Positions 1-64,000 of a stretch of 64,000 nucleotides of DNA are shown one piece after another. The translations under genes and the position numbers were made by a program. Numbering within the stretch: the first letter of the stretch is position 1; the number at the start of each line of letters is the position of its first letter. The stretch is from Patescibacteria group bacterium (GTDB taxonomy: Bacteria; Patescibacteriota; Minisyncoccia; Phycocordibacterales; DATDWN01), in assembly GCA_040384485.1 (NCBI GenBank), contig JAZKJH010000003.1, positions 7,556 to 71,555 of the forward strand, given 5' to 3'. The notes under the pieces are model-generated. The model saw only the letters and a program-made list of their open reading frames with translations, was not told the origin of the DNA and made no database searches.

Positions 1-946
1 ATTCGACATTACCTTTTGGAGAGTAACCTCTCGCAAAAGATGTTGCGGTCGGAAACAGTGTCAAAACCAGGGTGTCGTCTCTCACCGAAACAGTTCTCGG
101 TGTAAGAAACGAAAGGTACTTCAGGAGTTTTAGGTCGAGTAGAGATGGGTTCTCATCCGCCCTGTTACCCATGAGTCCATACCCTGTGTAATGATTCAGT
201 CCCAAGATGTGCATGAGTTCATGACGGATCAGGTCTATCACGAGCGCATTGGCATTCTTGAATGACATAGTACCACCAGCTATTCGACCATCATCATGGA
301 ATTTCCTGGATACCTGACCGGAAGAACCGATCGTTTCATCTATGGTGACAGAAAACGCGACTGGCTCATTACCTGGTTTGGTTCCTGCGGTAGCAGAAAT
401 TCTTCCTTCCAGCATGTTGTTTAGCCAGACTGTTTCCTCTATGACCATATTTAACCCTGGAAAGTTTTTCAACAATTCTGGGTCGATGTTGATATAGAGG
501 TTGTCTTTCAAAATGAGTGCTGGTCTCTTGCCAGGATTTGAAGGAGCTGTTGTGTCTCCGTATATCGCCTCTTCAATGAACTGTTGGGTGATAACGCCAT
601 CCAGTCTCATGATTTTATAATCAGCGACCTTAGATCGAAGTTTGGTGTTCCATGGACCATGAAACCCGTTGGCCTCAATCTTCATGTTTGGCTCAGTCCC
701 GGTAGGAACTTCCCACACAACTTTTCCTTCGGCGTCGGCAGTCTTTTTGATTCCGCCAACATCTACAACTGCTCCAAAAACTGGAGTATTGTTTTCGTCT
801 ACCACTCTCATTGTGACAGCGGTAGTTGGCGCACTCGGTGGCGCAGATGGACCGGTTGGAGCTTCTGTACCACCTCCGCTTCCGCCACAAGAAATATTGA
901 TGACCATGGTGGTCACCAGAACAAAGCGTACAAAAAATACTCTCAC
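1..946 (-). CDS. Secreted zinc metalloprotease (metzincin-like lipoprotein), 3' end cut by window edge
   Basis: This minus-strand frame is absent from the ORF track because it runs off the window. GTG start at 944-946 follows an AAGGGAGG RBS. The N-terminus is hydrophobic with a lipobox-like ..NISC/GGSGG. HELMHILGLNH = HExxHxxGxxH zinc-binding signature encoded near coordinates 160-200. Confidence 0.55.
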   Translation of the reverse strand, partial: MRVFFVRFVLVTTMVINISCGGSGGGTEAPTGPSAPPSAPTTAVTMRVVDENNTPVFGAVVDVGGIKKTADAEGKVVWEVPTGTEPNMKIEANGFHGPWNTKLRSKVADYKIMRLDGVITQQFIEEAIYGDTTAPSNPGKRPALILKDNLYINIDPELLKNFPGLNMVIEETVWLNNMLEGRISATAGTKPGNEPVAFSVTIDETIGSSGQVSRKFHDDGRIAGGTMSFKNANALVIDLIRHELMHILGLNHYTGYGLMGNRADENPSLLDLKLLKYLSFLTPRTVSVRDDTLVLTLFPTATSFARGYSPKGNVE

Positions 947-1090
947 GGCGACCTCCCTTGTCTATGTTTGTTTGCAAAAATCAACGAACTTTATCTGGCT
1001 TAATCCTACCACCAAGCACATTTGGACACAAGTCAACCCCCTATACAAAAACCACAGCAACTTTCATTGCTGTGGTTTTTGATTTTCATT

Positions 1091-4000
1091 TTAGAATTCC
1101 AAATAATCAAACAATCTAGGAATAAAGTTTGGAATAATAGTTCCAGGTTGCTCTACTTCTAACACACACAAGTATGATGAGTCGGTACATAGACCACTCC
1201 AACCAGAGAACTTCCAGAAAGAAGATATCGGATATGCTCGAAGATAGATGACTGTTCCTTCTTCATATATCACTGGACAGTCTGTCGTTCCTGGCTGACA
1301 AGTGATACCCCCTTCGATATCTACACTACCTTTTGGAGTGGCATCGATAACAATGTTGTGTTGAGCTTGAGGGTTTGAAGCTGTACAAGTTCCACTAGGT
1401 GCTCCTCCGTTTAGACCGTTACATACCCATGTTGCACTCGCTCCCGGAGCTGGGAAGGCAGGACTGGCTGACTGAGACCCGGCAGAACAATATGTATCGC
1501 TTCCGTATGAACTAGATCCTACTGGATACGTTCTGTTTGCTGTTCCGCAGAATCCGTTTACAGGAGCAGCAGAAATAGTTACAGAGTAGTTTGTCCATGC
1601 TGAGTTAAGTCCTGGTGCATCTTGAGTTAGGGCTCTGAACGTTTTAGCTCCTGTTGTCGTCCAAGAATATGTAGTGTTTCTGCTTGTTCCTGAACTTACA
1701 TATGATACTCCAGCCGGAAGCCACTCGTCTGCAGTTCCATCCATGTTCCAGTCGACTCCGTATCTTACGGTATCGCTTTGAGCATCCGTAGCTGAGAAAG
1801 TATATGTATAACTTGTATCTGGGTAACCGCTGGTAGAACCAGAAATTGTAGGAACATTTGGAGCTGTGTTACAAGTTGCTGTTGCCGCACAAGCTTGTGA
1901 AGATGCTCCGGAACAGGTTGCTCCTCCGTATGCCGGAGTTGGGTTGGTACAAGTTCTAGTTTGAGAACTTGCAGGTAAACCGCAAGCAGTAGGACATGAT
2001 GCTGGAGACCAAGCTGACCAACCACCATCTAATGACATGTTGAAGTTGGTATCATTGTTTACCCAACCTTGATACAAACCTTGAGTATTGTGAACATAAC
2101 CAGAAATATCGTTACCTGTTGTTGGTGTCGTAAAGTTGGTGTTAGCAATAATAGTAAATGTAGTTGTTCTAGTAATTCCACTTACTGAAGTTCTACAAGA
2201 AACTAGATTTATGTACTCATGACCATAACCATATTGAATTGCGGCCACCCCTTCAGGTAAGTTGCTGCTGTTAAGACAAGTCATTTTATTCTTCTGACTA
2301 TCCCATCCAGTATAGTTGGTATCATAGTACCAAGTTAGATAACCTCTATAGTTACCGATGTTTCCGCCTTGGTAGTTAATGAGGGCATACTCGTGAGTAA
2401 TACTCGCACCTCCACCAATGCCAGTTGGATTAGTTCCAGTTACAACTACATTGTACTGAGTTGAACCATTTGGGTTAACATTTGTTGAACTGATTGTGGT
2501 GCTGACATGTGATGGATAAGCAGAAGCGAAAGTTGCAGAGATAGTTTGACTAGAAGTGATGTTGTTAAAAGTATACGCACTGACTGCTCCAACCGATGAA
2601 CCGTTTACAAGAACATCTGAAATGTAGTACCCAGCAGAAGGTGAAATCGTATATGCTTGACTGCTTCCATATGTTTTAGATGTAGCTCCTGCTGGAGAAA
2701 CAGTTCCACCAGATCCGGCTGAAGCAGTTATGGTGTAAGAGTTTAAAGCACAAGTTGCCGATACTGTACACGCACCAGTTATTGCTCCGGTGGTATAAGT
2801 TGTTCCTGAAAGAGATCCACTACAACCACTAACAGACGGTGTGCCGTAGCCTGTACTCGGAGTTACAGTAAAAGTTGTTGCTGAACCATTATTTACCGAT
2901 CGAGAACTTGGTGATATGGAACAACCCGTTCCCGCTGAAGTTGAGACATTATGTACCAGGCCAAAATTTATATCGAAGTTATCCCAACCGTCTCCAAGGT
3001 TACCGGTGTTCTGTACCGCTCCAGATATATCGTTTGCTGATCCGGGAGAAGTGAAAGCAGGATCAAACCTAACGTTAAAGTTAACTGTTCTACTGTTTCC
3101 AGAATCACTCACAGTACAAGAGTTAAGGTTGATGTATTCCGTACCGTAACCCAATCCATATACAATACCAACTCCCCCTCCACAACTCGCAGTACTACCT
3201 GGTTTTGCTGACCACAAACTACTTGCTCCTGTGTTCCACATTAGATATCCCTTGTAGTTACCTCCATTTCCACCTTGATAGTTAATAAGACCAAGTAAAT
3301 AATATAGATTAGATGCGCCTCCTGGATTAGAGCCGGTAACGGAAACTGTGTATGCAGTAGAGTTGTCAGCAACTATATTTGAAGAACTTATTGTTACACT
3401 ATCCACTGAAGGTGTACATGTGTTATTTGCTGGTGTTGTTGCGGAACAACTACTCCAACCACTCCATGATCCCTGACTGCAAGTTCTGGTTTGCGTACCT
3501 GTTGATGTGCTTCCGCAGGCATTCGCCGCAGAGGTACAACTTTGTGAAGATGCTCCAGAACAAGCTGGGTAATCTACCGTAATAGATGCCGTATCTGATG
3601 CGGCTGTTCCAGCAGCATTAACACAAGTAAAAGTATATGTTGCATTTCCTTGTCCCCATGATAAATTCCCCGAGTCATAACTGGTCGCACCAAGAGGTGC
3701 GTTAGTCCAGTTTCCAGAGTAACTACCTGAACGAGACCACGTACAAGAGGATGCATTTGTTGATGTCATTGTTATACGAAAAGATGTCGGACTCTGTACG
3801 CTAGTTGGCGTTGCAGTTGCATCAACAGTAGAAAGTGGGCACAACGCATTTGATGGAGTTACTCCTGCTGCTCCACTACATGTTCCGTTACACTGTTGTG
3901 TACCTGCGCTACCAGGGTTAGTCATCCCACAAGCGTTTGGCGAAGACGTCGCACCAGTACATGCATTGCCGTATCCCGTAGGGTTTGCTGGTGCAGTAGA

Positions 4001-5239
4001 TGAACAAGTTCCGTTACATTGCCAAGTACCATTCGCCTGAGTTTGTCCACACGCGTTAGCTGGAGATGTACATGCTGCACCATATGTGTTTCCTCCAGGT
4101 ATTGTTACTGCTGGTGCAGTAGATGAGCAGCTTCCGTTACATTGTAAAGTTCCATTTGCTTGAGTTTGTCCACACACGTTAGCTGGCGATGTACATGAGT
4201 TTCCGTATCCAGCTGGGTTTGATGGCGTTGAAGCTGAACAGCTACTCCAGCCGCTCCAACTTCCCGCATTACAAGTTCTAGTTTGAGTACCATTTGCAGT
4301 TGTACCACAGGAGTTAGCAGCGGATGTACAGCTTTGCGAAGATTCCCCAACACAAGGCGGGTAGGTCACAGTAAAGTTTTGAGTCAGCTCATTGCCAAAC
4401 CATTCGTAACCTGAATTGCCTCCTCCAATATTCCCACACTGAGTCCCATCCCATAGCTGATATGTATAGTCTGGAAAAGGCCCGTGATGCATCTGCATAG
4501 TAAGACTATAATTTCCAGGCGTAGATGGTGCAGTCAGAGTAATAGTTCTGTAGCCCCAAGAACCCCCACCATATCCACTAGGAGCAGTCGGGGGATTAGC
4601 ATAAGAACCTAGGTCATCCGAATACAAACTGAGAGACTGGCCTCCGCTCTTTTGAATAAATTTATAAAACGCTGTACTGTCCCATCCCCAACCTCCGTGG
4701 TACCACCAGGTCGTTCCGGTGTTTCTAATTCTTACTGTAAAGTTATAGGTCTGACCTATTATCATTGTTCCAGGCAATGCACTCGTTAGTTCGGCTTCTG
4801 CGGATTCTATACAACTATCAGAAATAGTGTGTACAACTCCAGGGCCTGAGCTATATGTTGCTCTATAGAAATTTGAATAACCACAAAATGTTGGAACATT
4901 CGATGCATCGTAAACATAAACGTGAACAAAAATGTTCCCTGTTTCTGGATGACTTGCAAGGTTTATGTCTGCATACCAGGTACCACCTCCCTGGTTAACA
5001 CCTGGATACCAAACTATGTCGTCCTGTCCTCCTGATTCACTCCAAGTCGGAAAGTATAAATGCCCCAATGAACCAGTAACACCATGTGCATATGCTCTTC
5101 TGGTTCCAGAGACGCCATAAACTGTATCCCCACTAGGAGCAGCGTAGGAACACCATGCTGCTTGAGCACCTACTTCACTTGGGATAATTAGGCTTCCTAA
5201 AAAAGTAATTATCAATCCCAAAAAAATGAGTTTTTTCAT
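1091..5239 (-). CDS. Giant secreted cysteine-rich surface protein (1382 aa) with TSP1-like WSxWS/QTRTC repeats, Cys-rich ~35-aa repeats and a C-terminal InlB-B-repeat-like (F.GWSG.C) domain
   Basis: Uninterrupted 4.1-kb ORF. Signal peptide MKKLIFLGLIITFLGSLIIPSEVGA. Repeated SQSCTSAAN.CG.T..GTQTRTC..GSWSGWSSCS and GGWSAWSPASCPTACG...QTRTC motifs resemble thrombospondin type 1 repeats. The C-terminal ~225 aa are identical to the downstream paralog. Confidence 0.8.
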   Translation of the reverse strand: MKKLIFLGLIITFLGSLIIPSEVGAQAAWCSYAAPSGDTVYGVSGTRRAYAHGVTGSLGHLYFPTWSESGGQDDIVWYPGVNQGGGTWYADINLASHPETGNIFVHVYVYDASNVPTFCGYSNFYRATYSSGPGVVHTISDSCIESAEAELTSALPGTMIIGQTYNFTVRIRNTGTTWWYHGGWGWDSTAFYKFIQKSGGQSLSLYSDDLGSYANPPTAPSGYGGGSWGYRTITLTAPSTPGNYSLTMQMHHGPFPDYTYQLWDGTQCGNIGGGNSGYEWFGNELTQNFTVTYPPCVGESSQSCTSAANSCGTTANGTQTRTCNAGSWSGWSSCSASTPSNPAGYGNSCTSPANVCGQTQANGTLQCNGSCSSTAPAVTIPGGNTYGAACTSPANACGQTQANGTWQCNGTCSSTAPANPTGYGNACTGATSSPNACGMTNPGSAGTQQCNGTCSGAAGVTPSNALCPLSTVDATATPTSVQSPTSFRITMTSTNASSCTWSRSGSYSGNWTNAPLGATSYDSGNLSWGQGNATYTFTCVNAAGTAASDTASITVDYPACSGASSQSCTSAANACGSTSTGTQTRTCSQGSWSGWSSCSATTPANNTCTPSVDSVTISSSNIVADNSTAYTVSVTGSNPGGASNLYYLLGLINYQGGNGGNYKGYLMWNTGASSLWSAKPGSTASCGGGVGIVYGLGYGTEYINLNSCTVSDSGNSRTVNFNVRFDPAFTSPGSANDISGAVQNTGNLGDGWDNFDINFGLVHNVSTSAGTGCSISPSSRSVNNGSATTFTVTPSTGYGTPSVSGCSGSLSGTTYTTGAITGACTVSATCALNSYTITASAGSGGTVSPAGATSKTYGSSQAYTISPSAGYYISDVLVNGSSVGAVSAYTFNNITSSQTISATFASAYPSHVSTTISSTNVNPNGSTQYNVVVTGTNPTGIGGGASITHEYALINYQGGNIGNYRGYLTWYYDTNYTGWDSQKNKMTCLNSSNLPEGVAAIQYGYGHEYINLVSCRTSVSGITRTTTFTIIANTNFTTPTTGNDISGYVHNTQGLYQGWVNNDTNFNMSLDGGWSAWSPASCPTACGLPASSQTRTCTNPTPAYGGATCSGASSQACAATATCNTAPNVPTISGSTSGYPDTSYTYTFSATDAQSDTVRYGVDWNMDGTADEWLPAGVSYVSSGTSRNTTYSWTTTGAKTFRALTQDAPGLNSAWTNYSVTISAAPVNGFCGTANRTYPVGSSSYGSDTYCSAGSQSASPAFPAPGASATWVCNGLNGGAPSGTCTASNPQAQHNIVIDATPKGSVDIEGGITCQPGTTDCPVIYEEGTVIYLRAYPISSFWKFSGWSGLCTDSSYLCVLEVEQPGTIIPNFIPRLFDYLEF
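1092..1764. repeat. Copy 1 of ~673-bp direct repeat (3' coding end of giant surface protein gene)
   Basis: Sequence beginning tagaattccaaataatcaaacaatctaggaataaag... reads the same as 5749..6421 (offset 4657 bp). Identity starts inside the stop codon and ends at ...gactccgtatc. Confidence 0.8.
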
Positions 5240-5243
5240 GTTA

Positions 5244-5624
5244 TTAAAAATTTAGAATCTGAACTTTGTCTGCTAGATACTGACCCTCCCCGTCAACTTT
5301 ATAAAAGACAACTACTCGTTGCCCAACTTTTATATCTGAAATAGAAGCTGGTATGTTTTTGTATGCATTACCTTCTTTAATTTGTTGGGTAAAAACAGTA
5401 GTGCTATCCAACAAAGCTATTGTTTGAGTGGAGCCGGCAGTCAGGGTAATAGTTTGTCCTTCCAGACTTACAACATCCGCCATAATAAAATCAGGTAATA
5501 CACCTACATTTTCATTTTGTGAGTTAATATTTTTATTTGAGGAACTTTTTTCATAAAAGTAGAAACAAAAGAGAATCACTAGAAAAACCACCAACAAACC
5601 CAAAAAAGATTTATACTTTTTCAT
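5244..5624 (-). CDS. Small N-terminally membrane-anchored hypothetical protein (126 aa)
   Basis: ORF with N-terminal TM segment, 5 bp upstream of the giant gene 1091..5239 (likely co-transcribed). Conserved 35-bp motif ~25 bp upstream. Confidence 0.5.
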   Translation of the reverse strand: MKKYKSFLGLLVVFLVILFCFYFYEKSSSNKNINSQNENVGVLPDFIMADVVSLEGQTITLTAGSTQTIALLDSTTVFTQQIKEGNAYKNIPASISDIKVGQRVVVFYKVDGEGQYLADKVQILNF

Positions 5625-5647
5625 AATACCTATATTCTACTATACAT

Positions 5648-5683
5648 AAAAATAGAATACACTTTTTGCATTGTGGATAGTAC
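5648..5683 (-). promoter_or_regulatory. Conserved upstream motif AAAATAGAATACAyTTTTTkCAkTTGTGGATAGTrC (copy 1)
   Basis: Near-identical 35-bp sequence (29-30/35) also present at 8305..8340 upstream of the paralogous giant gene. Contains a TATCCACA-like (DnaA-box-like) core and AT-rich -10-like elements. Confidence 0.45.
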
Positions 5684-5747
5684 ACCAAACGGCTGTATAA
5701 AAACACTGCTTCAAATCAGGTTTGGCTAGGTTACTTTTTTCGTGACC

Positions 5748-8222
5748 CTAGAATTCCAAATAATCAAACAATCTAGGAATAAAGTTTGGAATAATAGTTC
5801 CAGGTTGCTCTACTTCTAACACACACAAGTATGATGAGTCGGTACATAGACCACTCCAACCAGAGAACTTCCAGAAAGAAGATATCGGATATGCTCGAAG
5901 ATAGATGACTGTTCCTTCTTCATATATCACTGGACAGTCTGTCGTTCCTGGCTGACAAGTGATACCCCCTTCGATATCTACACTACCTTTTGGAGTGGCA
6001 TCGATAACAATGTTGTGTTGAGCTTGAGGGTTTGAAGCTGTACAAGTTCCACTAGGTGCTCCTCCGTTTAGACCGTTACATACCCATGTTGCACTCGCTC
6101 CCGGAGCTGGGAAGGCAGGACTGGCTGACTGAGACCCGGCAGAACAATATGTATCGCTTCCGTATGAACTAGATCCTACTGGATACGTTCTGTTTGCTGT
6201 TCCGCAGAATCCGTTTACAGGAGCAGCAGAAATAGTTACAGAGTAGTTTGTCCATGCTGAGTTAAGTCCTGGTGCATCTTGAGTTAGGGCTCTGAACGTT
6301 TTAGCTCCTGTTGTCGTCCAAGAATATGTAGTGTTTCTGCTTGTTCCTGAACTTACATATGATACTCCAGCCGGAAGCCACTCGTCTGCAGTTCCATCCA
6401 TGTTCCAGTCGACTCCGTATCGGATTTGGTCGCCTTGTGGATCAGTCGCAGTAAATGTGTATGTGTAACTTGTGCTTGGATATCCTGTCGTTGGACCAGA
6501 TATTGTTGGGGCGTTTGCTGATGTATTACATGATGCTAAAGGAGAAGTAGTTTGAGCTGGGCTAGTTGCTCTTGACCCCGACTGCCCACCAGCATTTGAT
6601 GCTCTAACAGTATATGTATATGCAGTTGAACCACTCAAGCCAGTGTCTGAATGAGACGTACCTGTACTGTTATAAATCACTGCTCCATTTCTGTAAACTT
6701 GATAACTTGTCGCTCCAGACACAGAAGACCATGACAAATTGATAGTGCCGGTACCGCAAGTACTCGGTGTTGCGGTAAGAGATGCTGGAATAGCTGGTGG
6801 ATTTGCAGTCCATGTAGCAGTTAGACTTTGACCACCAGATGGCATAGTTGAAGCTAATGCTGGAGACCATCCTGCAAAAATGAATCCGGCCCTAGTCGGG
6901 TTTGCTGGTGCTGAAACAGCAGTACCGTATTGTTGCGTAATAGTTGAAACGGCAGAACCACCTGCTGAGTTGAAGGTTATGTTGTACGAATTTACGGTAC
7001 ATCCAGTTGCTGAATACGTACCAGACAATGAACCGTTTGAACAAGTTCTTGTTTGCGATGAACATACATCAGCAGCTGATGCAGAGTAAGCTGTGTTTGA
7101 ATACCCGTGAGCTACTGTTCCCCATGGACTTGAACAGCTAGCTGGACCTTCTACAGAACAAGATGTTGCTGTGTAGCTTCCTGACATACTTCCATTTGAA
7201 CAAGTTCTAGTTTGAGGTGCACATGATGAGCCGTATGGTACTGATGAAGATTGGTAAGCTGTGTTTGAATACCCGTGAGCTACTGTTCCCCATGGACTTG
7301 AACAGCTAGCTGGACCTTCTACAGAACAAGATGTTGCTGTGTAGCTTCCGGTCAGTGTTCCGCTTGAACATGTTCGTGTTTGGGATGCACAAGAGGAACC
7401 GTATGGGACCGAAGATGTTTGGTATGCAGTGTTTGAGTATCCATGCGTTACTGCTCCCCAAGGGGTACTCGCACAACCTGGGGTACAAGATGTAACTGTG
7501 TAGCTTCCTGACATGCTTCCGTTTGAACAAGTTCTAGTTTGAGGAGAACATGCGCCTGCTGGAGACGACTCAGAGTATGCAGTGTTAGAGTACCCGTGAG
7601 CTACTGTTCCCCATGGACTAGAACAACCACAATAATTAGCGACAGCGGTTGGACCACTAGACGCAGATGGTGACGTGCCACCTGCATTTGAAGCAGTTAT
7701 TGTATATGAGTAGGATCCTCCTATTGTAAGTCCGGTGTCTGAAATAGCTAGAGACCCTCCGTTGTATATAAGTGTGCCGTTTCTATATACTTGGTAACTT
7801 GTTGCTCCTGCCACTGCATTCCATGAAAGATTTATCCAGTTATTACCACAAGAACTGGGTCCTGACCAAAAACCTGTTACCGTTTCCAGTATTGAACCGT
7901 AACAATAAGCCACATCTTGATTCCCTAGGTTTCTAGTATAACCTTCGTACACATATCCGCTTTGAAAATAACAAATGTTTGAAAAGGTATATGGATTTAC
8001 TGTTTGATATTCGGTTGTACCTCCCCCATTATTTGAACACGAAACTCTATACTCGTGGGCAGTTCCGTCCCAACTGCCAGATGTTGGGGTGGCTAAAATG
8101 GTTATGTCAGCATAACCACCGCTTTGACTAACTTGTACCGAACAAACTTCTTCAGCCAAAAGCGTACCTGCCGAAAAAACATATAAAAATGCGAGCGCAA
8201 AAACAAATATAAAATTTTTCAT
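5748..8222 (-). CDS. Giant secreted cysteine-rich surface protein paralog (824 aa) with FN3-like, InlB-B-repeat-like and four tandem ~56-aa Cys-repeats
   Basis: Signal peptide MKNFIFVFALAFLYVFSAGTLLA. FN3-like ...ATSYQVYRNG... modules. GFIFAGWSP InlB-B-like repeat. Four tandem SPWGTVAHGYSNTAY..C..QTRTCSNGS.SGSYTATSC repeats. C-terminus identical to gene 1091..5239. Confidence 0.8.
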   Translation of the reverse strand: MKNFIFVFALAFLYVFSAGTLLAEEVCSVQVSQSGGYADITILATPTSGSWDGTAHEYRVSCSNNGGGTTEYQTVNPYTFSNICYFQSGYVYEGYTRNLGNQDVAYCYGSILETVTGFWSGPSSCGNNWINLSWNAVAGATSYQVYRNGTLIYNGGSLAISDTGLTIGGSYSYTITASNAGGTSPSASSGPTAVANYCGCSSPWGTVAHGYSNTAYSESSPAGACSPQTRTCSNGSMSGSYTVTSCTPGCASTPWGAVTHGYSNTAYQTSSVPYGSSCASQTRTCSSGTLTGSYTATSCSVEGPASCSSPWGTVAHGYSNTAYQSSSVPYGSSCAPQTRTCSNGSMSGSYTATSCSVEGPASCSSPWGTVAHGYSNTAYSASAADVCSSQTRTCSNGSLSGTYSATGCTVNSYNITFNSAGGSAVSTITQQYGTAVSAPANPTRAGFIFAGWSPALASTMPSGGQSLTATWTANPPAIPASLTATPSTCGTGTINLSWSSVSGATSYQVYRNGAVIYNSTGTSHSDTGLSGSTAYTYTVRASNAGGQSGSRATSPAQTTSPLASCNTSANAPTISGPTTGYPSTSYTYTFTATDPQGDQIRYGVDWNMDGTADEWLPAGVSYVSSGTSRNTTYSWTTTGAKTFRALTQDAPGLNSAWTNYSVTISAAPVNGFCGTANRTYPVGSSSYGSDTYCSAGSQSASPAFPAPGASATWVCNGLNGGAPSGTCTASNPQAQHNIVIDATPKGSVDIEGGITCQPGTTDCPVIYEEGTVIYLRAYPISSFWKFSGWSGLCTDSSYLCVLEVEQPGTIIPNFIPRLFDYLEF
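5749..6421. repeat. Copy 2 of ~673-bp direct repeat
   Basis: Same sequence as 1092..1764. Encodes the shared C-terminal domain ...FWKFSGWSGLCTDSSYLCVLEVEQPGTIIPNFIPRLFDYLEF. Confidence 0.8.
7088..7700. repeat. Intragenic tandem repeat, period 168 bp, ~3.7 copies
   Basis: aagctgtgtttgaatacccgtgagctactgttccccatggacttgaacagctagctggaccttctacagaacaagatgttgctgtgtagcttcc recurs at 7088, 7256 and 7424 (diverged), with a fourth at 7577. Encodes the ~56-aa Cys-repeats. Confidence 0.75.
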
Positions 8223-8304
8223 GAGATTATGCGTAGATTTAAATTTAGATTAAACCAAGATGTAATATTCAAACAGCACTAACTATATATAGCTTACTAC
8301 ACAT

Positions 8305-8340
8305 GAAAATAGAATACATTTTTTCAGTTGTGGATAGTGC
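8305..8340 (-). promoter_or_regulatory. Conserved upstream motif (copy 2)
   Basis: gaaaatagaatacattttttcagttgtggatagtgc, ~85 bp upstream of the start of gene 5748..8222. Paralogous to 5648..5683. Confidence 0.45.
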
Positions 8341-8342
8341 GA

Positions 8343-9689
8343 CTATATCCCCTGTCTTGAAAGTAGAGATTTTATCGTTTTGAGGGCGATTTTTATATCA
8401 AGCCAAAACGAGCGGTTCTTTATATAGTATATGTCGTAAGTCAGTTTCTCTTTTGTCAGAGACACTTCAGCTCCGTGGTGTGGGTGAATTTCCTGGTGGA
8501 TCTGAGCCCAGCCAGAGAGTCCTGGTTTTATAAGGTGTCTAATATTGTAATATGGTATTTCTTTGTCGTAGATAGAAACTCCGGAAGGCAACTCTGGTCT
8601 CGGTCCAATAAGGGAGATATCCCCTTTTATTACATTCCATAATTGAGGAAACTCATCTATTCTAGTTTTTCGAAGTATGTTACCAACTCTTGTCACGCGG
8701 TTTTCACTTCCTGCGTTCAAATCAACAATGTTTTTACTCATTGAACGAAATTTATAAAGCTTGATAAGTTTGCCGTCCTTTCCAACCCTTTCTTGAGAAA
8801 TAAATATCGAACCCTTGTCATCTAGTTTTATTGCAATGTAAACAAAAGGATAAAACAAAAGTGATGCGATTCCTAGAATTGCTGACAAAGTTATGTCCAT
8901 AATTCTCTTAAGAAAATCATAAGTGAAGTTTGGTGAGATGGATATGTTTTCCAAAAACCAACTATAGGTAACTAGGGACAGAGGGATGCGGTCGAAAATG
9001 TCCTCGTATATTTTATGAGAATCAATGAATCTAACTTTTGAAAATACCAAGTTATACAAATGTGGGAGCAGAGTGCTTATTTTTTCGTTTGCGAAATCAA
9101 CCGCAATTATTTTTATATCATTTGAATACACTTGCCTTATAATATCCTCTTGAATGTCGATAGAATCAATATTGTTTACATCTACCGAAGAAACAAACTG
9201 CAAGTCATATCTGTTGTTGCCATTTACTTCTGACAATAACTCTTTCATTTCACCTCCAGCTCCTATTATTAACGCAGGCTGCTTTTCCTTTTTTGTTATA
9301 ACTGACAAACCATACAGTCTCCAAAAAAGTACACCGGCAAAAGAAATAAGTAGATACAAAAACAATATAGTTTTTGGCGTGATACCAAAAAAAGGAAAAG
9401 CATAGAAAAAAACTACCGCTACAATACTGTTAGCAACTTGAGCATTAAAAACTATTGAAGGTAGCTTACTTTTAAGTATAAGGGTATGCTTTTCATACAA
9501 TCCTGCAATAAAATAAACTATGAACCACAATATGAATAGTAGAGAAAAAGGTATAAGGTGATCTAAATAAAGCTCTTTTTCTGGAAATTCTGTAAAGCGG
9601 ATAGAGAGTGTCAGCCAAAGTGAAAACGCAAAGAAAAATACATCTCCCAAAAAGAGTAGGACGGGTTCTTTTCTAGTAAGAATATCCAT
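8343..9689 (-). CDS. Polyprenyl-phosphate sugar phosphotransferase (WbaP/CpsE-like bacterial sugar transferase)
   Basis: C-terminal ...KLYKFRSM...RIDEFPQLWNVIKGDISLIGPRPE... bacterial sugar transferase signature. Multiple N-terminal TM helices. Confidence 0.85.
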   Translation of the reverse strand: MDILTRKEPVLLFLGDVFFFAFSLWLTLSIRFTEFPEKELYLDHLIPFSLLFILWFIVYFIAGLYEKHTLILKSKLPSIVFNAQVANSIVAVVFFYAFPFFGITPKTILFLYLLISFAGVLFWRLYGLSVITKKEKQPALIIGAGGEMKELLSEVNGNNRYDLQFVSSVDVNNIDSIDIQEDIIRQVYSNDIKIIAVDFANEKISTLLPHLYNLVFSKVRFIDSHKIYEDIFDRIPLSLVTYSWFLENISISPNFTYDFLKRIMDITLSAILGIASLLFYPFVYIAIKLDDKGSIFISQERVGKDGKLIKLYKFRSMSKNIVDLNAGSENRVTRVGNILRKTRIDEFPQLWNVIKGDISLIGPRPELPSGVSIYDKEIPYYNIRHLIKPGLSGWAQIHQEIHPHHGAEVSLTKEKLTYDIYYIKNRSFWLDIKIALKTIKSLLSRQGI

Positions 9690-9732
9690 ATGAAGTGCTA
9701 ATATAGTATGCTAAAATGACTACAAACGCAAT

Positions 9733-10872
9733 ATGAACCAGGAAAAAACAGCTATAAATAAGGTTTGTTTTGTTGTCACTAAGGGCGTATGGGGAGGTGC
9801 TCAAAAGTATGTATACAACCTAGCAACAGGCCTGCCCAAAGATAGATACGAAGCTGTAGTTGTATGTGGCGAAGGAGGAGAACTTGTGAGCAGGCTGGAA
9901 GCAGCTCGGATACGTGTATACACCATAAACACCTTAAAACGTGACATTTCAATAAAATCAGAACTCCAAAGTTTCTTGCAACTTTTCAATATACTCAGAA
10001 CTGTGCGGCCCAATGTTTTACATCTCAATAGCCCAAAAGCGGGAGGGATCGGAGCCGTGGCTGGAAGACTACTAGGTATACCTAAAATAATTTTCACTTC
10101 CCACGGGTTTGCTTTCAATGAGATTCGCTCCCCTTTTCAAAAAGCCGTGATCAGGTTGTTCTCTTGGTTAATCTTGATATTGAACAAGCAAGTTATTGTT
10201 ATCTCTGACAAAGAAAAAGCGGATGCTTTGAATATGCCCTTTATATCAGAAAATAAAATTACCTTAATAAAAAACGGCGTTGAGAGTATTGGTTTTAAAG
10301 ACCGCGAACTTGCTCGAACGGAATTGATACAAATAGTAAATAAAGAAATCCCAAAAAACGTAACCTGGATTGGCACAGTCGCTGAACTACATAAAAACAA
10401 AGGTTATGAATATATGCTTTCTGCCTTGAGTAAACTCTCCTACCCTTTTGCTTACTTCATCATCGGTGCTGGTGAAGAAAAGGAAAAAATAGAAAAGTTA
10501 ATCCAGGAATTAAATTTATCCGACAAGGTTTTCATGGTTGGGTTCTTAAACCACGCCAGTGAACACTTGAAAGCCTTCGACATTTTCACACTGACATCAG
10601 TCAAGGAGGGTCTACCTTATACCGTTATAGAAGCTGGATTTGCAGGAGTACCCGTAGCTGCAAGCAACGTTGGTGGTATACCAGACATAATAGAAAACGG
10701 AACAAGCGGAATACTAGTGACAAAAGAAAAACCTGGAGAAATCCTAAAAGCTCTGGAGTACGTAAATGAACATCGAAACGAAGTGGAAACATTTGCACAA
10801 AACCTTAAACAAAAAGTTGAGAAAGAATTTTCACTTGATGTAATGTTGGAAAAAACAATAAAGTTGTACTGA
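9733..10872 (+). CDS. Glycosyltransferase family 4 (GT-B fold)
   Basis: EGLPYTVIEAGFAGVPVAASNVGGIPDIIENGTSGILV = GT4 E-x7-E region. Confidence 0.85.
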   Translation: MNQEKTAINKVCFVVTKGVWGGAQKYVYNLATGLPKDRYEAVVVCGEGGELVSRLEAARIRVYTINTLKRDISIKSELQSFLQLFNILRTVRPNVLHLNSPKAGGIGAVAGRLLGIPKIIFTSHGFAFNEIRSPFQKAVIRLFSWLILILNKQVIVISDKEKADALNMPFISENKITLIKNGVESIGFKDRELARTELIQIVNKEIPKNVTWIGTVAELHKNKGYEYMLSALSKLSYPFAYFIIGAGEEKEKIEKLIQELNLSDKVFMVGFLNHASEHLKAFDIFTLTSVKEGLPYTVIEAGFAGVPVAASNVGGIPDIIENGTSGILVTKEKPGEILKALEYVNEHRNEVETFAQNLKQKVEKEFSLDVMLEKTIKLY

Positions 10873-10947
10873 AAAAAATTATTAGATTTTTATAAAATAA
10901 AAGACGGTTTTGGAACATTGCTCCAAAACCGTCCGCATCAGACACTC

Positions 10948-11493
10948 TCACCTAACCAAAACCTTCTCCCTCAAAGTGCATGGGATAGAAATTCCTGTAT
11001 TCTTCACAAGAGAGGTCTTTGACCCAGAAGCAACCTTAACTATATATCGATCTCCCAAAACCGCAAAGGAAACATCAGTAACAACTCTAGACTGACCAAG
11101 ATCTCCAAATCTGAAGTCAACCAGTCCTTCATCACTTACTTCGGACGATGTCTTCCCTTTTGAAAAACCGAGTAGAACCGCATATCCCTTATTCAAGTAC
11201 AAGAACTGAGAATCCCCGGAGGCATTAGTTTCCTCCAATACGGAAGGAGAAACTGTTACGTCAACTGGGCTACTTTCCAATCGACATTCGAATTGAAAGA
11301 ACTTATTTGGGTCACCTGACAATCGAGAAACATCGATGATTGCCTGATGCACCGTATGGCTCCCATCCTCTTTCGCGATAGAAACACTCAAGTAGGCATG
11401 TGGCGGTTTACTTACATTCTCCCAGTATTTCGTCGCGCAACTCGATGAGACCAAAAGAACACCCAACGCCGCTAGTCGCATATACACTGTCAT
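10948..11493 (-). CDS. Hypothetical lipoprotein
   Basis: MRLAALGVLLVSSSCAT signal peptide with lipobox. No recognisable catalytic motif. Confidence 0.45.
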   Translation of the reverse strand: MTVYMRLAALGVLLVSSSCATKYWENVSKPPHAYLSVSIAKEDGSHTVHQAIIDVSRLSGDPNKFFQFECRLESSPVDVTVSPSVLEETNASGDSQFLYLNKGYAVLLGFSKGKTSSEVSDEGLVDFRFGDLGQSRVVTDVSFAVLGDRYIVKVASGSKTSLVKNTGISIPCTLREKVLVR

Positions 11494-11545
11494 TAAGCCC
11501 CCCGGCTCATAGTATAGTATTTCTAAAAAACTTCAAATGTAGAAA

Positions 11546-12685
11546 CTATACTCCGTCTAGTTCATTTTTTGAAAGATCTTTGTGAATACTCCTACTCGAT
11601 CCCCTCATACCCATGAGCATCCCAAGTCCCAAAAATTCTGTTAGCAAGTGACTCCCTCCATAACTCATAAACGGAAGTGTGTTTCCTGTTACTGGAAGTA
11701 AACCGATATTCATTCCCACATGAATCACTGTATGAACTACAAATAAAATAGTGAGTCCCGCACCAAATAATATCTCGAAGTTCCCTCCTCCGTTAAAAGA
11801 TATTTTGAGCATTCTCCAAAAAACTAGTCCGTAAAGAATAAACAGAAGACCTACTCCGATAAACCCCCACTCTTCTGCAAAAGATGCGAACATAAAGTCG
11901 GTTTCGTACTCTGGTAAATACTGAAGCTTACTCTGTGTTCCGTATCCTATCCCCTTACCGAGTACACCTCCTGAACCTACCGCAATAACTGACTGATAGG
12001 CGTTATACCCTGTACCCCGAATATCTGCGAGAGGATTGATGAAGTTTGCTATTCGAGCCTTTTGATATGGTTTGAAAACTGCTGTCCACAAAAACCCGAA
12101 CGAAAGAAGCCCTATCAAAAAAACTCCGAACAAATGTTTTTTGGAAATACCTGAGACTAACACCATTCCTAACCAGACAAAAAATATAATAATAGCAGAA
12201 CCAAAGTCAGGTTGTAAAAATACGAGTCCAAAAATCACAAACACATAAAAACCGGATACTAGTATGTGTCTCACGTTGGCTATTTCTATATGACGCCGTG
12301 AAAAATATTTTGCAAGAATTAAAATAACCACTAGCTTGATAGGGTCTGCAGGTTGAAAAGAAAAGAACCCCAAGTTAAACCAACTCTGAGCACCCTTGAA
12401 AACACTCCCCACGATAAACAGCAACGAGAGTAGCCCAACGGACAGCATAAAAAGCGAGACTATTATTTTTGTATTCTTCAGAAATGACCAGTTTATCTGA
12501 CTGGTGATTATAAATGCGACTATTGAAACTATAAGCCAGATTGATTGCCGTTCAAAAAAAGCACTCTCTCCCACAAAAGAGTTCATGGTAACTAGTCCAG
12601 CCAAACTCAAAAAAATAACACTTAAAAACAATGTTAAATCAATATTCTTAAAAAGAGTTTTATAAAGCTGACCTAATATGTTCAT
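11546..12685 (-). CDS. SEDS-family peptidoglycan glycosyltransferase (FtsW/RodA)
   Basis: ~10 TM helices plus conserved GSGGVLGKGIG...LPE.ETDFMFA...PFMSYGGS motifs. Confidence 0.9.
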   Translation of the reverse strand: MNILGQLYKTLFKNIDLTLFLSVIFLSLAGLVTMNSFVGESAFFERQSIWLIVSIVAFIITSQINWSFLKNTKIIVSLFMLSVGLLSLLFIVGSVFKGAQSWFNLGFFSFQPADPIKLVVILILAKYFSRRHIEIANVRHILVSGFYVFVIFGLVFLQPDFGSAIIIFFVWLGMVLVSGISKKHLFGVFLIGLLSFGFLWTAVFKPYQKARIANFINPLADIRGTGYNAYQSVIAVGSGGVLGKGIGYGTQSKLQYLPEYETDFMFASFAEEWGFIGVGLLFILYGLVFWRMLKISFNGGGNFEILFGAGLTILFVVHTVIHVGMNIGLLPVTGNTLPFMSYGGSHLLTEFLGLGMLMGMRGSSRSIHKDLSKNELDGV

Positions 12686-12690
12686 ATAGA

Positions 12691-13446
12691 CTAAGGTATT
12701 CTATGAATAACGTTTACAACACTGACTGGCCTTTCAAAAGGTTTTTGCCATGTAAATACAAAGTCCTGAGTCTCTCCCCTAAAAAGGTTCGTCACATAGG
12801 TTCGGGAAGTTCCTATCACGTTCTCGTCAGCATCCATCACAAGCACAACTAACTCTATATCTTTTATATCTTTTATGGACCTGTTGGTCACTGTCCCTCT
12901 CACCTTTGGTGCAGTCTCGGCAGTTTCTACTGAACCATATGTAACATTGACCTCTGGTTCTACTGATGTATCTTTCTGCCAAGGTGAAAAAGCTGTGAAG
13001 CGGAACTCGGCAAATTTGGGAACTGTATGACGCACAATAATACCGGTTTTAAATATCGCAAATCTTTTGTTTTTCGGAATAGAAGTGGAACCACTTTCAA
13101 CTAAAATAGGTCGGTTGTCTTCGTCAAAGAGTCTGAAGTCATATGTAGCTTTGGCATTTTTAGAGTTTATGTTTGGATTTTCCACTAACGCAGTCACACT
13201 ATATACATCTCCAGAAATAGGAAAAACTTTTGCCCAGATAACTGTTGGGGAAAGTGCGTCGTTGGAACACAGGTTCACACAGCTTCCGCCACAGTCTATC
13301 CCGGCCTCAGTACCGTTTTTTACACCGTCAGTACAAGTAGGTGCTTGATAAAGCAGATTCCATGCCAAGATAACTACACCGACCAAAACAACAAACAAAA
13401 AACTACCCCCGTACACAAATCTTCTTTTTGTAGACCACATTGCCAT
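12691..13446 (-). CDS. Hypothetical membrane-anchored protein
   Basis: ORF with N-terminal TM segment and Cys-rich stretch CTDGVKNGTEAGIDCGGSCVNLC. Sits in an operon-like array. Confidence 0.45.
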   Translation of the reverse strand: MAMWSTKRRFVYGGSFLFVVLVGVVILAWNLLYQAPTCTDGVKNGTEAGIDCGGSCVNLCSNDALSPTVIWAKVFPISGDVYSVTALVENPNINSKNAKATYDFRLFDEDNRPILVESGSTSIPKNKRFAIFKTGIIVRHTVPKFAEFRFTAFSPWQKDTSVEPEVNVTYGSVETAETAPKVRGTVTNRSIKDIKDIELVVLVMDADENVIGTSRTYVTNLFRGETQDFVFTWQKPFERPVSVVNVIHRIP

Positions 13447-13471
13447 ATCAACATATTATAGCAAAATTAGC

Positions 13472-16400
13472 CTAGTTCGCTAGACACAAAGTCGTGTCGC
13501 AAAATTCAAGATTATCTACAATAATAGACCCTGGAATTGTTTCGTATACATCGTCAGAGGTGCCTAGTATCTTGGAATTACTTACAATAACATCTGCAAC
13601 AGATCGACCAACGGGACTTACTGCCTCTACTGCATACCCGGATTCAAAATCGGAAATGGTAAGCCCTGTCGCGTCGACCACTCCACCTACTACATACAAA
13701 CCACTTTGACCTGTGTTGTTGATGTTTAAATCAGTGATAGTTGTAGTTGAAAAATATAGTGCGAGACCGTTATTCTCCGAACCATCAATCGTAGTACTAC
13801 TTATCTCGGCGAACGAATTATATATTGCGATGCCGTCATTGCCTGCATTTTCTATAACAATATTATCCATTACCATTATAGAGCTGTTATAACCTGCAAC
13901 AGCTTCCCCTGTTGTGCTTGCAATGGTTACATTTTCTAAAACTAAAGATGCACCGTTATAAGCATTTATTCCACTTCCATTGTTCAAAAAACTTGAATTA
14001 GTTATTTTTACTTTGGATTCATTTAATAATCCGATAGTTTCTGTGTTCTTAAATAAAACGTTTTCAAAAGTACTTGTTGCTTGGTTGGTGTTAAACCAGA
14101 AAAATCCTCCCGAACTTTCGGATGCTGATTCAAAAGTAGTTATCTCTCCTGCCCCGCCTGCAACAACCTTACCTAGAACCAAAAAGTTTCCGAAGTTTGG
14201 ATCATCGTCTTTTATAAACATTATCTCTGAACCTTCCTCGATAGTTAGTGTGGACGATGCAGAAACAATAATAGTATCGAAGACTGCATATGGACCGTTT
14301 TTAGAATCTAAAACTAAATCTTCCTCTATCAATGTACCTCCATCATTTATCAGATAACTTAAACTGTTATGCTCTCCGGGAGTAGCGTTTACTTCTTCCC
14401 CATCCGAGTCTGTGCCATTCTTTATAAAACTCAGGTTGTAACCCCAGTTTGAAAAGTCGGATCCAAGATTCATAGATTTTTTTCGTTCTATACTTTCCCA
14501 ATTTCCCTGGTTATAAATATCTGTACTGTCTTCAATTTTCCAAAATGGAGTAGAATCAAAACGATCCTCTCCATAAAGCAAAACTATTTCTTCTCCATAA
14601 TCGTTGAAGATATTTTCTACTGGCTCATCCCAACTAAAAATACTGGCTCCATTGTCAACACTAACTGAGTTACTCCCTCTCATCAGTAATAAATATGAAT
14701 TTGGAGCCAAAGTTCCGACCAGAGGTATAATTGTATTTCCATTATTTATTTTCAATCCCCAATGAGACATATCTATACTGTGGCTGGTGTTATTTTTAAG
14801 TTCCAACCACTCATCTCCATCGCTTGCTGATGTCCCCCAAAAAGCTATCTCATTTATAGCTACCGGAATTGTTGCCACAGAAAAGCTAGCGGTAGTGGTG
14901 GGTGGTTCTGTGGATCCAGCGAGTATTGGAGAGAGCTCAAATGTGTAGTCAGAAAAATCTTCTAAGGTAAGTGCTATGCTTGTAGAAGTTGTTGTTGAGA
15001 CTGCACCGTTTAAAGAAATGTTGTACCCTAAAGCACCAGTTTCTGCCTCCCATGATATTGAAACAACAGTATCGGATATTAGACATCTGGATATAGATAT
15101 GGATTCATTACATTGGTTGATGGTAATCTTTTGAATTGGAGCGGGAGTTATACCACCCGAGTTCGCATTGTTTTGATTTGTAGGAGCTGTTTTTACTTTT
15201 CCACCCGCATCACTTTTTGGCATAATCGGTACGATTTGAATAATCTCTGGTATCGGTTTCTCCTCAACTTTCTCTTTTTCTATTTCTTTCTCCTCATCTT
15301 TTTGTGGAAGTTTTTCTACTGTCGAAGAAGGTGTGGTTTTACTCACAACCTTAGTTACTTCCTTATCTTTCAGTTCATCTGGTTTTTGCTCAGTGTCAGA
15401 AGAAGATGTTTGCGCAACAGATTCTATCTGGTTTGAACTGAACATGGAGTTCAAACCGCTTGCGAGCAATCTCCCTGAATTGAAAACGAAGTGACTAGTT
15501 TGTTCTATACCCTTGTAAACCAAAGTTCCACCAGTTTCTAAAATATTTTTACTAACTCCATATAGCTGTACAGTAGTATCCAAACCAAAAACAACTACAT
15601 CACTCCCAGTATTTAAAACAAAATTTGATGTTTTATACAGCCCCGATATGGTTGCCGAGCCTGTGTTGGCGACTGGATCAGCAACTACAAACATAGCTCC
15701 AGTTATTTTATGCCCTAGTGATATTTTAGGAGGATTAATGCAAGGACCATCTGGTTTTTGTATCGTATTATCCTGAAGACGATTCAGTGATTTTTCTATA
15801 TCAGAAACTATTCTTCCAGCTTGGTGTTTTAAGTAAGTTGTAGAAAACCCATGACCATTTGAATCCCCATCTTTTGAAATATCTATAGTTATGTTGGGAG
15901 TCATTATATTCCTACGTAAAGTGCTGCCCACCAAACCAGCAATAACTTTGTCGGTGGTGGATGTGAGCCATAGTCCTTCACCAGAAATCCTTCCTGATGG
16001 AGTAGCTAACGCATACACCCCTATAGACTCTTTAGGTACTCCACCTTCCTGCCCTGCCACCACATCATAAAAACTGTTGGCATAAAAATTGCCCTGTGAA
16101 TGGGCAACAATTAAAACTTTTTGAGTTGTGATCTTCTGACTCGCGGTTTTTAACATCTCGGTCAAATCGTAGTCTTGAATGATTTCATCATCCAATAGTC
16201 CCTGATATGCTGCCTTGAGTACATCCCCTAACCCAGCCAAGTGTGAAGGGTTGTGTATAAAATCAATTTTGAGCGGTTGGTTGTTGAAATTAAAACCAAA
16301 TTTTCTTTCAAGTTCTCTTTTATTGTCTCTGGCTTCTTCTTCGTTTGTAAAAATACCATTAAGGGTCAAAATCGTGTACCCGTCTTTCGAACAAGCATCA

Positions 16401-16474
16401 TTTGCCAAAACTAAAGTTGGTGACAGAAGAAATAAAAATACAATTATTTTTATTTGTTTTTTCCAAAAATTCAT
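13472..16474 (-). CDS. Secreted multidomain protein (1000 aa): alpha/beta-hydrolase (lipase-like AHSQG), Glu/Lys-rich linker, FN3-like, lamin-tail-domain-like, C-terminal parallel beta-helix repeats
   Basis: Signal peptide. VAHSQGN nucleophile-elbow motif. INEIAFWGTSASDGDEWLELKNNTSHSIDMSHWGL resembles LTD. C-terminal repetitive N-x-G/S/T beta-helix-like repeats. Confidence 0.7.
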   Translation of the reverse strand: MNFWKKQIKIIVFLFLLSPTLVLANDACSKDGYTILTLNGIFTNEEEARDNKRELERKFGFNFNNQPLKIDFIHNPSHLAGLGDVLKAAYQGLLDDEIIQDYDLTEMLKTASQKITTQKVLIVAHSQGNFYANSFYDVVAGQEGGVPKESIGVYALATPSGRISGEGLWLTSTTDKVIAGLVGSTLRRNIMTPNITIDISKDGDSNGHGFSTTYLKHQAGRIVSDIEKSLNRLQDNTIQKPDGPCINPPKISLGHKITGAMFVVADPVANTGSATISGLYKTSNFVLNTGSDVVVFGLDTTVQLYGVSKNILETGGTLVYKGIEQTSHFVFNSGRLLASGLNSMFSSNQIESVAQTSSSDTEQKPDELKDKEVTKVVSKTTPSSTVEKLPQKDEEKEIEKEKVEEKPIPEIIQIVPIMPKSDAGGKVKTAPTNQNNANSGGITPAPIQKITINQCNESISISRCLISDTVVSISWEAETGALGYNISLNGAVSTTTSTSIALTLEDFSDYTFELSPILAGSTEPPTTTASFSVATIPVAINEIAFWGTSASDGDEWLELKNNTSHSIDMSHWGLKINNGNTIIPLVGTLAPNSYLLLMRGSNSVSVDNGASIFSWDEPVENIFNDYGEEIVLLYGEDRFDSTPFWKIEDSTDIYNQGNWESIERKKSMNLGSDFSNWGYNLSFIKNGTDSDGEEVNATPGEHNSLSYLINDGGTLIEEDLVLDSKNGPYAVFDTIIVSASSTLTIEEGSEIMFIKDDDPNFGNFLVLGKVVAGGAGEITTFESASESSGGFFWFNTNQATSTFENVLFKNTETIGLLNESKVKITNSSFLNNGSGINAYNGASLVLENVTIASTTGEAVAGYNSSIMVMDNIVIENAGNDGIAIYNSFAEISSTTIDGSENNGLALYFSTTTITDLNINNTGQSGLYVVGGVVDATGLTISDFESGYAVEAVSPVGRSVADVIVSNSKILGTSDDVYETIPGSIIVDNLEFCDTTLCLAN

Positions 16475-16475
16475 T

Positions 16476-17078
16476 TTAGTCTGGCAATTTTGAGTAATCT
16501 ATATCACAATAAGGATCTAAAGAACTGTAACTTCCTATTTGGTCATAGAAACTTTTCTGAAACTCCTGCCTATGTTCAGTATTGGAATGCAATTTTTCAA
16601 CAAATTCAACCAGCTCATCACTTTCCTTGAAAAATCTTTCTAAATTACTTCTAGATAATATTTCGGTAGTACACAAAGAAGCTCTGTCGCCCTCCTGAGA
16701 TACAGCAACCACAATATCAGTATTAACAAACGGCTGGGTAAATTCCATCTGCAGAGCCAATGCATACTGCAAAGATACAGCTCTTTTTTTAGCGGAGTTA
16801 GGATACTTTTCAAAAATAGCTAGTTCTACGTCATCCCTTATTCCGTTTGCATTTGCATCCACTCCTACCACAGTTACGTCAGCCCTATCTCCCGGAGGCG
16901 GAGGAAGGTCCTTACCCATCACATCATCGAGTGTAAGTTTAGTTGCGTGAATCTTGGCAACCACAGCATCAGTCTTTTTTTGGTTATTCAATAAAAAACC
17001 TCTATACACCACAACCCCCAAAAACAAAACTAAAATAGTTACTCCCGCCCACTTCGCTATCTTTTTAAAAAGATTCAT
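16476..17078 (-). CDS. Hypothetical membrane-anchored protein (200 aa)
   Basis: N-terminal TM. Start overlaps the downstream gene by a few nt, so likely co-transcribed with 13472..16474. Confidence 0.45.
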   Translation of the reverse strand: MNLFKKIAKWAGVTILVLFLGVVVYRGFLLNNQKKTDAVVAKIHATKLTLDDVMGKDLPPPPGDRADVTVVGVDANANGIRDDVELAIFEKYPNSAKKRAVSLQYALALQMEFTQPFVNTDIVVAVSQEGDRASLCTTEILSRSNLERFFKESDELVEFVEKLHSNTEHRQEFQKSFYDQIGSYSSLDPYCDIDYSKLPD

Positions 17079-17135
17079 ATAGAAATATTATTACCCAAAT
17101 TATACCAACCCTATCCCACCATTCACATCAAAATT

Positions 17136-17846
17136 GTGGATAACTATCCAAGGGCATCCCTTGGATATAGGTATACTATTATTATGGAGAGAAGATTTGA
17201 ATTCTCAATTGGAGAATTTTATCACGTCTACAATAGGGGCAACAACAAATCCACAATATTCTTTGATGATAAGGACCGGGCCCGTTTCCAAAAGTTACTT
17301 TATATATGTAACGGCTCCAAACCTGTTGTTTTCAAAAATGTCCAAGGGGTGCCCTTGGATAAAATAGATGTGGGAGAAAAACTGGTTGATATTGGCTTAT
17401 ATTGCCTTATGCCGAACCACTTTCATCTTTTATTGCGAGAAATAAAAGAAGGCGGTATTAGTCGTTTCATGGAAAAAATGTCCACCGCATATTCAATGTA
17501 TTTTAATAAAAAATACAATAGAACTGGTAAATTGTTTGAGGGAAGGTTCCAAGCATCTCACATACAGGATGATCGACATCTTAAATATCTGTTCTGCTAT
17601 ATACACCTCAATCCAGTTAAAATAATCAATCTTAATTGGAGAACTGCAGAAATAAAAAGCGCAAACGAAACACAAAAATATTTAGACCAGTATACTTACT
17701 CAAGTTTTATGGATTACAAATCAGTTTCTCGAAAAGAAGATATTATTCTTAATAAATCATCCTTTCCGGAGTACTTTTCCGAACCGAGAGAATTTGAGAA
17801 GTTTATAGATGAGTGGCTCACCATCCAAGGGATGCCCTTGGATTAA
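17136..17846 (+). CDS. HUH Y1 transposase, IS200-like / REP-associated tyrosine transposase
   Basis: FYHVYNRGNNK...CLMPNHFHLLL (HuH motif) typical of Y1 transposases (PF01797-like). The more likely start is MERRFEF at ~17184. Confidence 0.8.
   Translation: MDNYPRASLGYRYTIIMERRFEFSIGEFYHVYNRGNNKSTIFFDDKDRARFQKLLYICNGSKPVVFKNVQGVPLDKIDVGEKLVDIGLYCLMPNHFHLLLREIKEGGISRFMEKMSTAYSMYFNKKYNRTGKLFEGRFQASHIQDDRHLKYLFCYIHLNPVKIINLNWRTAEIKSANETQKYLDQYTYSSFMDYKSVSRKEDIILNKSSFPEYFSEPREFEKFIDEWLTIQGMPLD
17148..17164. repeat. REP-like palindrome CCAAGGGCATCCCTTGG (copy 1, 5' of transposase)
   Basis: Perfect 7-3-7 palindrome. Five copies lie within 1.6 kb. Confidence 0.8.
17342..17358. repeat. REP-like palindrome copy 2 (CCAAGGGGTGCCCTTGG), inside transposase CDS
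   Basis: Encodes ..QGVPLDK.. within the ORF. Confidence 0.7.
17825..17841. repeat. REP-like palindrome copy 3 (CCAAGGGATGCCCTTGG), at transposase C-terminus
   Basis: Encodes ..IQGMPLD* at the end of the ORF. Confidence 0.7.
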
Positions 17847-17877
17847 ATAACAGCATATAATTAGGTCACAAATCTAT

Positions 17878-17894
17878 CCAAGGGCATCCCTTGG
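17878..17894. repeat. REP-like palindrome copy 4 (3' of transposase)
   Basis: CCAAGGGCATCCCTTGG, identical to copy 1. Confidence 0.8.
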
Positions 17895-17940
17895 ACTGTT
17901 AGGTGAGACCTATGTAGAGTTATCCACAGGTTAAGGTAAC

Positions 17941-17969
17941 AAAAAACCCAGGAGGACCTGGGTTTTTTT
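17941..17969. terminator. Bidirectional rho-independent terminator
   Basis: aaaaaa-CCCAGGAGGACCTGGG-ttttttt between convergent genes. Confidence 0.7.
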
Positions 17970-17988
17970 AGTTTAAGAGAGGTGTGGT

Positions 17989-18681
17989 TTATTCGAGTTC
18001 AGATAGGAGGAAAGTAAGATTTGGGTCGTTTGGGATAGCCTTCAAGCCTTCATTCAATGCTGCCTTTGCCTTGGTTATATTCTTCCCCACATACTGGTAG
18101 ACCTCCGCTAGCTGTGCGTACAGGTATGACTCTCCTTTAGCTCTAGCGATAGCTCTTCTGTAGTATGTGTCTGACATTCCTACATTTTTCATATGAAGTC
18201 CGTATAGGTTTCCGATGTTACCCAATGCAACAAAGTTCTTTGTATCTAGCTTGCTAGCATACTCCCAAGAAATAATAGCTCCGTCATAGTCCCCTGCGCT
18301 CTTCTGGTATGAACCCAAGTCTATCCAAGCTGCTACCACTTCTGGTTTTGTTTTTAGGAAATCCTGTAATTCTTTTATTTTTGGAGCAGCTGAAGATATT
18401 TCTTGTGCAGAAACATTTACCGCAAGAGATGACTTAACCAAAACTCTGTCTAGGTTTGGAATAGGTTTTGGAACCGAAGTTGGTGAATCTATTTTTTGTA
18501 TCTCGTACTCTACCCCTGATGGAAGAGTTACTTTGTTACCTGTTGTAGTTGCTACTGCTTCGTTATTCCCAATACCTTCCTCTACACCTCGTGAACGTCC
18601 GTCCAGAAGCACATATAGCCCAACCAGGACCAATATTGCTACTGCACTTAGTATTATTTTGTTTGTTTTTGTCATTTCCAT
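17989..18681 (-). CDS. TPR-repeat protein with N-terminal membrane anchor
   Basis: Several 34-aa TPR-like units (W..LG..Y...G.Y..A...Y..A) in the C-terminal half. N-terminal TM. Confidence 0.6.
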   Translation of the reverse strand: MEMTKTNKIILSAVAILVLVGLYVLLDGRSRGVEEGIGNNEAVATTTGNKVTLPSGVEYEIQKIDSPTSVPKPIPNLDRVLVKSSLAVNVSAQEISSAAPKIKELQDFLKTKPEVVAAWIDLGSYQKSAGDYDGAIISWEYASKLDTKNFVALGNIGNLYGLHMKNVGMSDTYYRRAIARAKGESYLYAQLAEVYQYVGKNITKAKAALNEGLKAIPNDPNLTFLLSELE

Positions 18682-18736
18682 AGTGAGAAAAGTATATCAT
18701 ACTCCCAGTATCTTTTAAACCTCTCTCATCCAAAAT

Positions 18737-18753
18737 CCAAGGGCATCCCTTGG
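18737..18753. repeat. REP-like palindrome copy 5 (solo, ~0.8 kb from the element)
   Basis: CCAAGGGCATCCCTTGG in the intergenic region upstream of the TPR gene. Confidence 0.75.
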
Positions 18754-18858
18754 ATAGTGGGAACGGAGGTTTAGATAAAACAAAAACCACCCTTGCGGGT
18801 GGTTTTTGTTGATTAACTTAATCTGTCTTGAAATATATTGCTATATCTCAAAGATAGG

Positions 18859-21800
18859 TTAGTTAGATCGTGTCCAAGTCTGAACTGGGAATGCAGAGTT
18901 GCTTGGGAATCCAGGCAATCCGTATCCGTTTGTCCAATCAAGGTTACTCTGAGTAGCTGTTGTAGCTTCAGCAGTTGTTGTTGAGAATGGTGACCAGATA
19001 ATGTTATCTAGATCTCCATCGTTTGCCTCAATTCCAGCTACTGTTCCCATCAAGTTTGCAAGTGATGGATACGCTGTATCAGCTTTTAGAGCGATACTGA
19101 TTGTGTCAGTAACAGATGCTCCGTCAACTGCAGTCGCAGCTCTCAATACGAATGTTTTCGTACTGTTTGCTGAAATGATCTGAGCTTGTGATGTACCACT
19201 AGCTAGGATTTCCAACAATGTACCTCCGTTTCCAGAAGCATCAGCAGCAACTGTGTTGAATGCAACACCGTCTCCGTAAAGTGTAAATCCAGATACTGCA
19301 CCTCCTGATGTCGCAGTTGTGAATGAGAATTTCTGGAATACGATGTCTCTACTTGATGGGTTCTTTACAGTGAATTTGTATAGATCTCCACCAGCAGATA
19401 GTGTTCCACCGTTGCTTGTTACAGCAACCTCAGGAACTGTTCTGAAGATTCTTAGACCGTTTGTTGAAACGTCTGAAGTTGTTCCGCCAGAAACTGTTGT
19501 CTGAGAGTCAGCACCTAATCCGTAGTTACCATTGATTCCGTTGTTACCACCATCGTAGTTAACAGTTAGGAATGCTCCTGGTGTTCCTTGGTTTACAGTC
19601 TGAGCTGTTAGATCACCTTTTACTACTATAACTATTGACTCACCTGCTGCTATTCTAGGAGCAGGAGTTAGCATTGTTGATGTAGCTAGGTCAGATACAG
19701 ATCCGCCGAATTGAGCAGTTCCGATTTGAGCACCGTTGTACCACAATGTAACTTTCTGATCTACTAGGTCTGCTGGAGAGTTTGAAGCAACGTTACCCAA
19801 TTCTAGGGCAATTTGTTTCAAGTCAACAGCTTCTGTAGCACCAGCTGTGAATCGTAGTCTAGCCAATTCAACTCCTGTAGTTCCTGCTTGCGCAAGTTTG
19901 TACAATAGAGCTGAGTCGTTAGAAACTGTAAATGTTCCAGTTGTTGCAGAAGTCATTGTTTGACCAGAGTTTGCAACTGTAACCTCAGTTACTGTCAAAC
20001 CAGATGTAACACCTGTTGCACCTGTGTATGAAGCATCGAAGTCAGTCATACTCCATGTAACTGAACCTGAAGTTGCGCCTGATGCTAGAGAACATTTCAA
20101 TGACAAAGTCTTTGAAGTTCCTTTTGCAACTACGAAACCACCGTTGTTAAATGTGAATGTGTTTGAACCAGAAGCTACTGTAATGTTTGTTGCGTCTGTT
20201 AGGTTTGTCGCACCATCGTATAGCGCACAGTTTGAAAGCTGATTAGCTGTGATAGTTGAAAGACCTAGTTCAGCAATAAAGCTTGATAGTCTAACGTCCT
20301 CTCCTGACTGACCTGCGTCAAGAACGTATCTTGCGAACTCAAAGTTTTGAGCACCCGCGATAACAGCTCTTGCTGAAGGTTGTGAAGATTGAGTGATAGT
20401 CAATGCACCTCCTCTAACTGTCATCAAGTTTCCTGTGATAACTGAGTTAAATGATGAAAGACTAACTGTGTCTCCTGTTGAAGAACCTGTTACACCTGTC
20501 CACTGAGTAGAAGGTGTTGTAGAAGCTTGAACTGTGTCTCCTGTTACGAAAGTAGAGTTTAGTCTACCAACAAGTCTAACAACAGTTGTTCCTACTGGGA
20601 AAGTTACAGAATCAGTAAATGTTACTGTTCCTGCAGCACCAGATGTTACTACACCGTCAACTGGACCAGCTAGCACAACGCCATTCTGGTTAACCAATTT
20701 GATGTTAGTAATAGCATCTACTGTGTTTCCGTTTGCGAACAAGTTGAATACCATTTGGTCAACAGTAACAGCTTCACCTCTCATTTTAACCTCAAATCCT
20801 CCCAAAGGTTGATCTGAAACTAGAACAGCGATGTTTTGAGCACCAACTGTGTTAGATGATGAAATTGTACTTGCTGAACCAGCTGTTATTGTAACAACAC
20901 CTTGTGCATCGAATGCAGGTGTGTTTGTTACTGTAAAGCCTGTTCCAGATGAAAGACTGATTCCGTAACCATATGTCTCACCTGTTACATAGATATCAGT
21001 TGCTTTGTAGATATCGAATGCAACTGTTCTGTTTGTACCACCAACGATATCTCCTTTGATAGAGATTTCTTTAGATACACCCTCTGCGATCATAAGACCA
21101 CCAGAGAATACTGCAGAATAGTATTTACCATCTGAAGAAACTGTTGTTGGGTAAGCAGTACCATCTACATAAACCTTGATGTTTGCAAGGTCAGAAGCTG
21201 ATGCTGAACCTGACTGGTTCCATCTGATAGACCATACTTTGATATCCTCACCTGAACCTGCATCAACTTTAACTGATGAGAAGGTGTGGTTTGTTGTTCC
21301 GATTTCTTTACTAGATGACACGTTTGGATCAAGAGCTCCTCTAGAACCTTGTGCAGTTCCTAATGAAAGAGTGTTGTTCAAAGTGTGGCTAGCTCCTGTG
21401 ATAGGAAGAGAACCAGAAACTGTAGCTGAAGTGTTAACTGAAACTAGTTTCAAACTAACAACCTGTCCAGCATATGAAGTCAAATCTGCCTTCATGTTAC
21501 CAGCGATTGTGTAAGTTCGAGTTGTCCCTGCTGGGATAACCCAAGACTCACCTACGATAGCTTGACCGTTTGAGTTAAGTGTTTTCGCAACACCGATTTG
21601 CATACCGTCACTGTTCAATAGAACAATTCCAGCGAATGCTGCATCGTCTCCTAGGCCTCCTCTTTCAACTGTAACAGAGTTAACTGTAACATCTGAAGCA
21701 CCGGCTGTAAGAGTGAAAGTTGTGAAAGGAACTCTAGCTGACCCTTTTGGAGCCAATGAGTTTGTTGGTTGTGAACCAGCTGACACTGAAACTGATCCTG

Positions 21801-22272
21801 CTACTGGTGTAGTTGGAGTAGTTGGTGTTGTTGGTGTTGTACCACCCATTGAGTTCAACTTCGCTCTTGTGATCGCACCTACGTAACCAGCTGCTGGTGT
21901 GATTCCATGTTTTACTTGGAATTTTACAACTGCTGCTCTTGTAGCTAGACCAAAGTATGAAGTTTCCATACCAGGTGAGCCAGCTCCTGTAGCTGCAACT
22001 CTTGTATCAGCACTCATGTTAAGAACTTTTTGCAAGTTCATAACATCTGTACTTCTACTACCTACTGTTAAGTTTGTATTGAATGTGTATCCAGTTGAAG
22101 CTGAAGTACCACCACTCAATGCTGCCAACTGTGCTGACAATGAAGCGATCATTGCTTGTAGTTCTTCCATAGTTGCTGCACTAGTTGCACTTGGTGCAAC
22201 GAATGACAACGCCATAGCGAAACCTACAAATCCAGCGACGAATTTTGCAGTTTTTGATTTTGTTAAATTCAT
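18859..22272 (-). CDS. Large surface protein (~1137 aa) with N-terminal coiled segment and PG_binding_1-like peptidoglycan-binding domain, followed by long beta-rich Thr/Ser/Gly-rich region (S-layer-like)
   Basis: Start refined to MNLTKSKTAKF (signal peptide) at 22272. ...VGSRSTDVMNLQKVLN...YFGLATRAAVVKFQVKHGITPAAGYVGAITRAKL matches the PG-binding domain pattern. Confidence 0.8.
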   Translation of the reverse strand: MNLTKSKTAKFVAGFVGFAMALSFVAPSATSAATMEELQAMIASLSAQLAALSGGTSASTGYTFNTNLTVGSRSTDVMNLQKVLNMSADTRVAATGAGSPGMETSYFGLATRAAVVKFQVKHGITPAAGYVGAITRAKLNSMGGTTPTTPTTPTTPVAGSVSVSAGSQPTNSLAPKGSARVPFTTFTLTAGASDVTVNSVTVERGGLGDDAAFAGIVLLNSDGMQIGVAKTLNSNGQAIVGESWVIPAGTTRTYTIAGNMKADLTSYAGQVVSLKLVSVNTSATVSGSLPITGASHTLNNTLSLGTAQGSRGALDPNVSSSKEIGTTNHTFSSVKVDAGSGEDIKVWSIRWNQSGSASASDLANIKVYVDGTAYPTTVSSDGKYYSAVFSGGLMIAEGVSKEISIKGDIVGGTNRTVAFDIYKATDIYVTGETYGYGISLSSGTGFTVTNTPAFDAQGVVTITAGSASTISSSNTVGAQNIAVLVSDQPLGGFEVKMRGEAVTVDQMVFNLFANGNTVDAITNIKLVNQNGVVLAGPVDGVVTSGAAGTVTFTDSVTFPVGTTVVRLVGRLNSTFVTGDTVQASTTPSTQWTGVTGSSTGDTVSLSSFNSVITGNLMTVRGGALTITQSSQPSARAVIAGAQNFEFARYVLDAGQSGEDVRLSSFIAELGLSTITANQLSNCALYDGATNLTDATNITVASGSNTFTFNNGGFVVAKGTSKTLSLKCSLASGATSGSVTWSMTDFDASYTGATGVTSGLTVTEVTVANSGQTMTSATTGTFTVSNDSALLYKLAQAGTTGVELARLRFTAGATEAVDLKQIALELGNVASNSPADLVDQKVTLWYNGAQIGTAQFGGSVSDLATSTMLTPAPRIAAGESIVIVVKGDLTAQTVNQGTPGAFLTVNYDGGNNGINGNYGLGADSQTTVSGGTTSDVSTNGLRIFRTVPEVAVTSNGGTLSAGGDLYKFTVKNPSSRDIVFQKFSFTTATSGGAVSGFTLYGDGVAFNTVAADASGNGGTLLEILASGTSQAQIISANSTKTFVLRAATAVDGASVTDTISIALKADTAYPSLANLMGTVAGIEANDGDLDNIIWSPFSTTTAEATTATQSNLDWTNGYGLPGFPSNSAFPVQTWTRSN

Positions 22273-22460
22273 ATATATGTTTTTAATAAGAAATGATCTC
22301 TCTAAAGTTATTAATAAAATGTGTTTAGAGAAAACCATTTGTGAAAACTATTAACTAATTACCTTAATAATTTCTGATACGGCCACTTCAATATTCTTCG
22401 AACTTTCATTCGAAGAATATTCCGTGACCGCATCACATGCAATTTTTTTGTGCTCATATT

Positions 22461-22764
22461 TTGTTCACATCTCCACATGGTGGCAGAGCCGAACAACTCG
22501 ACACGAGTACAAAAAAATAGATGGCGTGTTGAGTGGGAATTTCTAGAGTGTCTAAAATGTAGGAATAAAGCGGTAAGTCGGAAAACTAACATTAGCGGCT
22601 TTTTATGCCGCTGTGTATAAATCCATATTTTGTTGTCAAAGAACTGTCTGTTCTGAAAGATATAAAAGCTATACAGAACTTATGCACATAGCCCTCGCGG
22701 GCTATGACACATATATAAGTATATAGTCTCTATATCAGACTTTCAAATAACAGCGTGTGGATAA
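22461..22764. promoter_or_regulatory. Cluster of DnaA-box matches (TTATNCACA) in a 620-bp hairpin-rich intergenic region
   Basis: Perfect matches: TGTGTATAA at 22612-22620 (rc TTATACACA), TTATGCACA at 22680-22688, TGTGGATAA at 22756-22764 (rc TTATCCACA). One-mismatch TTGTTCACA at 22461-22469. Several perfect hairpins lie in the same region (22392-22420, 22689-22708, 22771-22797). Confidence 0.4.
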
Positions 22765-22951
22765 CTGGTTTTTTGAGGTTTTAGGACCTCAAAAAGTTGT
22801 ACTACCCAACCTACCAATATTAGACAAAAATGAGCAAAAAGTCAATCCAACAGACGAGAAATATGCTCGCTCTGACAGGGTGATTTTTGCCAAGAATTTT
22901 TGCCTCAATACCATAGACGGGAATAATGTAGAAATATTACTCAAAATAGTT

Positions 22952-23755
22952 TTAACTCAATGAATACTTGCTCCATCTTCTTACTCCTGCTCGTTTTAGA
23001 ATTCCACTAGCTATAAGAGAGTTGAGTTCTCGCTGCACTGTTTTTTCACTACAGTCCTTTATAACTTCAGTAATGTCCTTTATCATTACTTCTTTCTTTT
23101 TTCTTATTAAGTTCAAAATTGTAGTTTGTCTATCTGTTCTTCTAAATGCCTCATTTGTAGAGCTGACAACTGGTCTGTCTTTTACTGTGGTTGGAGATGA
23201 ATATCGGTTAAAATTTGAAACCTCAATTTCTGATTTTTGGATCGTGCTTGGGTTAGCAAAAACTACAGAATTAGTTGTCTGTGGGATTTGTGGGACTGTA
23301 GCTTTCTCAGTTGATTCAAAAATATTTTTTACCGCATTTTCCCCTGAAAAATTTTGTGAGTTTTGAGCCCCTTCTAGAATAGTGATCAGGTTATGAAACT
23401 CTGTGTTTATAATAGAAAAATTCATCTCTGAAATAAGTCCGCCTCTGTATGCAACTTCTAGAAAGGAAGATGCTTCTAAGACACGAGTTTTCACACCGTA
23501 TATAAAATCATTTTTACCTCCGTCTCTTTCCCCTTTTGAACGAATCATATAAGACAATAGTTCTGTAACTTTTTGTCGCAAAACATTTCGCATTGGTTCA
23601 GTTTCTGGAAACAAGTTTGTGATCATGTAGACCGCCGAAGCTAGTTTTTCTGTCTTTTTGAACGCAGAAACAAACACAGGTTCAGTGCCAAAAAAAGATA
23701 TTATTTCCTTGCTCTTTTGAGATACTTCGATACTTGAGTTGTTGTTTGGATTCAT
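22952..23755 (-). CDS. Putative transcriptional regulator with C-terminal winged-helix DNA-binding domain
   Basis: C-terminal ...TTILNLIRKKKEVMIKDITEVIKDCSEKTVQRELNSLIASGILKRAGVRRWSKYSL is wHTH/DeoR-like. The N-terminal domain is unassigned. Confidence 0.5.
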   Translation of the reverse strand: MNPNNNSSIEVSQKSKEIISFFGTEPVFVSAFKKTEKLASAVYMITNLFPETEPMRNVLRQKVTELLSYMIRSKGERDGGKNDFIYGVKTRVLEASSFLEVAYRGGLISEMNFSIINTEFHNLITILEGAQNSQNFSGENAVKNIFESTEKATVPQIPQTTNSVVFANPSTIQKSEIEVSNFNRYSSPTTVKDRPVVSSTNEAFRRTDRQTTILNLIRKKKEVMIKDITEVIKDCSEKTVQRELNSLIASGILKRAGVRRWSKYSLS

Positions 23756-24224
23756 TGTTTTTGTAGTTTAAACTGACTGTTAGGAGTCCGTAAAATGTCC
23801 TTATTTGTAGCGGTATGTCTTATATTTGTCTTTATTATGTCTTATATAATAACAAATGTCTTTGATAAAGTCAAGGCCAGTTGTAAGACAAAATAAAACA
23901 GGTTGTCTGTCTCATACCTGCAGCAAGCAGTCGAGGTATGAGGCTGACAACATCAGGACTGTTTTGTTGGTGTGGGAAGTGGCTCCGCCACCACTACTTT
24001 ACGCCTCTCTTGTTCATAGCTAAGACTATGAACGATTCGTGGCTTCCAATAAAGCACGAAACAAAACATTGAATTAGTTAGACTCCTACTGAACATGAAC
24101 TTGCTATTTCTAATCCCCTATTTTGTTCGTGGTTGTGTGCGTTTTTGTGTTAAAATATATAGCGATACAACTCAATTATTAGTTAACTTTACTGGTATAA
24201 AATAGTACTGGTTCTAGAACTCGG

Positions 24225-26471
24225 ATGGCACAAAAAAAGAAAGAAAAGATAGAGAAACCGAAAAGGAAATCTAAGGAAATTATTGATGAAAATTCTGGAG
24301 GTGATTATCTCAAAAAAGAAACTTTAAACGCGATTATTGCGGTGGTGTTTTTCGTGATTGGAATGTTCCTTTTGTTGTCCGCTGGACCTATCGCAAAAGG
24401 TGGAAAAGCCGGTGAATGGGTATACTATATTTTTCACGATAAAATGTTTGGAGTTGGATATTATCTACTACCTATTATTTTGTTTATTTTGTGTGTTTCT
24501 TTTTTCAGATCCCTTCAAAAAAAGTTGGCGAAAACTCACAGCTTTGGTGGACTACTCTTGTTTATTTCTTGCTTGGCCCTGATCGATATTTCATCACCAG
24601 GAAATGGAGGAATTGTCGGTGGTTTTATTTCCAAACCACTCATTAGTATGTTTGATACATATGTCAGTGTGATCGCACTTATCGCACTTTCACTCATCTC
24701 TCTTATTGTTATTTTTGACGCTCCAATACGGTTCAACTTTGTTAGAAGATGGTTCGGTAAAAAAGAAGAAGGCGAACTTTTGGACGAAGAAGATGATGGT
24801 CCGGAACTAATAATTTCCAACGACGGGAAAAATAAAATGACTCTTAAAGAGGCTGAGAAAATGGCAGAAGAAAAAGAGCCAATTATAAAAAAACCCGAGG
24901 AACCTAAAAAAGATAAAGATGAGTTTGGTATTGCCCCACTACTTTCGAACGGGAAGGAGTTCGTCCCCCCACCACTTTCTTTGCTTGAACAGGACAAAGG
25001 TAAGCCTGGAGTTGGAGACATCAAAGCAAACTCAAATATAATAAAAAGAACACTTCAAAACTTTGGCATCAGCGTAGAGATGGATGAAATATCTATTGGA
25101 CCGTCTATTACTAGATACGCCCTAAAACCTGCAGAAGGAGTAAAGTTGGCTAAAATAGTTGGACTCCAAAACGACCTCTCTCTAGCTCTGGCTGCCCACC
25201 CTATTCGTATAGAGGCTCCTATTCCAGGTAAGTCATTAGTGGGTATCGAGATACCGAACAGTATAAAAACAACCGTGGGACTTGGAACCCTGCTTGGATC
25301 AAACGACTTCCAAAACTCAGAAAAAGCTCTGCTTGTTTCTCTGGGCAAAGGAATCTCGGGAATGTCGTACTTTGCTGACCTAGCCAAATCCCCTCACATG
25401 CTTATCGCTGGTTCTACTGGGTCTGGAAAGTCTGTTACTATTCACGCCCTCATCACTTCCCTTCTATATAGAAACTCTCCGGACAACTTGAAGTTCATTA
25501 TGGTGGACCCAAAAAGAGTTGAGCTTACTCTATATAACAAAATCCCACATCTACTAACACCTGTTATCACAGATGCAAAGAAGGCTATCTTGGCACTGAA
25601 ATGGGCAGCAAAAGAGATGGATCGTCGATATGATGTTCTACAAACCGAAGGTCTGCAAAATATTTCTTCGTATCACAAAAATGTTCTGGAGCCTGAACTA
25701 AAGAAACGCAAAGGTAAACCTGCAGATGAGGACGCTAAGCCTATCGAGACTATGCCTTATATAGTAGTAGTTATCGACGAGTTGGCAGATATTATGCAAG
25801 CCTATCCTCGAGAACTTGAGTCAGCTATTGTACGCCTTGCTCAGATGTCCCGAGCTGTTGGAATACACCTCATGCTTTCTACTCAGAGGCCTTCCGTAAA
25901 CGTTATTACCGGTCTTATCAAAGCCAACATCCCTACCCGTATCGCCCTGCAGGTGTCTTCCCAGATAGACTCACGAACTATCTTGGATATGTCAGGTGCT
26001 GAAAAACTACTGGGTGCTGGAGATATGTTGTATTTGTCAGGAGAAATGTCTCAACCTCAGCGTATTCAGTCTGCGTTTATCCGCGAGACAGAAGTGAAAG
26101 CAGTTGTTAAGTATCTAGTAGACAGCTATGCGAGTGAAATACCGAGCGAAATAAACCTAACTGGTGAGAATCAGAAAAATAGTATATTTGAAGCTGCTTT
26201 GGGTGACGATAAAATGGAGGACGATGACGACCTATACGAGGATGCGAAACAAACTGTTATGCAGGCTGGTAAAGCTTCTACTTCTTATCTACAAAGAAAA
26301 CTTGGTGTTGGTTATGCCAGAGCAGCTAGACTTATAGATATGCTTGAAGAAAGAGGTGTGATAGGTCCTGGCTCTGGAGCAAAACCTAGAGAAGTGCTTA
26401 TGGGCGGTGCGAGTGACGCCCCGACAGAAAGTGGTGACTCGGAGGAAAATAACACACCTCTTAGTAGCTAA
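24225..26471 (+). CDS. ftsK: DNA translocase FtsK/SpoIIIE
   Basis: N-terminal TM segments, charged linker, Walker A GSTGSGKS, VVVIDELADIM Walker B, C-terminal gamma-like domain. Confidence 0.95.
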   Translation: MAQKKKEKIEKPKRKSKEIIDENSGGDYLKKETLNAIIAVVFFVIGMFLLLSAGPIAKGGKAGEWVYYIFHDKMFGVGYYLLPIILFILCVSFFRSLQKKLAKTHSFGGLLLFISCLALIDISSPGNGGIVGGFISKPLISMFDTYVSVIALIALSLISLIVIFDAPIRFNFVRRWFGKKEEGELLDEEDDGPELIISNDGKNKMTLKEAEKMAEEKEPIIKKPEEPKKDKDEFGIAPLLSNGKEFVPPPLSLLEQDKGKPGVGDIKANSNIIKRTLQNFGISVEMDEISIGPSITRYALKPAEGVKLAKIVGLQNDLSLALAAHPIRIEAPIPGKSLVGIEIPNSIKTTVGLGTLLGSNDFQNSEKALLVSLGKGISGMSYFADLAKSPHMLIAGSTGSGKSVTIHALITSLLYRNSPDNLKFIMVDPKRVELTLYNKIPHLLTPVITDAKKAILALKWAAKEMDRRYDVLQTEGLQNISSYHKNVLEPELKKRKGKPADEDAKPIETMPYIVVVIDELADIMQAYPRELESAIVRLAQMSRAVGIHLMLSTQRPSVNVITGLIKANIPTRIALQVSSQIDSRTILDMSGAEKLLGAGDMLYLSGEMSQPQRIQSAFIRETEVKAVVKYLVDSYASEIPSEINLTGENQKNSIFEAALGDDKMEDDDDLYEDAKQTVMQAGKASTSYLQRKLGVGYARAARLIDMLEERGVIGPGSGAKPREVLMGGASDAPTESGDSEENNTPLSS

Positions 26472-26495
26472 TAAAACTAAAACCAGCACCCTTCC

Positions 26496-26849
26496 ATGAA
26501 CCGCAATGCCATATCTACTATCCGAATAGGCTTCTTAGTTCTCCTTGGGGTCATTATTGTCGGGTATTCAGCTTTCCAAGCAGAGAAACTGATCCGAGGG
26601 CCAGTTATAGAGATATACTCCCCTCAGAACGGGTCTACCTACAGCAAGGCTTTAATAGAGATAGAGGGACTGGCTAAAAATATCGCTCATATAAACCTAA
26701 ACGGCAGGAAGATATTTACTGACAAAAACGGCTACTTTAAGGAAAAATTGCTCCTATCCCCTGGCTATAATATAATTAAGCTAGATGCTGAGGATAAGTT
26801 TAATCAGTACGAGGAGGAGATTTTAGAAGTGGTTTTGAAGGAGTATTAG
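26496..26849 (+). CDS. Hypothetical small membrane-anchored protein
   Basis: 117-aa ORF with N-terminal TM, between ftsK and recA. Confidence 0.45.
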
Positions 26850-26892
26850 AAAATTAAAGTGTGGGATTATTAGTATTTTTATTTTAATTATT

Positions 26893-27957
26893 ATGAAGAA
26901 AAAAGCACCGAAGGAAGCAAAAGGAGAAATAGGAACAGTGAATGTAGAGAATACTCTACGAGAAATCAGAACGAAGTTCGGTGATGATTCTATTATGATG
27001 CTTGGCGACAAGCCTCATGTAGATGTAAATGCAATCTCAACTGGTTCAATAGGTTTGGATGCAGCACTCGGAGTTGGTGGTTTGCCGAGAGGGAGAATAG
27101 TGGAAATATTTGGACCAGAATCATCTGGTAAAACTACCCTGTCTCTACATGTTGTAGCAGAAGCACAAAAGTCAGGAGGTATCTGTGCATTCATAGATGC
27201 AGAGCATGCCATGGACCCAGAGTACGCGCAGAGACTTGGTGTGAAAATTGATCAGCTACTTATCTCACAACCCGACAACGGTGAACAGGCTCTAGAAATA
27301 GTAGAATCTCTTGTTCGTTCAGGAAAAATAGATGTGATAGTTATCGACTCAGTAGCAGCTCTGACTCCGAAAGATGAAATTGAAGGAGATATGGGAGCTC
27401 ACCATGTTGGAAAACAAGCTCGCCTTATGTCTCAAGCCCTAAGAAAGCTTACGGCTATTGTTGCTCGTTCAAAAACTTTGGTTATTTTTATAAACCAAAT
27501 CCGTATGCAGATTGGTGTTATGTTTGGAAACCCAGAAACAACTCCTGGTGGAAAAGCTCTCAAGTTCTACACATCAGTTAGAATTGATATTCGACGAATT
27601 GCCCAAATCAAGAAAGGCGAAGAAATAATGGGAGGAAGAATCCGAGTAAAGGTTGTAAAAAACAAAGTGGCTGCTCCTTTCAAACAAACCGAGTTTGACC
27701 TAATGTATAACGAAGGTATCTCAAGAGAGGGTGAAATAATCGCCTTGGGAGAAAAAATGGGAATCATAAGCAAATCTGGAACAAGCTACTCATACGGTGA
27801 GGAAAAACTAGGACGAGGATATGATGCCACAAGGCAGTTCCTAAGAGCCGAGAAGAAAGTTGCAGATAAAATACTGAAAGAAATTAGAGAAGCTTTGAAG
27901 AAAAATGGAGGATCTGTGGTAGCTAGTACTGGAGGAGAAAGCGAAAGCGCAGAATAA
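26893..27957 (+). CDS. recA: Recombinase RecA
   Basis: [17 protein letters not shown] Walker A, ...[22 protein letters not shown]..., and the rest of the RecA core. Confidence 0.95.
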
Positions 27958-27960
27958 CTA

Positions 27961-27998
27961 AAAAAACACCGGCTACTCAGTCGGTGTTTTGTTTTTGT
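27961..27998 (+). terminator. Rho-independent terminator after recA
   Basis: ACACCGGCTACTCAGTCGGTGT hairpin followed by tttgtttttgtt. Confidence 0.7.
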
Positions 27999-28101
27999 TA
28001 GGACAGAAAGTATTTTGGAAAGAACCTGCAGATAAGCAAAAAACCGACTAGCAAGTTTTTTGCTAAATCGGTTTGAGAAGAATGATTTCGAGACTCTCCC
28101 T

Positions 28102-28224
28102 TTACGAGCGCCTCCTCCTTACACTTATCGGTGTTGTGATTGAACGAATCAGGAAAAAGAACAAAACCCCCAAGAAAAAGTGCCCGTTGAGAGTCATGAC
28201 CACCAGCACGAAGTATTTGAACAT
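28102..28224 (-). CDS. Small hydrophobic peptide (40 aa) driven by a consensus promoter
   Basis: ATG at 28224 follows AGGAGG RBS. MFKYFVLVVMTLNGHFFLGVLFFFLIRSITTPISVRRRRS. The ORF track extends it upstream through the promoter. Confidence 0.35.
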   Translation of the reverse strand: MFKYFVLVVMTLNGHFFLGVLFFFLIRSITTPISVRRRRS

Positions 28225-28242
28225 GTATCTCCTCCTGTATAA

Positions 28243-28272
28243 ATAATACACCATATTAGTGTATTTGTCAAT
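28243..28272 (-). promoter_or_regulatory. Consensus sigma70-type promoter TTGACA-17-TATTAT
   Basis: Minus-strand reading: ccgataTTGACAaatacactaatatggtgTATTATttatacAGGAGGagatacATG. Confidence 0.55.
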
Positions 28273-28292
28273 ATCGGCTGGTTTGTGTAAAG

Positions 28293-28335
28293 ATAACAAA
28301 AACCAGTACAAAGCTGGTTCTTGCTTCGCACTGGT
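28293..28335 (-). terminator. Rho-independent terminator (ACCAGTGCGAAGC stem family) after the 105-aa ORF
   Basis: Minus strand: ACCAGTGCGAAGCAAGAACCAGCTTTGTACTGGT + TTTTGTT. The stem sequence is shared with the terminator at 28697..28740. Confidence 0.65.
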
Positions 28336-28652
28336 TAAAAACTGAAAAGAACCTTCTGGTACTCATTGGGTTGATCAATCGGAACATACTTCCCTGTTTC
28401 CGAGTCACCCTCCCACTGATACCAATACTGTGCCGCTTCGGTGTCTAGGCCTCCGTAAAGCTGGTTGGCCTCGAACTCTACCACCAAGGCAAAATCGTAT
28501 GACTTCTCGAAAATATCTCCGATATTTTCCTCCACGACTTTCTTTGCTTGTTGCAAATCGGTGCAGATTGCAACTGTGCGAGCCCCACCAAATCTTTCTG
28601 CTGCTGGACTTGGCCAACCCTGAACTATTGTGATTACTGAATAAAGTTTCAA
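28335..28652 (-). CDS. Hypothetical acidic protein (105 aa), GC-rich, TTG start
   Basis: GGAGGG RBS 6 nt before the TTG start. Upstream TTGACA...TATTGT promoter-like elements. Local GC ~53% versus ~35% background. Confidence 0.5.
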   Translation of the reverse strand: MKLYSVITIVQGWPSPAAERFGGARTVAICTDLQQAKKVVEENIGDIFEKSYDFALVVEFEANQLYGGLDTEAAQYWYQWEGDSETGKYVPIDQPNEYQKVLFSF

Positions 28653-28696
28653 AATCCCTCCGATACAATAATGCCTTTAAAACAAATTTTGTCAAT

Positions 28697-28740
28697 ACAA
28701 AACAAAAACCAGTGCGAAGCTCTGCTTGCTTCGCACTGGT
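28697..28740 (-). terminator. Rho-independent terminator (same ACCAGTGCGAAGC stem) after ORF 28745..29146
   Basis: Minus strand: ACCAGTGCGAAGCAAGCAGAGCTTCGCACTGGT + TTTTGTTTTG. Confidence 0.65.
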
Positions 28741-28744
28741 CAAA

Positions 28745-29146
28745 CTATTTCTTTTTTGGACAGCTGTTAGGAACTGCTGAAACAGAGACTCCACCGTTTG
28801 AGGAGTAACTGTTCCCTGCATAGACCATAACTCCGTTACTGGTGTCACAGAATGCAAAAACATAACCTGGTGATGTCGCACGAGGATGTGAGCTGTCCTT
28901 GGGAAGCTGAACCCATCCCGCAATAACCATCCCTTGGTTATGTTGTCCGCCCAGCTGATCCAATGACTGAACTTGCGCTGAGCTTTGCGCAACAGCATTG
29001 CTCTTCACTTGCTCTGAAGCTTCCACCTTTTCATCATGAGCGTAGAAATACTCACGAATAATGTAGCCGCTTGATGCGAAAACTACAATGAAGAGCGCAA
29101 TTCCAACTACGTACGGCCAAGGAGTCTTTTCTCTTTCTTGTGACAT
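28745..29146 (-). CDS. Hypothetical membrane-anchored protein (133 aa from MSQEREK), GC-rich
   Basis: TM helix PWPYVVGIALFIVVFASSGYII. Ser/Gly/Asn-rich C-terminal half. Start refined from the ORF-track 29197 to M18. Confidence 0.5.
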   Translation of the reverse strand: MSQEREKTPWPYVVGIALFIVVFASSGYIIREYFYAHDEKVEASEQVKSNAVAQSSAQVQSLDQLGGQHNQGMVIAGWVQLPKDSSHPRATSPGYVFAFCDTSNGVMVYAGNSYSSNGGVSVSAVPNSCPKKK

Positions 29147-29189
29147 GTAAAACCTCTCTGCGGATACACTAACATAGTAGTTTAAATAG

Positions 29190-29221
29190 TCAAACAAAAC
29201 CCGCCTTTCGGCGGTTTTGTT
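29190..29221 (-). terminator. Rho-independent terminator downstream of efp
   Basis: CCGCCGAAAGGCGG hairpin followed by GUUUUGUUUG on the minus strand. Confidence 0.65.
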
Positions 29222-29800
29222 TTAGAATCCTCCTCCTGCTCTTTCTGTGTATTCTCCTGATTCCGTGTTTACTCTTACAACCTCCCCTTCTTTTATAAAC
29301 ATCGGTACTTGTATCTCAGCTCCGGTCTCAAGCTTTACAGTCTTTGTGGCCCCTTGAGCTGTGTTACCTTTTACGGCTGGGTGAGCTTCTGTAACTTTCA
29401 GTTCCACTTTGATAGGGACTTTTACACCTATTGTTTTTTCATTAAAAGATAGTACTTCTACAAGGGAATCTTTTTTAATAAACTTTGCTGGTTTTCCGAT
29501 AAATGATTCCTCTATTTTATACCTGTCACTAGGATTCTCTGGATCACAGAACCAATACTCTCCCCTGTTTTCATATAAAAACTTTACCTCTCTAGATTCA
29601 ATCTCAGCTTCTGCTACTTTTTCTGAAACGTGAAAAGAATGCTCAGTTACCTTGCCAGTAATGAGGTTCTTTAGTTTTGTGGCGTTAACAGGTTTCCGCT
29701 GTTGCTTTCTAAACACGTGTGAGGTAAGCACCTCCCAAGGTTCACCGTCCAGAACGATGTATTTTCTCTCAACTATTTCGTTGTATTCTAACATTGCCAT
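29222..29800 (-). CDS. efp: Translation elongation factor P
   Basis: Typical EF-P N-terminus MAMLEYNEI...YIVLDGEPWEVL and three-domain length of 192 aa. Confidence 0.9.
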   Translation of the reverse strand: MAMLEYNEIVERKYIVLDGEPWEVLTSHVFRKQQRKPVNATKLKNLITGKVTEHSFHVSEKVAEAEIESREVKFLYENRGEYWFCDPENPSDRYKIEESFIGKPAKFIKKDSLVEVLSFNEKTIGVKVPIKVELKVTEAHPAVKGNTAQGATKTVKLETGAEIQVPMFIKEGEVVRVNTESGEYTERAGGGF

Positions 29801-29951
29801 GATGGTAATAGATTATGGATTAAAGAATTCATTAAACTTTCAAAATCTGGATGAAATCCGCGGCGGATGAGAAAAATAATTGGAGACGTACAAAAGTACG
29901 GTGACAATTATTTTTAGAAATCCAACAAAGGAGTTCGCCAGATTTGGAAGT

Positions 29952-30152
29952 TTATCGACTTACGTAAGGAAGTAGTCCCATGAACCTAGCTCGTTTAATA
30001 GCATTAGCCAAATTTCTTTGGTGATGAGCTGTGATTCCTGTTCTCTTTCGAGACAAGATTCGAGCATGTGGGTTTAAGAATTTCTTCAAAACCTCCACAT
30101 CCTTGTGGTCTATATGTTTTATATTATTTTCAGTAAAGTAACACTTTTTCAT
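29952..30152 (-). CDS. rpsR: 30S ribosomal protein S18
   Basis: ...[43 protein letters not shown]. Confidence 0.9.
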
Positions 30153-30319
30153 AATTTTAATTTTCTAATTTTTAATTTTTTATTTACTTGAGTTGAGCAG
30201 GTTTCAAATTTGAGACAAGGTCGAGGCAAAAGTTTTGAGAGAATCCGAGGCGTATTAAATATACGGTGAGGATTGTCGAGAAGCTTTTAACGAAGAGATT
30301 GTCCAAATTTGGAAACTGA

Positions 30320-30769
30320 TTAAAAAGGGATGTCTTCAGGGTTTATCTCCTCCTCTGGATACTCTATAGAGTCCAACCCTTTATCCTCACTCGCCTTTGC
30401 AGGACTTCCAGCTGCTGGTTCACTGTAGTTAGAACCTCCTTCTTTTTTAGGACCGAATTGAATTCTGTCCGCAATAACTTCTGTTCTGTATTTTTTAACT
30501 CCTGTAGCATCGTCCCAACTTCGTGTCTGCATTCTTCCTTCAATCAAGATAGAGTTCCCTTTCTTCATGTACTGACTAACAATATCTGCTTGTTTTCCGA
30601 ACACAACTACATTGTGATAATCCACATTTTCTTGCTTAACACCGTTTTTGTCTTTCCAAACCCGGTTAGTAGCGAGAGAGAAGCTAGCTACTTTAATACC
30701 CGAAGGAAGAACTTTGACTTCTGGATCTCGAGTCAAGTTTCCTATAAGCATTGCTCTGTTTAAATACAT
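30320..30769 (-). CDS. ssb: Single-stranded DNA-binding protein
   Basis: OB-fold MLIGNLTRDPEV..., acidic C-terminal tail ending DIPF. Confidence 0.95.
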   Translation of the reverse strand: MYLNRAMLIGNLTRDPEVKVLPSGIKVASFSLATNRVWKDKNGVKQENVDYHNVVVFGKQADIVSQYMKKGNSILIEGRMQTRSWDDATGVKKYRTEVIADRIQFGPKKEGGSNYSEPAAGSPAKASEDKGLDSIEYPEEEINPEDIPF

Positions 30770-30786
30770 ATTTTTGTTATTAGCTT

Positions 30787-31254
30787 TTAAACTACTGCAA
30801 CTTCTTCTTCAGCAACAACTTCCTCTTTTGGAAGCTCAGCTTCTTCTTGACTATCTTCAGCAACATCTTCTCTTCTTGATTTCTCCTCCTTCAATAGCTT
30901 CATTTTACCATTGATAAGAGTATTCTCTTTTACTGTCTTGATAATTAAATGTCTTAGGATTTCATTGTCAGCATCGAAGTTTTTCTTTACTGCTTCTATC
31001 CCTTTTATTTCAGCCTCTGACTCAAGTGGAATTTCAAACTTGATCCAACCAAAGTAACCTTTGTTAACTTTGTGGCGCAATGTTGAAACTACCTTTGTCA
31101 TTGGGTAAGCGAGGTCAATAAGGACTGGGTCCTCATCGGAAATCAACTCACCGCCTGCCTGGCTCACCACCTCTTTAAGAGATGCTGCCTTAGCAGGAAC
31201 TTGCTCTACAGCAAGGGACGGAAGAAGCAAATACGACACTTCGTATACTGTCAT
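30787..31254 (-). CDS. rpsF: 30S ribosomal protein S6 with acidic C-terminal extension
   Basis: MTVYEVSYLLLPSL... S6 fold. AAGGAG RBS before ATG at 31254. Classic rpsF-ssb-rpsR order. Confidence 0.85.
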   Translation of the reverse strand: MTVYEVSYLLLPSLAVEQVPAKAASLKEVVSQAGGELISDEDPVLIDLAYPMTKVVSTLRHKVNKGYFGWIKFEIPLESEAEIKGIEAVKKNFDADNEILRHLIIKTVKENTLINGKMKLLKEEKSRREDVAEDSQEEAELPKEEVVAEEEVAVV

Positions 31255-31331
31255 TTTGTCTCCTTTTTCTTGTATTTTTTCTGTTTCCATAAGGCCAAGA
31301 ATATCACAATAACTCCCTATCTGCAATAGCG

Positions 31332-32132
31332 CTACTGAATACCGAAAACCCTAGAAATATTGACCAAAATGGCACTTTTTGTATCTTCTAAAGAAAGCTC
31401 TTTTAGTTCGGCTATTCTAGCTACCACCTTGTCTACATAGTATGGAGAGTTACGTTGCCCCCTGTAAGGCTCTGGAGCAACAAAGGGTGCATCTGTTTCT
31501 GACATAAGCATATCTATCGGGGTCGCCTTTATTAACTCGTCGTAGTCCTTGGTAAAGGTTATTACACCAGTAAAAGATACTGTAAAACCTAAGCTCAAAA
31601 ATCTTTTAAGCACCTCCGTATCTCCAGCAAAAAAGTGAGCGTTACCTTTCAGGGCTCCTCCCGAAGTCCTGTGGTGATGCTCCAGAATATCGAGGGCATC
31701 AGAATATGCATCCATAGTTCCTTTGCTACTCCTTATATGAAGCATCAGTGGTTTGTTCAAAGTTAGGGCTAGGTCGATATGATATTCAAAAATTGTTTTT
31801 TGGATTGATTTTAAAACACCATCATCTGGACTCATTCTAAAATAGTCCAGACCAGTTTCTCCTACAGCTACCACTTTTGGATGATTCCCTAACTTTTCAA
31901 GCCTTGTATCAAACACAGTATCCAAGGTGATATCTCCCGGATGCTGTCCAATACAAGCAAAAAGATTCTCATACTTATCTGCAAACTCAACACATGTTTG
32001 GCTGGTAGCAAAATCCACACCTATAGAGATAGTCCCTATCTTGGCTTCTTTCATTTTTTCTATTTCCTCCTCTCTGTCTTTATCGAATCCAGAAAAATAA
32101 AGATGGGAGTGAATATCAAAGTATTCAAACAT
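31332..32132 (-). CDS. tatD: TatD-family metal-dependent deoxyribonuclease/hydrolase
   Basis: FDIHSHL...(H-x-H), ...EIGLD..., typical TatD motifs. 266 aa. Confidence 0.85.
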   Translation of the reverse strand: MFEYFDIHSHLYFSGFDKDREEEIEKMKEAKIGTISIGVDFATSQTCVEFADKYENLFACIGQHPGDITLDTVFDTRLEKLGNHPKVVAVGETGLDYFRMSPDDGVLKSIQKTIFEYHIDLALTLNKPLMLHIRSSKGTMDAYSDALDILEHHHRTSGGALKGNAHFFAGDTEVLKRFLSLGFTVSFTGVITFTKDYDELIKATPIDMLMSETDAPFVAPEPYRGQRNSPYYVDKVVARIAELKELSLEDTKSAILVNISRVFGIQ

Positions 32133-32133
32133 T

Positions 32134-33573
32134 TTAGTCTTTTCTTACAAACAGTGGGCTACTCGGAGTTTTGTTTGCTTTTATTAACTCTTTTATTTTT
32201 GTAGATGTTTCAGGCATTATTGGGTTTAATATTCTTGCCACTGAATACAAACCGACTGCTAGTTCGGTTACCATTTTCTCCCCTGCCTCCTTGTCAGTTT
32301 TTATAACCTTGAAAGGTTGGTTGTTTTGTATGTATGAGTCTAGCTCACTTATTTTCTCCCAAATGAAACCCACCGCCTTGCTTATCTCAAAATTATTTAG
32401 GTGAACGAAATACTCTTCCATGTTCTCGGACTCAGCGATACTAACCGGTGATGACAGGTTATCACTAGCCATTTTCATTATTCTAGAAACCAAGTTCCCA
32501 ACCCCGTTTGCGAACTTGGCATTATATATTTCCTTCAATCTGTCTTTTGAAACACTACTGTCCTCAAAATTAGATAACTCTCCGGCGACATAGTACCGCA
32601 AGAAATCCACACCGTATTCATCTATTATTTCTTTTGGACCAACAACATTACCCAAAGACTTACTCATTTTTCTGCCGTCTTCTGCATTAATGAAACCGTT
32701 GATAACAATGTTGTTACTTGGGTTAAGACCAGCTGACATAAGCATTGCCTGCCACATTGCCGACTGTTGTCTTAGATTGTCTTTACCACAATACTGCACC
32801 GGAGTTCCGTTTACCCAATATTTTTCGTAATTAGTTAAATCCTCAGGCCAACCCAGAGTAGAGATGTAGTTTACTAGTGCATCAAACCAAACGTACATAA
32901 CATGATCCAGGTCGTTTGGCACAGGCACACCCCAAGGCATTTTTGATTTAAGTCTGGAAATACTGAAATCCTCTAATCCCCTTTCAACAAAAGCTTTGAT
33001 CTCATTGAATCTAAAATCTGGTAGAACAAAATTTGGGTTTTTGGCATACAAATCCAAAAGTTTAGTTTGGTACTTACTAAACCTAAAAAAATAATTCTCT
33101 TCTTCTCTTATTTCCAACTCCTTATTTGGGTGCACGGGACACTTACCATCCTCCAAATCTGAATCCTGTTTTTCCAACTCACAACCGATACAATATTTAA
33201 CTTTGTAGTTCTTTTTGTATATATCATCATTATCCAGACACTTCTGCCAAAAAGCTTGAGCTGCTTTTATATGATGTTCGTCGGTTGTTCTGATAAAGTG
33301 CAAGTCATCACTTAGTCCCAGCAATCCTTTTAAGTCTTTGAAACTTTCAGCATATTTATCTACATAAGATTTCACATCGGTTCCTGCACTAACAGCGTTT
33401 TCGTATATTTTTTGCCCATGCTCGTCAGTTCCTGTGTTAAAAAACACATCAAAATCTTGAAGTTTTTTTGAGCGTGCGATTATGTCTGCACGAATAATCT
33501 CCATAGCGAAACCTAAGTGAGGCTCGGAGTTCACATACGGCAGAGTTGTTGTTATATAAAAGTTTTTACTCAT
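32134..33573 (-). CDS. metG: Methionyl-tRNA synthetase (short form)
   Basis: FYITT.LPY.N..PHLG, NTGTDEHGQKI, KMSKSLGN. The HIGH motif reads HLGF (second His replaced by Phe; checked codon by codon). Confidence 0.9.
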   Translation of the reverse strand: MSKNFYITTTLPYVNSEPHLGFAMEIIRADIIARSKKLQDFDVFFNTGTDEHGQKIYENAVSAGTDVKSYVDKYAESFKDLKGLLGLSDDLHFIRTTDEHHIKAAQAFWQKCLDNDDIYKKNYKVKYCIGCELEKQDSDLEDGKCPVHPNKELEIREEENYFFRFSKYQTKLLDLYAKNPNFVLPDFRFNEIKAFVERGLEDFSISRLKSKMPWGVPVPNDLDHVMYVWFDALVNYISTLGWPEDLTNYEKYWVNGTPVQYCGKDNLRQQSAMWQAMLMSAGLNPSNNIVINGFINAEDGRKMSKSLGNVVGPKEIIDEYGVDFLRYYVAGELSNFEDSSVSKDRLKEIYNAKFANGVGNLVSRIMKMASDNLSSPVSIAESENMEEYFVHLNNFEISKAVGFIWEKISELDSYIQNNQPFKVIKTDKEAGEKMVTELAVGLYSVARILNPIMPETSTKIKELIKANKTPSSPLFVRKD

Positions 33574-33575
33574 AG

Positions 33576-34649
33576 TTATGAATTTAACATTTTTTCCATT
33601 TTTTCTATTTTATCTTTCTCGAAGTCATTGAAGAACTCTAGTATTACAGCTGAGATAGGCACGGCCAATATAAGACCGATAAAACCGACTAGTTCCCATC
33701 CTGCGGCCAGTGCCACAATAGAAACCACTGGAGACACTCCGACCACTTTTTTCACCACCAAAGGATAGATGAGTTGGTTTTCAAATTGATGAACAATAAG
33801 ATATAGCCCCATTACTATAACCGCCATCGGCAACCCTCCACTAACAAAAGCAATTAGTATGGCAGGTATAGATGCAAGAATCGGACCGAACAGAGGTATT
33901 ATTTCAAATATCGCTGCAAGAACAGCAAGAAGCAGCGCGTTTGGAACACTCAAAAGGGTTAGTCCTAGATACACCAACATTCCTATGATAACTGCCAGCA
34001 CGAGTTGTCCTTGCATCCAAAGCCCGATTTTTTTCTGAGAGCGTTTCCACAACGAGACGATGTAGTTCTCATGTTTGATGGTGGTGATAGCCTTCAAAAA
34101 CTTAGCCACACCGTCCTCTTCTACTGCCAAATAGAAAGATAAAATAATAGTTAGAATAAAACTAAGTACCCCTCCAAAGAAAGTGGCCAGACTTCCGAAA
34201 GTGTTTGAATATATCCCGGCCATAACGGTGTTGATTCCATGAATAACGTCGTCAAAATTAAACGTATTGGCTATACCGGTGATTGATTCTCCAACAAGAC
34301 CAGTAGTACTCACAGTTTCTACACCTTCCTTGGCACTCATATATGCTGGAAAGTTACGGAGAAAGTCGCTAGATTCAGAAAGCAATGGGATAAGTAGGAA
34401 AAATACTGCACCAACTAGGAACATGGCTATGAGTAAATAGATGAGAATGACTGCAAACAATCTTGGGATTTTTCTTTTTACAAACCATTGAGTTCCGGGT
34501 TCAATAGCAGAAGCTATAACTATCGACATTAGGAGTACTAGCACTAGATCCTTAAGTAAATACAAAGTAAGAAACAAAAGAATAACAACTATCGCTTTTG
34601 TGATTGTTCCTAGACTTATTGCTATTACGTTGTCTTTTATCTCTGGCAT
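33576..34649 (-). CDS. AI-2E family transporter (UPF0118/PerM-like)
   Basis: 8 TM helices with the characteristic central hydrophilic loop. 357 aa. Confidence 0.75.
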   Translation of the reverse strand: MPEIKDNVIAISLGTITKAIVVILLFLTLYLLKDLVLVLLMSIVIASAIEPGTQWFVKRKIPRLFAVILIYLLIAMFLVGAVFFLLIPLLSESSDFLRNFPAYMSAKEGVETVSTTGLVGESITGIANTFNFDDVIHGINTVMAGIYSNTFGSLATFFGGVLSFILTIILSFYLAVEEDGVAKFLKAITTIKHENYIVSLWKRSQKKIGLWMQGQLVLAVIIGMLVYLGLTLLSVPNALLLAVLAAIFEIIPLFGPILASIPAILIAFVSGGLPMAVIVMGLYLIVHQFENQLIYPLVVKKVVGVSPVVSIVALAAGWELVGFIGLILAVPISAVILEFFNDFEKDKIEKMEKMLNS

Positions 34650-34689
34650 ACCCCAATAGTATCACTACCACTAACGTTTGTAAAAAATA

Positions 34690-35958
34690 CTAAAAATGTA
34701 GAATTTTTTTGAGATTTGAGTCGTCTTTTATATTGCCGACAACTGCCATGTTTAGACTTTCGTCCACAAAAATTTCTTTAGCTAGATTCTGGATATCTTG
34801 TGCAGTAATTTGCTGCATTTTATCAGCAAGTTCTTCCGGAGTAATTATTGGCACACCTATTGCATCCTGGTTCGCGTAATAGCGGGCAACATCATTTGAA
34901 GATTCTAAGTCTAAATACATGCCTCCAATCGCATAATCCTTTGCTTTTTTTAATTCCTCTTCAGAAATTATTTCATTTTTAAAACGATTTAATTCGGCGA
35001 TAATAGCGAGCGTGATTTCTTCTATCCTATTCAAGTCAATTCCGGATGAGATAGCTAAAAAACCATGATCAGTAGCTTCTTCTGTTTGAGCATGTACATA
35101 ATAACAAGCTCCCATTTCTTCACGAAGTTTTCTCCAGAGTCTGCCGCTCATACCACCACTCAAGACAGAAACAAGTACTTTAAGTGTTGTGTTTCTTTTG
35201 TCATGAGCATCAAAGGTTCTGATAGCTATACATATATGAGTCTGGTCGGATTCTTTGGTATGAATTTTTAGAGCAGGTTCGGTTTGTGCCTCTGTAACTT
35301 TTTGTTTTAGTGACTTGTCCCCAGTTGAAATACCGGAAAAAAGGTTTTCAATCTTTTGAACAACAATTGCTTCGCCAAAGTCGCCCGCAACGACTACGGT
35401 GGTTGCAGAAGCTACATAATGCTTTTTTCTGTATTCAATAAAATCTTCTCTGGAAATAGATTTAATATTTTCTTTTGGACCGACTATACTACGTCCTGCG
35501 GGTTGGTTTCCGTACATAAGCTCCATGAGCACAAACTGAACTTTGGCAGGAAGATAATCCTCGTACATATTTATCTCCTCTATAATAACCCCTCTCTCTT
35601 TTTCTATTTCCTCCGAAGGCAAAGTTGAGTTTAAATATATATCTGAAACAATATCCAAAACTTTTTCAGCATGTTTTGAATGGCTTTTTATAAAATAGTT
35701 TGTCCATTCTGTAGACGTAAAAGCATTAGAAATAGAGCCCATACTGTCAGTTTCTATTGCGATATCTAATGGCCTTGGTCTCTTCTCTGTTCCTTTAAAA
35801 CACATATGCTCCAGAAAATGTGAGATTCCGTTCTGTTCTTTAGTTTCGTACTCTGATCCGGTTTTTACAAGAGTCATCACAGTCACGCTCGGACTATTCT
35901 TCATCGGTATAGTTATAACGGTTAAACCGTTATTGAGTTTGGTTTTTTTGTATTCCAT
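34690..35958 (-). CDS. M16-family zinc peptidase (insulinase/pitrilysin-like)
   Basis: HFLEHMCFKGT inverted zinc-binding HxxEH motif. Confidence 0.8.
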   Translation of the reverse strand: MEYKKTKLNNGLTVITIPMKNSPSVTVMTLVKTGSEYETKEQNGISHFLEHMCFKGTEKRPRPLDIAIETDSMGSISNAFTSTEWTNYFIKSHSKHAEKVLDIVSDIYLNSTLPSEEIEKERGVIIEEINMYEDYLPAKVQFVLMELMYGNQPAGRSIVGPKENIKSISREDFIEYRKKHYVASATTVVVAGDFGEAIVVQKIENLFSGISTGDKSLKQKVTEAQTEPALKIHTKESDQTHICIAIRTFDAHDKRNTTLKVLVSVLSGGMSGRLWRKLREEMGACYYVHAQTEEATDHGFLAISSGIDLNRIEEITLAIIAELNRFKNEIISEEELKKAKDYAIGGMYLDLESSNDVARYYANQDAIGVPIITPEELADKMQQITAQDIQNLAKEIFVDESLNMAVVGNIKDDSNLKKILHF

Positions 35959-35960
35959 AT

Positions 35961-37271
35961 CTAGATTTGTGTTTTAATAAAAGCGATCAACTCTTCTACC
36001 GTAATTCTTTTTTGTTCGCCTGTGTCTCTATCTCTCACTGTAACTCCTGCATCTTTTTCAATAGTTTCGAAATCGACAGTAACACACCAAGGAGTACCTA
36101 TCTCGTCTTGTCTTCTGTATCTTTTTCCAATATTACCGTTGTCGTCAAATTCAACAGCACCGAACTCCTTTTTCAACAGTTTATATACTTCTCTAGCCTT
36201 CTCTACTAGTTCTGGCTTGTTTTTAAGCAAAGGAAAGACAGCTATTTTAACAGGAGCTATGCTTGGTTTGAATGCGAGATACGGACGAACCTCTCCGTCT
36301 TTTTCTTCTTCCTTGTATGCAGAAACTAGAACTGCCAAAAGAGTTCTGCCGTGTCCAAATGACGGCTCTACCACGTGAGGAGTAAATCTATTTTTGTTTT
36401 CTTCTTCAAAATAAGAAAGTTCAGTCCCGGACTCTTCACTGTGTTTTCTCAAATCATAGTCTCCTCGGTATGCCAAACCATACAACTCCTTTTTACCAAA
36501 CGGGTAATCGAACTCGAAATCGATAGTTCGTTTAGAATAGTGTGCTCTGTCTTCTTCACCCACTTCTAACTCGTGAACCATACTCTTTTCTATCCCAACT
36601 CTTTCAATCCATCTCCACATCTCACTTCTCCACATTTCAAAATACTTATCCCAAGTTTCTTCTCTAACAAAATATTCAAACTCCATCAAGTCAAATTCTC
36701 TAACTCTGAAAATAAAATCTCTTGGGGCTATTTCGTTTCTATATGCTTTACCTATCTGGGCAATACCGAAAGGTAGTTTTGGTCGCATTGTGTCCAAAAT
36801 ATTTTTGAAGTTCAAAAACATTCCTGGCGCTATCTCACCTCGTAGATATGCCACACTATCGCCCCCACTACCGACATTTACCGGGAACATCAAGTTAAAC
36901 TTTTTTTCCTCGCCTAGTTTTCCACCACAGTCTGGGCATTTAGTTTTATCTTCCAAGTGATCAGCTCTAAAACGATGATGGCATTTCTCACACTCTATAA
37001 CAGGATCTGCGAAGCCTGCCAAGTGTCCTGAGGCTCTCCATACTGCCTCTGGCATTATAGTTGCTGTAGAGATACCGAACATATTTTCCTGTTCTTTGAC
37101 GAAGTGCTTCCACCACAAATCCTTTATATTGTTGGAGAGTTCCTGTCCGTAGTGACCGTAGTCGTAAACACCAGAAAGACCGCCGTATATTTCAGAACCT
37201 TGAAATATAAAACCTCGCCTCTTACAAAGAGATACTATTTTTTCCATTAAGTCGTTTTTTGTGTCTGCCAT
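35961..37271 (-). CDS. glyQS: Glycyl-tRNA synthetase (alpha2 dimeric type)
   Basis: N-terminus ...LCKRRGFIFQGSEIYGGLSGVYDYGHYG... and class II core motifs. Confidence 0.9.
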   Translation of the reverse strand: MADTKNDLMEKIVSLCKRRGFIFQGSEIYGGLSGVYDYGHYGQELSNNIKDLWWKHFVKEQENMFGISTATIMPEAVWRASGHLAGFADPVIECEKCHHRFRADHLEDKTKCPDCGGKLGEEKKFNLMFPVNVGSGGDSVAYLRGEIAPGMFLNFKNILDTMRPKLPFGIAQIGKAYRNEIAPRDFIFRVREFDLMEFEYFVREETWDKYFEMWRSEMWRWIERVGIEKSMVHELEVGEEDRAHYSKRTIDFEFDYPFGKKELYGLAYRGDYDLRKHSEESGTELSYFEEENKNRFTPHVVEPSFGHGRTLLAVLVSAYKEEEKDGEVRPYLAFKPSIAPVKIAVFPLLKNKPELVEKAREVYKLLKKEFGAVEFDDNGNIGKRYRRQDEIGTPWCVTVDFETIEKDAGVTVRDRDTGEQKRITVEELIAFIKTQI

Positions 37272-37313
37272 ATATCGTTTATACTACCCCGTCTTTTAAC
37301 TTTAGCCAAATAC

Positions 37314-39224
37314 CTATTTTATAACTGTTCCGTCAGAGGTTTTAAAGTTTGGATCAGTAAATGCTGTTGTGGCAGATGAAGCCCCTATATTTATAGGAGT
37401 TTTTGTATAACTATCTTCTGCAGCTGCGTTGGTTTGTAGTAGAAGAGCTGGGGTGGAACCAACTTGAGTCAGGCTCGGAATAATGCCCACTTTAAAATAA
37501 ACTGTTTTTGGAGAATACTGAAAACCTGCCCCTCTACTTATATTTCCCACATTCCAATAAACAGCCCTTGATCCTTCGTCATATGTAACCTTTTCAGTTG
37601 ATGGCGAAACCTCTCCTTTCCACACAACTCCTAATGGTAGAGTTGCTGATACAGTTCCCTTCTCTAGATTGTTTGTAGTGTTTGTAAGAGTCCAGGCAAT
37701 AATATATGTGGTCTCAGTGTCTGCTTTCGGTGGAATAGGACCTGTGGTACCAAGTGGCACACCAGAACGGAATGTTTTTGAAGTAAATCCTAGTGTACTT
37801 GGAAACTTAATAGTTATTTTTTCTTCAGAAAATACTGATCCAGTTTCTATTCCTGATCTGACACCTTCGACTGTGACTGCTATATCTATGTGAGGGTTCT
37901 CTATTCCAAGCAGACTGTTAGGGTTCTGTATGGCACCTAATGACAAGGAAACCTGACCGTTGTCTCCAGGGTTTAGGGTCTCAAGTTTAGGCAGGTTATT
38001 CTTGTCCCAAATAACTGAACCGCTTAAAGACTCGTAATAACCACCGTTTGAGGGAGAAACTGAACTCCTATTTAAAACGTTTCCAGAAATCTTAGCTGTG
38101 ATTTTGTTGTTTATTAGCTTATCAGGAAGTGTATTTTGCCAGTCTATGTTTACTGAAGATGTCTGTCCTATTCGTCCGATATTACCTTCTCCGGCTGAAA
38201 CAGCAAGATCAAAAAATGATTTACGGATAGCTATTGTAGCCACATCTGCAACTAGTATAGTGTCGAAATCAAAAACCGAATCCGCACTCTCTGTTCCGAG
38301 AGATATTTGAAAAGATCGCTCTTCGTTGTTTTGCCCAACTAAAGAACCAGTGATGCTTATGGTTTTCTTTTCCCCATTTTTTAGATCTCCAATATTCCAC
38401 ATAGAATCCCTGACTGGTTTTAAGTTTGAAGTTTCGTACGTAAAGCCGTATGGAAAATCTACCTTCATGAGTGCATCCTGGATAACTGAAGCTGAGTTGG
38501 TGGTGATATCTATTGATAAAGTAAACTCTTGTCCAGAAGTAATTTCACTTGGATAAGAAAGTTCAAGAATAACTGGAGAAGAGCCTATAACAACATCGTA
38601 TGATTTTTCTTTTGAGAAAGTAGCATTCGAACCAACTACTTTATACTCAATCCTCAAAACAAAACTTCTAACTGCATCTTTTTCACCGAACACAAGAGAA
38701 CGAAGAACGTAGTCTTTGCTCTCCCCACTTTCAATATTGCCTAATGGAATTTTCTCAAAGCTAAGTGGGGTGCTGTTAGTAACTTCTTTTGACCCGTTAG
38801 GATACGTAACAAACAAGTTTACATCCTGTATCTCAGTTGGGTTGCCGTTTATAACCGACAAACCCATCACAAACTCCTCCCCAGAAGCAACAATGCTTGG
38901 TGCAGTTATTTCGACATCCAGGTTGTTAGAAGATATGGTGTTGAGCCCTCCATAAAACATAAACACTGCAATACCAAGAGAAACAACAAAGAATGCGGCA
39001 GATATTCCTAGAAATTTATGGAAGAATGAATTGTTTGTTTTTGCCATTGGGGTTGATTCTTTTTCTAGCTCAAAAGAGGTGTTAGTGCCCCAATCTGTTT
39101 TTACATTATTTTCTATAGGAGAAACTGGGGTGTGTTTCTCTTTGGGAACAAGACTTTCATCTCTAGAATATAAAGTCCGCTTTAGTCTTTCTATGCTACT
39201 TTTTTCCAAATCCATATTGCCCAA
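37314..39224 (-). CDS. Large membrane-anchored hypothetical protein (636 aa), beta-rich, adhesin/DUF11-like
   Basis: N-terminal TM after a short cytoplasmic segment. Long extracellular Ser/Thr/Asn-rich region. Confidence 0.55.
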   Translation of the reverse strand: MGNMDLEKSSIERLKRTLYSRDESLVPKEKHTPVSPIENNVKTDWGTNTSFELEKESTPMAKTNNSFFHKFLGISAAFFVVSLGIAVFMFYGGLNTISSNNLDVEITAPSIVASGEEFVMGLSVINGNPTEIQDVNLFVTYPNGSKEVTNSTPLSFEKIPLGNIESGESKDYVLRSLVFGEKDAVRSFVLRIEYKVVGSNATFSKEKSYDVVIGSSPVILELSYPSEITSGQEFTLSIDITTNSASVIQDALMKVDFPYGFTYETSNLKPVRDSMWNIGDLKNGEKKTISITGSLVGQNNEERSFQISLGTESADSVFDFDTILVADVATIAIRKSFFDLAVSAGEGNIGRIGQTSSVNIDWQNTLPDKLINNKITAKISGNVLNRSSVSPSNGGYYESLSGSVIWDKNNLPKLETLNPGDNGQVSLSLGAIQNPNSLLGIENPHIDIAVTVEGVRSGIETGSVFSEEKITIKFPSTLGFTSKTFRSGVPLGTTGPIPPKADTETTYIIAWTLTNTTNNLEKGTVSATLPLGVVWKGEVSPSTEKVTYDEGSRAVYWNVGNISRGAGFQYSPKTVYFKVGIIPSLTQVGSTPALLLQTNAAAEDSYTKTPINIGASSATTAFTDPNFKTSDGTVIK

Positions 39225-39248
39225 TTATAACATACTGAAAAATACAAA

Positions 39249-39830
39249 CTACAACTGGCTTTCTTTTAATGCTTTGTTTATTACAAATACCAACTCTCTT
39301 TTACCTAAAATAGTTTCTGAAATGACATCTTTGCTAAATTCGCTGTCTTGCAAAAAACGGTCCAGATTGACTCCACCTTCAACATACCCGAGCAGGTTGA
39401 GTACACGGAGGACTGTAAGTACCTCGAGCCCCGGTAAATCCTCTGGATCAGCACCTTTTAGAAAACCGAAGCTTTTGTGTACTAGCTCGTAGATGTCATG
39501 CTGAGGATACTCTCCCGCAATCATTTTTATCAACACTGCAGATATCTGAGCCAATAATTTTCTGGAGTAAACGGGTGTTGAAAAGAAAAAGTTTTCCTTT
39601 TCAACTACATTGGTTATCTTCCACCCATTTTTTGACTTTATAAGTGAAAATGTTCCGGAAGTATATTCTTCTAGTCCTGATCTAAGTTTTGAAGCAGAAA
39701 GCCTGGCCGACTTTGCTTTTGCCATAACTAGTCCCAAATCTTGGGTCAACAAGTACACTGACACATCAGCTTCCCCGCTTCCCATACGTTTTAGAACAAT
39801 ACCCTCTGTAGTGTATATATGGTAAGACAT
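39249..39830 (-). CDS. recO: DNA repair protein RecO (short form)
   Basis: N-terminal OB-fold pattern ...TEGIVLKRMGSGEADVSVYLLTQDLGLV.AKAKSARLSASKL... Confidence 0.6.
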   Translation of the reverse strand: MSYHIYTTEGIVLKRMGSGEADVSVYLLTQDLGLVMAKAKSARLSASKLRSGLEEYTSGTFSLIKSKNGWKITNVVEKENFFFSTPVYSRKLLAQISAVLIKMIAGEYPQHDIYELVHKSFGFLKGADPEDLPGLEVLTVLRVLNLLGYVEGGVNLDRFLQDSEFSKDVISETILGKRELVFVINKALKESQL

Positions 39831-39846
39831 AATGACTGTGTGATAT

Positions 39847-42800
39847 TTAGAACTTAATCATTAGTGACAAACTCCCGTTTTCCAAAGAAACTTCATTTAC
39901 TTGTTTGTCGTTTGAATATTCTATTGCACCAACTCCTGTTGGAGTCGTGATCATATTTTTATATTCTTCTATAACAGCTTTTGTATTTTCGTCGACACAC
40001 AAAACTAAAGTTACAGAATCACTAGGACTTAGATTTTCTTTTTTCCTCAAATCCTGTATTCCTCGAACAATGTCCCTTGCCACTCCTTCCTTTCTCAAAT
40101 CATCTGTCAGGTCTGTGTCCAACTGAAGAGATTCTCCAACAGACACAGTTTTTACATTAACCTCATCAGCTATTATATCCAACAATTCTTGATTGAAGTT
40201 TTTATTTACAACCAAGCTTTGTAAAGGTTGTCGTACTTTGTGTCCGCTTTTCTGTCTTAGTTCCAATGCTGCAGTGACCACCCCACGTACTGATTCCATT
40301 TCTTCTACTAGTGCAGAGTCGATAGCACCAGCTTTTGGCCAACTACATAAATGCACACTTTCGTCGTCACCATCTTTTCTTACTTTCAGATATATTTCTT
40401 CAGCAAAAAACGGAGTAAATGGTGCCATATACTTCATAAGCTCTTGCAAAACAAACCCGGTTGTAGAAAGCGCATCGGTCTTTTCTTGTAGGTTATCTGA
40501 TTTAAACCTGTCTCTGGATCTTCTTACATACCAAGTAGAAAAATCGTTTACAAAATCTCTAACAGATCTAGCAGAATCAAAGACCTTAAATGCATCTAGA
40601 TTTTTTGTCCCCCCTTCTACCAGCTCGTTCAGTCTAGAAATAATCCATCTGTCCAAAACATCAGAACTTTCGTTGTTTGGTTTTATTGATCCGTCGTTGT
40701 ACATATTGTAGAACGCAAGAATATTTACTATTGGATTGAAAACTTTTTTAGTTATTTCATCCACAGTTTTCTCATCAAAGTTCTTCGAATCGCCTGGATT
40801 GTTTACTGAATACATCCAGAAGCGAAGTGCGTCAACTCCGTACTTGTTCATCAAATCCCAAGGGTCTAGAATATTTCCAACAGACTTACTCATCTTCTTA
40901 CCTTCTTTGTCCAATATATGACCCAAACAAATTACATTTTTATATGCTTTTCCTTTGCCCAAAAGAACCCCTATAGCATGCAAGGTATAGAACCACCCGC
41001 GAGTTTGATCTATCGCTTCTGAAATAAAGTCTGCTGGATAATTCACGTCTCCTTGGAAAGGATAATGATCCTGAGCAAAAGGCATAGCACCTGAGTCAAA
41101 CCAAACATCCATAACTTCTTTTACTCTCTTCATTGGAGTACCATCTTCGTCCACCAACTGCACTTCGTCTATATATGGTTTATGCAAATCTAGCTCAAAA
41201 TCAGAGTTGTATGGAAGCGGAACAAAATCCACTTTTCTTATTTCTGCGTTTTCGTAGTTTCTAAAACTTCTAGTAGATGTAAATAGTTTGGCTCTGGTGT
41301 AACCGTCTGCAACCAGACTCATGGCACGAGTAAGCCCACCATGAGAAACGATGAGAATATTTTTACCAGAGTATTGTTTCTCTAGTTTATACAAAAACTC
41401 TCCTACTCTTTTCAAAACATCATCGTATGACTCCCCACCTTCCGCTCTCCAAGCGTAACGGTCCGGACTTGAGTTTCTAGCAACAAAATAATCTTCTATT
41501 GGTTTTCCGTTCCATTCTTTTCCAGCATTCCATTCAACTATTGAGTCGTCCACGATAACCGACTCTGGAGAAATCCCTATAACCCCCGCAACTGTTTTTG
41601 CTGTTTGCATTGTCCTCTCAAAAGGAGAAGCTATTATCAAATCTATATTCTTATCTTTTAGGTATTCTGCATTCGCTTTTGCCAAAGCAACTCCTTTGTC
41701 AGTTAGAGGATCGTGATTTTCCACATTACAACTCCAAACTCCGTTTATGTTGCCCACCGACTCCCCGTGTCGCATAACAAAATAATTATTACCAGACTTC
41801 TTAACATATTTTTTCAAGTCAGCTATTGAACTGACAACTAGTTTGTCTCCGTTTTGTTTTTCCCAAATTGGCATAGGTGTTCCCCAGTATCTCTCTCGAC
41901 TTATTGCCCAGTCTTTTATTTCCCTTAGCCACTCACCAAACCTCCCCTCCTTTATGTGTTCCGGTTCCCAGTTCACCGCCTCGTTCTCTTTTACCAACTC
42001 ATCACGCAGGCTCGACATTTTTATATACCAAGAATCTCTTGCGTAGTAGATAAGTGCAGTTTTACATCTCCAGCAGTGAGGATAAGAGTGTTCATACTTT
42101 TCTTTTTTGAATAACTGCCCTCTTCCAGCCAGGTCTTTTATTATATCTATCGCCACCTCTTCATCTTTTACAAAACGGTTAGACAAAAACCCCATCTCAT
42201 CTAGGAAATGTCCGTCCTCCTTCACTAAGTGAAATTTTGGTAAACCTATTTGTGTTCCCAGAACAAAGTCTTCTTGCCCGTACATAACCGCAGTGTGCAC
42301 AATACCCGTTCCGTCGGTAGTAGTAACAAAGTCAGCAGAATAAACTTTGTATGATTTCGCGAATGCTTCGGGATTCTTTTCGGTAAATTTTTCGGCAAAG
42401 TACGGGTAGAGTGGTTCATATTCCATTCCAACACACTCGCTTCCTTTGTGTTCTGCAACTATTTCATATGGTTCTGTAATAACTGACAAACGTTCTTTTG
42501 CAAGAACAAGTATTTCATTTCCAACCTTTGCTTCGACATAAACAATATCCGGACCAACAGCTAGTGCTACGTTTCCAGGCAGAGTCCATGGGGTTGTAGT
42601 CCAGGCAAGGAAATAGGCGTTTTCAAAACCTTTTATTTTAAACTTTGCAGTAACAGATAAATCTTTGTCGTCTTGATAACCCTGAGCCAGTTCATGTGAG
42701 GACAGTGCTGTTCCACAACGTGGGCACCATGGTAGAACTTTGTAGTCTTTGTATAGCAAGCCTTTGTCGTCTACGGTTTTGAGAATATTCCAAACAGATT

Positions 42801-43269
42801 CTATGTAGTTGTTTTCGAAAGTGTAGTAAGCCTCTTCTTTGTTTACCCAGTAACCTATTCTGTCTGTAAACTTTTCCCAATCAGAAATATACTGAAATAC
42901 ACTTTCTTTACATTCGCGGTTAAACTTCTCTACTCCATACTGTTCTATGTCCTTTTTTGAAGTCAGTCCTAGTTTTTTCTCTATTTGAAGTTCTACCGGA
43001 AGTCCGTGTGTATCCCAACCAGCTTTTCGGCGCACGGAAAAACCTTGCATAGTTTTGTAGCGAGGGATTATGTCTTTGAATGCTCTAGCTTCTAGGTGAT
43101 GAAGTGCTGGCTTCGCGTTAGCTGTAGGAGGTCCTTCAAAAAATACAAACTCCCCTTTCGGTGATTCTTTTTGTAGAGTTTTATCAAAGATTTTGTTTTC
43201 ACTCCAAAAATTCAGAATGGATTCTTCTTTCTGGGCTACTTCTGATTTATTTTTTTCTTCTTCTTTCAT
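39847..43269 (-). CDS. ileS: Isoleucyl-tRNA synthetase (type 2-like) carrying an inserted histidine-phosphatase (PGM-family) domain
   Basis: PPTANAKPALHH (variant HIGH), WCPRCGTALSSHE, DWAISRERYWGTPMPIW ... DVWFDSG, KMSKSVGN. Residues ~493-657 (nt 41299..41793) form an RHGE...SHGG histidine-phosphatase module. Confidence 0.9.
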   Translation of the reverse strand: MKEEEKNKSEVAQKEESILNFWSENKIFDKTLQKESPKGEFVFFEGPPTANAKPALHHLEARAFKDIIPRYKTMQGFSVRRKAGWDTHGLPVELQIEKKLGLTSKKDIEQYGVEKFNRECKESVFQYISDWEKFTDRIGYWVNKEEAYYTFENNYIESVWNILKTVDDKGLLYKDYKVLPWCPRCGTALSSHELAQGYQDDKDLSVTAKFKIKGFENAYFLAWTTTPWTLPGNVALAVGPDIVYVEAKVGNEILVLAKERLSVITEPYEIVAEHKGSECVGMEYEPLYPYFAEKFTEKNPEAFAKSYKVYSADFVTTTDGTGIVHTAVMYGQEDFVLGTQIGLPKFHLVKEDGHFLDEMGFLSNRFVKDEEVAIDIIKDLAGRGQLFKKEKYEHSYPHCWRCKTALIYYARDSWYIKMSSLRDELVKENEAVNWEPEHIKEGRFGEWLREIKDWAISRERYWGTPMPIWEKQNGDKLVVSSIADLKKYVKKSGNNYFVMRHGESVGNINGVWSCNVENHDPLTDKGVALAKANAEYLKDKNIDLIIASPFERTMQTAKTVAGVIGISPESVIVDDSIVEWNAGKEWNGKPIEDYFVARNSSPDRYAWRAEGGESYDDVLKRVGEFLYKLEKQYSGKNILIVSHGGLTRAMSLVADGYTRAKLFTSTRSFRNYENAEIRKVDFVPLPYNSDFELDLHKPYIDEVQLVDEDGTPMKRVKEVMDVWFDSGAMPFAQDHYPFQGDVNYPADFISEAIDQTRGWFYTLHAIGVLLGKGKAYKNVICLGHILDKEGKKMSKSVGNILDPWDLMNKYGVDALRFWMYSVNNPGDSKNFDEKTVDEITKKVFNPIVNILAFYNMYNDGSIKPNNESSDVLDRWIISRLNELVEGGTKNLDAFKVFDSARSVRDFVNDFSTWYVRRSRDRFKSDNLQEKTDALSTTGFVLQELMKYMAPFTPFFAEEIYLKVRKDGDDESVHLCSWPKAGAIDSALVEEMESVRGVVTAALELRQKSGHKVRQPLQSLVVNKNFNQELLDIIADEVNVKTVSVGESLQLDTDLTDDLRKEGVARDIVRGIQDLRKKENLSPSDSVTLVLCVDENTKAVIEEYKNMITTPTGVGAIEYSNDKQVNEVSLENGSLSLMIKF

Positions 43270-43469
43270 TTTTTTAGTAATCTTAAAATTTTATTAATAG
43301 CAACTGACGCAGCCAAAATGATTATGATTATCGCTAAAACCTTAGCATCATTATTTCTTTCTAGCCCTGGAACTGTTGGCAAAGTGGCTGAAACTTTTTC
43401 AGTTATAAAGAAATAACCAGTAGTTATATATGCCAGATGTTTAAATTTCATTTTTATTGGTTTTAATAA

Positions 43470-43705
43470 ACAAAAACCCGTCCGCGTATAACAAATAATT
43501 GCTATACAAGGACGAGCTTCTCGTGGTACCACCTTGTTTTTTACCCCGCCCAGTTGCGGGGACTCTCTTTACTGCTATAACGGGCTTACCCGTTGGGTTC
43601 TACATCTGCCTCTGCAGATTCTTCCCAAAACTCGGGGGTGATTAGTCCCCCTCAGCGTCTATATCAAAATATTACCAAACAAAACCTTTTATGTCCAAAC
43701 GAATA
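43470..43705 (-). promoter_or_regulatory. Candidate T-box riboswitch leader for ileS
   Basis: Minus strand contains AAGGUGGUACCACGA at 43523-43531 (T-box consensus AGGGUGGNACCGCG), an AGAGA GA-motif, and a downstream CGUCC...GGACGGGUUUUUGUUU terminator (43472-43500). Confidence 0.4.
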
Positions 43706-43717
43706 TAATTTTTGATA

Positions 43718-43750
43718 TTAAAAAAGGGCTTCGCGATAATTCGCGAAGCC
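43718..43750 (-). terminator. Rho-independent terminator after ORF 43772..44140
   Basis: GGGCTTCGCGAATTATCGCGAAGCCC + TTTTTT on the minus strand. Confidence 0.75.
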
Positions 43751-43771
43751 CTCGACAAGTGACCCATTGGT

Positions 43772-44140
43772 CTACTTACAACCACCTCCGATGAGGCCAC
43801 CCAAGAAGTGGATTTTCTGCCCGTCGGCGAGCGTCATCCACCCTGTTCCATTGCGGATCCAAACCCGCAAGGGACGGAACTCCTGCCCCTCAACTTTCAC
43901 AACGCAGTTGGCGGCGTTGTGGGCTTCGAGCTTCGCAATCAATGCCTGGGATTGCGCTGCCCCGATTCTGGCCTCTTCCTTACCAAGCCAAACTGTGGCG
44001 ATTGCGAGAACAATGATAATGCTCGCGACGCCAACTTTGTGACGAACTTCGAACATCGACCACAGGCTTGGGAGGAAAACCATCCCTCCAATAAAAGCGA
44101 CGAAATCCAGACAGAACACAACAAGGAACAGAGTTTCCAT
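43772..44140 (-). CDS. Hypothetical protein (122 aa): two N-terminal TM helices plus C-terminal soluble domain ending ...GGLIGGGCK. Lies in a 58%-GC island
   Basis: ATG at 44140 with GGAGAA RBS, perfect promoter upstream, terminator downstream. The ORF-track N-terminal extension (to 44206) is 5' UTR. Confidence 0.55.
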   Translation of the reverse strand: METLFLVVFCLDFVAFIGGMVFLPSLWSMFEVRHKVGVASIIIVLAIATVWLGKEEARIGAAQSQALIAKLEAHNAANCVVKVEGQEFRPLRVWIRNGTGWMTLADGQKIHFLGGLIGGGCK

Positions 44141-44238
44141 GATTTTCTCCTTCTGAGAAACTAACTGGAGGCAAAGGCCGTTTTCTTCAGTCGTGTATAC
44201 GACCAAAACCAGTTAATAAACTTGGTCTTACTTATTAT

Positions 44239-44267
44239 ATTATATATCATTTATGTGTATTTGTCAA
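44239..44267 (-). promoter_or_regulatory. Perfect consensus sigma70-type promoter TTGACA-17-TATAAT
   Basis: Minus strand: tatcTTGACAaatacacataaatgataTATAATataataag. The same TTGACAAATACAC -35 region as the promoter at 28243..28272. Confidence 0.6.
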
Positions 44268-44357
44268 GATACATAAACAGCAAGAAAATAACCTTATTCA
44301 TAGGTCTTTTTAGATACTGAACTGAAACTTGTTCTAGGGGTAAATTTTGGTGGCAAA

Positions 44358-46004
44358 CTACATTCTCTCTGGAACTTTTACCCCCAGTAATTCTAAACCT
44401 TTTGCCATTGTCTGTGCGAACACTTGAGTCAGGGCTATTTTGTATTTTGAATCCGAATCTTCACCTATTATTTTTCCGTTAGCATAAAACGAGTTAAACT
44501 CCCCGGCCAGCTCAGTTAGGTAGGTTACTAGATAATGCGGAGCATATTCCCTACCCGCTTTTTCTACGACACCAGAAAACCTTTCAAGTAATCTCTCTAG
44601 GTTTGTCGTCTGCCAGTCTTCTGGAATATCCGACAAACTAGCTTCACTGTCAGTTACTTTTGATAAAATAGATTTTGCTCTGACAACTGAGTATTGTAGG
44701 TACGGGCCAGAGTCTCCTTCAAAAGAAAGGGACTTTTCAAAGTCAAAAATAATATCCCCTCCTATCGCTTGGCGAAGGATAGAGTATTTGATGGCACCTA
44801 TTGCAACTATTTCTGCAACCTCGCCTTTTTCTGATTCTGAAAACTCTCGGTCAGATATTTTTTCCAAAACCTTTTCTCTGACCTGTTCGATTAAAGATTC
44901 TGCAGAAATAATGTTTCCTGTTCTAGAAGACATTTTCCCTGATGGAAGTTTTAACATTCCGTGTGACAGATGATGTAGTTTTCCATTAAGTTCGGGAAAA
45001 ACTTGCCTTATGGCACACTCTACAACTTTGAAAACGGCGTCCTGTTCGTTTGCGGTTATTGTTACCGAAGTATCGTAGTTGTATATCTCTTTCTTAATCT
45101 CGGCTAGTCCAACTTCTTTGGCTTCGTATGTAGGAAGACCTTCTGAGTTCAGAAAAACCCTTGTGTGAAGTCCGAAGTTCTCGCCTTGAAATATTATAGC
45201 TCCGTTCTCACCCTGCTCGAAAACCTTCCCGATGTTTTCCTGCACTATTTTTCTTCCTATTTCTCCTGATTCGCTCTCATAAAAATGGTAGTCGAATTTA
45301 CTATTGAGTCTCTCGTATATTGATTCAAATTTTTCAAAAGACCTAGTTCGACCGTTAATATATATATTGTTTATCTCTTCATCAGAACTATCGTAAATTT
45401 TTTTATTTATTTCTATTATTTCTTTTTTTGACTCTTCGTTATCTTCATATGCATTGTGACCTTCAGCATAAGCGTTTTGAAAATCAATACTGTTTTTAAT
45501 ACCCCATACTGCTTTCGCGACATGAAGGCCTTTGTCACCGTGATATGTTGCGGTTTTCACCTCACCTTCGTTTGCAACCACAATTCTTTTTATTGACTCC
45601 CCAATAGTGTTATTCATTAAGTGGCCAATATGAAATTCCTTAAACGGGTTTGGTTGTGTGTGCTCAATAAAAAACTTTTTGCCTTTATAAACCTCAGAAA
45701 CCAAAGGTTTGCTTATCTCTGAATTAAAATACTTCTCATCAAAGAAAAAGTTTATAAATCCTGGTTTTATAACATCAATTCGTTTTATATGTCTTATATC
45801 TTGGGCCACAACAAACTCTTTTATTTCTAGAGCTAGTTCTAGTGGGTTTCTGCCAAACTCCTTTGCGTACACCATCGCTGTATTACTGGTATAGTCCCCC
45901 ATTTCAATATGTGTTGGGTAAGTCAAAAAAGTCGTTGGATTTTCTACCCCAAGATTTTTCAAACCCTTTTCTATCGCAACAATAAGTTCTTGTTTTGTAT
46001 TCAT
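44358..46004 (-). CDS. argS: Arginyl-tRNA synthetase
   Basis: HIGH motif FHIGHLMN. C-terminus ...LELLGVKVPERM typical of ArgRS. Confidence 0.9.
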   Translation of the reverse strand: MNTKQELIVAIEKGLKNLGVENPTTFLTYPTHIEMGDYTSNTAMVYAKEFGRNPLELALEIKEFVVAQDIRHIKRIDVIKPGFINFFFDEKYFNSEISKPLVSEVYKGKKFFIEHTQPNPFKEFHIGHLMNNTIGESIKRIVVANEGEVKTATYHGDKGLHVAKAVWGIKNSIDFQNAYAEGHNAYEDNEESKKEIIEINKKIYDSSDEEINNIYINGRTRSFEKFESIYERLNSKFDYHFYESESGEIGRKIVQENIGKVFEQGENGAIIFQGENFGLHTRVFLNSEGLPTYEAKEVGLAEIKKEIYNYDTSVTITANEQDAVFKVVECAIRQVFPELNGKLHHLSHGMLKLPSGKMSSRTGNIISAESLIEQVREKVLEKISDREFSESEKGEVAEIVAIGAIKYSILRQAIGGDIIFDFEKSLSFEGDSGPYLQYSVVRAKSILSKVTDSEASLSDIPEDWQTTNLERLLERFSGVVEKAGREYAPHYLVTYLTELAGEFNSFYANGKIIGEDSDSKYKIALTQVFAQTMAKGLELLGVKVPERM

Positions 46005-46427
46005 TTATTTTCCTGTGCTTCCAAAACCACCAATTCCTCTTTCTGTACTAGATAACTCTTCTGTTTCTACTATCTCAATGTGTTCAACTTTCTGTATTAA
46101 CATCTGCGCAACCTTGTGACCTTTTTCGAAAGTGTAACTTTCTTTACCTAAGTTTATAACCCCCACAACCACTTCCCCTCTATATCCAGAATCTATCACA
46201 CCTCCCAGAGTTTTTATACCGTGCTTCATAGACAGACCACTTTTGTCCCAAACTAGGCCCACAAAACCTTCTGGTATTTCTGTTGCAACTCCAGTTTTTA
46301 TCCCTATTTTTTCTCCTGGACTAACTGTTGTATTTTCTAAAGCGAACACATCCATCCCTGCATCACCTTTTGTTGCGTACGCTGGCAACTTTGAGTCTGG
46401 ATACAACTTCTTGAACTTAACTATCAT
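46005..46427 (-). CDS. dut: dUTP diphosphatase
   Basis: ...IDSGYRGEVVVGVINLGKE... dUTPase motifs. 140 aa. Confidence 0.9.
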   Translation of the reverse strand: MIVKFKKLYPDSKLPAYATKGDAGMDVFALENTTVSPGEKIGIKTGVATEIPEGFVGLVWDKSGLSMKHGIKTLGGVIDSGYRGEVVVGVINLGKESYTFEKGHKVAQMLIQKVEHIEIVETEELSSTERGIGGFGSTGK

Positions 46428-46493
46428 ACGCCCATAATAGCATTGACCCAGGTGTTTTTAAAGAGTAGTATCGGCTACAGAAGGAGGTACGGC

Positions 46494-47009
46494 ATGTGGA
46501 ACATAACGCTAGTTGTGGCAATGGACAGAAACCGAGCAATCGGTGTTGGCAACAAGATTCCTTGGAGGTTGCCTGAGGAACAGCACTACTTCAAGAGTAG
46601 GACAATCGGCAAAGTGGTGGTAATGGGTCGCAAGACTTATGAATCACTTCCGAGGTCAGTACGTCCCTTACCTTGGCGGATAAACGTAATTCTGACGCGA
46701 GACACAAGTTTTGTGGCAGAAGGTTGTGGAATTGTTCATGACCATAAAACCATTCTCGAAAGAGCTGCACTTGGTCAAATGAACATGATTATCGGAGGTG
46801 AAGAGATTTACAAACTCTTTCTTCCTTATGCCAATCGACTCTTGGTCACGATAATCGACACTGAAATCGAAGGCGCAGACAAGTTCTTTCCAGAAATAAA
46901 CTCTGAGGAGTGGCAAGAAGTTTTTCTTCGTTCACACGAAGCAAATACAAAAAACGCACACTCATTTGCCTTTTTGGAGTACTTCAGAAAGCCGTCCCGT
47001 GGAGCCTAA
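46494..47009 (+). CDS. folA: Dihydrofolate reductase
   Basis: MWNITLVVAMDRNRAIGVGNKIPWRLPEEQHYFKSRTIGKVVVMGRKTYESLP. GGAGG RBS before ATG at 46494. GC-rich. Confidence 0.85.
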   Translation: MWNITLVVAMDRNRAIGVGNKIPWRLPEEQHYFKSRTIGKVVVMGRKTYESLPRSVRPLPWRINVILTRDTSFVAEGCGIVHDHKTILERAALGQMNMIIGGEEIYKLFLPYANRLLVTIIDTEIEGADKFFPEINSEEWQEVFLRSHEANTKNAHSFAFLEYFRKPSRGA

Positions 47010-47235
47010 AAGCTCCACGGTTTTTTTATTGGAAGCCGAGAATATCTCGTAGCGAAGCGCACGAGAATGAGAGGCGTATGATAGTGGTGGCGGAGCCACT
47101 TCTAATACCAACAAAACAGCCCCGATGTTGTCCGTTCAACACACCATCAGCTTGCTGCAGGATTTGAGCGGACAACCGGTTTTATTTGACTCAAACTTTC
47201 TATAGTTATAGTATGTGCCGAGAAATGGAGGGGTG

Positions 47236-48135
47236 ATGAACCCAAACTATGCACCTTACGAAAAACGAAAAGCAGATACTCAGTACAAGCACAATCTTCG
47301 ACGGGTGCTCAAACGAGGTCAGTTGACTGGAAATCCTTTCCAGACCCAAAAGACCCTGACGCACCTGACTTTGCCAGCCATGAATTTCAAATTGGCAAAC
47401 GGATTCCCGCTCATCACTGAGAGGAAAGCCAGTTTTTGGAGAGCTCCCATCGGTGAACTTCTTGCTTTCATTCACGGAGCAAGAACTATCGAGGAACTCG
47501 ATAGTTGGGGTTGCAAGTGGTGGGACAAATGGGCTACCCCTGAAAAATGTGCCGACTTTGGCCTGCCACCTGGCGACCTCGGTCCTGGCTCATACGGAGC
47601 TGCCTTCCACGACTTCCCCATGCCCAACGGTGGAACTTGGAACCAGTTCGAAGCTGTGATTAAGCAAATCAAAGCTTTGCCCAGCCTGAGAACGCATTTG
47701 GTTACAAGTTGGATTCCGTTCTACTCGGTTGGTGACAACAGAAAAGTTGTTGTGGCTCCGTGTCATGGAAACATGATTCAGATTACTGTAATCAATGGTA
47801 AGCTGACTCTTCGCATGGTACAGAGGTCAGGAGACTTTCCCATCGGTGTGCCGTCGAACATGGTTCAGTACGCGGCGCTGACTATTATGATTGCACATGT
47901 CACTGGTTACGAGCCATACATGTACATTCACCAAGTCAACGATGCCCAGATGTATCTGGATCAGGAGGAACAAGTGCGTGGAATTGTTTCGAGAGAGACA
48001 GTTCCGTACCCAACCCTCAGGCTCACTGCGGAAGGTTTGAAAGTCACTGACTTGTTCGATTTCAGACCAGAGCATTTCGAGTTGTCTGACTACCACCCAG
48101 GACCAGCGATCCCGGGTATCCCAGCGACAATCTAG
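47236..48135 (+). CDS. thyA: Thymidylate synthase family protein (divergent ThyA)
   Basis: GFPLITERK..FW......ELLAFIHG, DLGPGSYG, VAPCHG (PCH catalytic Cys), QRSGDFPIGVPSNMVQYAAL (Asn retained, consistent with dUMP specificity). Start refined to MNPNY with GGAGGGG RBS. Confidence 0.75.
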   Translation: MNPNYAPYEKRKADTQYKHNLRRVLKRGQLTGNPFQTQKTLTHLTLPAMNFKLANGFPLITERKASFWRAPIGELLAFIHGARTIEELDSWGCKWWDKWATPEKCADFGLPPGDLGPGSYGAAFHDFPMPNGGTWNQFEAVIKQIKALPSLRTHLVTSWIPFYSVGDNRKVVVAPCHGNMIQITVINGKLTLRMVQRSGDFPIGVPSNMVQYAALTIMIAHVTGYEPYMYIHQVNDAQMYLDQEEQVRGIVSRETVPYPTLRLTAEGLKVTDLFDFRPEHFELSDYHPGPAIPGIPATI

Positions 48136-48218
48136 TTCTTTCCAAACACACAAGCTGTACTCTCTGGGGTATGGCTTGTTTTTTATTCGCAAAGTGATAT
48201 AAAGCTATTGGAGGAAAC

Positions 48219-48674
48219 ATGTCCGAAGTACACCTTGGAAACGCTCGGGATCCCGAACAACTCCGAAGAATGGAGGAATTGCAAAAAAAAGGAGACTGTC
48301 ATTTTTGTGGAGACATTGGCCAGAAACACACTGCGCCTGTTATCAAAACGACAGAAAACTGGTTTGTAGTTGCAAACGACTTTCCGTACAAAGGTTCAAT
48401 TCACCACTATCTGGTAGTAAGTCGTGCTCACATCACGAAAATTTCCGAGGTGAGAACCGATGCAAGAATTGAACTGTTTGAAGTTGCTCATTGGCTCGAA
48501 ACAAAACTTGATGTAAATGGATTTTCATTTTTTGTCCGGTCAGGAAACATGTCGCTGACTGGTGCAACACTCGACCATTTGCATTTCCATTTTTTGGTTG
48601 GTGCCGAAAAGCCAAAGAACGCGAAATTTCCCGATGACAACTTGCTTGTAACCCTAGGGTACAAGGAAAAATAA
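48219..48674 (+). CDS. HIT-like (histidine triad, HxHxH) nucleotide hydrolase/transferase family protein with CxxC
   Basis: ...LDHLHFHFLVG histidine-triad-like motif and CHFCGD zinc-ribbon-like element. Confidence 0.5.
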   Translation: MSEVHLGNARDPEQLRRMEELQKKGDCHFCGDIGQKHTAPVIKTTENWFVVANDFPYKGSIHHYLVVSRAHITKISEVRTDARIELFEVAHWLETKLDVNGFSFFVRSGNMSLTGATLDHLHFHFLVGAEKPKNAKFPDDNLLVTLGYKEK

Positions 48675-48678
48675 ATAA

Positions 48679-48713
48679 CCCCCGACTCTACTCACGTAGA
48701 CTCGGGGGTTTTT
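48679..48713. terminator. Bidirectional terminator between convergent genes
   Basis: CCCCCGACTCTACTCACGTAGACTCGGGGG + TTTTT. Confidence 0.75.
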
Positions 48714-49567
48714 CAAATTCTCACCTGAACAATGGAAACTCTTCCCTCACGCAAGACTTCCGTCGCATTCAGAACTGAGTAACCATCCTTAAAGAACACT
48801 TTCTTGATTCCTGCTGCCACAATTTCTCGGGCGCAGTCCTCACATGGGAAAGTTGTAACGTACACAGAAGCACCTTCTGTAGCCAAACCTCTCCTGGCAC
48901 ATTCAGCAATCACTCCTCGCTCTGCATGCATTGCACAAGACTTTCCCTTCTCTCCTGCATTTGCATATAAACGAGGATCACTGAACGCATAAGTTACGTA
49001 TTCATCAGGCATGTGCCTGTTGAAGGCAATGGCGAGAGAATCACCTTTGGAGTCCACGATGAGTGCTGCAACTTGCCGCCACCAATCAGGACTTTTAGGT
49101 AAAACTTGTATTGCCGCTTTCATACAAACTTTGTCAAAGTGACTGTTACTAACGACCATATCTGGAATAACCGGCTGCTCCCTAGTCACTGCAGACATAT
49201 CGTATCTTGCCCAAATCATTTCAAATACAATCTGTTCTTTTGGAACATCTTGCATGAACTTCTCAACAAGAAGTTGTGTGACATCTTCGTCAGGCAGGTA
49301 AACTTTACATCCTGATACATAAGACAGATGCTCTTTCACATCCTCAGTGCCAACTACATACACAGAGCGAACTAGGCCACCGATTCCCTCAATCGACTCC
49401 TTAATCATATGTGCGGGTAAGGAAGCCATGTTTCTAGCCAACCTAGGCACAAGGGACTCTACAAGTTCTTTTGAAACCAGATACAAAACCGAGTTCGGAC
49501 CGTGTTTCGTAAACCAATCAATGTGTCGTTGGTTGAGTGTGGGTATGTAAGCAACAAGAATACTCAT
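48713..49567 (-). CDS. Deoxycytidylate (dCMP) deaminase with ~140-aa N-terminal extension
   Basis: C-terminal CAMHAERGVIAEC...PCEDCAREI zinc-binding cytidine/dCMP deaminase motifs (H-A-E, PCxxC). Confidence 0.75.
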   Translation of the reverse strand: MSILVAYIPTLNQRHIDWFTKHGPNSVLYLVSKELVESLVPRLARNMASLPAHMIKESIEGIGGLVRSVYVVGTEDVKEHLSYVSGCKVYLPDEDVTQLLVEKFMQDVPKEQIVFEMIWARYDMSAVTREQPVIPDMVVSNSHFDKVCMKAAIQVLPKSPDWWRQVAALIVDSKGDSLAIAFNRHMPDEYVTYAFSDPRLYANAGEKGKSCAMHAERGVIAECARRGLATEGASVYVTTFPCEDCAREIVAAGIKKVFFKDGYSVLNATEVLREGRVSIVQVRI

Positions 49568-50253
49568 TGCTTATCTCCCTCCTTTTTGCCCAATTTCACA
49601 GTGCGACCTTCTCGATGAAAATAATCTTCGATGGCTGTACTGATACCATTAATTGCTGCCCTCGCCGAATTCAAAGACTCGTCGATATGATCAACAAGTC
49701 CACCAGCTCCGTCAATCATCAAGTCCCGAAGACGTGCGGTTGTGGAAATAGTCGCTGTTGGCTCAAGAACCACCAGCTCTCCACAAAGCTCTTTAAGCTT
49801 TCGGTGGTCTTCCTCACTGATATCTTTTGTAGATTTGGACATTACTAGAACATCTGGTTTGATTAACCGGATGATATACATCGGATCGTCAACATGCCGG
49901 TCAACATCCCGAATTGTCAAAATGTTAACAGAACGAATGTTTGCCAGAAGCTCTAACCTTTCCTCGAAAGGCACGGCTGGTCGTCGTTCGTTGGCCTTGC
50001 CTTTGCGAAGACGCGTGTACTCATCAGAGTCCACTGCCACCACAAGAATTGCACCTTCTCCGCCTGCCTTCAAAGCTTCTGCGAGATAACGTGCATGACC
50101 GATGTGTAAAAGATCGTAAACGCCTTGGGTCATCACAATGGGATGGCCGACTTGTCGAAATGACTCGATTGTTCGAGTCAAAACTTCGTAATCAGCGATA
50201 AACCTATCTTTCAGGTCAACGGTTGTGCCGAGAATCCTTCTCAATGGAACCAT
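49564..50253 (-). CDS. Cytidylyltransferase-like nucleotidyltransferase (TagD/RfaE-domain-II family)
   Basis: GVYDLLHIGHARYL (HxGH), ...VAVDSDE..., ...ISTTARLRD matches the glycerol-3-phosphate cytidylyltransferase pattern. Start refined to MVPLRR with AGGGAG RBS. Confidence 0.7.
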   Translation of the reverse strand: MVPLRRILGTTVDLKDRFIADYEVLTRTIESFRQVGHPIVMTQGVYDLLHIGHARYLAEALKAGGEGAILVVAVDSDEYTRLRKGKANERRPAVPFEERLELLANIRSVNILTIRDVDRHVDDPMYIIRLIKPDVLVMSKSTKDISEEDHRKLKELCGELVVLEPTATISTTARLRDLMIDGAGGLVDHIDESLNSARAAINGISTAIEDYFHREGRTVKLGKKEGDKQ

Positions 50254-50303
50254 ATCATTCTCCCTATCAAATAACTTTCCTGCTATAAAGATATACCAAC
50301 CAA

Positions 50304-50338
50304 ACAAAAAAGATACTGGACATCCAGTATCTTTTTTG
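50304..50338 (-). terminator. Rho-independent terminator immediately after rplK
   Basis: AGATACTGGACATCCAGTATCT hairpin flanked by A-run/T-run. rplA does not follow rplK. Confidence 0.7.
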
Positions 50339-50363
50339 TTTTAAAATTTGTTTAAATTTTAGA

Positions 50364-50786
50364 CTATTTTACGTCCACGCCCATACTTCGAGCACTTCCT
50401 TCGATGATTTTCATTGCTGCCTCAACATCGTTTGCGTTTAGGTCAGGCATTTTCTTTTCTGCTATTTCTTTCACCTGAGCTTTTGTAAGAGTTCCTATCT
50501 TAGAAACTGCGTTTTTACCAGAGCCTTTTTCTTTTCCTAGAGCTTTCAAAATAAGGTTTGAAGCTGGAGGAGTCTTAAGTACGAAAGAGAAAGTTCTGTC
50601 CTCGTATACTGAGATTTCTACAGGAACAACATCTCCCACCATTTTAGATGTAGCATCGTTGAACTGCTTTACGAATTCACCAATGTTTACTCCCGCCTGT
50701 CCCAAGGCTGGTCCAACTGGAGGCGCAGGGTTAGCCTTACCTGCTGGAATGACGAGTTTTAGTTTTTTTGTTATCTTTTTTGCCAT
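50364..50786 (-). CDS. rplK: 50S ribosomal protein L11
   Basis: [35 protein letters not shown]... canonical L11. Confidence 0.95.
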
Positions 50787-50831
50787 AAATTTGTGTGGTG
50801 ATACTCTAATATAAAATCACTTAAATTGCAA

Positions 50832-51377
50832 TTATATCTTCTTAATTTGTAGGAAATCCAATTCGACAGGTGTTTCTCGTCCGAACATAGCTACGAGGAC
50901 CTTTACCTTACCTCTCTCCTCATCTACCTCGTTTACCTTACCTTCCAAATCCTTGAATGGACCATCAACGATCTTGATAGCGTCGTTTATAGCAAGGTCA
51001 ATTTTGTGTTTTGCTGTATGAGCATTCATCCGGGCAAACAAATCATCAACCTCCTTTTTATCTATTGGAACTGGATACACTCCTGAACCTACGAAACCGG
51101 TAACACGGGGGGTGTTTCTAACCACGAACCAAGAATCCTCAGTCACTATCATGTCTACCAAAATGTAACCAGGATATATTTTTTCATCTTCCTCAACTCT
51201 TTTACCAGCCTTTATTTTTATTTTCTTTTCTGTAGGAACAATCACGTTGAAAATTTTGTCTTCCATTCCAAGGGATTCTATTCTTTGTTTTAGGTTTCTT
51301 TGCACTGCGTTCTCATACCCAGAGTATGTGTGAACCACGTACCAATTTCTCCCAGTTTGCACTTGTTGTCGTGACAT
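50832..51377 (-). CDS. nusG: Transcription termination/antitermination factor NusG
   Basis: NGN domain WYVVHTYSGYE... and KOW ...GKVKVLVAMFGRETPVELDF. Confidence 0.9.
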   Translation of the reverse strand: MSRQQVQTGRNWYVVHTYSGYENAVQRNLKQRIESLGMEDKIFNVIVPTEKKIKIKAGKRVEEDEKIYPGYILVDMIVTEDSWFVVRNTPRVTGFVGSGVYPVPIDKKEVDDLFARMNAHTAKHKIDLAINDAIKIVDGPFKDLEGKVNEVDEERGKVKVLVAMFGRETPVELDFLQIKKI

Positions 51378-51405
51378 ATTTTATAGTAGGTTAAAAGTAA
51401 ATAAA

Positions 51406-51585
51406 TTAAATAACAAACTTCTCGATGATTTGCTGAAGAATATAATCAAAGAATCCCAAAAAGAATGCAGTAAAGATTGATATCAAAACTACGACAATAG
51501 TAAAAATAGTTGCCTGACTTTTTGTCGGCCAACTAACGTGCTTTAACTCTCCTCTTGTATCTTTTATGTATGTTATAAGACTCAT
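51406..51585 (-). CDS. secE: Preprotein translocase subunit SecE (59 aa)
   Basis: Not in the ORF track (<60 aa). MSLITYIKDTRGELKHVSWPTKSQATIFTIVVVLISIFTAFFLGFFDYILQQIIEKFVI. Canonical secE-nusG-rplK order. Confidence 0.7.
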   Translation of the reverse strand: MSLITYIKDTRGELKHVSWPTKSQATIFTIVVVLISIFTAFFLGFFDYILQQIIEKFVI

Positions 51586-51675
51586 AAATTTGTATTAAAA
51601 AACCCCTCCTGGGGTCCTGATTTATATGTATATATAATACTCCTTTAAGGTTAAATAGTCAATACCAAAAACTGA

Positions 51676-51705
51676 CAAACAAAAACCCCTATTTAGGGGT
51701 TTTTG
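51676..51705 (-). terminator. Rho-independent terminator after ORF 51726..52544
   Basis: CCCCTAAATAGGGG hairpin + UUUUUGUUUG on the minus strand. Confidence 0.65.
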
Positions 51706-51725
51706 TTGAGCCATATTTTGAGAAG

Positions 51726-52544
51726 TTATCTTACTTCGTAAACTATGGTTACGTTAGACACGATTTCATTTTCTCCTACAGGTAGCTGAGGTGCTGCAGA
51801 CTGTGCAACTGCCATGTCAGCTGAGATACTCTTGGATTCCATACCACCCATTCCGTAGTACATAGGATAGTAATCCCCTTGCTCTGAGAAGTTCACAATC
51901 TTAACTAATTTTAATCCTAGAGAACGAGCTAGCACTTTTGCTTCTTCTTTTGCATTTTCTATCGCCTCCTCTCTTGCTTGTTTTTTAACACCCTCTAGAT
52001 CATCGACAACAAAATTTAAACCACTAACATTTGAGGCTCCGAGAGATCCTATTTTTGTTAAAACATCCCCTGCTTCTTCTGTCTTTCTGATTTTAACTGT
52101 TATGTTTTGACTTACTTCATAACCAGTTAATACTTCTCTTCCTGGAGGACAATAACCTCCTGCACAAACTCCTCCTGTTCTATATTCATACTTTGGGTAT
52201 GAGTTGTATCCAGTTGTCTTAATATCTTTTTCTTCAATATTCATAGCCTTAAGTGCATCTAAAATTGTATTCATTTTTTTAGTTGCCTTATCTTGAGCGA
52301 CTGCTACTGTATTTCCAGTTTCAGTTACTGAAAAATTAACCTCTGCTACATCTGGAATCGCTACAATAGTACCTTTTCCAGTAACGTTTATAGTATTTGT
52401 CGGGTACACATTACCTCCTATATATCGAAACTCTTTAAGGGTATTTAGAGCCTTAAGACCTAGGAAGACTGCTAATAAAAATACCACGGCTATCAAGCCG
52501 TTAATAAGTCTTCTTCTTTGTATATCTGTCAGATTTATGAACAT
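51726..52544 (-). CDS. SIMPL/DUF541-domain periplasmic protein (BP26/OMP28-like)
   Basis: N-terminal TM anchor. Domain pattern ...VTGKGTIVAIPDVAEVNFSV...GYEVSQNITVKIRK... characteristic of DUF541. Confidence 0.65.
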   Translation of the reverse strand: MFINLTDIQRRRLINGLIAVVFLLAVFLGLKALNTLKEFRYIGGNVYPTNTINVTGKGTIVAIPDVAEVNFSVTETGNTVAVAQDKATKKMNTILDALKAMNIEEKDIKTTGYNSYPKYEYRTGGVCAGGYCPPGREVLTGYEVSQNITVKIRKTEEAGDVLTKIGSLGASNVSGLNFVVDDLEGVKKQAREEAIENAKEEAKVLARSLGLKLVKIVNFSEQGDYYPMYYGMGGMESKSISADMAVAQSAAPQLPVGENEIVSNVTIVYEVR

Positions 52545-52609
52545 ATTTAATACTGGTTATTACTTTATAATGCAAACATTATACCATAGACGTAACTATT
52601 GACCTTTTA

Positions 52610-53152
52610 TTACAACCATTTTTTTGACACGTAAACAATTGTTACCCCCAAAACTATTCCGGCCACGATGTCCGACAACCAATGCACTCCTAAGTAGACC
52701 CTAGAAAACGCCACAATAAATATAAAAGTTACACAAAAGAACAAGGCCGGAAACCTGCGAATTCCTTTCAACTGTTCCTTAAAAATATAATAGAGTGACA
52801 AGAAAAAAACTGTAGCGATGGTCGCGTGGTAACTCGGAAAACTGTTACTCAAAACTGCCACAACCCCCCCATCCGGACGGTTGATACCAAAAATATATTT
52901 TAAAATCAGAACCAAAATACCAGTTATAAGTATGGTTGCCCCAAACAAAAAGGCCGTTCTAATGTTTTTATGATATAGAATTAGTAAAATAGAAATCCCA
53001 ATTAGCAAAACGAAATAGATATCTGCATCAAATGCTCGGGTAAAAAAGTGAAAAAAATCCGTCAAAAATGGAACTCTGTTGGTTAGGAAATATTCATAAA
53101 CAAGTAAATCGAAAAAGTTCATATTAATTTTCAAACCGCGCGTATATCCCAC
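52610..53152 (-). CDS. PAP2-family phosphatase (phosphatidic acid/undecaprenyl-PP phosphatase-like)
   Basis: PSYH and SRVYLGVHWLSDIVAG correspond to PAP2 motifs 2-3. Multiple TM segments. Confidence 0.8.
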   Translation of the reverse strand: MGYTRGLKINMNFFDLLVYEYFLTNRVPFLTDFFHFFTRAFDADIYFVLLIGISILLILYHKNIRTAFLFGATILITGILVLILKYIFGINRPDGGVVAVLSNSFPSYHATIATVFFLSLYYIFKEQLKGIRRFPALFFCVTFIFIVAFSRVYLGVHWLSDIVAGIVLGVTIVYVSKKWL

Positions 53153-54005
53153 TAGGCAAAAGTTTGTTGGATTCTGACTGCTTAATAAAAAGCTCTCCTG
53201 AACTCAAACCCCCTTCTATCCCCTCTAAAGCTCCCCCCAAAACCTGCAAATATGTTTTGTGGGAATAAACTGAGGAATACCCGTTTAGGATAACGGCAAC
53301 AGGATTTGGAGACAGGATTTTTTTTATTTTTTTTAAAAAAGGAGCTAAATCTTCTTCTATTTTCCACACTTCATTTTTAACCCCCTTTCCATATACAGGA
53401 GGATCAAGTAGGACTATGTCATATTTTTTCCCTCTTTTTATTTCTCTCTCAACAAACTTTCTTACATCGTCCACAATAAGTCTAACTGGTTTCTCTCGTA
53501 GATTGTTTAGCTTTAAATTTTTGTCAGTTAAATCAACTGCGAACTTGGAAGCATCTACATGACAGACAGCGGCCCCAGCTCTCAAACAGGCCATTGTTGC
53601 ACCGCCAGTATAAGCAAAAAGGTTAAGCACTTCTATATTTCTTCCCTTTTCAACATGTTTCGATATTTTCTCCTCAAGCCAACTCCAGTGGGAAGACTGT
53701 TCAGGAAAAACTCCTGTATGTTTCGATGGTAACAACTTTAGATTAAAAGCTAATCCGGAAATATCTACGGATAGTCTTTCTGGATTTTCAATCGTATTTA
53801 TTTTCCAAGCACCTGCAGCGCCAGTGCGACTAAAAACCGCATCAGCCGCAGCCCAAACATTCTCTCCGAGAGACTTGGACCATATTGCCTGTGCTTCGGG
53901 TCTTCGTAAAACAATACTACCGAACTTCTCTAATTTTTCTCCTTCTCCGCTATCTATTAGCTCGTAGTCGTTTTGTTTTTCAGTAATGAGATCTCCTTTT
54001 TGCAT
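53124..54005 (-). CDS. Class I SAM-dependent methyltransferase (RlmI/RlmK-like rRNA m5C MTase core)
   Basis: FAYTGGATMA (SAM-binding GxGxG-like), DVRKFV, LLDPPVYG (DPPxF/Y catalytic motif). Confidence 0.7.
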   Translation of the reverse strand: MQKGDLITEKQNDYELIDSGEGEKLEKFGSIVLRRPEAQAIWSKSLGENVWAAADAVFSRTGAAGAWKINTIENPERLSVDISGLAFNLKLLPSKHTGVFPEQSSHWSWLEEKISKHVEKGRNIEVLNLFAYTGGATMACLRAGAAVCHVDASKFAVDLTDKNLKLNNLREKPVRLIVDDVRKFVEREIKRGKKYDIVLLDPPVYGKGVKNEVWKIEEDLAPFLKKIKKILSPNPVAVILNGYSSVYSHKTYLQVLGGALEGIEGGLSSGELFIKQSESNKLLPSGIYARFEN

Positions 54006-54092
54006 ACACTCAATTGTATCAAAGAAAATATTAAAATGATAAAAGAAGATATAGAAAAAAGCTCGACACGATGGTATGTGTCGAGCTTTTGT

Positions 54093-54509
54093 TTACAAAA
54101 ACCTGGGAAGGTGTGAGATGGTTGCCCAAATCACCATGCTCTCCAAAAAAAGAGAAGGTACAGAAAACCTTGTTCTATGTCCGTCATAGATGAGACACAG
54201 CCCCAGACATACCGCTAAGTAAAGGTGAACACTAGCAACAATAAAGCTGCCGTCTGCACCGAAACTAAAGTTCGAGAATCCGAAACTCACGACTGAAACT
54301 ATGGCTGCCAGACAAGATATTGCAATCGAAAACCACCCTTTTCTAAAGGCGGTAAGTGCAACAGCTCCGATTAAGCAACTGACCAACACCAGGGCAAGTT
54401 CCTCACTCATATGATTGATGAGGAATAAATAAGAACTGATTGTGACCAAAACTGAAAAAGTTTCGGCCAAAAGCAGCTCAAGAAACCTCTGTCGCTTTGA
54501 CTCAGTCAT
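54093..54509 (-). CDS. Hypothetical integral membrane protein
   Basis: Four predicted TM helices. 138 aa. Confidence 0.45.
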   Translation of the reverse strand: MTESKRQRFLELLLAETFSVLVTISSYLFLINHMSEELALVLVSCLIGAVALTAFRKGWFSIAISCLAAIVSVVSFGFSNFSFGADGSFIVASVHLYLAVCLGLCLIYDGHRTRFSVPSLFLESMVIWATISHLPRFL

Positions 54510-54569
54510 ATCATCCTCCTCAAAAAGCTCTGTATATAATTAAGAACTATCCCTACAATAAAGTCAAAT

Positions 54570-55025
54570 CTAGTTTTGATTTTTAAACTCATCTCTCACT
54601 TCCATCCAGATTTTGCCTAAATGGTTTTGCCCGTTTTTGTTTGGTCCCCACCCCCAAAAGTCGTCTCTCCAAGAATCCTCTACAAGTTCTTTCCCACCTG
54701 ACTCAAGCAACTTCTCTTTGACATAAGGGTGCTGTAAAACCTTTTGTATTAAAATACTTTTCATTACATTCAACTTTATTTCGTCCCAATTTGAAACCTG
54801 TTTGTCTTTATGCAGCCTAGCGACCAACATAGCATCGTGAGCAGATTTGGTGTCTCTGATTTCTTCTTTTATATTCTCATTATCAAATTTCTCAGAATGA
54901 TACACGTGCTCGGAAGTCATATACGTCTTCCCTTTCCAATCTATAGCAAATGAAGAGAAGTTGGAAAAAACATAGTATTCATTTTCGTAAAAGAATATTT
55001 GTGTTTCGGTATCTAATCTATACAT
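54570..55025 (-). CDS. NADAR-domain protein (YbiA/DUF1768-like N-glycosidase)
   Basis: FFYENEYYVFSNFS...EHVYHSEKF...WRDDFWGWGPNKNGQNHLGKIWMEVR. Confidence 0.75.
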   Translation of the reverse strand: MYRLDTETQIFFYENEYYVFSNFSSFAIDWKGKTYMTSEHVYHSEKFDNENIKEEIRDTKSAHDAMLVARLHKDKQVSNWDEIKLNVMKSILIQKVLQHPYVKEKLLESGGKELVEDSWRDDFWGWGPNKNGQNHLGKIWMEVRDEFKNQN

Positions 55026-55044
55026 GACTAAATATTATCACTTA

Positions 55045-55085
55045 AGAACAGAAAAGTCCTTACACCGTAAGGACTTTTCTGTTCT
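55045..55085. other. Perfect 19-bp-stem hairpin (AGAACAGAAAAGTCCTTAC-acc-GTAAGGACTTTTCTGTTCT) followed by TTTTGTTTT
   Basis: Lies between the NADAR gene start and the tRNA-His 3'-end duplicate. The T-run follows on the plus strand, where no upstream plus-strand gene exists. Confidence 0.6.
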
Positions 55086-55089
55086 TTTG

Positions 55090-55108
55090 TTTTGGGTGGC
55101 TACAGGGA
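55090..55108. repeat. Direct repeat of the tRNA-His 3' end (TTTTGGGTGGCTACAGGGA), copy 1 (fragment)
   Basis: 19/19 identical to 55261..55279, which is the 3' end of intact tRNA-His. No 5' half of a tRNA accompanies it. Confidence 0.7.
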
Positions 55109-55260
55109 ATTGGTCACGAGTTTCTAATTCACTTCGTTCATAAGAACTCTCGACCCCGACTCGGCCCCAGCCTATGGCTGGCTTCGCGGCCTCCGTCTTT
55201 CGACTCCCCGTATCCATACCAAAAATATATTTCGCAAACACTCCGCATTTCCTGCGTTAT

Positions 55261-55279
55261 TTTTGGGTGGCTACAGGGA
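55261..55279. repeat. Direct repeat copy 2 (3' end of intact tRNA-His)
   Basis: TTTTGGGTGGCTACAGGGA. Confidence 0.7.
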
Positions 55280-55337
55280 GTTGAACCCTGACTAAAAGCT
55301 CCACAAGCTCTTGTGCTACCGCTACACCATAGCCACC
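55266..55337 (-). tRNA. tRNA-His (anticodon GUG) with encoded G-1
   Basis: Manual fold: acceptor GUGGCUA/UAGCCAC with extra 5' G pairing discriminator C73. D-stem GUGU/GCAC. Anticodon stem AGAGC/GCUUU with loop UUGUGGA. T-arm CAGGG-UUCAACU-CCCUG. Confidence 0.8.
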
Positions 55338-55406
55338 ATATTGCTTCAATAATATGAAGATTACTAATTTATACCAGAAAGGAGCGTTTTAGTCTATAAA
55401 ATAGTC

Positions 55407-56711
55407 TTGGATATTATTATATTCAATACTATAATGACCGATATGCATAAAACAGACTTTGATCCCTATGATTTCTCAAAAAAAGAGATATCTGGTATAC
55501 CAGTTTATTATAAAAATTTACCTTGGGCACCATGTATTCATATTCACATAGTCTTCAATACTGGGGCATTTAATGACCCTGCTGGAAAAGAAGGTTTGTC
55601 GCACTTCCTTGAACACATGATTTTTGACGGATCACCTTTACTAAAAAGTAAAAAAGAGATTAAAGAATGGTCAAAATCAAACGCGCTAAACACTTGGAAT
55701 GCAGGAACTGGATTTTATGACACTTCCTATTACCTTAAATGTCTTCCGGAGAAATATAATACAGTCTTAATAGGTATGAAGGATATGATTTTTAATTCAT
55801 ATTTGCGTGAAGAAGACATAGAGAACGAGCGAAAGGTTATACTGCAGGAAGCATGGGGCAGATTTCAAAATCAAAAATTTTTAGATTACTTAAAAGTAGT
55901 TTTTGACAACTTATATTATGGGCACAACAAAGCTAGATTTAATTCGCCTCTTGGCTGGCCGGAAACGATTGAAAAAATATCGAGTGAAGATATTCGAAGC
56001 TGGTATAAAGATAATTATGTAAAAGGTAACTTCTATATTGTGGTTGTGGGTGCAATAGACCAGAATCACATTGAAGATCTTTCAAAATATTTTAACGATA
56101 TTCCTACAAGCTTAACTCAAAAAAGAAACGTTGGATTGGTAAATAAGCCGAAACAAAACAGATTTGTTAAAACTGCAGATGAAATAGGAGAAGTTAAGGA
56201 ACAGGTAGAAATAACCATCTCGAGATTTATGGACAGTCTATCACTAGAAAATTCCTATATAATGTCAGGAACACGAAGGTTGCTGCAGGATATCCTTCAT
56301 GAAAAAATGAGGATTGAAAACAGTCTTTGCTATGGGGTAAATGTACGCTCTGGTTCGTCCCAAGACTACTCTGAAATATTGATGAATGTAAAGACTGATG
56401 AAATAAATATTGAAATAGTGGAGAAGATGTTTTGGGAAACGATTGAGGAAGTCATCTCAGGAAAACATATGGATAGATTTGATAAGCTAAAAATACTTAG
56501 TTTGGAACAAATAGAATCCCAAGAAAGAATGTCGGGAGATATTATTAGGACGGCAATATACGAAATTAACATACACAAAAAAATAGAAACTCTAGAAGAA
56601 TCTCTTTCTATGGCGAAAAAAGTTAGCTACGAAGATGTGGTTCGTTTTGCAAGCGAGACATTTATACCGTCACATGTATTTACTGAAATAATTCTGCCTT
56701 CGAAGAAATAA
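55407..56711 (+). CDS. M16-family zinc peptidase (second copy)
   Basis: HFLEHMIFDGS HxxEH motif. Confidence 0.8.
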   Translation: MDIIIFNTIMTDMHKTDFDPYDFSKKEISGIPVYYKNLPWAPCIHIHIVFNTGAFNDPAGKEGLSHFLEHMIFDGSPLLKSKKEIKEWSKSNALNTWNAGTGFYDTSYYLKCLPEKYNTVLIGMKDMIFNSYLREEDIENERKVILQEAWGRFQNQKFLDYLKVVFDNLYYGHNKARFNSPLGWPETIEKISSEDIRSWYKDNYVKGNFYIVVVGAIDQNHIEDLSKYFNDIPTSLTQKRNVGLVNKPKQNRFVKTADEIGEVKEQVEITISRFMDSLSLENSYIMSGTRRLLQDILHEKMRIENSLCYGVNVRSGSSQDYSEILMNVKTDEINIEIVEKMFWETIEEVISGKHMDRFDKLKILSLEQIESQERMSGDIIRTAIYEINIHKKIETLEESLSMAKKVSYEDVVRFASETFIPSHVFTEIILPSKK

Positions 56712-56712
56712 T

Positions 56713-56741
56713 AAAAAAAACCGGGATAACCCGGTTTTTTT
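56713..56741. terminator. Bidirectional terminator
   Basis: aaaaaaaa-CCGGGATAACCCGG-ttttttt. Confidence 0.7.
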
Positions 56742-56756
56742 ATTATTAATTCTTAG

Positions 56757-59000
56757 CTACCTAAACAAACTATTGAATAGACTTTTGATTGCTTCTAGAG
56801 AGTTTGCTATTTGGTCTAAATTGGTTGAATTGGCTTTAGACACACTTCCACAACTCACCTTTACTCCTGTCGGATTTAGTTTTGTGTACTCACCTCCAAC
56901 ATTTCTTGCATAAACATACACATAATGATTCTTACCGTCCTTCAGACTACTTGGGGTGAAGAAACTAAAAGCGTGTTGACCCACATCAGCTCTGTTTATA
57001 TTCGCATCGTAGTCACCTATTTTCTTCCAATATAGATTTTCCACTTTACTCCAAACTTGTACCTGAATAGCTGTGTTTGGGTTATCTCCATCCTTCGCCC
57101 AACCCCCAAAGATGTCACAATTTGCTGCATCCAAATATCCAGAAGTTGCTACAGCTGGTGCGTCTCTTGGAGGAGTATCTTCGTAGACGGTTATGTTAAA
57201 CATTTTGACTGCGATTTGGGTACCAGATTGAACAGTTACAGTAAACACGTAATAGCCGGGAGTAGTTGGTACACCACTGAGAGTAAAGGATGTTTTACAA
57301 GGGCCCTCACTTCTGCAAGCAATCTGGATTATTTCAGTTCCAGGGGGTATTATGCCGGAAGAAACAGACCAAGAGTATGATTGTGAACCGCCAGTAGCTT
57401 GTATGGTAGTTGACCAATTCTCCCCCGCTTTTGTTTTTGGAAGATTAAAATCTGAAGTAATAGAAAGTGGACTAAAAGTTTCTGCGATTATCAGGGTCTG
57501 TTCAGTTGAAACAATTCCAGATCCTCCAATATCCAAACGCAAAGAAAACTTATATGTGCCTGCTCGAGTGGGAGTGCCTGTAACACCTATACAACTAGGT
57601 GAACATGAAGCAGTTTTTTGTAGAGTTAGTCCTGGAGGTAATTCTCCGGAAGCTAAGCTGTATGATGTCGCCTTGCTAATATCTCCAGTAAAATTAAATG
57701 ATCCAGTATAGTTACTACCCGTAAAACCCATTGGCAAACTTATTGATTTAATGGTCGGAACTACCTCGCCATTAGAATCACCTTTAACTGTTACCTGAGC
57801 AACAGCACTCATGGTCACTCCACGAAAATTCTGATACGTAGCTTTTAGTATAGTGGCGCCTGGAGCAACCCCAACAATATCAGTGGTTGGTTTTGGACAC
57901 TCTTGCCCAACTACACATCTTGGCGTAGCTATCGCTAGTCTAGCTATCGATTCGTTTGCAATGGACCATGTTGGACTTACCTCTGTTGGTGCAGGTCGGC
58001 AAACAATATTTCCAGAAGTAGGACACCCGGTAGTGAATATTGCCTTAAGCCTACTCATGTCGTTTACATTCAAATTTATTGGGTTAGGAGAAATCTCAAA
58101 AATATCTGGTGAAAGTGCTACAGTAGTTTGAGTATTAGAAGTTGTAGTTGGTTGTGTTTGAGTGGTTGTAGTATTTGTAGCGTCACCTGCCTCTACTGAA
58201 ATAGTAAATTCTTTTCTTCCAACTTTATCACCATACTTAACCATAACTACAAATTTCCTATCTGCCACAGTAACTGATGGTGTTCCAGAAATAACCATAT
58301 CATTACCGTTTTCTCGCAAATACAAACCGGTTGGCAACTGCCCAGATTCGATTGACCATAGATAATGCGCAGTCACAACTCCACTTGGTCCACCAGAAAC
58401 AGCCAAGTTCACCTGATATGTAGAATTTATTCTAGCTTTTGGAAGAATAGCTGCATTTGTGATTGTTAAGTTTTGAGACGTTGATGGAGTAACGGTGGTA
58501 GACGATGTGTTTGAGTTTGTTGTAGTTGAGGATGAGCTGGTACTACAAGGATACAGCTTATTTAATTTTGCACGTGTTCCGGCTCCAACTATACCTGTGC
58601 CGAATTTTAATCCAGAAGGAGTAAGCACTTCCCCTTTATACTTCTCTTGAAAACCAGTTACTGCAGAGGCAGTACTCTCTTCATATGTTGAACTAGTCTT
58701 TTCTTCACTGTCTATACTAAAACCTTCTTTAGTCAGTACCTCGTGAAGCCAAGAAACACTCTTGCCATTACTTCCAGCTCTTAGGGTTGCTGTGAACGCA
58801 ACACAATTATTGGAATTAGCTGACTGATTGGATCCTGAAAGAGTTGCGTTTTGAGTCTGCAGAGCCTTTACTTGCTCCATCAGCTTCTGAACCAATGCTT
58901 GTAGTTCCGAAGTCGACATTGTCGCAGTTTGTGCTGATACAAAAAAAGGCAACAAAAGAAAAGCCCCTGTTACCATCCCCCACTTGATGAATTTATTCAT
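56757..59000 (-). CDS. Large surface protein (747 aa) with N-terminal coiled segment, PG-binding-like domain, Thr/Ser-rich linker and multiple putative-Ig (He_PIG-like) domains
   Basis: Signal peptide. ELQALVQKLMEQVKALQ coiled segment. ...GTRAKLNKLY PG-binding-like end. Repeated G.TGTPT.AGTY.F Ig-like modules. Architecture parallels 18859..22272. Confidence 0.8.
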   Translation of the reverse strand: MNKFIKWGMVTGAFLLLPFFVSAQTATMSTSELQALVQKLMEQVKALQTQNATLSGSNQSANSNNCVAFTATLRAGSNGKSVSWLHEVLTKEGFSIDSEEKTSSTYEESTASAVTGFQEKYKGEVLTPSGLKFGTGIVGAGTRAKLNKLYPCSTSSSSTTTNSNTSSTTVTPSTSQNLTITNAAILPKARINSTYQVNLAVSGGPSGVVTAHYLWSIESGQLPTGLYLRENGNDMVISGTPSVTVADRKFVVMVKYGDKVGRKEFTISVEAGDATNTTTTQTQPTTTSNTQTTVALSPDIFEISPNPINLNVNDMSRLKAIFTTGCPTSGNIVCRPAPTEVSPTWSIANESIARLAIATPRCVVGQECPKPTTDIVGVAPGATILKATYQNFRGVTMSAVAQVTVKGDSNGEVVPTIKSISLPMGFTGSNYTGSFNFTGDISKATSYSLASGELPPGLTLQKTASCSPSCIGVTGTPTRAGTYKFSLRLDIGGSGIVSTEQTLIIAETFSPLSITSDFNLPKTKAGENWSTTIQATGGSQSYSWSVSSGIIPPGTEIIQIACRSEGPCKTSFTLSGVPTTPGYYVFTVTVQSGTQIAVKMFNITVYEDTPPRDAPAVATSGYLDAANCDIFGGWAKDGDNPNTAIQVQVWSKVENLYWKKIGDYDANINRADVGQHAFSFFTPSSLKDGKNHYVYVYARNVGGEYTKLNPTGVKVSCGSVSKANSTNLDQIANSLEAIKSLFNSLFR

Positions 59001-59077
59001 AATAAATATTAAATTTTAATATTTATATTATAACTAGCCCAAAATCAAAATACCAGACCTATAGTGAATACTCTCAG

Positions 59078-59099
59078 TCGGAATTCGAGTCTCCCGACC
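59078..59099. repeat. Inverted fragment resembling the tRNA-Leu T-arm
   Basis: GTCGGAATTCGAGTCTCCCGAC. Its reverse complement GGGAGACTCGAATTCC resembles tRNA-Leu 59237..59253 (GGGAGACTCGAACTCCC). Confidence 0.45.
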
Positions 59100-59120
59100 A
59101 AATAAAAACTGCATAAGCAG
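59100..59120 (-). terminator. Terminator downstream of tRNA-Leu
   Basis: CUGCUUAUGCAG hairpin + UUUUUAUU on the minus strand. Confidence 0.5.
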
Positions 59121-59128
59121 TTTATATT

Positions 59129-59152
59129 CGGTGCCCAGAGGGGCTCGAGTCT
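59129..59152. repeat. Direct partial copy of the tRNA-Leu 3' end
   Basis: CGGTGCCCAGAGGGGCTCGAGTCT versus tRNA-Leu 59226.. TGGTGCCCAGAGGGAGACTCGAACT. Confidence 0.6.
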
Positions 59153-59225
59153 TACAGACTCAGTACCCGCAATTGGATATAATATTTCGCTTCGCTCATA
59201 TTCTTAATTCCGAACAAGTTACTAC

Positions 59226-59310
59226 TGGTGCCCAGAGGGAGACTCGAACTCCCACACCTTACGGCACACCCACCTCAAGGGTGCTTGTCTACCAATTTCA
59301 ACATCTGGGC
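59226..59310 (-). tRNA. tRNA-Leu (anticodon GAG), long variable arm, CCA encoded
   Basis: Acceptor GCCCAGA/UCUGGGC. Anticodon stem CACCC/GGGUG with loop UUGAGGU. Variable arm GCCGUAAGGUGUG. T-arm GGAGUUCGAGUCUCC. 3' ACCA. Confidence 0.85.
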
Positions 59311-59380
59311 GTAACCTTTGAAGTATATTTAAATTCAGAATTTATTTCAATCAAAAAACCGACAATTGTCGGTTTTTTGA

Positions 59381-59836
59381 TTATTCTGCTTTTGTTTCTT
59401 CTGATTTCTCTTCTACTACCGGAGTTTCCTCTGCAACAACTTCTTCTGCATCTGGAGTGTTGTCTGGCAAAGCTCTGATGTTTCTCATTTGTCTTCGGAT
59501 TTCTTTCGCTGCCTTGTCTCGTATGTGATATAGTTTTGCTCGTCTTACCTTTGATCTCTTTAGTGTCTCAACAGAATCGATCATTGGAGAGTATAGTGGG
59601 AAAATCTTCTCTACACCCACACCTGATGCAACTCTTCGTACTGTGAAAGTAGCTCCTGCCTCCTTTCCGTGTTTTACAGCAATAACCAAGCCTTCAAAAG
59701 CCTGAAGTCTTGTTTTACCTTTTTCTTGGATCTTCTGCCAAACACGAATATTGTCTCCAGCTCTAATATCTAGTTTCTTTCTATCTGCTATTTTTACTGG
59801 TGACTGCACAGTTGTTGCTGATGTCATAAGACTCAT
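59381..59836 (-). CDS. rplS: 50S ribosomal protein L19 with acidic C-terminal extension
   Basis: ...IRAGDNIRVWQKIQEKGKTRLQAFEGLVIAVKHGKEAGATFTVRRVASGVGVEKIFPLYSP... Confidence 0.9.
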   Translation of the reverse strand: MSLMTSATTVQSPVKIADRKKLDIRAGDNIRVWQKIQEKGKTRLQAFEGLVIAVKHGKEAGATFTVRRVASGVGVEKIFPLYSPMIDSVETLKRSKVRRAKLYHIRDKAAKEIRRQMRNIRALPDNTPDAEEVVAEETPVVEEKSEETKAE

Positions 59837-59853
59837 AATCTAACATATGGTGG

Positions 59854-60579
59854 CTAGTTTTGCAACAGATCCATGGCGCGAGCAAAATCCTCAGGATACG
59901 GAGCTGTAACCTTGTGAACTGTGCCGTCTAACAGAGCGAACTCTATACTGTAGGCATGGAGAGCCAATCGTTTAAACCCAACAAGTTGGCTGTTTTTTGG
60001 GGCATATAGTGGGTCCGCAACTAAAGGATGGTGAATTGCCTTAAAATGCGCCCGAATCTGGTGAGTTCTTCCGGTCTTCGGTTCCACCTCGACAAAGGAC
60101 CACTCTTTTGTAGCCTTTAGGGTTTTATATTCAGTAACTGCATCTCTCAATTCCCCTCTAGCTCCGCGTTGCGCCGACCACATTCTGAAGTCTTTATTGC
60201 TTCTTCCGATCGGTCTATCTATAACACCCTGATGATCTTTAACCTCGCCCAATACAAAGGCATGGTAAGTTTTTTTTATTGTGTGTTCCTGAAATTGGAT
60301 CTTCAATGACTCGAATGCCTCTTGGGTTTTAGCCACCAACATAACTCCTGAGGTGTCTCTGTCCAGACGATGCACTATTCCAGGCCTTAGGATCACATTT
60401 CCTTGTGTGTCTCTGTTTGGCTCTCCCACATTCTTTGTCTCAGGGTAATTTTCTAAAACCCAATCAGTTAGAACGGGCTCATTTGTTTTTCCGTCGCCAT
60501 GAACTACCAAACCCGCAGGTTTATTGATAGCTAAAATATTTTTATCTTCATAAAGAATAGTTGGGGTCATTTGTTTCAA
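59854..60579 (-). CDS. RluA-family pseudouridine synthase
   Basis: HRLDRDTSGVMLVAK catalytic Asp motif. 241 aa. Confidence 0.9.
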   Translation of the reverse strand: MKQMTPTILYEDKNILAINKPAGLVVHGDGKTNEPVLTDWVLENYPETKNVGEPNRDTQGNVILRPGIVHRLDRDTSGVMLVAKTQEAFESLKIQFQEHTIKKTYHAFVLGEVKDHQGVIDRPIGRSNKDFRMWSAQRGARGELRDAVTEYKTLKATKEWSFVEVEPKTGRTHQIRAHFKAIHHPLVADPLYAPKNSQLVGFKRLALHAYSIEFALLDGTVHKVTAPYPEDFARAMDLLQN

Positions 60580-60590
60580 AAATTAATTCA

Positions 60591-61286
60591 CTATTTCCCT
60601 ATTCTTCTTTCTCTATTTGAAAAATTTTCTATTATTCCTAGTAACTCTTCTTTTGAAAAGTCCGGCCACAAAGTAGGAGTAAAAAACAACTCACTATACA
60701 CTCCCTGCCATGGCAAAAACCCAGAAAGTCGCATTTCACCTGATGTACGGATGATAATATCTGGGTCCGGCATAGAACCTGTTTGTAAATGTTTTGCAAA
60801 ATATTCCTCCGTCACTTCTCCTGGATTAGGATTCTCAGAAATAATCTCCTTTACTGCCGACAATATCTCACTTCTACCTCCATAATTGAGTGCAAAGTAT
60901 ATATGTGGGCCTAAATTATTTTTGGTCTTTTCTATTGCATTTTTAAGTCTATCCTGTAGTTCGACTGGAAACCTAGTCATGTCACCTACACAGTGAAGTA
61001 CTCCACCTTCTTGCATAAAATGTTCAAGTTCAGTCCCTAAAAATTCTCCCAAAAGATTTATGAGATACTCAACCTCCTCTTTTGTTCGGTTCCAGTTTTC
61101 TGTTGAAAAAGTGAAAAGTATAAGATGCTTAACACCCACCTCTTTTATCCAACCTGCCACCTCTTTTAGTTTTTGACTACCGGCATAGTGTCCAGCTAGA
61201 GTTTGTTCCCCTCTCGCCTTTGCCCACCTCCGGTTCCCGTCCATAATAATCCCAATACAGTCAGGGATCTTGGTTTCTGAATTCAT
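60591..61286 (-). CDS. uppS: Undecaprenyl-diphosphate synthase
   Basis: IIMDGNRRWAK..., ...LTLFTFSTENW..., ...RTSGE.RLSGFL... cis-prenyltransferase motifs. Confidence 0.95.
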   Translation of the reverse strand: MNSETKIPDCIGIIMDGNRRWAKARGEQTLAGHYAGSQKLKEVAGWIKEVGVKHLILFTFSTENWNRTKEEVEYLINLLGEFLGTELEHFMQEGGVLHCVGDMTRFPVELQDRLKNAIEKTKNNLGPHIYFALNYGGRSEILSAVKEIISENPNPGEVTEEYFAKHLQTGSMPDPDIIIRTSGEMRLSGFLPWQGVYSELFFTPTLWPDFSKEELLGIIENFSNRERRIGK

Positions 61287-61367
61287 TTATATAATGATAT
61301 AGCATTTGTTCAAAATTTTCTAGTAACTCTTGAATAGTAGTCGATACTAGTGTATAAATATCATATT

Positions 61368-61440
61368 GCGCGGTTAGCTCAGTTGGTAGAGCAACCCGTT
61401 TACACCGGGTAGGTCACAGGTTCGAGTCCTGTATCGCGCA
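61368..61440 (+). tRNA. tRNA-Val (anticodon UAC)
   Basis: GCGCGGU acceptor. Anticodon stem ACCCG/CGGGU with loop UUUACAC. T-arm ACAGG-UUCGAGU-CCUGU. Confidence 0.85.
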
Positions 61441-61631
61441 CAAGCCTAAAAACCAAAACTTCTTTTGGTTTTGCCGGACCTGTGCGAGCCGGAGCTATGT
61501 TTTTCTAGTAAGAAAAACCAGCGAGGCAGGGTCGTGGAAATTTTGTTTTGACGAAAACAAAATTATCCCTGACCACAAACCTAAAAATGGATTTAAAGAA
61601 TTTTGTGTGCGACGGCAAACAAAACACCCAT

Positions 61632-61703
61632 GCTCTCGTAGTTCAATGGATAGAACAGAGCTCTTCTAAGGCTTTGATGTAGGTTCGATTCCTGCCGAGA
61701 GCA
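61632..61703 (+). tRNA. tRNA-Arg (anticodon UCU)
   Basis: Acceptor GCUCUCG/CGAGAGC. D-stem GUUC/GAAC. Anticodon stem GAGCU/GGCUU with loop CUUCUAA. T-arm GUAGG-UUCGAUU-CCUGC. Confidence 0.85.
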
Positions 61704-61748
61704 CAATTAAAAAACACCCGAAAGGGTGTTTTTTAATTGTGCTCTCGG
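61695..61748 (+). terminator. 25-bp perfect inverted repeat terminator that incorporates the 3' end of tRNA-Arg
   Basis: CCGAGAGCACAATTAAAAAACACCC-gaaa-GGGTGTTTTTTAATTGTGCTCTCGG. The inner ACACCC-gaaa-GGGTGT + TTTTTT is a canonical terminator. Confidence 0.65.
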
Positions 61749-61894
61749 AGAAAGCCGTCGAGACGGCTTTTGTCAGGAATCTAAGCCTGTTTGAGATATT
61801 TTTGGATTTTAAGAACAAAAATATCCAAACTGGACACTGCTCCTGTAAGGAGAGGTTACTGCCGAAATTGTTAGTTTGATACACACTCGAACTC

Positions 61895-62230
61895 CTAAAC
61901 CCCAGGATCTATCTTCACAACATTCCCACTATCTAATTCGACGAACTTCATAGTTCTATAATCTATGTCTTTAACAACGGCGTCTAGAAGTGGCCTGTTG
62001 ATTCCCGTAGCACTTTGATCCTCTACCCTTTCAACTTGAAAAATAGATTTGTTATTTATTTGGTAGTAAAAAAATACCGCGTATATAGCAACGAATAAAC
62101 TTATAACAAAACTTGTTACAAGCATAATGTTCCAATCACGCGTTGGTCGTATTCCTTTTTTTTGGTAGGAATGTTTAGCCGACTTTAATTTCTCTAACCA
62201 AACTCGAAATTGTTCTGAGGATTTTTTCAT
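61895..62230 (-). CDS. Hypothetical membrane-anchored protein downstream of pilO (pilus-assembly associated?)
   Basis: 111 aa, single TM. Position after pilM-pilN-pilO. Confidence 0.4.
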   Translation of the reverse strand: MKKSSEQFRVWLEKLKSAKHSYQKKGIRPTRDWNIMLVTSFVISLFVAIYAVFFYYQINNKSIFQVERVEDQSATGINRPLLDAVVKDIDYRTMKFVELDSGNVVKIDPGV

Positions 62231-62236
62231 ATCTGT

Positions 62237-62797
62237 TTATATATATTTTAACACTCTTATCTCGAGGTTTCCCTCCCATGTACTTGCCGTTGGAGTAGCC
62301 GCAGAATCACTCGGTGTACCTCCTCTTATTAAATTAACTCTTTCAATTGTGACCTTAAAGGGCATATTTTCTATTTGAGATATAAAAGTATAAAGAGAAT
62401 TCCATCTACCTATAACTTTTACTCGGATTCTAAGTGAGGTGAGCCCGTTTGGTTTTAAACCCTCTACTTCCTCAATAGCTAGGGACTGAACCTCTACTGA
62501 CAAACCCTTGTTACGGGCCAATGACTCTAAATCCTCTAGGAAAGCAACATCGCCGTCTTTAATGACAAAGAAATCATTAACTTTCTTTTGATCATCTTTT
62601 ATCGAATCCAAGTTTTTTTGAGTTGATATTGCATAACTACGTAGATCATCATGCTCAAAAAGTACATTTTCTAAACTAGATGTTTCTTTGGTTTTATTTT
62701 TTATGTCATTAAACAAAAAATACTGCAGAAGGCAGAGTGAAGAAACACCTAGAAACAAAAAAATGATACTTGTTTTTAATATCTTATTATTTTTCAT
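62237..62797 (-). CDS. pilO: Type IV pilus assembly protein PilO-like
   Basis: N-terminal TM, coiled segment, C-terminal ...FKVTIERVNLIRG... pattern. Synteny after PilN/PilM. Confidence 0.55.
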   Translation of the reverse strand: MKNNKILKTSIIFLFLGVSSLCLLQYFLFNDIKNKTKETSSLENVLFEHDDLRSYAISTQKNLDSIKDDQKKVNDFFVIKDGDVAFLEDLESLARNKGLSVEVQSLAIEEVEGLKPNGLTSLRIRVKVIGRWNSLYTFISQIENMPFKVTIERVNLIRGGTPSDSAATPTASTWEGNLEIRVLKYI

Positions 62798-63338
62798 TTG
62801 AAATTTTCATGGTTAAAAACAAAGAGAAGCTTATGTTTCTATCTTTGGTAAAGTTGGATATAGGGGAATCTACTTTATCAAAAAGTTTTGATGACTCTAG
62901 TTTTTTTATAAAAGTTAACAGTGACTCTCTCTCCCCTGCTGAACCCGTTAAAGTAATGGTGACTTGGTTGTTTGTAGATTTGTTGAAAGTAAATTCATTT
63001 ATAAGTATGGAAGGGCTTTTTTGTTCAATAATACTGTCCAAGGTTTGGGTTGGGCTAAAACCAGTTTGGGTTTTTTTGATAATCTCTAATTTTTTATTTA
63101 TCGATTGTATTTGTGACGACAATTCTTCTACTTCTTCTATCAAAAGTGCATCTTCTGATTCAGCGACAACAGAAGCTGCCTCCTTTTGATTATAGAAGGA
63201 AGTCACCCAGGAAGGAAAGAAAGCTATGAGTGTAAAAATTTGTATAAAAATAATAAAGTTTAAAATAACAACAAAGCGCCGGGCACCGTATTGTTTTTTT
63301 ATCTCTTGTTTTAAGTTGTCAGGAAGTACATTAAACAT
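62787..63338 (-). CDS. pilN: Type IV pilus assembly protein PilN-like
   Basis: MFNVLPDNLKQEIKKQYGARRF (PilN INLLP-type N-terminus) followed by TM and coiled region. Confidence 0.6.
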   Translation of the reverse strand: MFNVLPDNLKQEIKKQYGARRFVVILNFIIFIQIFTLIAFFPSWVTSFYNQKEAASVVAESEDALLIEEVEELSSQIQSINKKLEIIKKTQTGFSPTQTLDSIIEQKSPSILINEFTFNKSTNNQVTITLTGSAGERESLLTFIKKLESSKLFDKVDSPISNFTKDRNISFSLFLTMKISNEK

Positions 63339-63344
63339 ATTACT

Positions 63345-64000
63345 TTATATTAATGTCTCACTAGGGAGGGCTAACCCTATAGCATCCGCAAAACGTAAGC
63401 TATCTTCTTTGGAAACTTCTGGAACGACCTCTTCAAAATTAAAGATGTTAATCCAGGGGTTTCCTATGGCTGATGGAACATCGAGATGTTGAGACAAGTA
63501 TTCAGTTATATTTTCAGGTAAATCCGAACCACAAACAATAACTTCGGATATTTTTCTTTCTGGTTTATCAACGTTTTCTTTTAGGGTGTGCCAGTAGGTG
63601 TATAATTTTTTGATTTCTTGCAATAAAGACTGTAGTTCCCCTTCGCTAGTAATTTTAGTAACTACAGTTGAAGTAAAGTGGACCAAACCAAAACTAACTA
63701 CATATAAACCAACTTTTTCTGGACCAAAATGTACCAGCAGAACTGTATTATCTTTTCCTTTCAACATTACTGCCCTAGCAATTGCTTGCGATTCAATCTC
63801 CAAAGAAAGCAGGGTTAATCCAGACTCGTTTGCAATTTGAATATAGTTGTCTAATACAGAAACTGGCAAAGCCGAAACAACCACATCAAGATGCCCTTTG
63901 GCACTATGGTCTATAAGTTTGTAGTCAAAAATAAGTTCAGATGGGGGGACAGGAACGTTCTCTTCGATTTTTGACTCTATGACACCGCGAACTTCTTCTT
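63345..64000 (-). CDS. pilM: Type IV pilus assembly protein PilM (actin-like ATPase fold), 5' end beyond window
   Basis: ...VLLVHFGPEKVGLYVVSFGLVHFTSTVV... and ...GSDLPENITEYLSQHLDVPSAIGNPW... The frame stays open upstream of the ORF-track GTG to the window edge. Confidence 0.6.
   Translation of the reverse strand, partial: EEVRGVIESKIEENVPVPPSELIFDYKLIDHSAKGHLDVVVSALPVSVLDNYIQIANESGLTLLSLEIESQAIARAVMLKGKDNTVLLVHFGPEKVGLYVVSFGLVHFTSTVVTKITSEGELQSLLQEIKKLYTYWHTLKENVDKPERKISEVIVCGSDLPENITEYLSQHLDVPSAIGNPWINIFNFEEVVPEVSKEDSLRFADAIGLALPSETLI

Follow-up and report, generated by a model that had tools for sequence, protein, structure and literature searches.

In Helicobacter pylori, the babA, babB and babC genes of the Hop family have near-identical ends and different ligand-binding parts, and these ends permit intrachromosomal recombination and gene conversion (PMC4271554). 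A second point of reference is the thrombospondin type 1 repeat (TSR), which in the literature that we found is treated as a domain of animals and apicomplexans (PMC3417536). Here we compare with these systems, and with the internalin-type proteins of Listeria, a tandem pair of genes for cysteine-rich proteins in an uncultivated, ultra-small Patescibacteria group bacterium. Attachment to other cells is the presumed way of life of Patescibacteria, and to our knowledge almost nothing is known of the proteins that mediate this cell contact. The DNA analysed is a 64-kb stretch, called the window below.

The gene pair and its surroundings

Two adjacent minus-strand genes, for proteins of 1382 and 824 aa, had been described by the first-pass annotation, and ORF analysis found both as described; we call them p1 and p2 (Table 1). 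Each protein begins with what looks, by eye, like a Sec-type signal peptide, each is rich in S, T, G and A, and Cys makes up ~3.8% of the residues. Along with the domain matches given below, these features agree with the earlier description of secreted, modular, Cys-rich surface proteins, and suggest that p1 and p2 are disulfide-rich and adhesin-like; adhesion itself would be their presumed activity. That the two are tandem paralogs with unlike N-terminal regions and a perfectly common 3' end was also correctly noted.

A small membrane protein gene lies 4 nt upstream of p1, co-oriented with it as had been proposed, and is kept in the same position in both of the syntenic relatives that we compared, L004 (GCA_964483675.1) and L006 (Ga0163151_10001883). 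Both loci had been said to be preceded by a common 35-bp motif. The motif is real and its full length is 51 nt, with one promoter-like copy upstream of the operon of the small gene and p1 and one upstream of p2. Its 24-nt core occurs at these two sites only in the window. When the window was searched with the full 45-nt motif patterns, allowing up to 3 mismatches, there was no match, because the two copies differ by a small indel.

In L004 and L006 the gene order is FtsW, glycosyltransferase, Bac_transf, the small gene, and then one big gene; a homolog of the downstream lipoprotein is also found in L006. The single big genes of L004 and L006 (1178 and 1206 aa) encode p1-type modules together with one or two p2-type 4-Cys units, and the L004 protein, P0002, carries Flg_new as well. 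Missing from both relatives, in a BLASTN comparison with the window, is a 2657-nt p2 cassette. The L004 junction joins the left flank of the motif upstream of p2 directly to the right flank of the motif upstream of the small gene. The edges of the cassette thus appear to be the copies of the 51-nt motif and not the 673-nt repeat discussed below, as judged from L004, the one relative against which the junction was aligned. None of the loci L001, L004, L005 and L006 has a gene pair of this kind, in tandem and identical at the 3' end.

Table 1. Positions of the features of the p1/p2 region in the window
Feature	Position	Strand	Description
p1	1091..5239	-	ORF, 1382 aa; 100% identical to P0001, NCBI 'MAG: GBS Bsp-like repeat-containing protein [Patescibacteria group bacterium]'
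p1 module order	1091..5239	-	signal peptide, GBS Bsp-like repeat, unassigned beta modules, Cys-rich repeats, Flg_new_2-like, two copies of an unassigned ~165-aa domain, one TSR, shared C-terminus
GBS_Bsp-like repeat, p1 aa 58-120	4880..5068	-	PF08481, 54.6 bits against a cut-off of 31.6, E 1.1e-14; passes
Cys-rich block, p1 aa 296-470	3830..4354	-	one 'C..SSQSC / CG..QTRTC / WSGWSSC' unit, then three ~40-aa 4-Cys repeats (CTSPANxCGQTxxGTxQCNGxCS)
Second 'C..SSQSC / CG..QTRTC / WSGWSSC' unit, p1 aa 558-600	3440..3568	-	from sequence
Putative TSR, p1 aa 1071-1125	1865..2029	-	six Cys, WSAWS...CG...QTRTC
PKD-like domain, p1 aa 1123-1222 (p2 aa 565-664)	1574..1873	-	phmmer and Foldseek against 4xed
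Terminal InlB B-repeat-like module and tail ...FIPRLFDYLEF-COOH	1094..1369 (p1), 5751-6026 (p2)	-	Flg_new_2, 15.1 bits against a cut-off of 23.6
p2	5748..8222	-	ORF, 824 aa; 100% identical to P0121, NCBI 'MAG: InlB B-repeat-containing protein [Patescibacteria group bacterium]'
p2 module order	5748..8222	-	signal peptide, unknown N-domain, FN3-like, four 4-Cys units, Flg_new, FN3-like, shared C-terminus
Four tandem ~55-aa 4-Cys units, p2 aa 198-409	6996..7631	-	C.SPWG.V.HGYSNTAY...C..QTRTC.NG..SG.Y...C
Listeria-Bacteroides (InlB B) repeat, p2 aa 413-453	6864..6986	-	Flg_new PF09479, 40.4 bits against a cut-off of 27
Small membrane protein gene	5244..5624	-	126 aa, N-terminal TM helix by eye, weak DUF5666
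Terminator-like hairpin	1046..1081		15-bp stem, 10 nt downstream of p1 stop; consensus scan only
Promoter-like 51-nt motif, upstream of small gene/p1 operon	5631..5681	-	82% identical to the copy upstream of p2
Promoter-like 51-nt motif, upstream of p2	8288..8338	-	82% identical to other copy
p2 cassette	5682..8338	-	one motif copy, p2 and 66-nt spacer
Identical tract, copy 1	1092..1764	-	last 224 codons of p1 and two stop-codon bases; exact-run extension
Identical tract, copy 2	5749..6421	-	last 224 codons of p2; exact-run extension
Diverged paralogous flank of p1	1765..1945	-	homologous to 6422-6602, ~63-71% nt identity; alignments and dS
Diverged paralogous flank of p2	6422..6602	-	homologous to 1765-1945; alignments and dS

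Modules of the two proteins

Do p1 and p2 carry thrombospondin type 1 repeats? Both had been credited with repeated WSxWS...CG...QTRTC units of this type. One canonical unit exists, in p1, so that the claim survives for a single copy in that protein and fails for p2. When PDB sequences were searched with phmmer, the p1 segment matched human thrombospondin-1 (1lsl/7yyk) with an E value of 7.7e-16, and all 29 matches listed are proteins that contain TSRs. Against a profile of seven CPR TSRs the E value is 3.4e-21, and a CPR TSR profile built without p1 and its ortholog gives 44.4 bits. The tryptophan motif WSAWS (aa 1074-1078) aligns to WSHWSPW and WGPWSPW of thrombospondin-1, and the six Cys have the canonical spacing, CPTACG...QTRTC...GGATCSG...QAC...ATC; strand B has one Arg (TRTC) and not RxRxC. 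The Pfam model TSP_1 (PF00090) is matched over positions 2-49 of its 49 at 17.9 bits (E 0.0035), below the gathering score of 21.6, and this match is visible only if the TSR segment is scanned alone, the whole-protein Pfam and NCBIfam scans having missed it. An AF2 model of the segment has two long strands at pLDDT 75-86, and the Foldseek results for the multi-domain model were dominated by PKD domains. By its sequence, then, this segment is best taken as a single genuine TSR, though one below the Pfam cut-off.

Units with similar motifs occur at two other places in p1 (aa 296-336 and 558-600), and a 32-nt stretch of the second is 84% identical to the CSGASSQAC segment of the TSR. The TSR profile matches these units piecewise, in fragments of 0-6 bits, with the pieces in the order C-strand, B-strand, A-strand. 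They do not score as TSRs. Nor do they qualify as circularly permuted TSRs, as the order is not a simple permutation and the scores are insignificant. The Cys-rich block to which the first belongs has no Pfam match, and no match among PDB sequences at E<=10; its ~40-aa 4-Cys repeat is also present in P0005-P0007, P0012 and P0013. Farther along p1, at aa ~840-905, Flg_new_2 scores 20.3 bits, just under the cut-off.

The motif WSxWS is absent throughout p2. The four QTRTC units there represent a repeat of another kind, a widespread and unannotated 4-Cys repeat with weak fold matches to FnI and CCP modules; they were rejected as TSRs, having no detectable match to TSR models or to solved TSRs, and the repeat block matches no PDB sequence at E<=10. 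The InlB B-repeat proposed for these proteins is well founded in p2, where Flg_new exceeds its cut-off. For the proposed FN3-like modules, fn3 scores 15.3 bits on p2 aa 480-552, under the Pfam threshold of 25, the related RGI_lyase beta-sheet match reaches 23.4 bits against a cut-off of 27.8, and NCBIfam CbhB gives a partial match with an E value of 1.3e-9.

At their C-termini the two proteins share a cassette, modelled by AF2 at a mean pLDDT of 87, that runs from a PKD-like domain through a 4-Cys module and a divergent InlB B-repeat to an F..R.F.Y.EF-COOH tail. The PKD-like domain matches 4xed by phmmer (E 2.2e-11) and by Foldseek (E 6e-8, TM(target) 0.86), and the PKD domain of ColG by Foldseek (E 4e-4), with AF2 pLDDT >90; a Pfam scan of the domain gave no PKD match. 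For the terminal module phmmer found 5174 representative relatives, and all four of the four sampled are multi-copy Flg_new_2 proteins. The tail is kept in 14 relatives and lacking in 147 others, and shorter P-[VI]-F-x-E-[FN]-COOH tails occur on other CPR-type surface proteins. Both proteins end at ...RLFDYLEF, with neither a transmembrane segment nor a basic stretch after it. Known C-terminal signals (LPXTG, PEP-CTERM, GlyGly-CTERM, PGF-CTERM, MYXO-CTERM and others) were rejected: the layout of signature, TM segment and basic stretch is missing, and NCBIfam scans of the tail region and of four tail-bearing relatives gave no match. In the literature we found no report of a Patescibacteria sorting signal. 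It is tempting to suppose that the cassette, and above all its F-x-x-R-x-F-x-Y-x-E-F-COOH tail, is a new Patescibacteria sorting or anchoring signal that docks with a partner of its own, for instance the membrane protein of the small co-transcribed gene. We regard this idea as speculative and rather unlikely. If it were true, gene conversion would keep both paralogs compatible with the partner, and modules of eukaryote-like, adhesive type, the TSR among them, would be shuffled at the other end. The conserved tail offers a concrete hypothesis for the retention or export of such proteins.

Origin of the identical 3' ends

The terminal ~224 codons of p1 and p2 had been reported as base-for-base identical from within the stop codon, and exact-run extension agrees: 673 of 673 nt are the same. 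The exact match begins with the second stop-codon base (TAA versus TAG), and the last 224 aa of the proteins are identical. The 3' boundary is the stop codon, where homology between p1 and p2 ends, and the 5' boundary falls inside the PKD-like domain. Beyond that boundary the sequences remain homologous for ~180 nt. Over the adjoining 42 codons (126 nt) identity is 63% and dS is saturated and not computable, and sliding windows of 60 columns over the flank give 70-72% identity. Within the tract, the same 224 codons differ from those of the L004 and L006 orthologs at dS 1.26-1.61, while p1 and p2 have zero differences. Between species it is in these C-terminal 224 aa that conservation peaks (dN ~0.10, versus 0.17-0.29 elsewhere; dN/dS 0.06-0.09). 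Could purifying selection have kept the two copies alike? It cannot explain the zero synonymous differences, because the same codons differ from the orthologs at high dS.

Earlier, gene conversion and a very recent partial duplication had been offered side by side. A near-identical tract set in far more diverged homologous sequence, with the identity extending over synonymous sites that are saturated in the flank and at high dS against orthologs, is the pattern that conversion leaves. Since the flank is homologous yet only ~63-71% identical and its synonymous sites are saturated, the tract reads as a recent conversion inside an old paralogy, and not as a fresh partial duplication. Similarity to the orthologs did not point to a donor. 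At 77-78% nt identity the tract is no closer to one of L004 and L006 than to the other, and the flank gives contradictory answers: over the 42 codons next to the tract on its 5' side, p2 is nearer to L004 (83% aa, p1 69%) and p1 nearer to L006 (79% aa, p2 67%).

What history accounts for the locus? We think it probable that p1 and p2 are adhesin-like products of one mosaic gene, by way of duplication, partition of modules and conversion of the 3' ends. A tandem duplication would have copied the ancestral mosaic gene along with its promoter motif. Of the two descendants, p1 would have retained an N-terminus of Bsp-like (wall-binding) type, along with the Cys-rich repeats, the pair of ~165-aa domains and the one TSR, and p2, with its different N-terminus, the 4-Cys units and the InlB-type repeat. 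The last 673 nt would then have been homogenised recently by non-reciprocal homologous recombination between the copies. We infer that duplication, rather than loss, lies behind the difference in p2 between this genome and its relatives; p2 may instead have been lost in both relatives and not gained in this lineage. The C-terminus may have been kept uniform for a common anchoring, export or partner interaction.

How do other explanations fare? That a 673-nt piece was pasted onto an unrelated neighbour very recently, with no earlier paralogy, would fit the sharp edges of the identity on both sides, but beyond the 5' boundary ~180 nt are clearly homologous between p1 and p2, belong to the same PKD-like domain, and have diverged to about the between-species level. 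The upstream motif, moreover, is duplicated too, and old (82% identical), so this explanation seems to us very improbable indeed. An artefact of assembly or polishing has in its favour that the DNA comes from a metagenome-assembled genome (P0001 and P0121 lie on a 225-kb NCBI MAG contig) and that the exact repeat exceeds the typical length of a short read. A de Bruijn assembler can merge near-identical copies and traverse the node twice, so that similar 3' ends could have been collapsed into one consensus used twice, or the two-gene arrangement could be chimeric; the 'perfect' identity may be one of about 97-100%. Against this, 66 unique nt lie between tract copy 2 and the diverged (82%) copy of the motif, and therefore the p2 cassette is not joined to its surroundings via the identical tract. 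Both ORFs, too, are uninterrupted and in frame across the tract boundaries. Even a collapse would need copies roughly 95% or more alike, versus 63-71% in the flank, and recent homogenisation would still be required. We judge an artefact unlikely.

One might think that direct repeats of this length, efficient substrates for RecA, serve a programmed switch, and the first-pass annotation had suggested that recombination between them deletes the intervening 4.6-kb segment; swapping of heads would be another way to alter the displayed surface protein. Adhesin paralogs with near-identical ends do recombine elsewhere, for example babA and babB of H. pylori (PMC4271554). Both p1 and p2 carry the repeat at their 3' ends, however, so that a deletion between the repeats would drop the small gene and p1 irreversibly, and would leave p2 unchanged with no new chimera. 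The relatives differ by lacking the p2 cassette, and the one junction aligned, that of L004, lies at the motif and is not of the 1764/6421 type. Within the window the tract has two copies only, there is no second repeat of its size, and no further pair of repeats could act as donor; the part converted is the conserved and not the variable part of the protein; and there are no homopolymer or SSR tracts. We consider a switch of this kind quite improbable. Related systems were also considered and set aside. Cassette-based antigenic or phase variation (of the pilE/pilS, vlsE or tprK type) does not fit, as both genes are complete, with start codons and promoter-like motifs of their own, and therefore neither is a silent cassette; here again it is the conserved part that is converted. 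A DGR was rejected for want of an imperfect TR/VR-like repeat pair in the window, and SSR-based phase variation for want of SSR tracts.

Comparison with known systems

If the history of duplication, partition and conversion is right, the surface proteins of Patescibacteria evolve like other adhesin families, by duplication, exchange of modules and concerted evolution of a C-terminal cassette. Their kit of modules includes what is by sequence a bona fide thrombospondin type 1 repeat, an animal-type domain. Gene conversion is itself ordinary, and no major concept is altered; as adhesin-family evolution the case is interesting but fairly ordinary. The modules are not peculiar to this locus. Other CPR surface proteins (P0005, P0023, P0025, P0243, P0246 and others) are built from the kit seen in p1 and p2: TSR (precomputed PF00090), ~40-aa 4-Cys repeats, Flg_new_2, the ~165-aa domain, and the cassette of PKD-like domain, 4-Cys module and B-repeat, with F.EF-type tails.

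Like the bab genes, p1 and p2 are paralogous surface-protein genes with near-identical ends. The bab genes, however, occupy dispersed loci, have both 5' and 3' ends in common, and encode an outer-membrane beta-barrel terminus, whereas p1 and p2 are in tandem and share the 3' end only. In the bab genes it is the variable part that is replaced by conversion, with a change of binding phenotype as the result. In p1 and p2 the converted tract is a conserved module, and therefore no phenotypic switch is predicted. With the internalin-type InlB B-repeat proteins of Listeria, p2 shares a repeat that passes the Flg_new cut-off, and the relatives of the terminal module are multi-copy Flg_new_2 proteins. 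Unlike these, p1 and p2 lack LRR domains as well as any GW or LPXTG anchor, and their terminal module bears a tail of its own.

As to the TSR, we found no literature on type 1 repeats in Patescibacteria or other bacteria, the matches having concerned type 3 repeats or eukaryotes. The p1 repeat differs from eukaryotic TSRs in its bacterial host, in the single Arg of strand B in place of RxR, in its score below the Pfam cut-off, and in being a single copy rather than an array; machinery for C-mannosylation or O-fucosylation is not expected in such a host. It resembles TSR2 and TSR3 of thrombospondin-1, and the repeats of properdin, UNC5, ADAMTS13 and apicomplexan TRAP and CSP, in having WSxWS, CG, QTRTC, NPxPxxGG and six Cys in the canonical order. 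The likeness to TRAP may go further, in that the p1 repeat, too, would be part of a surface protein, on a cell whose life is probably spent attached to another.

An identical tract at the 3' ends of two paralogs

The two adjacent minus-strand genes of the first-pass annotation, p1 and p2, are present as open reading frames, and in NCBI both sit on a single 225-kb MAG contig recorded as 'Patescibacteria group bacterium', where p1 (P0001) is named 'GBS Bsp-like repeat-containing protein' and p2 (P0121) 'InlB B-repeat-containing protein'. Both N-termini, judged by eye, are signal-peptide-like, and both proteins are S/T/G/A-rich, with Cys at ~3.8% each. The last ~224 codons had been described as identical from within the stop codon, and base-by-base extension of the match bears this out: a single exact run begins with the middle base of each stop codon (TAA in p1, TAG in p2), so that the last 224 residues of the two proteins are identical. 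No other repeat of comparable size was found across the 64-kb window.

Features of the locus and its surroundings, in window coordinates
Feature	Position	Strand	Remarks
p1	1091..5239	minus	ORF, 1382 aa
Small membrane-protein gene	5244..5624	minus	ORF, 126 aa; 4 nt upstream of p1
p2	5748..8222	minus	ORF, 824 aa
Identical tract	1092-1764 = 5749-6421		673 nt
C-terminal tail	1094-1130 and 5751-5787	minus	F-x-x-R-x-F-x-Y-x-E-F-COOH; last ~12 codons of p1, p2
~40-aa 4-Cys repeat region	3830-4354 (p1 aa 296-470)		CTSxANxCGQT..GT.QCNG.CS...P.NP.GYG
Four QTRTC units	6996-7631 (p2 aa 198-409)	minus	~55-aa 4-Cys repeat
Motif, small-gene copy	5631-5681		51-nt, promoter-like
Motif, p2 copy	8288-8338		51-nt, promoter-like
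Segment holding p2	5682-8338
Gene downstream of p1	1-~960	minus	lipoprotein-like; ORF runs past window start
Adjoining cell-envelope genes	8343-17078
Class I aminoacyl-tRNA synthetase	39850-43269	minus	tRNA-synt_1 + Anticodon_1 + DUF5915

How did the two genes come to share this tract? Homology between them extends ~180 nt past it, inside the same PKD-like domain, but is there diverged, with 63% nucleotide identity and saturated dS over 42 codons, and 70-72% identity in sliding windows. The 3' limit of the tract coincides exactly with the limit of homology. Against orthologs in two syntenic relatives, L004 (GCA_964483675.1) and L006 (Ga0163151_10001883), the 224 codons show a dS of 1.26-1.61 and a dN of ~0.10. 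Zero differences in 673 nt, all synonymous sites included, beside an old diverged flank are the mark that a recent non-reciprocal transfer between pre-existing paralogs leaves; purifying selection as the source of the identity is rejected on the same grounds. No other part of the protein is as constrained as the shared C-terminal cassette; this suggests that the cassette may serve an anchoring, export or partner role common to p1 and p2. We think it probable that these are adhesin-like tandem paralogs whose common cassette is held uniform through gene conversion.

An identity produced by the assembler seems rather unlikely, as a collapse would itself need two nearly identical copies and would not account for the arrangement, copy 2 being followed by unique sequence. 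Programmed switching through recombination of the tract, raised as a possibility in the first-pass annotation, is unsupported and in our view very unlikely: deletion between the repeats would remove the small gene and p1 and leave p2 unaltered, both genes look expressible, and searches of the window turned up neither donor cassettes nor SSRs nor repeats of DGR type. What distinguishes this locus from that of the relatives compared is a motif-bounded cassette holding p2. That annotation had also left gene conversion and recent partial duplication side by side. To a fresh duplication of the tract we give almost no credence, contradicted as it is by a flank 5' of the tract that is homologous but diverged; of the two, conversion is the better reading.

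Modules and the thrombospondin type 1 repeat

Thrombospondin type 1 repeats (TSRs; Pfam TSP_1, PF00090) had been claimed for both proteins, and one canonical TSR is present, at p1 aa 1071-1125. Whole-protein Pfam and NCBIfam scans did not detect it; scanned alone, the segment scores 17.9 bits, below the Pfam cut-off of 21.6, yet covers the full model. Its matches among solved-structure sequences are TSR-containing proteins exclusively: human thrombospondin-1 TSR2/3 (E 7.7e-16), UNC5, ADAMTS13, properdin, BAI1 (vasculostatin) and complement C6-C8. A profile from seven Patescibacteria (CPR) TSRs finds p1 at E 3.4e-21, and one excluding p1 and its ortholog gives 44.4 bits on p1 and essentially zero on p2. 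Precomputed PF00090 matches occur in retrieved metagenomic/Patescibacteria proteins (P0005, P0023, P0025, P0243, P0256, P0257, P0261-P0264, P0267). Together, these solved-structure, profile and PF00090 matches argue that the p1 TSR, albeit under the Pfam cut-off, belongs by sequence to the TSP1 family and is a genuine domain, recurrent in the group.

The claim does not extend to p2, from whose sequence WSxWS is absent, nor to p1 aa 296-336 and 558-600, rejected as TSRs with fragmentary scores of 0-6 bits. Their pieces run C..SSQSC, CG..QTRTC, WSGWSSC, unlike the TSR order, and the two units are apparently variants of the ~40-aa 4-Cys repeat. That repeat, in p1, has neither a Pfam nor a PDB sequence match; long arrays of it fill many CPR-type proteins (e.g. 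P0005-P0007, P0012, P0013), and two p1 copies have an added WSGWSSC and CSG.SSQSC, resembling shuffled TSR strands. A GBS Bsp-like repeat (aa 58-120, 54.6 bits), Cys-rich repeats and a ~165-aa domain in two copies are also found in p1, the last two without family assignment.

The ~55-aa repeat of p2, C.(PW/FN)G..[VI]AHG.SVTAY...C.SQTRTC.NG.LSG.Y...C, occurs in 967 copies over 113 retrieved proteins (e.g. P0122, P0131, P0160), at 7-12 per protein; named carriers are few and mostly Bdellovibrio-like, and the majority have no Pfam annotation. A PDB sequence search with the p2 unit block gave zero matches. The AF2 model (26-sequence alignment) has pLDDT >90 across most of units 2-4, with weak fold neighbours (FnI, CCP, vWC), and the repeat appears to be an undescribed family. 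InlB-B-repeat-like modules, also claimed earlier, are bona fide at p2 aa 413-453 (Listeria-Bacteroides repeat, 40.4 bits); Flg_new_2 matches in p1 are weak, and FN3-like matches in p2 sub-threshold.

The shared C-terminus and its tail

Three modules make up the cassette: a PKD-like domain, similar to 4xed in sequence (E 2.2e-11) and, with Foldseek, in structure (TM(target) 0.86); a 4-Cys module, NG.CG...W.C.G.NGG..C.A; and a divergent InlB B-repeat under the Pfam cut-off. Modelled with AF2, p1 aa 1060-1382 reaches a mean pLDDT of 87. At E<=1e-3 the terminal B-repeat finds 5174 representative relatives, and all four sampled from the top-150 matches are multi-copy Flg_new_2 proteins. The tail, carried in the window by p1 and p2 only, is kept in 14 cassette relatives (including P0002, P0003, P0175, P0240-P0246, P0249), whereas 147 other B-repeat relatives all lack it. 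The tail is matched by no NCBIfam or Pfam model and has no transmembrane segment after it, and its residues in the p1 model are predicted to be disordered despite their conservation in sequence. Shorter P-[VI]-[FW]-x-E-[FN]-COOH tails terminate other CPR-type surface proteins. The conserved tail is a candidate for an unrecognised sorting or anchoring tag.

The locus in relatives, and known systems

L004 and L006 share the order FtsW, glycosyltransferase, Bac_transf, small gene and a single large gene, L006 having in addition the downstream lipoprotein homolog. Mosaic in make-up, the large genes (1178 and 1206 aa) combine a p1-type N-terminus, the ~165-aa domain, a TSR and 1-2 p2-type 4-Cys units; Flg_new is also in P0002, the large protein of L004. 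The segment holding p2 is missing from both (in L006 by BLASTN alone), and the L004 junction aligns to the left flank of the p2 motif copy and the right flank of the small-gene copy, so that the observed structural polymorphism is a motif-bounded p2 cassette, consistent with tandem duplication and then module partition, or with the relatives having lost it. In L004 an IS200-type (Y1_Tnp) transposase gene (2944-3561) separates the glycosyltransferase gene from that for FtsW; by gene order, the window has no counterpart.

The small membrane protein is conserved in the three genomes (L004 7081-7461, L006 6764-7174); judged by eye it begins with a TM helix, and it matches DUF5666 weakly and ends in ...QILNF or ...QVLNF. 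Only 4-6 nt separate its gene from the large gene, which suggests translational coupling and functional partnership. The motif is present also at L004 7024-7078. Its small-gene copy in the window ends only ~7 nt ahead of the ATG, and a -10-like hexamer, TAGAAT, precedes the start by ~11 nt; such proximity implies that the transcript would be leaderless or have a very short leader. The p2 copy lies 66 nt upstream of its ATG.

The protein encoded downstream of p1 has a lipobox-like ...NISCGG and a zinc-metalloprotease-like HELMHILGLNH, no Pfam match at E<=0.001, and a homolog of 30% identity at the same position in L006. The adjoining cell-envelope genes encode a Bac_transf sugar transferase, a GT4 glycosyltransferase and FtsW/RodA, beside a 1000-aa beta-helix/lamin-tail-domain protein; the S/T-rich p1 and p2 proteins could be glycosylated. 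Farther away, the aminoacyl-tRNA synthetase has an inserted His_Phos_1 (histidine-phosphatase) domain (aa 497-662).

The main points of interest are the TSR in CPR and the conserved C-terminal tail. In the literature found, TSP1 figures as an adhesion domain of animals and apicomplexans (PMC3417536); we found no published work on it in Patescibacteria, and automatic annotations already mark it in relatives. Concerted evolution in an adhesin family is described for babA/babB of H. pylori (PMC4271554). The p1/p2 pair resembles babA/babB in the concerted evolution of adhesin-type paralogs, but differs in its tandem arrangement and in that the conserved, rather than the variable, part is converted.

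Follow-up and report, generated by a model that had tools for sequence, protein, structure and literature searches.

A probable REPtron-like locus in Patescibacteria, with hairpin repeats around and within a RAYT-type gene

The RAYT gene and its product

The window, by which we mean the whole 64-kb stretch of DNA that was analysed, carries on its plus strand a gene (17184..17846) for a RAYT-like Y1 HUH tyrosine nuclease/transposase of 220 amino acids, identified through Pfam, an AF2 model compared using Foldseek, and its homologues. The mechanical ORF, 17136-17846, begins at a GTG within the left member of a pair of inverted 11-mers. Since the aligned homologues all begin with MERKF, and a -10-like TATACT ends 6 nt before the ATG at 17184, we take this ATG to be the true start. 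The preliminary description of this DNA had used the longer frame; its Y1 HUH protein stands, but its start does not. With the gene at 17184-17846, the repeat copy at 17147 lies upstream of the gene and not within it.

The protein contains the HUH motif NHFH (residues 78-81), the catalytic-tyrosine motif YIHLNP (residues 139-144), a YSS tail motif (residues 172-174, in the context YTYSSF) and a further motif, GRFQAS. H79, H81, Y139, N143 and P144 are invariant in 58 homologues, as are S173 and S174. The Pfam Y1_Tnp model scores 34.4 bits against a cut-off of 23 which, with NHFH and YIHLNP present, confirms by HMM the Y1 HUH identity originally proposed from the motifs. The RAYT equivalog of NCBIfam (NF047646, REP_Tyr_transpos) gave 43.2 bits, below its cut-off of 80, and aligned with residues 67-146 alone. 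The AF2 model (pLDDT 90.3) found as its top PDB match 4ER8_A (E=2e-6, probability 1.00, 17% identity), E. coli TnpA-REP with its REP hairpin, which outranks the IS608 and ISDra2 TnpA structures in the fold search. A PDB sequence search with the family profile returned marginal matches alone (E ~0.8 to the ISDra2 transposase).

Beyond the catalytic domain lies a helical C-terminal extension of 75 amino acids. The idea that this is a diverged DnaA domain IV was dropped, there being no Pfam match and no such PDB match; Pfam gave neither an HTH nor a Bac_DnaA_C domain on the protein at E<=0.1. The PADLOC defence models did not match the RAYT protein or its two neighbours. A total of 6540 homologues were found, the best 120 at 57-67% identity, and the source names given among these 120 are all Patescibacteria/CPR, including Zambryskibacteria, Yonathbacteria, Terrybacteria and Paceibacterota. 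Look-up of the identical protein yielded one 13-kb Logan contig, arranged as in the window. An Rfam scan of the whole window revealed three tRNAs and no match at the RAYT locus.

Promoter and transcript

The probable -10 element is TATACT (17172..17177, plus strand). It was not called by a generic promoter scan, and the promoter is proposed from the spacing seen across the family: 27/64 homologous loci have a -10-like hexamer whose end is precisely 6 nt from the ATG, and a Shine-Dalgarno-like motif is found in two of the 64. This spacing suggests that the RAYT mRNA is leaderless. The 5' repeat copy, TATCCAAGGG.cat.CCCTTGGATA, has a perfect 10-bp stem (17145..17167) and occupies the spacer/-35 region of the RAYT promoter, 5 nt ahead of the -10 element; with a leaderless start it would be absent from the RAYT mRNA. 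Among 44 homologous loci the median distance from the end of the 5' hairpin to the ATG is 24 nt. Judging from this position, protein binding or hairpin extrusion at the 5' copy would probably autoregulate the gene. Downstream, a bidirectional, intrinsic-terminator-like hairpin, AAAAAACCCAGG.agga.CCTGGGTTTTTT (17941..17968), with a 12-bp stem and A and T runs on its flanks, separates the RAYT gene from the convergent TPR gene.

Palindrome copies in the window

The palindrome CCAAGGGNNNCCCTTGG occurs five times in the 64-kb window, at 17148, 17342, 17825, 17878 and 18737, where 100 shuffles gave an expectation of 0.00. The 19-nt core, TCCAAGGG-NNN-CCCTTGGA, picks out these five sites, and zero extra sites appear when up to three mismatches are allowed. 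All five copies are clustered in 1.6 kb, four of them at the RAYT gene and the fifth, a solo copy, at one gene's distance from it; the remaining 62 kb has none. Their loops, in positional order, are CAT, GTG, ATG, CAT and CAT. The copies previously placed near the two ends of the locus (17148 and 17878), the solo copy at 18737 and the two variants in the reading frame were thus all recovered.

The internal copy, TCCAAGGG.gtg.CCCTTGGA (17341..17359), was defined by palindrome search, comparison with homologues and the AF2 model. It is read in frame as residues 53-59, VQGVPLD, and in the model these form the loop between a helix (29-41) and a strand (68-75). Read on the antisense strand, it has a T-run behind it and was classed as terminator-like. 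The 3' copy, ATCCAAGGG.atg.CCCTTGGAT (17823..17843), came from the inverted-repeat search; it supplies the last seven codons, IQGMPLD, in frame and immediately before the stop, its core (17824-17842) giving the C-terminal QGMPLD. With the 5' copy it forms an exact inverted pair of 21 nt (100% complementarity). The second 3' copy (17877..17895, loop CAT), found by both the palindrome and the inverted-repeat searches, is in turn inverted relative to the copy at 17823, with 27-nt arms that are 89% complementary and 32 nt apart, so that in form the two make up a REPIN-like doublet.

Just beyond lies a degenerate hairpin, TAGGT.gag.ACCTA (17900..17912). When compared with the 3' hairpin of homologous locus L002, TACATAGGT.tta.ACCTATGTA, its sequence resembles the CATAGGT-type REP of related loci and may possibly be a relic of an earlier REP type. 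The solo copy, ATCCAAGGG.cat.CCCTTGGAT (18735..18755), lies between the gene for a 1159-aa protein and the TPR gene; loci L164 and L172 have a REP in the equivalent intergenic position.

Inverted 11-mers resembling DnaA boxes

An exact repeat search located a DnaA-box-like 11-mer at 17135..17145 (TGTGGATAACT on the plus strand, hence AGTTATCCACA on the minus strand) and its inverted partner, AGTTATCCACA, at 17918..17928 on the plus strand. A third exact copy is at 22756-22766. By hand arithmetic under a uniform model, about 0.03 such copies are expected in the 128 kb of both strands; with one mismatch allowed, three were observed against 1.28 expected, and 13 of 100 shuffles reached three or more, which is not significant. 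The terminal sequence had earlier been read as a perfect DnaA box; the 11-mers are here called DnaA-box-like.

The same pair had also been described as the ends of an element. The left box fits the promoter of the neighbouring gene: on the minus strand, 30 nt separate it from a downstream TATAAT (17104-17099) ahead of the gene for a 200-aa protein (p200, 16476-17078), and it is probably a promoter-proximal site of that gene. Across loci, 16/70 boxes stand 30-32 nt from a -10 element in this way, and in L006, L018 and L055 the p200 homologue has a box in front of it that is either exact or one mismatch off. The right box is an orphan in the present orientation, since what comes next is a terminator and not a promoter. 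The same box is found beside the 3' or 5' hairpin in L003, L006, L007, L012, L019, L022, L070 and L072, and it is present at all in about 20-25% of homologous loci. We infer that the two inverted 11-mers do not mark transposon ends but are promoter-proximal sites resembling DnaA boxes. The occurrence in these genomes of a perfect DnaA-box sequence some 30 nt upstream of -10 elements may matter for gene regulation, as very few promoters have been characterised in this phylum.

Neighbourhood and inheritance

The gene order FtsK, p267, 1159-aa gene, TPR, RAYT, p200, LTD protein is kept in about 28 Patescibacteria loci, the RAYT proteins of which are divergent, being 43-67% identical. That the same neighbours recur in these loci indicates a resident, vertically inherited RAYT-like gene. 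The window contains one copy of it, and a scan of IMG/VR for relatives returned none.

The preliminary description had considered the segment 17135..17928 an IS200/IS605-like mobile unit, present or absent as a whole. An active insertion sequence, either of the IS200/IS605 type or bounded by terminal inverted repeats (TIRYT-type), with the 11-mers and subterminal hairpins as its recognition ends, would account for the Y1 HUH protein and for the exact inverted pair of 11-mers, each with a hairpin on its inner side. A box plus hairpin also flanks homologues with unrelated stems (L072, L070); box and REP occur together inside ligA in one related MAG (L153), and a near-box and REP form a solo copy in another (L086); and L164 has the neighbour genes and the box alone, with no RAYT gene. 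Against this, related genomes keep the RAYT gene between the same neighbours at the protein divergence given above, the single copy in the window has no TnpB and no viral-contig relatives, and the tyrosine motif is the Y---NP of class 2 and not the Y---Q of IS200 (PMC6006769). In addition, only about a fifth to a quarter of homologous loci have the box, and the left one is explained by the neighbour's promoter. Synteny largely refutes a mobile insertion sequence, which we regard as very unlikely. The RAYT gene is a vertically inherited, "domesticated", housekeeping-like gene, single-copy in the window, and not an IS200/IS605 element.

The RAYT gene runs opposite to its neighbours in the window, but in the same direction as they do in nearly all other loci. 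Judging from position, the cassette between the 11-mers, or between the inverted REPs, has probably flipped in this genome relative to its relatives.

Hairpins at homologous loci

We surveyed 75 non-redundant homologous loci. A family of perfect hairpins is shared around the gene in 52, on both sides in 46, and 23 have no shared perfect hairpin. At nearly every homologous locus one hairpin stands 30-70 nt in front of the ATG and a second one at the stop. The stem sequence is constant within a locus and different between loci, and in about 20 of the 75 an in-frame internal copy matches the locus's own flanking stem. Thus L003, L007, L011, L037, L055 and L059 have different flanking stems, and each has its own stem at the internal site of the window gene. 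Sister loci L007 (GGC.gag.GCC) and L012 (GG.ggagt/actcc.CC) differ at the centre of every copy, the internal one included, and L003 has GGC/GCC in all of its copies, resulting in a P-to-A change in the protein. In a second clade (L070, L072, L074, L077, L080) the hairpin is at another site, +257 to +281, just after the HUH strand, so in-frame internal hairpins occupy one of two surface-loop positions. The C-terminal tail reads the 3' REP in the same frame in 14/58 close homologues.

Since the internal stem matches the locus-specific flanking stem, the internal copies are best regarded as DNA-level REP copies evolving in concert, not as a protein motif. Of the possibilities raised at the outset, domestication of REP insertions into coding sequence is therefore the favoured one. 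The contrary proposal is that QG-x-PLD is kept for protein function, that the DNA palindrome follows from the codons, and that the flanking copies are gene fragments or chance. This agrees with the occurrence of [QR]G.[PSA]L at the site in 48/58 close homologues and with the peptide outliving the palindrome in some lineages (e.g. IQGVSLD in L010). However, in distant homologues the site has wholly different peptides (DIPIGEAYGN, NKLREGLTFTELMDI, NYQGVALIKI), each encoded by that locus's own flanking hairpin; hairpin-free homologues have a shorter loop; and the second clade carries its hairpin elsewhere. Given a QGxPL peptide, moreover, the probability of the palindromic codon choice CAAGGG..CCCTTG is 0.0012 under the codon usage of the window. 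On these sequence comparisons a conserved protein motif is refuted for the family as a whole, and it is barely credible as an account of this locus.

In L009, L010 and L013 the internal copy has decayed while the gene persists, which indicates that the coding copy is dispensable. In a rough NJ tree the loci with internal hairpins are scattered among hairpin-free loci, a pattern that does not separate one ancient insertion followed by losses from repeated insertions. Around 104 flanking hairpins, the adjoining 14 nt on the outside showed no enrichment of GTAG/GTGG, the GT[AG]G foot, and no other conserved tetranucleotide foot; where GTGG does occur, in a minority of loci, it belongs to the DnaA-box-like 11-mer.

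Dispersal of the palindrome in related genomes

The same palindrome was found on several contigs of related MAGs, and each genome has a single loop type. At least 22 exact copies, all of them CTA/TAG, are present in MAG CAZMFR01; among the matches listed, UBA910 has five, all TTA/TAA, and CAZQYV01 four. These genomes contain copies far from any RAYT gene, also in tandem arrays, and others in frame within LigA, RecG, AddA/UvrD, KsgA and RsmI (ligA, recG, addA, ksgA and rsmI). Copy number appears low, at roughly one solo copy per tens of kb. In related genomes the palindrome is thus a dispersed family; in the window, with its five copies within 1.6 kb, it is hardly dispersed.

These distributions also bear on whether the palindromes are double-stranded DNA operators at which a dimeric regulator acts, perhaps the RAYT-like protein itself, or RNA stem-loops controlling transcription, translation or mRNA stability, the coding copies being regulatory as well. 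Such a role would suit the conserved positions of the copies, the 5' one within the core promoter and the 3' ones where the transcript ends, the terminator-like character of the antisense internal copy with its T-run, and the concentration of copies at the gene in the window. Yet the presence of the palindrome far from RAYT genes on many contigs, in tandem arrays and in frame in housekeeping genes is the behaviour of a propagating repeat. A leaderless start, moreover, would keep the 5' copy out of the mRNA; several lineages retain the gene with a decayed internal copy; and the few sense-strand stem mismatches (2 G:T, 6 A:C, 9 other) show no G:T bias and hence give no support for structure at the mRNA level. 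As the main explanation a regulatory element is rather improbable, but it can be combined with the one preferred here as a secondary role.

Proposed nature of the locus

The explanation we prefer is that the chromosome of this ultra-small Patescibacteria (CPR) bacterium has here a REPtron-like locus, made up of a vertically inherited RAYT-type gene, single-copy in the window, and its cognate REP copies; we put its probability at about three in four. By analogy with E. coli TnpA-REP, the RAYT protein would recognise the hairpin as single-stranded DNA and would cut and rejoin beside it. This would spread REP copies and keep them alike, the coding copies being overwritten in step (concerted evolution), although ordinary gene conversion or repeated re-insertion could produce the same pattern instead of the enzyme. 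In the frame in which it is read the palindrome lacks a stop codon, and the internal and C-terminal copies are located in a loop and in a variable tail, which would explain why these copies are tolerated.

A bolder form, which we consider unlikely, is that the enzyme rewrites all hairpin copies, including the coding ones (in its own gene, and in ligA, recG, addA, ksgA and rsmI in relatives), that this set changes with the specificity of the enzyme, and that the cassette is a DnaA-box-bounded invertible module with its activity or orientation coupled to the replication initiator. If true, it would provide a minimal genome in which the concerted evolution of short coding segments, driven by an enzyme, is tractable, and the first functional link between Y1 proteins of the subclass-2.1 type and real DnaA boxes.

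Almost all work on RAYT/REP systems has dealt with Proteobacteria, Cyanobacteria and Bacteroidetes. The present locus reveals a very large RAYT family (>6500 matches) in Patescibacteria, hosts with tiny, gene-dense genomes. The value of the family lies in its having REPs despite the motif signature of a REP-lacking subclass (2.1), in the REPs of its own promoter and coding sequence, which co-vary with the flanking copies across lineages, and in the toleration of the same repeat in frame in DNA-repair and rRNA-modification genes of related genomes. Conserved synteny offers a natural framework in which to follow repeat turnover over long time spans, and so to address the main questions about RAYTs, namely how they benefit the host and how repeats and enzyme co-evolve.

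Comparison with known systems

We found no literature linking REP/RAYT, DnaA boxes or leaderless genes to Patescibacteria, although such papers may exist. REPtrons and housekeeping-like RAYTs have been described by Bertels 2017 (PMC5581495), and the locus resembles the REPtron of E. coli TnpA-REP (a RAYT of Quentin subclass 2.2, Bertels Group 2; 4ER8) in its Y1 HUH fold with HUH and Y---NP motifs, in a gene, single-copy in the window, flanked by its own, commonly inverted, hairpin repeats, which in related MAGs also occur elsewhere in the genome, and in vertical, housekeeping-like inheritance (PMC5581495). It differs in the low identity to 4ER8 (17%), in falling below the NCBIfam RAYT cut-off, in the 75-aa helical C-terminal extension and in the leaderless promoter containing a REP. 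Its REPs, unlike those of E. coli, have short perfect stems, loops of 3-5 nt, no GT[AG]G foot and a seemingly low copy number.

With the IS200/IS605 elements IS608 and ISDra2 the locus shares the Y1 HUH catalytic domain and hairpins near the gene ends. Compared with subclass 1.1, it has YIHLNP instead of Y---Q, 220 aa with an extension instead of a core-only protein of about 150 aa, and no tnpB-like neighbour, whereas tnpB often accompanies subclass 1.1. It is one copy in the window at a fixed position, as opposed to several near-identical copies at variable positions, and in place of left-end and right-end hairpins on a single strand it has perfect palindromes, often inverted. Rickettsia palindromic elements (RPEs) and genic REPs (Di Nocera 2013, PMC3733652) are likewise short palindromic repeats in frame in functional genes, and the genic REPs show the same bias toward replication/repair hosts (ligA, recG and addA/uvrD in the related MAGs). 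The present units are much shorter than RPE-1, at 19-25 nt, and unlike RPEs they have an identifiable cognate Y1 enzyme gene which itself carries an insertion.

The preliminary description had called REP copies within the transposase gene unusual. This was overstated, since in-frame REP insertions in peripheral loops of tnpA-REP are characteristic of TnpA-Y1 subclass 2.4 (Bertels Group 4; Cyanobacteria, Bacteroidetes and others; Quentin 2018, PMC6006769) and REPs inside other genes are also on record (Di Nocera 2013, PMC3733652). As far as we could find, the arrangement, while known for subclass 2.4, has no earlier description in Patescibacteria. The +257 to +281 site of the second clade matches the location reported for subclass 2.4, between HuH and Y; the internal site in the window, by contrast, precedes the HUH motif and falls in the loop that joins the first helix to the second strand. 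The subclass 2.4 signature is NH[IFV]H, WQ and YIxNNP, whereas FQ and YIHLNP are found here, and the present REPs are without the single or double GT[AG]G foot.

By signature only, the protein agrees with the second variant of subclass 2.1 (Bertels Group 1), for which NH[YF]H, FQ, Y[IV]HLNP and the SS tail all match (PMC6006769, Table 1); its length, 220 aa, compares with a median of 238. The inverted repeats at the locus ends recall subclass 2.1 and its TIRYT/TIRtrons (PMC3733652, PMC6006769), but the TIR consensus there is GGGGWSAS and here it is (A)GTTATCCACA(G). A link with DnaA is common to both, some subclass 2.1 proteins having a Bac_DnaA_C domain and the present locus the DnaA-box-like 11-mers, while according to Pfam the present protein lacks the C-terminal HTH or Bac_DnaA_C of TIRYT members. 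Finally, subclass 2.1 is reported to be without REP-like sequences, whereas the present family has them in most loci.

Protein identity and gene start

The reading frame had been called a Y1 HUH transposase, and the searches bear this out. The RAYT protein scores 34.4 bits against Pfam Y1_Tnp (cut-off 23), and the best PDB match of an AlphaFold model built from 58 homologs (pLDDT 90) is 4ER8, a complex of E. coli TnpA-REP with a REP hairpin (E=2e-6); TnpA structures of IS608 and ISDra2 come among later matches, mixed with tRNA-His guanylyltransferases. Against the NCBIfam RAYT equivalog it reaches 43 bits, below the cut-off of 80. Searching for homologs gave 6540 proteins; identity is 57–67% for the best 120, and each source name given for these 120 is a Patescibacteria/CPR lineage. 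The same protein, residue for residue, is annotated on a 225-kb contig at NCBI from a Patescibacteria MAG.

The mechanical ORF (17136–17846) begins with a GTG inside the left 11-mer. Since all homologs start with MERKF and a -10-like TATACT (17172–17177) ends 6 nt before the ATG at 17184, the true gene is 17184–17846, coding for 220 amino acids. All five sites of the CCAAGGGNNNCCCTTGG pattern near and inside the ORF were re-found (17148, 17342, 17825, 17878 and 18737; 0 expected by chance), with the loops CAT, GTG, ATG, CAT and CAT, respectively. They share a 19-nt core, TCCAAGGG-NNN-CCCTTGGA, and no extra core site was located in the 64 kb with three mismatches permitted. Two of the REP copies lie in frame, at 17341 (residues 53–59, VQGVPLD) and 17824 (the last seven codons), as the preliminary description had it, but the copy at 17147 lies upstream of the gene, given the start at 17184. 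The remaining two copies (17877 and 18736) are intergenic, the latter being a solo copy one gene away from the RAYT gene. Past the second 3' REP and before the right 11-mer lies a degenerate hairpin, TAGGT.gag.ACCTA (17900–17912). Its type matches the intact CATAGGT hairpins in the homologous loci L002, L007 and L012; it is a possible relic and hints that REP types turn over at the locus.

Hairpins across the family

Eighty homologous metagenome loci were fetched and scanned for perfect hairpins (75 non-redundant; handles such as L003 denote these loci, and higher numbers such as L139 tiles matching the palindrome). In 52 of the 75, two or more sites at the gene share a hairpin family, and in 46 this family is present on both sides of the gene. 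The 5' hairpin lies 30–70 nt before the ATG and the 3' hairpin at the stop or just past it. Stems vary among loci (CCAAGGG, CCCATAGGC, GTGAAGGT, GCTAGG, GGGAGGA, CCTGCAAGG and others) and are constant inside one locus. The flanking loops are often identical once both are written on the strand reading toward the gene, so the 5' and 3' hairpins are true inverted repeats. REPIN-like doublets, in which two inverted REP units form a larger hairpin, adjoin or lie near the RAYT genes of four loci (L012:5669–5730, L014:6513–6560, L009:831–870 and L042:690–730).

An in-frame copy of the locus's own hairpin is present in 20/75 loci, mostly at +155 to +163, which is the window's internal site; a second site, at +257 to +281, directly past the HUH strand, is used in L070, L072, L074, L077 and L080. 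In the model, the window's internal REP falls in the predicted loop between helix 29–41 and strand 68–75, and this loop is shorter in homologs without an internal hairpin. A protein motif was considered and rejected. The first-site peptides are unrelated among lineages (VQGVPLD, DIPIGEAYGN, NKLREGLTFTELMDI, NYQGVALIKI), and the DNA behind each is that locus's own palindrome. In L003 every copy carries GGC/GCC, turning the proline into alanine, and all copies, internal as well as flanking, differ in their central five bases between the sister loci L007 and L012. Under the window's codon usage, the probability that the peptide QGxPL is encoded by the palindromic codons is 0.0012. Together these observations indicate that the internal copy is a DNA-level REP, apparently evolving in concert with the flanking copies. 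It is dispensable, having decayed in L009, L010 and L013.

Expression signals

Of 64 loci, 27 have a -10-like hexamer that stops exactly 6 nt short of the ATG, and in 38 the gap is 6–8 nt; a Shine-Dalgarno-like motif occurs in only 2 of the 64. From these features the RAYT family appears to be expressed from leaderless mRNAs. The median distance of 24 nt from the end of the 5' hairpin to the ATG places the hairpin in the spacer/-35 region; in the window, 5 nt separate the 5' hairpin (17145–17167) from the -10. Such a placement suggests autoregulation, which might operate through protein binding or hairpin extrusion. A leaderless start leaves the 5' REP outside the gene's own mRNA, and G:T pairs on the sense strand are not in excess among the stem mismatches, which gives no support for structure selected at the mRNA level. 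On the minus strand the internal REP (17341–17368) is followed by a T-run and was terminator-like in the terminator scan; it could end antisense transcripts that run into the gene.

A resident gene, inverted in the window

The stretch 17135–17928 had been proposed as an IS200/IS605-like mobile unit. Using tblastn of the neighbouring proteins against all fetched loci, we found the gene order conserved in about 28 loci, namely FtsK, a 267-aa DeoR-type HTH protein, the 1159-aa peptidoglycan-binding protein, TPR, RAYT, the 200-aa protein and a 1000-aa LTD/beta-helix protein, the RAYT proteins there being 43–67% identical to that of the window. The gene is single copy in the window, and no relatives of its protein were found in IMG/VR. 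These three results argue strongly against the mobile unit and for a resident, vertically inherited gene; Bertels et al. 2017 (PMC5581495) describe RAYTs as such.

In nearly all syntenic loci the RAYT gene is co-directional with its neighbours; in the window it is opposite, with the order and orientation of the neighbours unchanged (compared with L055, L006, L082, L172, L037, L016 and L012). The arrangement indicates that the window's cassette (17135–17928) has been inverted relative to its relatives, presumably by exchange between flanking inverted repeats, either the 21-nt REP pair or the 11-mers. An independent Logan assembly has the same orientation. L065 may be a second inverted case, and in L004 TPR and RAYT are swapped. 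The Paceibacterota MAG tile L164 (JBAZZC010000003.1) has the 1159-aa gene, a REP and TPR. Where synteny would place the RAYT gene after TPR (1400–1730) there is none, only AGTTATCCACA and an unrelated long inverted repeat (22-bp stem, ACCCAGGCACTAACTTGATGAG ... CTCATCAAGTTAGTGCCTGGGT) inserted just before the start of the next gene. L164 may represent a deleted RAYT site, and its repeat is a possible MITE-like insertion.

DnaA-box-like 11-mers

The 11-mer TGTGGATAACT is exact at 17135 and, as its complement, at 17918, with a third exact copy at 22756–22766. It contains TTATCCACA, the consensus DnaA box, and the perfect box reported earlier stands as a predicted site; the extended consensus is AAGTTATCCACAGG. 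Exact TTATCCACA occurs within 150 nt upstream of 8/70 homologs and, in 8/65, in a 210-nt interval spanning the stop (from 60 nt upstream of it to 150 nt downstream), against a control rate of 0.0085 per 150 nt elsewhere in the same loci. Being above control yet in a minority of loci, it is a recurrent, not universal, feature of the RAYT locus.

Among the boxes of all fetched loci, 16 of 70 distinct ones have a -10-like hexamer 30–32 nt downstream of the box (A)GTTATCCACA (background about 1 per position), and the box resembles a site close to the promoter, with its centre near -47. Loci listed with this observation are L003, L006, L007, L012, L031, L041, L049, L074, L087, L145 and L164. Read on the minus strand, the left box (17135–17145) is followed after 30 nt by TATAAT (17104–17099), ahead of the 200-aa gene (16476–17078), and in L006, L018 and L055 that gene's homolog has a box before it with at most one mismatch. 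At 22756, the box lies about 420 nt upstream of the 1159-aa gene and is likewise followed, after 30 nt, by TATATA. The right box (17918) is an orphan, with a terminator (17941–17968) coming after it. Based upon the spacing and the boxes before the 200-aa homologs, we dropped the earlier view of the 11-mers as terminal inverted repeats of a transposon and read them as putative promoter-proximal DnaA-box-like sites, one belonging to the neighbouring gene.

The intergenic region upstream of the 1159-aa gene (22340–22950) is unusually long, about 600 nt. It holds perfect hairpins at 22390–22421 (13-bp stem) and 22687–22706, and another at 22770–22795 (TTTTTGAGGT.tttagg.ACCTCAAAAA), directly past the 22756 box; no Rfam match was obtained in it.

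Dispersal of the palindrome

That the palindrome is a dispersed REP family was borne out in related MAGs; in the window dispersal is slight, with the single solo copy. Scanning its 16 specified bases, with one genome per species, gave at least 118 tiles, about two thirds of those listed being Patescibacteria MAGs by record title. Among the matches listed, several MAGs carry it on more than one contig, each genome having one loop type, and the RAYT gene is absent from the 8-kb tile around most dispersed copies. The Saccharibacteria MAG CAZMFR01 has at least 22 exact core copies, all with CTA/TAG loops, including tandem arrays in which three hairpin units follow one another with a 25–28-nt period (L166:5064–5132 and L178:1431–1505). 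UBA910 has at least five, all TTA/TAA, and the copies listed for CAZQYV01, JBAYUN01 and JBBTQM01 have CAT/ATG loops, like the window.

Pfam confirmed the host genes of in-frame copies: NAD-dependent DNA ligase (L153:3921, with AGTTATCCACA directly beside the hairpin), RecG (L139:2463, a doublet), an AddA/UvrD-type helicase-nuclease (L143:5097, 6167 and 6193, three copies), KsgA (L095:7730) and RsmI (L093:1805/1834 and L131:2486, doublet). In-gene copies use all three reading frames (IQGxPLD, SKGxPW and PRxxLG), and doublets are frequent. The spread over several contigs without a nearby RAYT gene, and the in-frame copies in genes, argue that the palindrome behaves as a propagating REP family. 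Di Nocera et al. 2013 (PMC3733652) reported that REPs are biased toward genes of replication and repair, and these hosts fit that bias.

Comparison with known systems

The preliminary description was right in its observation and only partly so in its interpretation. The arrangement is a REPtron. We found no paper linking REP/RAYT to Patescibacteria in the literature searched. By motif signature only (NHFH, FQ, YIHLNP and the SS tail all agree), the protein matches TnpA-Y1 subclass 2.1 of Quentin et al. 2018 (PMC6006769). DnaA domain IV occurs in some proteins of that subclass, whose TIRs were found to be unlike DnaA boxes (PMC6006769); the window's boxes are perfect, but Pfam did not detect the domain in the RAYT protein. 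In-frame REPs within tnpA-REP, as in the window, are a hallmark of subclass 2.4 (PMC6006769), and REPs and RPEs inside other genes have already been published (PMC3733652). What appear to be new are the phylum, the presence of REPs alongside a motif signature of the 2.1 type, the missing GT[AG]G foot, which is absent from the hairpins, the internal REP site before the HUH motif, the leaderless promoter that contains a REP, the flanks with DnaA-box-like sites, and the deep synteny with inversion.

Follow-up and report, generated by a model that had tools for sequence, protein, structure and literature searches.

Between a gene for an S-layer-like surface protein and a gene for a wHTH regulator of a Patescibacteria genome lies a 620-bp intergenic region, part of a window of 64,000 nucleotides (the whole stretch of DNA that was analysed). 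The two bordering genes are read from the same strand:

18859..22272, minus strand: S-layer-like surface-protein gene, 1137 aa, with a signal peptide, a coiled 'ELQAMIASLSAQLAAL' segment and a Pfam PG_binding_1 domain
22952..23755, minus strand: wHTH (DeoR-like HTH) regulator gene, 267 aa, directly upstream of the surface-protein gene

The start of the surface-protein gene at 22272, proposed in the first-pass annotation, is supported: relatives conserve the ATG, the signal peptide and the sequence that precedes the ATG. A longer open reading frame reaching 22338 was rejected, its extension not being conserved. Judged by its signal peptide, its peptidoglycan-binding domain and the position of its gene, the protein may be an S-layer former. 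Residues 209-256 of the wHTH protein match Pfam HTH_DeoR, and the protein is identical to P0001, annotated as 'DeoR family transcriptional regulator [Patescibacteria group bacterium]'. About 270 homologues of it are known, but none of the PDB sequences gave a hit. The gene order RecA, FtsK, HTH, surface protein is kept in all 29 relatives examined, with the surface-protein orthologue directly downstream of the HTH gene in 29 of 29.

Three matches to the DnaA-box consensus TTATNCACA occupy 22612-22620, 22680-22688 and 22756-22764, exactly where they had been reported, and the site at 22461-22469 on the plus strand, TTGTTCACA, does differ from a box by one mismatch. Across the window TTATNCACA is matched six times, against 2.85 matches expected. 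When 22273-22951 was shuffled 20,000 times with its dinucleotides preserved, a shuffle had on average 0.05 boxes, of the same order as the chance expectation of ~0.03 given earlier; two or more boxes appeared in 21 shuffles and three or more in none, so that the cluster is not random. By the same shuffles, the chance of two extra matches within 150 bp of box 1, the site at 22756-22764, is about 0.001. Box 1 has the following neighbors, given here in the order in which they would be transcribed:

22817..22845, minus strand: promoter P_up, with -35 TTGACT (22845-22840), a 17-nt spacer and -10 TAATAT (22822-22817), from a consensus scan
22770..22795, minus strand: TTTTTGAGG-loop-CCTCAAAAA, a small hairpin lying between P_up and box 1; an A-tract (22769-22774) comes next on the sense strand
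22756..22764, minus strand: box 1, TTATCCACA, at about -52 to -44 relative to the predicted P_main start, with its center near -48
22718..22746, minus strand: promoter P_main, with -35 TTGAAA (22746-22741), a 17-nt spacer and -10 TATACT (22723-22718); 10/12 consensus matches

Only box 1, among the three, is kept across the whole group. In 28 of the 29 relatives (23 perfect), whose HTH proteins are only 28-66% identical, it occurs beyond the HTH gene on the same strand and has one mismatch at most; the 29th, L005, has two mismatches at the homologous place. The variants in relatives are restricted to TTGTCCACA, TTTTCCACA and CTATCCACA, which depart from the box at positions 1 and 3, and the C at position 5 is invariant in all conserved sites. 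In relatives the box always lies 28-33 nt upstream of a TATAAT-like -10 element, with a TTGxxx -35 element in between. Here the distance is 32 nt to the -10 of P_main and about 6-9 nt to its -35, and the box sits between two tandem sigma-70-type promoters, beside the small hairpin and the A-tract.

Both P_main and P_up have conserved hexamers at the 16-18-nt spacing of sigma-70-type promoters. In an alignment of six lineages (A3), whose HTH proteins are only 52-66% identical, the -35 of P_up is invariant and its -10 reads TAATAT or TAGTAT; for P_main, TTGAAA is invariant and the -10 is TATAAT or TATACT. These hexamers are thus invariant or nearly so while the flanking DNA diverges. The P_up arrangement is likewise present in L002, L006, L009 and L010. 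Transcription from P_main would start near 22711. The small hairpin between the promoters keeps its stem in relatives with other sequences (GGGG/CCCC, GGGA/TCCC, GTGG/CCAC); it was considered as a terminator and rejected, because on neither strand is it followed by a T-run, as a canonical terminator would be. Also rejected was the idea that in relatives the promoter leads into an rRNA operon: 16S is absent there, and 23S occurs only in L004 and L010, about 6.4 kb away.

Similar sites recur elsewhere. The TGTGGATA cores that had been noticed are indeed there: at 5672 and 8329, upstream of giant surface-protein genes, and at 17135 and 17921, the two ends of the IS200-like ORF. A box with the same spacing occurs at independent envelope-protein promoters (17142, 5679 and 8336 in the window, 13509 in L006 and 8144 in L018), and in six lineages the same architecture lies upstream of the gene that follows the S-layer gene; a box is missing from the paralogous surface-protein gene (56757-59000). 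Every locus examined lies around the S-layer gene, and the impression of an envelope regulon therefore comes from a biased sample. About 16 of 19 non-orthologous perfect boxes are intergenic, though 83% of the sequence is open reading frame.

The recurrence could have another origin, namely that the boxes are remnants or targets of REP/RAYT (IS200-like) mobile repeats that have gathered in intergenic DNA and have no regulatory role. A RAYT-like ORF (17136-17846) has palindromes and inverted copies of the 9-mer TTATCCACA on its flanks, and a palindrome beside the 9-mer, together with a Y1 transposase, is found at 17135, at 17920 and in units of L012, L013 and L018, where box-plus-palindrome units recur, some of them lacking a downstream promoter. 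Box 1, however, adjoins no REP palindrome of that family, and it stands at a fixed 28-33 nt from the -10 element in lineages whose flanks are otherwise unalignable, which points to selection for the working of the promoter. The REP units may just as well have inserted beside boxes that already existed. A mobile-repeat origin of the boxes is judged very improbable.

Downstream of the predicted P_main start, the rest of the region would be transcribed as a leader with the following elements:

22681..22712, minus strand: 5'-terminal stem-loop, core CATAGCCC-GCGA-GGGCUAUG with a GNRA loop; its 3' strand contains box 2
22680..22688, plus strand: box 2, TTATGCACA (TGTGCATAA on the transcribed strand), in the 3' strand of the 5'-terminal RNA hairpin
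22632..22644, minus strand: boxA-like element GTTCTTTGACAAC, at about +68 in the leader, predicted to be unpaired
22612..22620, minus strand: box 3, TTATACACA, in the least conserved leader segment (54% identity to L012)
22594..22612, minus strand: terminator-like leader hairpin AGCGGC-loop-GCCGCU, from a terminator scan
22436..22523, minus strand: long leader hairpin, alignment columns 211-299, containing the one-mismatch box at 22461-22469
22375..22435, minus strand: long leader hairpin, alignment columns 300-360, containing the perfect 13-bp palindrome at 22390-22421
22291..22374, minus strand: a pair of AT-rich hairpins in the 3' part of the leader, close before the start codon, alignment columns 364-394 and 398-447

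Three perfect hairpins had been recorded in the DNA. All three exist, with coordinates that needed correction by 1-3 nt: AATATTCTTCGAA/TTCGAAGAATATT, with 13-bp arms and a 6-nt loop, spans 22390-22421, CATAGCCC-TCGC-GGGCTATG spans 22687-22706, and TTTTGAGG...CCTCAAAA spans 22771-22794. What the first reading missed is that they belong to one long, structured mRNA leader. The minimum free energy of the leader is -130.3 kcal/mol, compared with -87 +/- 5 in shuffles (z = -8.4). Leaders of relatives have z values of about -1.2 to -12, and of -2.9 or lower for every leader longer than 300 nt, against -1.2 to +1.5 for control segments; the short leader of L013, at -1.2, is no better than these controls. 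The fold of the alignment has 117 pairs, 15 of which show compensatory double changes in a set of only six sequences.

The 5'-terminal stem-loop, which would begin about 3 nt after the predicted start, is found by both the single-sequence and the alignment folds. In its pairs 12/21 and 13/20 (alignment columns) both partners vary, and L031 keeps the hairpin with an unrelated sequence, ATTGTTT/AAACAAT. The stem of the terminator-like hairpin at 22594..22612 is kept in relatives through a G-C to A-U exchange (GCGAC/GTCGC). Compensatory pairs support the hairpin at 22436..22523 (223/285, 227/281, 229/279, 238/273, 248/261), that at 22375..22435 (303/357, 319/340, 323/336, 326/333) and the 3' leader hairpins (402/443, 408/438). 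Compared with L012, the leader is 88-94% identical outside the box 3 segment, and its 3' part (22291..22374) 92-94%. No conserved ORF was found in the leader among relatives: the small frames present here (one of 77 aa on the minus strand; two, of 56 and 68 aa, on the plus strand) were rejected as not conserved, and L028 and L029 have no frame of at least 30 aa. Rfam searches at gathering thresholds detected only tRNAs in the whole window, and at permissive thresholds nothing credible in 22200-24300, the best hit being psRNA6, which scored 21.7 bits where the gathering score is 60.

Comparison of the sequences establishes the motifs, how they are conserved and spaced, the covariation in the RNA and the synteny. 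We are confident that the supposed intergenic region serves the major S-layer-like surface-protein gene of this Patescibacteria bacterium of the Paceibacterota type as its transcription-control region and 5' untranslated leader, with tandem promoters and a folded leader of about 440 nt. The leader is long, conserved and structured and has a 5'-terminal stem-loop, the features of a stabilizing S-layer 5' UTR.

The other boxes can be understood within this architecture. Box 2 is kept in L012, L027, L028 and L029. It is lost in L031/L032, which retain the hairpin, so that RNA structure accounts for its conservation better than a DNA-binding site would. Box 3 is absent at the aligned position in five of the five other lineages; it is unique to this genome and, to judge from the alignment, probably incidental. 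The one-mismatch box is not kept either, its place being taken by AGTGAACAA in L027 and L029. As part of the explanation as a whole, and with the same high confidence, boxes 2 and 3 and the one-mismatch box are taken to be by-products of a transcribed, structured RNA. Boxes 2 and 3 differ from box 1 at position 5 only, where DnaA tolerates any base. Because of this difference, because the extra boxes have a chance of only about 0.001 and because box 2 is kept in five of six close lineages, it is still conceivable that the two may act as weak cooperative DnaA sites.

A cluster of DnaA boxes brings replication to mind, and the first-pass annotation had raised both an origin and a DnaA-titrating region. 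Neither is borne out. In an oriC lying apart from dnaA, DnaA would oligomerize on the three boxes and unwind AT-rich DNA nearby, and the region does offer three matches, one perfect, within 150 bp and far above chance, a long intergenic setting and an AT-rich stretch (20% GC at 22250-22350). This stretch, however, is more than 260 nt from the boxes and is conserved as paired leader RNA beside the start codon; there are no tandem AT-rich repeats in 22273-22951 that could form an unwinding element, and the box-bearing part has 34-36% GC, like the neighboring coding DNA. Relatives keep one box and no cluster, box 3 being private to this genome and box 2 missing from L031. Nor is there a link to dnaA or dnaN, since no ORF of at least 300 aa in the 64-kb window has a DnaA or DnaN domain. 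GC skew within the window is negative on both sides of 22.5 kb and does not switch sign there; the only local bump follows the plus-strand ftsK-recA genes. Finally, perfect boxes reach a similar density in other intergenic regions, a point that the first reading overlooked although it had itself named such a finding among those that would refute the case: two flank the RAYT element in the window (17135, 17920), and among relatives three fall within 1.7 kb in L012. An origin at this site is thus extremely unlikely.

Titration fares little better. The region would then be a box cluster comparable to E. coli datA or the B. subtilis clusters, sequestering DnaA to time initiation. Three consensus matches lie close together, one of the highest-affinity type, and titration by chromosomal boxes is a documented concept (PMC12371093). 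A sink would be expected to consist of several high-affinity boxes held together by selection, but the extra boxes here are weaker variants within the leader, and in 28 relatives there is only one box, whose place at the promoter is fixed. In the transcribed RNA that contains boxes 2 and 3, it is structure and not box sequence that is conserved, and one box per promoter suits a transcription operator better than a sink. We consider titration very unlikely and return to the view of box 1 as an operator.

The sequence TTATCCACA is a universal high-affinity DnaA box, and known DnaA boxes tolerate changes at positions 1 and 3. Since the conserved 9-mer equals the highest-affinity DnaA box and varies only at those tolerated positions, DnaA appears to be the single best candidate for the protein that binds box 1, with a probability somewhat short of one half. 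A consensus match near a promoter is the mark of a DnaA-regulated promoter, and box 1 presents it. Of the earlier suggestion of a DnaA-regulated control region, then, the control region stands, with a conserved operator that is the highest-affinity DnaA box; DnaA as its ligand is only possible. There is close to an even chance that box 1 is instead the operator of a lineage-specific factor, foremost the adjacent wHTH protein, and that its identity to a DnaA box is coincidental. The regulator gene always adjoins the box-bearing promoter, the genes served encode envelope proteins, and orientation and spacing to the -10 element are fixed, as for a dedicated activator. Position 5 is invariably C despite the tolerance of DnaA at that position, and one clade has an imperfect inverted half-site, TGTGTAATA, 5 nt upstream, as for a dimeric regulator. 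On the other hand, the 9-mer is exactly a DnaA box with variants confined to positions 1 and 3, the site is asymmetric in most lineages, including this one, which is unusual for wHTH dimers, and lineages with exactly the same 9-mer have HTH proteins of only about 30% identity.

Within the leader, the boxA-like element offers a second point of possible control. It is near-invariant and unpaired in the fold of the alignment; TTGACAA and the following ATATGGATT are invariant in the six lineages of alignment A3, and a motif of this class occurs at +60 to +125 in all long leaders. Its TTGACA was considered as the -35 of a third promoter and rejected, there being no conserved -10 downstream. The published BoxA consensus, which is gamma-proteobacterial, is GYTCTTTAANA (PMC5725501); GTTCTTTGACA agrees with this gamma-proteobacterial sequence at 10/11 positions, having G instead of A at position 8. 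Similar sequences, GTTCGTTGACAAT and GAACTTTAACAAC, stand in the 23S rRNA leaders of two relatives, L010 and L004; the window itself contains no rRNA operon.

From these features we infer a sequence of events that includes start sites, protein binding, a direction of regulation, antitermination and mRNA stabilization. Box 1 is predicted to act as an operator: a protein bound to it would determine how much P_main is used, most likely as an activator in contact with RNA polymerase. In compact relatives it may additionally block P_up, because there it overlaps the predicted P_up start. Transcription from near 22711 would yield the leader of about 440 nt, folding into the conserved series of hairpins. 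By analogy with rRNA operons, the boxA-like element probably loads a NusB/NusE antitermination complex, which would carry RNA polymerase across the long leader without Rho termination. The 5'-terminal GNRA stem-loop probably shields the mRNA from decay that depends on the 5' end, like the S-layer leaders of other bacteria.

It is tempting, though doubtful, to go further and suppose that Patescibacteria of the Paceibacterota type have recruited DnaA as a promoter-proximal regulator of envelope genes, acting through a single box about 48 nt upstream of the start and between tandem promoters, so that surface protein would be coupled to the replication cycle, with the same gene also having an rRNA-style, BoxA/Nus-protected leader of about 440 nt. 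The combination of a DnaA box with a structured leader of the BoxA/Nus type is not described for any protein-coding gene; literature searches found no paper combining TTATCCACA with Patescibacteria and no description of Patescibacteria S-layer promoters.

Gene regulation in the Patescibacteria (CPR) is almost uncharted, and their tiny genomes hold few regulators. Most are uncultured epibionts, whose surface proteins mediate contact with the host. The locus provides three testable cis-elements conserved across a wide clade: an operator identical to a DnaA box at a fixed position in promoters of envelope-protein genes, tandem promoters, and a large leader RNA that includes a boxA-like site. Should DnaA bind the operator, replication status would be tied directly, in a minimal cell, to the supply of surface protein; should it not, the wHTH protein encoded next door would be a candidate for master regulator of the cell surface. 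The lesson for scans of these genomes is that clusters of DnaA boxes outside oriC can be promoter operators and by-products of RNA structure.

Several known systems bear a partial likeness to this locus. oriC, datA and the B. subtilis box clusters (DBCs) share the grouping of consensus 9-mers in one intergenic region, but here the cluster is not conserved, an unwinding element, dnaA/dnaN and a skew switch are absent, and two of the three boxes lie inside structured RNA. The REPtron, composed of REP sequences and a RAYT transposase, is matched elsewhere in the window and in relatives, where the 9-mer abuts short palindromes flanking a Y1-transposase gene in inverted orientation; box 1, in contrast, is not beside such a palindrome.

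The closest parallel to the operator is found at the E. coli dnaA promoters, dnaAp1 and dnaAp2, where a single perfect TTATCCACA box lies between tandem sigma-70 promoters and DnaA acts as activator or repressor (PMC8203912). The gene concerned here encodes a surface protein rather than DnaA or a protein of replication or nucleotide metabolism, and DnaA is only a candidate binder. The box here, unlike that of E. coli, has a fixed place immediately before the -35 of the downstream promoter and is found again at several promoters of envelope genes.

For the boxA-like element, the models are BoxA in rRNA leaders and in the E. coli suhB mRNA leader, which have in common with it a short, highly conserved motif, predicted here to be unpaired, 60-125 nt past a strong promoter in a long untranslated RNA; the difference is that it precedes a protein-coding gene of a kind not noted among the BoxA-associated genes in PMC5725501. 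S-layer genes with two promoters and long stabilizing 5' UTRs are known, and the stable structure of the 5' UTR is credited with the long half-life of the mRNA (PMC3666127). Lactobacillus slpA and other S-layer genes thus resemble the present locus in their two tandem promoters, their long 5' UTR with stable structure and their very abundant surface protein. Compared with the slpA type, the leader described here is far longer (about 440 nt), with at least seven conserved hairpins and a boxA-like element, and its host is a Patescibacteria MAG.

Three matches to the DnaA-box consensus TTATNCACA lie in the intergenic region ahead of the surface-protein gene, exactly where the first-pass annotation placed them, and the one-mismatch box that it reported is also present. 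The boxes and the surrounding genes are as follows.

22756-22764, minus strand: box 1, TTATCCACA, match to TTATNCACA
22680-22688, plus strand: box 2, TTATGCACA, match to TTATNCACA; the transcript strand reads TGTGCATAA
22612-22620, minus strand: box 3, TTATACACA, match to TTATNCACA
22461-22469: one-mismatch DnaA box, TTGTTCACA
18859-22272, minus strand: surface-protein gene, 1137 aa, with signal peptide, coiled N-terminal segment and PG_binding_1 domain
22952-23755, minus strand: HTH regulator gene, 267 aa, with a DeoR-like winged helix at the C-terminus
24225-26471, plus strand: ftsK
26893-27957, plus strand: recA

The window as a whole holds 6 such matches, against 2.85 expected. Dinucleotide-preserving shuffles of 22273-22951 averaged 0.05 boxes, with three or more in 0 of 20,000 and two or more in 21.

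Every relative keeps the same gene order: RecA, a small Glucodextran_B-like protein, FtsK, then the divergent HTH gene, the intergenic region and the orthologous surface protein. The box region thus sits between two minus-strand genes, 3' of the regulator gene and 5' of the surface-protein gene. An identical entry for the window's HTH protein exists in the protein database, and the MAGs that carry its relatives are labeled Nomurabacteria, Zambryskibacteria, Paceibacterota and Parcubacteria, with some Saccharibacteria.

Judged from its sequence setting, box 1 belongs to a promoter and is conserved. Read in the gene orientation, TTATCCACA comes after the HTH gene with at most one mismatch at 24 of 25 relatives' loci (L002-L026; 19 perfect), and the four closer relatives (L027, L028, L029 and L031) all have it without mismatch. 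The sole exception, L005, reads CTATCCCCA at the homologous place. The variants TTGTCCACA, TTTTCCACA and CTATCCACA confine the changes to positions 1 and 3, and in the distant lineages the DNA around the box is otherwise unalignable. A TATAAT-like hexamer always follows at 28-33 nt, with TTGxxx 17 nt 5' of it. In the window, two tandem promoters are predicted.

22746-22718, minus strand: P_main, predicted; -35 TTGAAA (22746-22741), 17-nt spacer, -10 TATACT (22723-22718)
22845-22817, minus strand: P_up, predicted sigma-70-type promoter upstream of P_main; TTGACT, 17 nt, TAATAT

Counted from the predicted P_main start, box 1 occupies about -52 to -44. Among the six closest lineages the -35 of P_up is invariant, and the -10 varies only between TAATAT and TAGTAT; P_up is also found in L002, L006, L009 and L010. 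In a compact clade, 4-5 nt separate the end of the upstream -10 from the box, which therefore overlaps the predicted start of the upstream promoter. Between P_up and box 1 lies a small hairpin whose stem is preserved in relatives with differing sequences (GAGG/CCTC, GGGG/CCCC, GGGA/TCCC, GTGG/CCAC); on its 3' side, the alignment of the closest lineages contains an invariant A-tract.

The three hairpins noted earlier exist, at coordinates 1-3 nt away from those first assigned (22390-22421, 22687-22706 and 22771-22794), and the first two are, in the predicted fold, parts of a long, conserved, structured leader RNA. The minus-strand RNA from the predicted start (about 22711) to the ATG at 22272 folds with -130.3 kcal/mol, versus -87 +/- 5 in shuffles (z = -8.4), and seven control segments of the window gave z of -1.2 to +1.5. 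Relatives' leaders range from about -1.2 to -12. Every leader longer than 300 nt reaches -2.9 or lower, and the short leader of L013 (z -1.2) is no better than controls. The whole region was aligned for the window and five closer relatives, whose HTH proteins are 52-66% identical; for these six sequences RNAalifold predicted 117 pairs, 15 of them with compensatory double changes. Neither the window's leader nor those of relatives contain a conserved ORF. The consensus fold conserves the following elements.

22681-22712, minus strand: 5'-terminal stem-loop with GNRA loop
22594-22612, minus strand: hairpin
22436-22523, minus strand: long hairpin
22375-22435, minus strand: long hairpin with a perfect 13-bp palindrome
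Just 5' of the start codon, minus strand: two AT-rich hairpins

At the base of the 5' stem-loop, box 2 forms the 3' strand. L012, L027, L028 and L029 retain the box; L031 and L032 have lost it and keep the 5' hairpin with another sequence (ATTGTTT/AAACAAT). The conservation of box 2 is better explained by RNA structure than by box sequence. Identity to L012 is 88-94% over most of the leader, versus about 70% in HTH coding DNA, and falls to 54% in 22529-22619, which holds box 3; among the aligned sequences, box 3 occurs only in the window. The one-mismatch box reads AGTGAACAA in L027 and L029. On these comparisons, the three-box cluster comes down to a single functional element, the other matches falling within a structured RNA. 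A reservation is that two extra matches beside box 1 have a chance probability of about 0.001, and that both deviate from box 1 solely at position 5, where DnaA tolerates change.

The most conserved block in the 5' half of the leader is a boxA-like element.

22644-22632, minus strand: boxA-like element, GTTCTTTGACAAC, at about +68 in the leader

It is followed directly by an invariant ATATGGATT, is unpaired in the consensus fold, and matches the gamma-proteobacterial BoxA consensus GYTCTTTAANA at 10 of 11 positions (PMC5725501). The same motif class occurs at +60 to +125 in all long leaders, and some protein-coding genes are known to have upstream BoxA elements (PMC5725501). The element would secure read-through, and we infer that NusB/NusE-dependent antitermination may shield the 440-nt untranslated leader from Rho. 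The motif also appears in 23S rRNA leaders, as GTTCGTTGACAAT in L010 and GAACTTTAACAAC in L004. At these loci (L004 16860-17090, L010 16860-17201) about 6.4 kb separate the HTH gene from the start of a 23S rRNA gene further downstream, with no 16S gene detected between the two; in L010, TTTTCCACA also occurs, 22 nt ahead of the putative rRNA promoter's -35. The consensus fold also pairs an invariant AUAUG within ATATGGATT with CAUAU immediately 5' of the start codon (alignment A4 columns 90-94 with 459-463; window positions given as 22459-22463 and 22274-22278). All five pairs are invariant, so covariation speaks neither for nor against them. If real, this long-range pairing could link translation initiation to the boxA region.

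The same box recurs at other promoters. In the window, each of the five TGTGGATA cores falls between genes, and three of them, like box 1, stand ahead of genes encoding proteins with a signal peptide or membrane anchor, each with a -10-like hexamer 27-32 nt downstream of the box.

5679: box ahead of 5244-5624 and of the gene for a 1382-aa protein (1091-5239)
8336: box ahead of the gene for an 824-aa protein (5748-8222)
17142: box ahead of 16476-17078 and of the gene for a 1000-aa beta-helix/LTD protein

A 51-nt motif lies upstream of two surface-protein genes (5631-5681 and 8288-8338, 82% identical); its gene-strand end is CTATCCACA, with the -10-like hexamer 27-32 nt beyond. Because the start codon is so close, both mRNAs may be nearly leaderless. 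The giant surface-protein genes 1091-5239 and 5748-8222 both contain internal repeats of 123-168 nt, and their 3' ends are a 300-nt direct repeat (1092-1391 and 5749-6048) whose 100% identity suggests recent gene conversion or cassette exchange. In six lineages the box precedes, by 31-33 nt, an extended -10 (TGnGATAAT) ahead of the small gene after the S-layer gene; further cases of box plus promoter are L006 13509 and L018 8144. ORFs make up 83% of the sequence examined, yet of 19 non-orthologous perfect boxes about 16 lie between genes. The box is not used by every surface-protein gene, since a 747-aa paralogue of the S-layer-like surface protein (56757-59000), built like it from signal peptide, coiled segment and PG-binding domain, has no TTATCCACA box upstream and only a short leader.

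Boxes also accompany repeats. A RAYT/IS200-like ORF (17136-17846), matching Y1_Tnp and REP-associated tyrosine transposase models, is flanked (17079-17990) by REP-like ATCCAAGGGCATCCCTTGGAT palindromes and inverted TTATCCACA boxes at 17135 and 17920; a further site is 18733-18754. Palindrome plus TTATCCACA units recur in L012 (8143, 9081, 9805), L013 (9143-9193) and L018 (7428-8152), some of them directly 5' of box-type promoters.

With boxes at other promoters and beside repeats, perfect boxes reach a comparable density in other intergenic regions, and the suggestion of a replication origin is not borne out; we reject it. Relatives carry a single box instead of a cluster, no ORF of at least 300 aa in the window has a DnaA or DnaN domain, and the region contains no tandem AT-rich repeats, the box-bearing part being no richer in AT than adjacent coding DNA. 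Within the window GC skew is negative on either side of the site, and its lone local rise matches the plus-strand ftsK-recA genes. The single box in relatives also led us to reject DnaA titration.

It is more probable that box 1 is bound by a protein that controls P_main; in the compact relatives, a protein at the box may occlude P_up. DnaA is a candidate, somewhat less likely than not. In its favor, box 1 has exactly the 9-mer of the best DnaA box, the site is asymmetric, and its variants fall only at positions 1 and 3, where DnaA boxes tolerate change. The alternative is a dedicated factor, for example the adjacent wHTH protein, as suggested by the constant adjacency of the regulator gene, the fixed orientation and spacing, the envelope genes as targets, and a partial inverted half-site in one clade. 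Position 5 of the box, which is invariant, points the same way.

Other features of the window include two inverted copies of a structured, GC-rich element, each about 165 nt long (23891-24053, between the HTH gene and ftsK, and 47025-47187, between folA and thyA; 76% identical), with hairpins preserved via compensatory changes (z -6.0 for copy 1, plus strand). No relative carries the element, L012 included, and it has no Rfam match; it could be either an unknown RNA or a mobile element of small size. A class I aminoacyl-tRNA synthetase (39847-43269; 1140 aa, tRNA-synt_1 and Anticodon_1 domains) carries a His_Phos_1 histidine-phosphatase domain (residues 497-662, E = 1e-29) inserted in mid-catalytic domain. 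ARAGORN identifies a tRNA-Leu (GAG) at 59226-59310 that the Rfam tRNA model does not report at its gathering threshold.

The analysis itself shows the motifs with their conservation and spacing, the RNA covariation and the synteny; the regulatory model is drawn from these. By analogy, the 5' stem-loop and downstream hairpins would stabilize the mRNA. Surface-layer genes preceded by a strong promoter and a structured leader are already known. A literature search found nothing on such an operator, leader or boxA-like element. Apparently new are, first, a putative operator that is identical to a DnaA box, has a fixed place in the promoter, is conserved across Paceibacterota and recurs at several envelope-gene promoters; second, a leader RNA of such size and conservation; and third, the boxA-like element ahead of a surface-layer gene. 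DnaA can be an activator or a repressor depending on the promoter, and in E. coli dnaA a TTATCCACA box likewise lies between dnaAp1 and dnaAp2 (PMC8203912). Lactobacillus S-layer genes likewise combine two promoters with long stabilizing 5' UTRs (PMC3666127).
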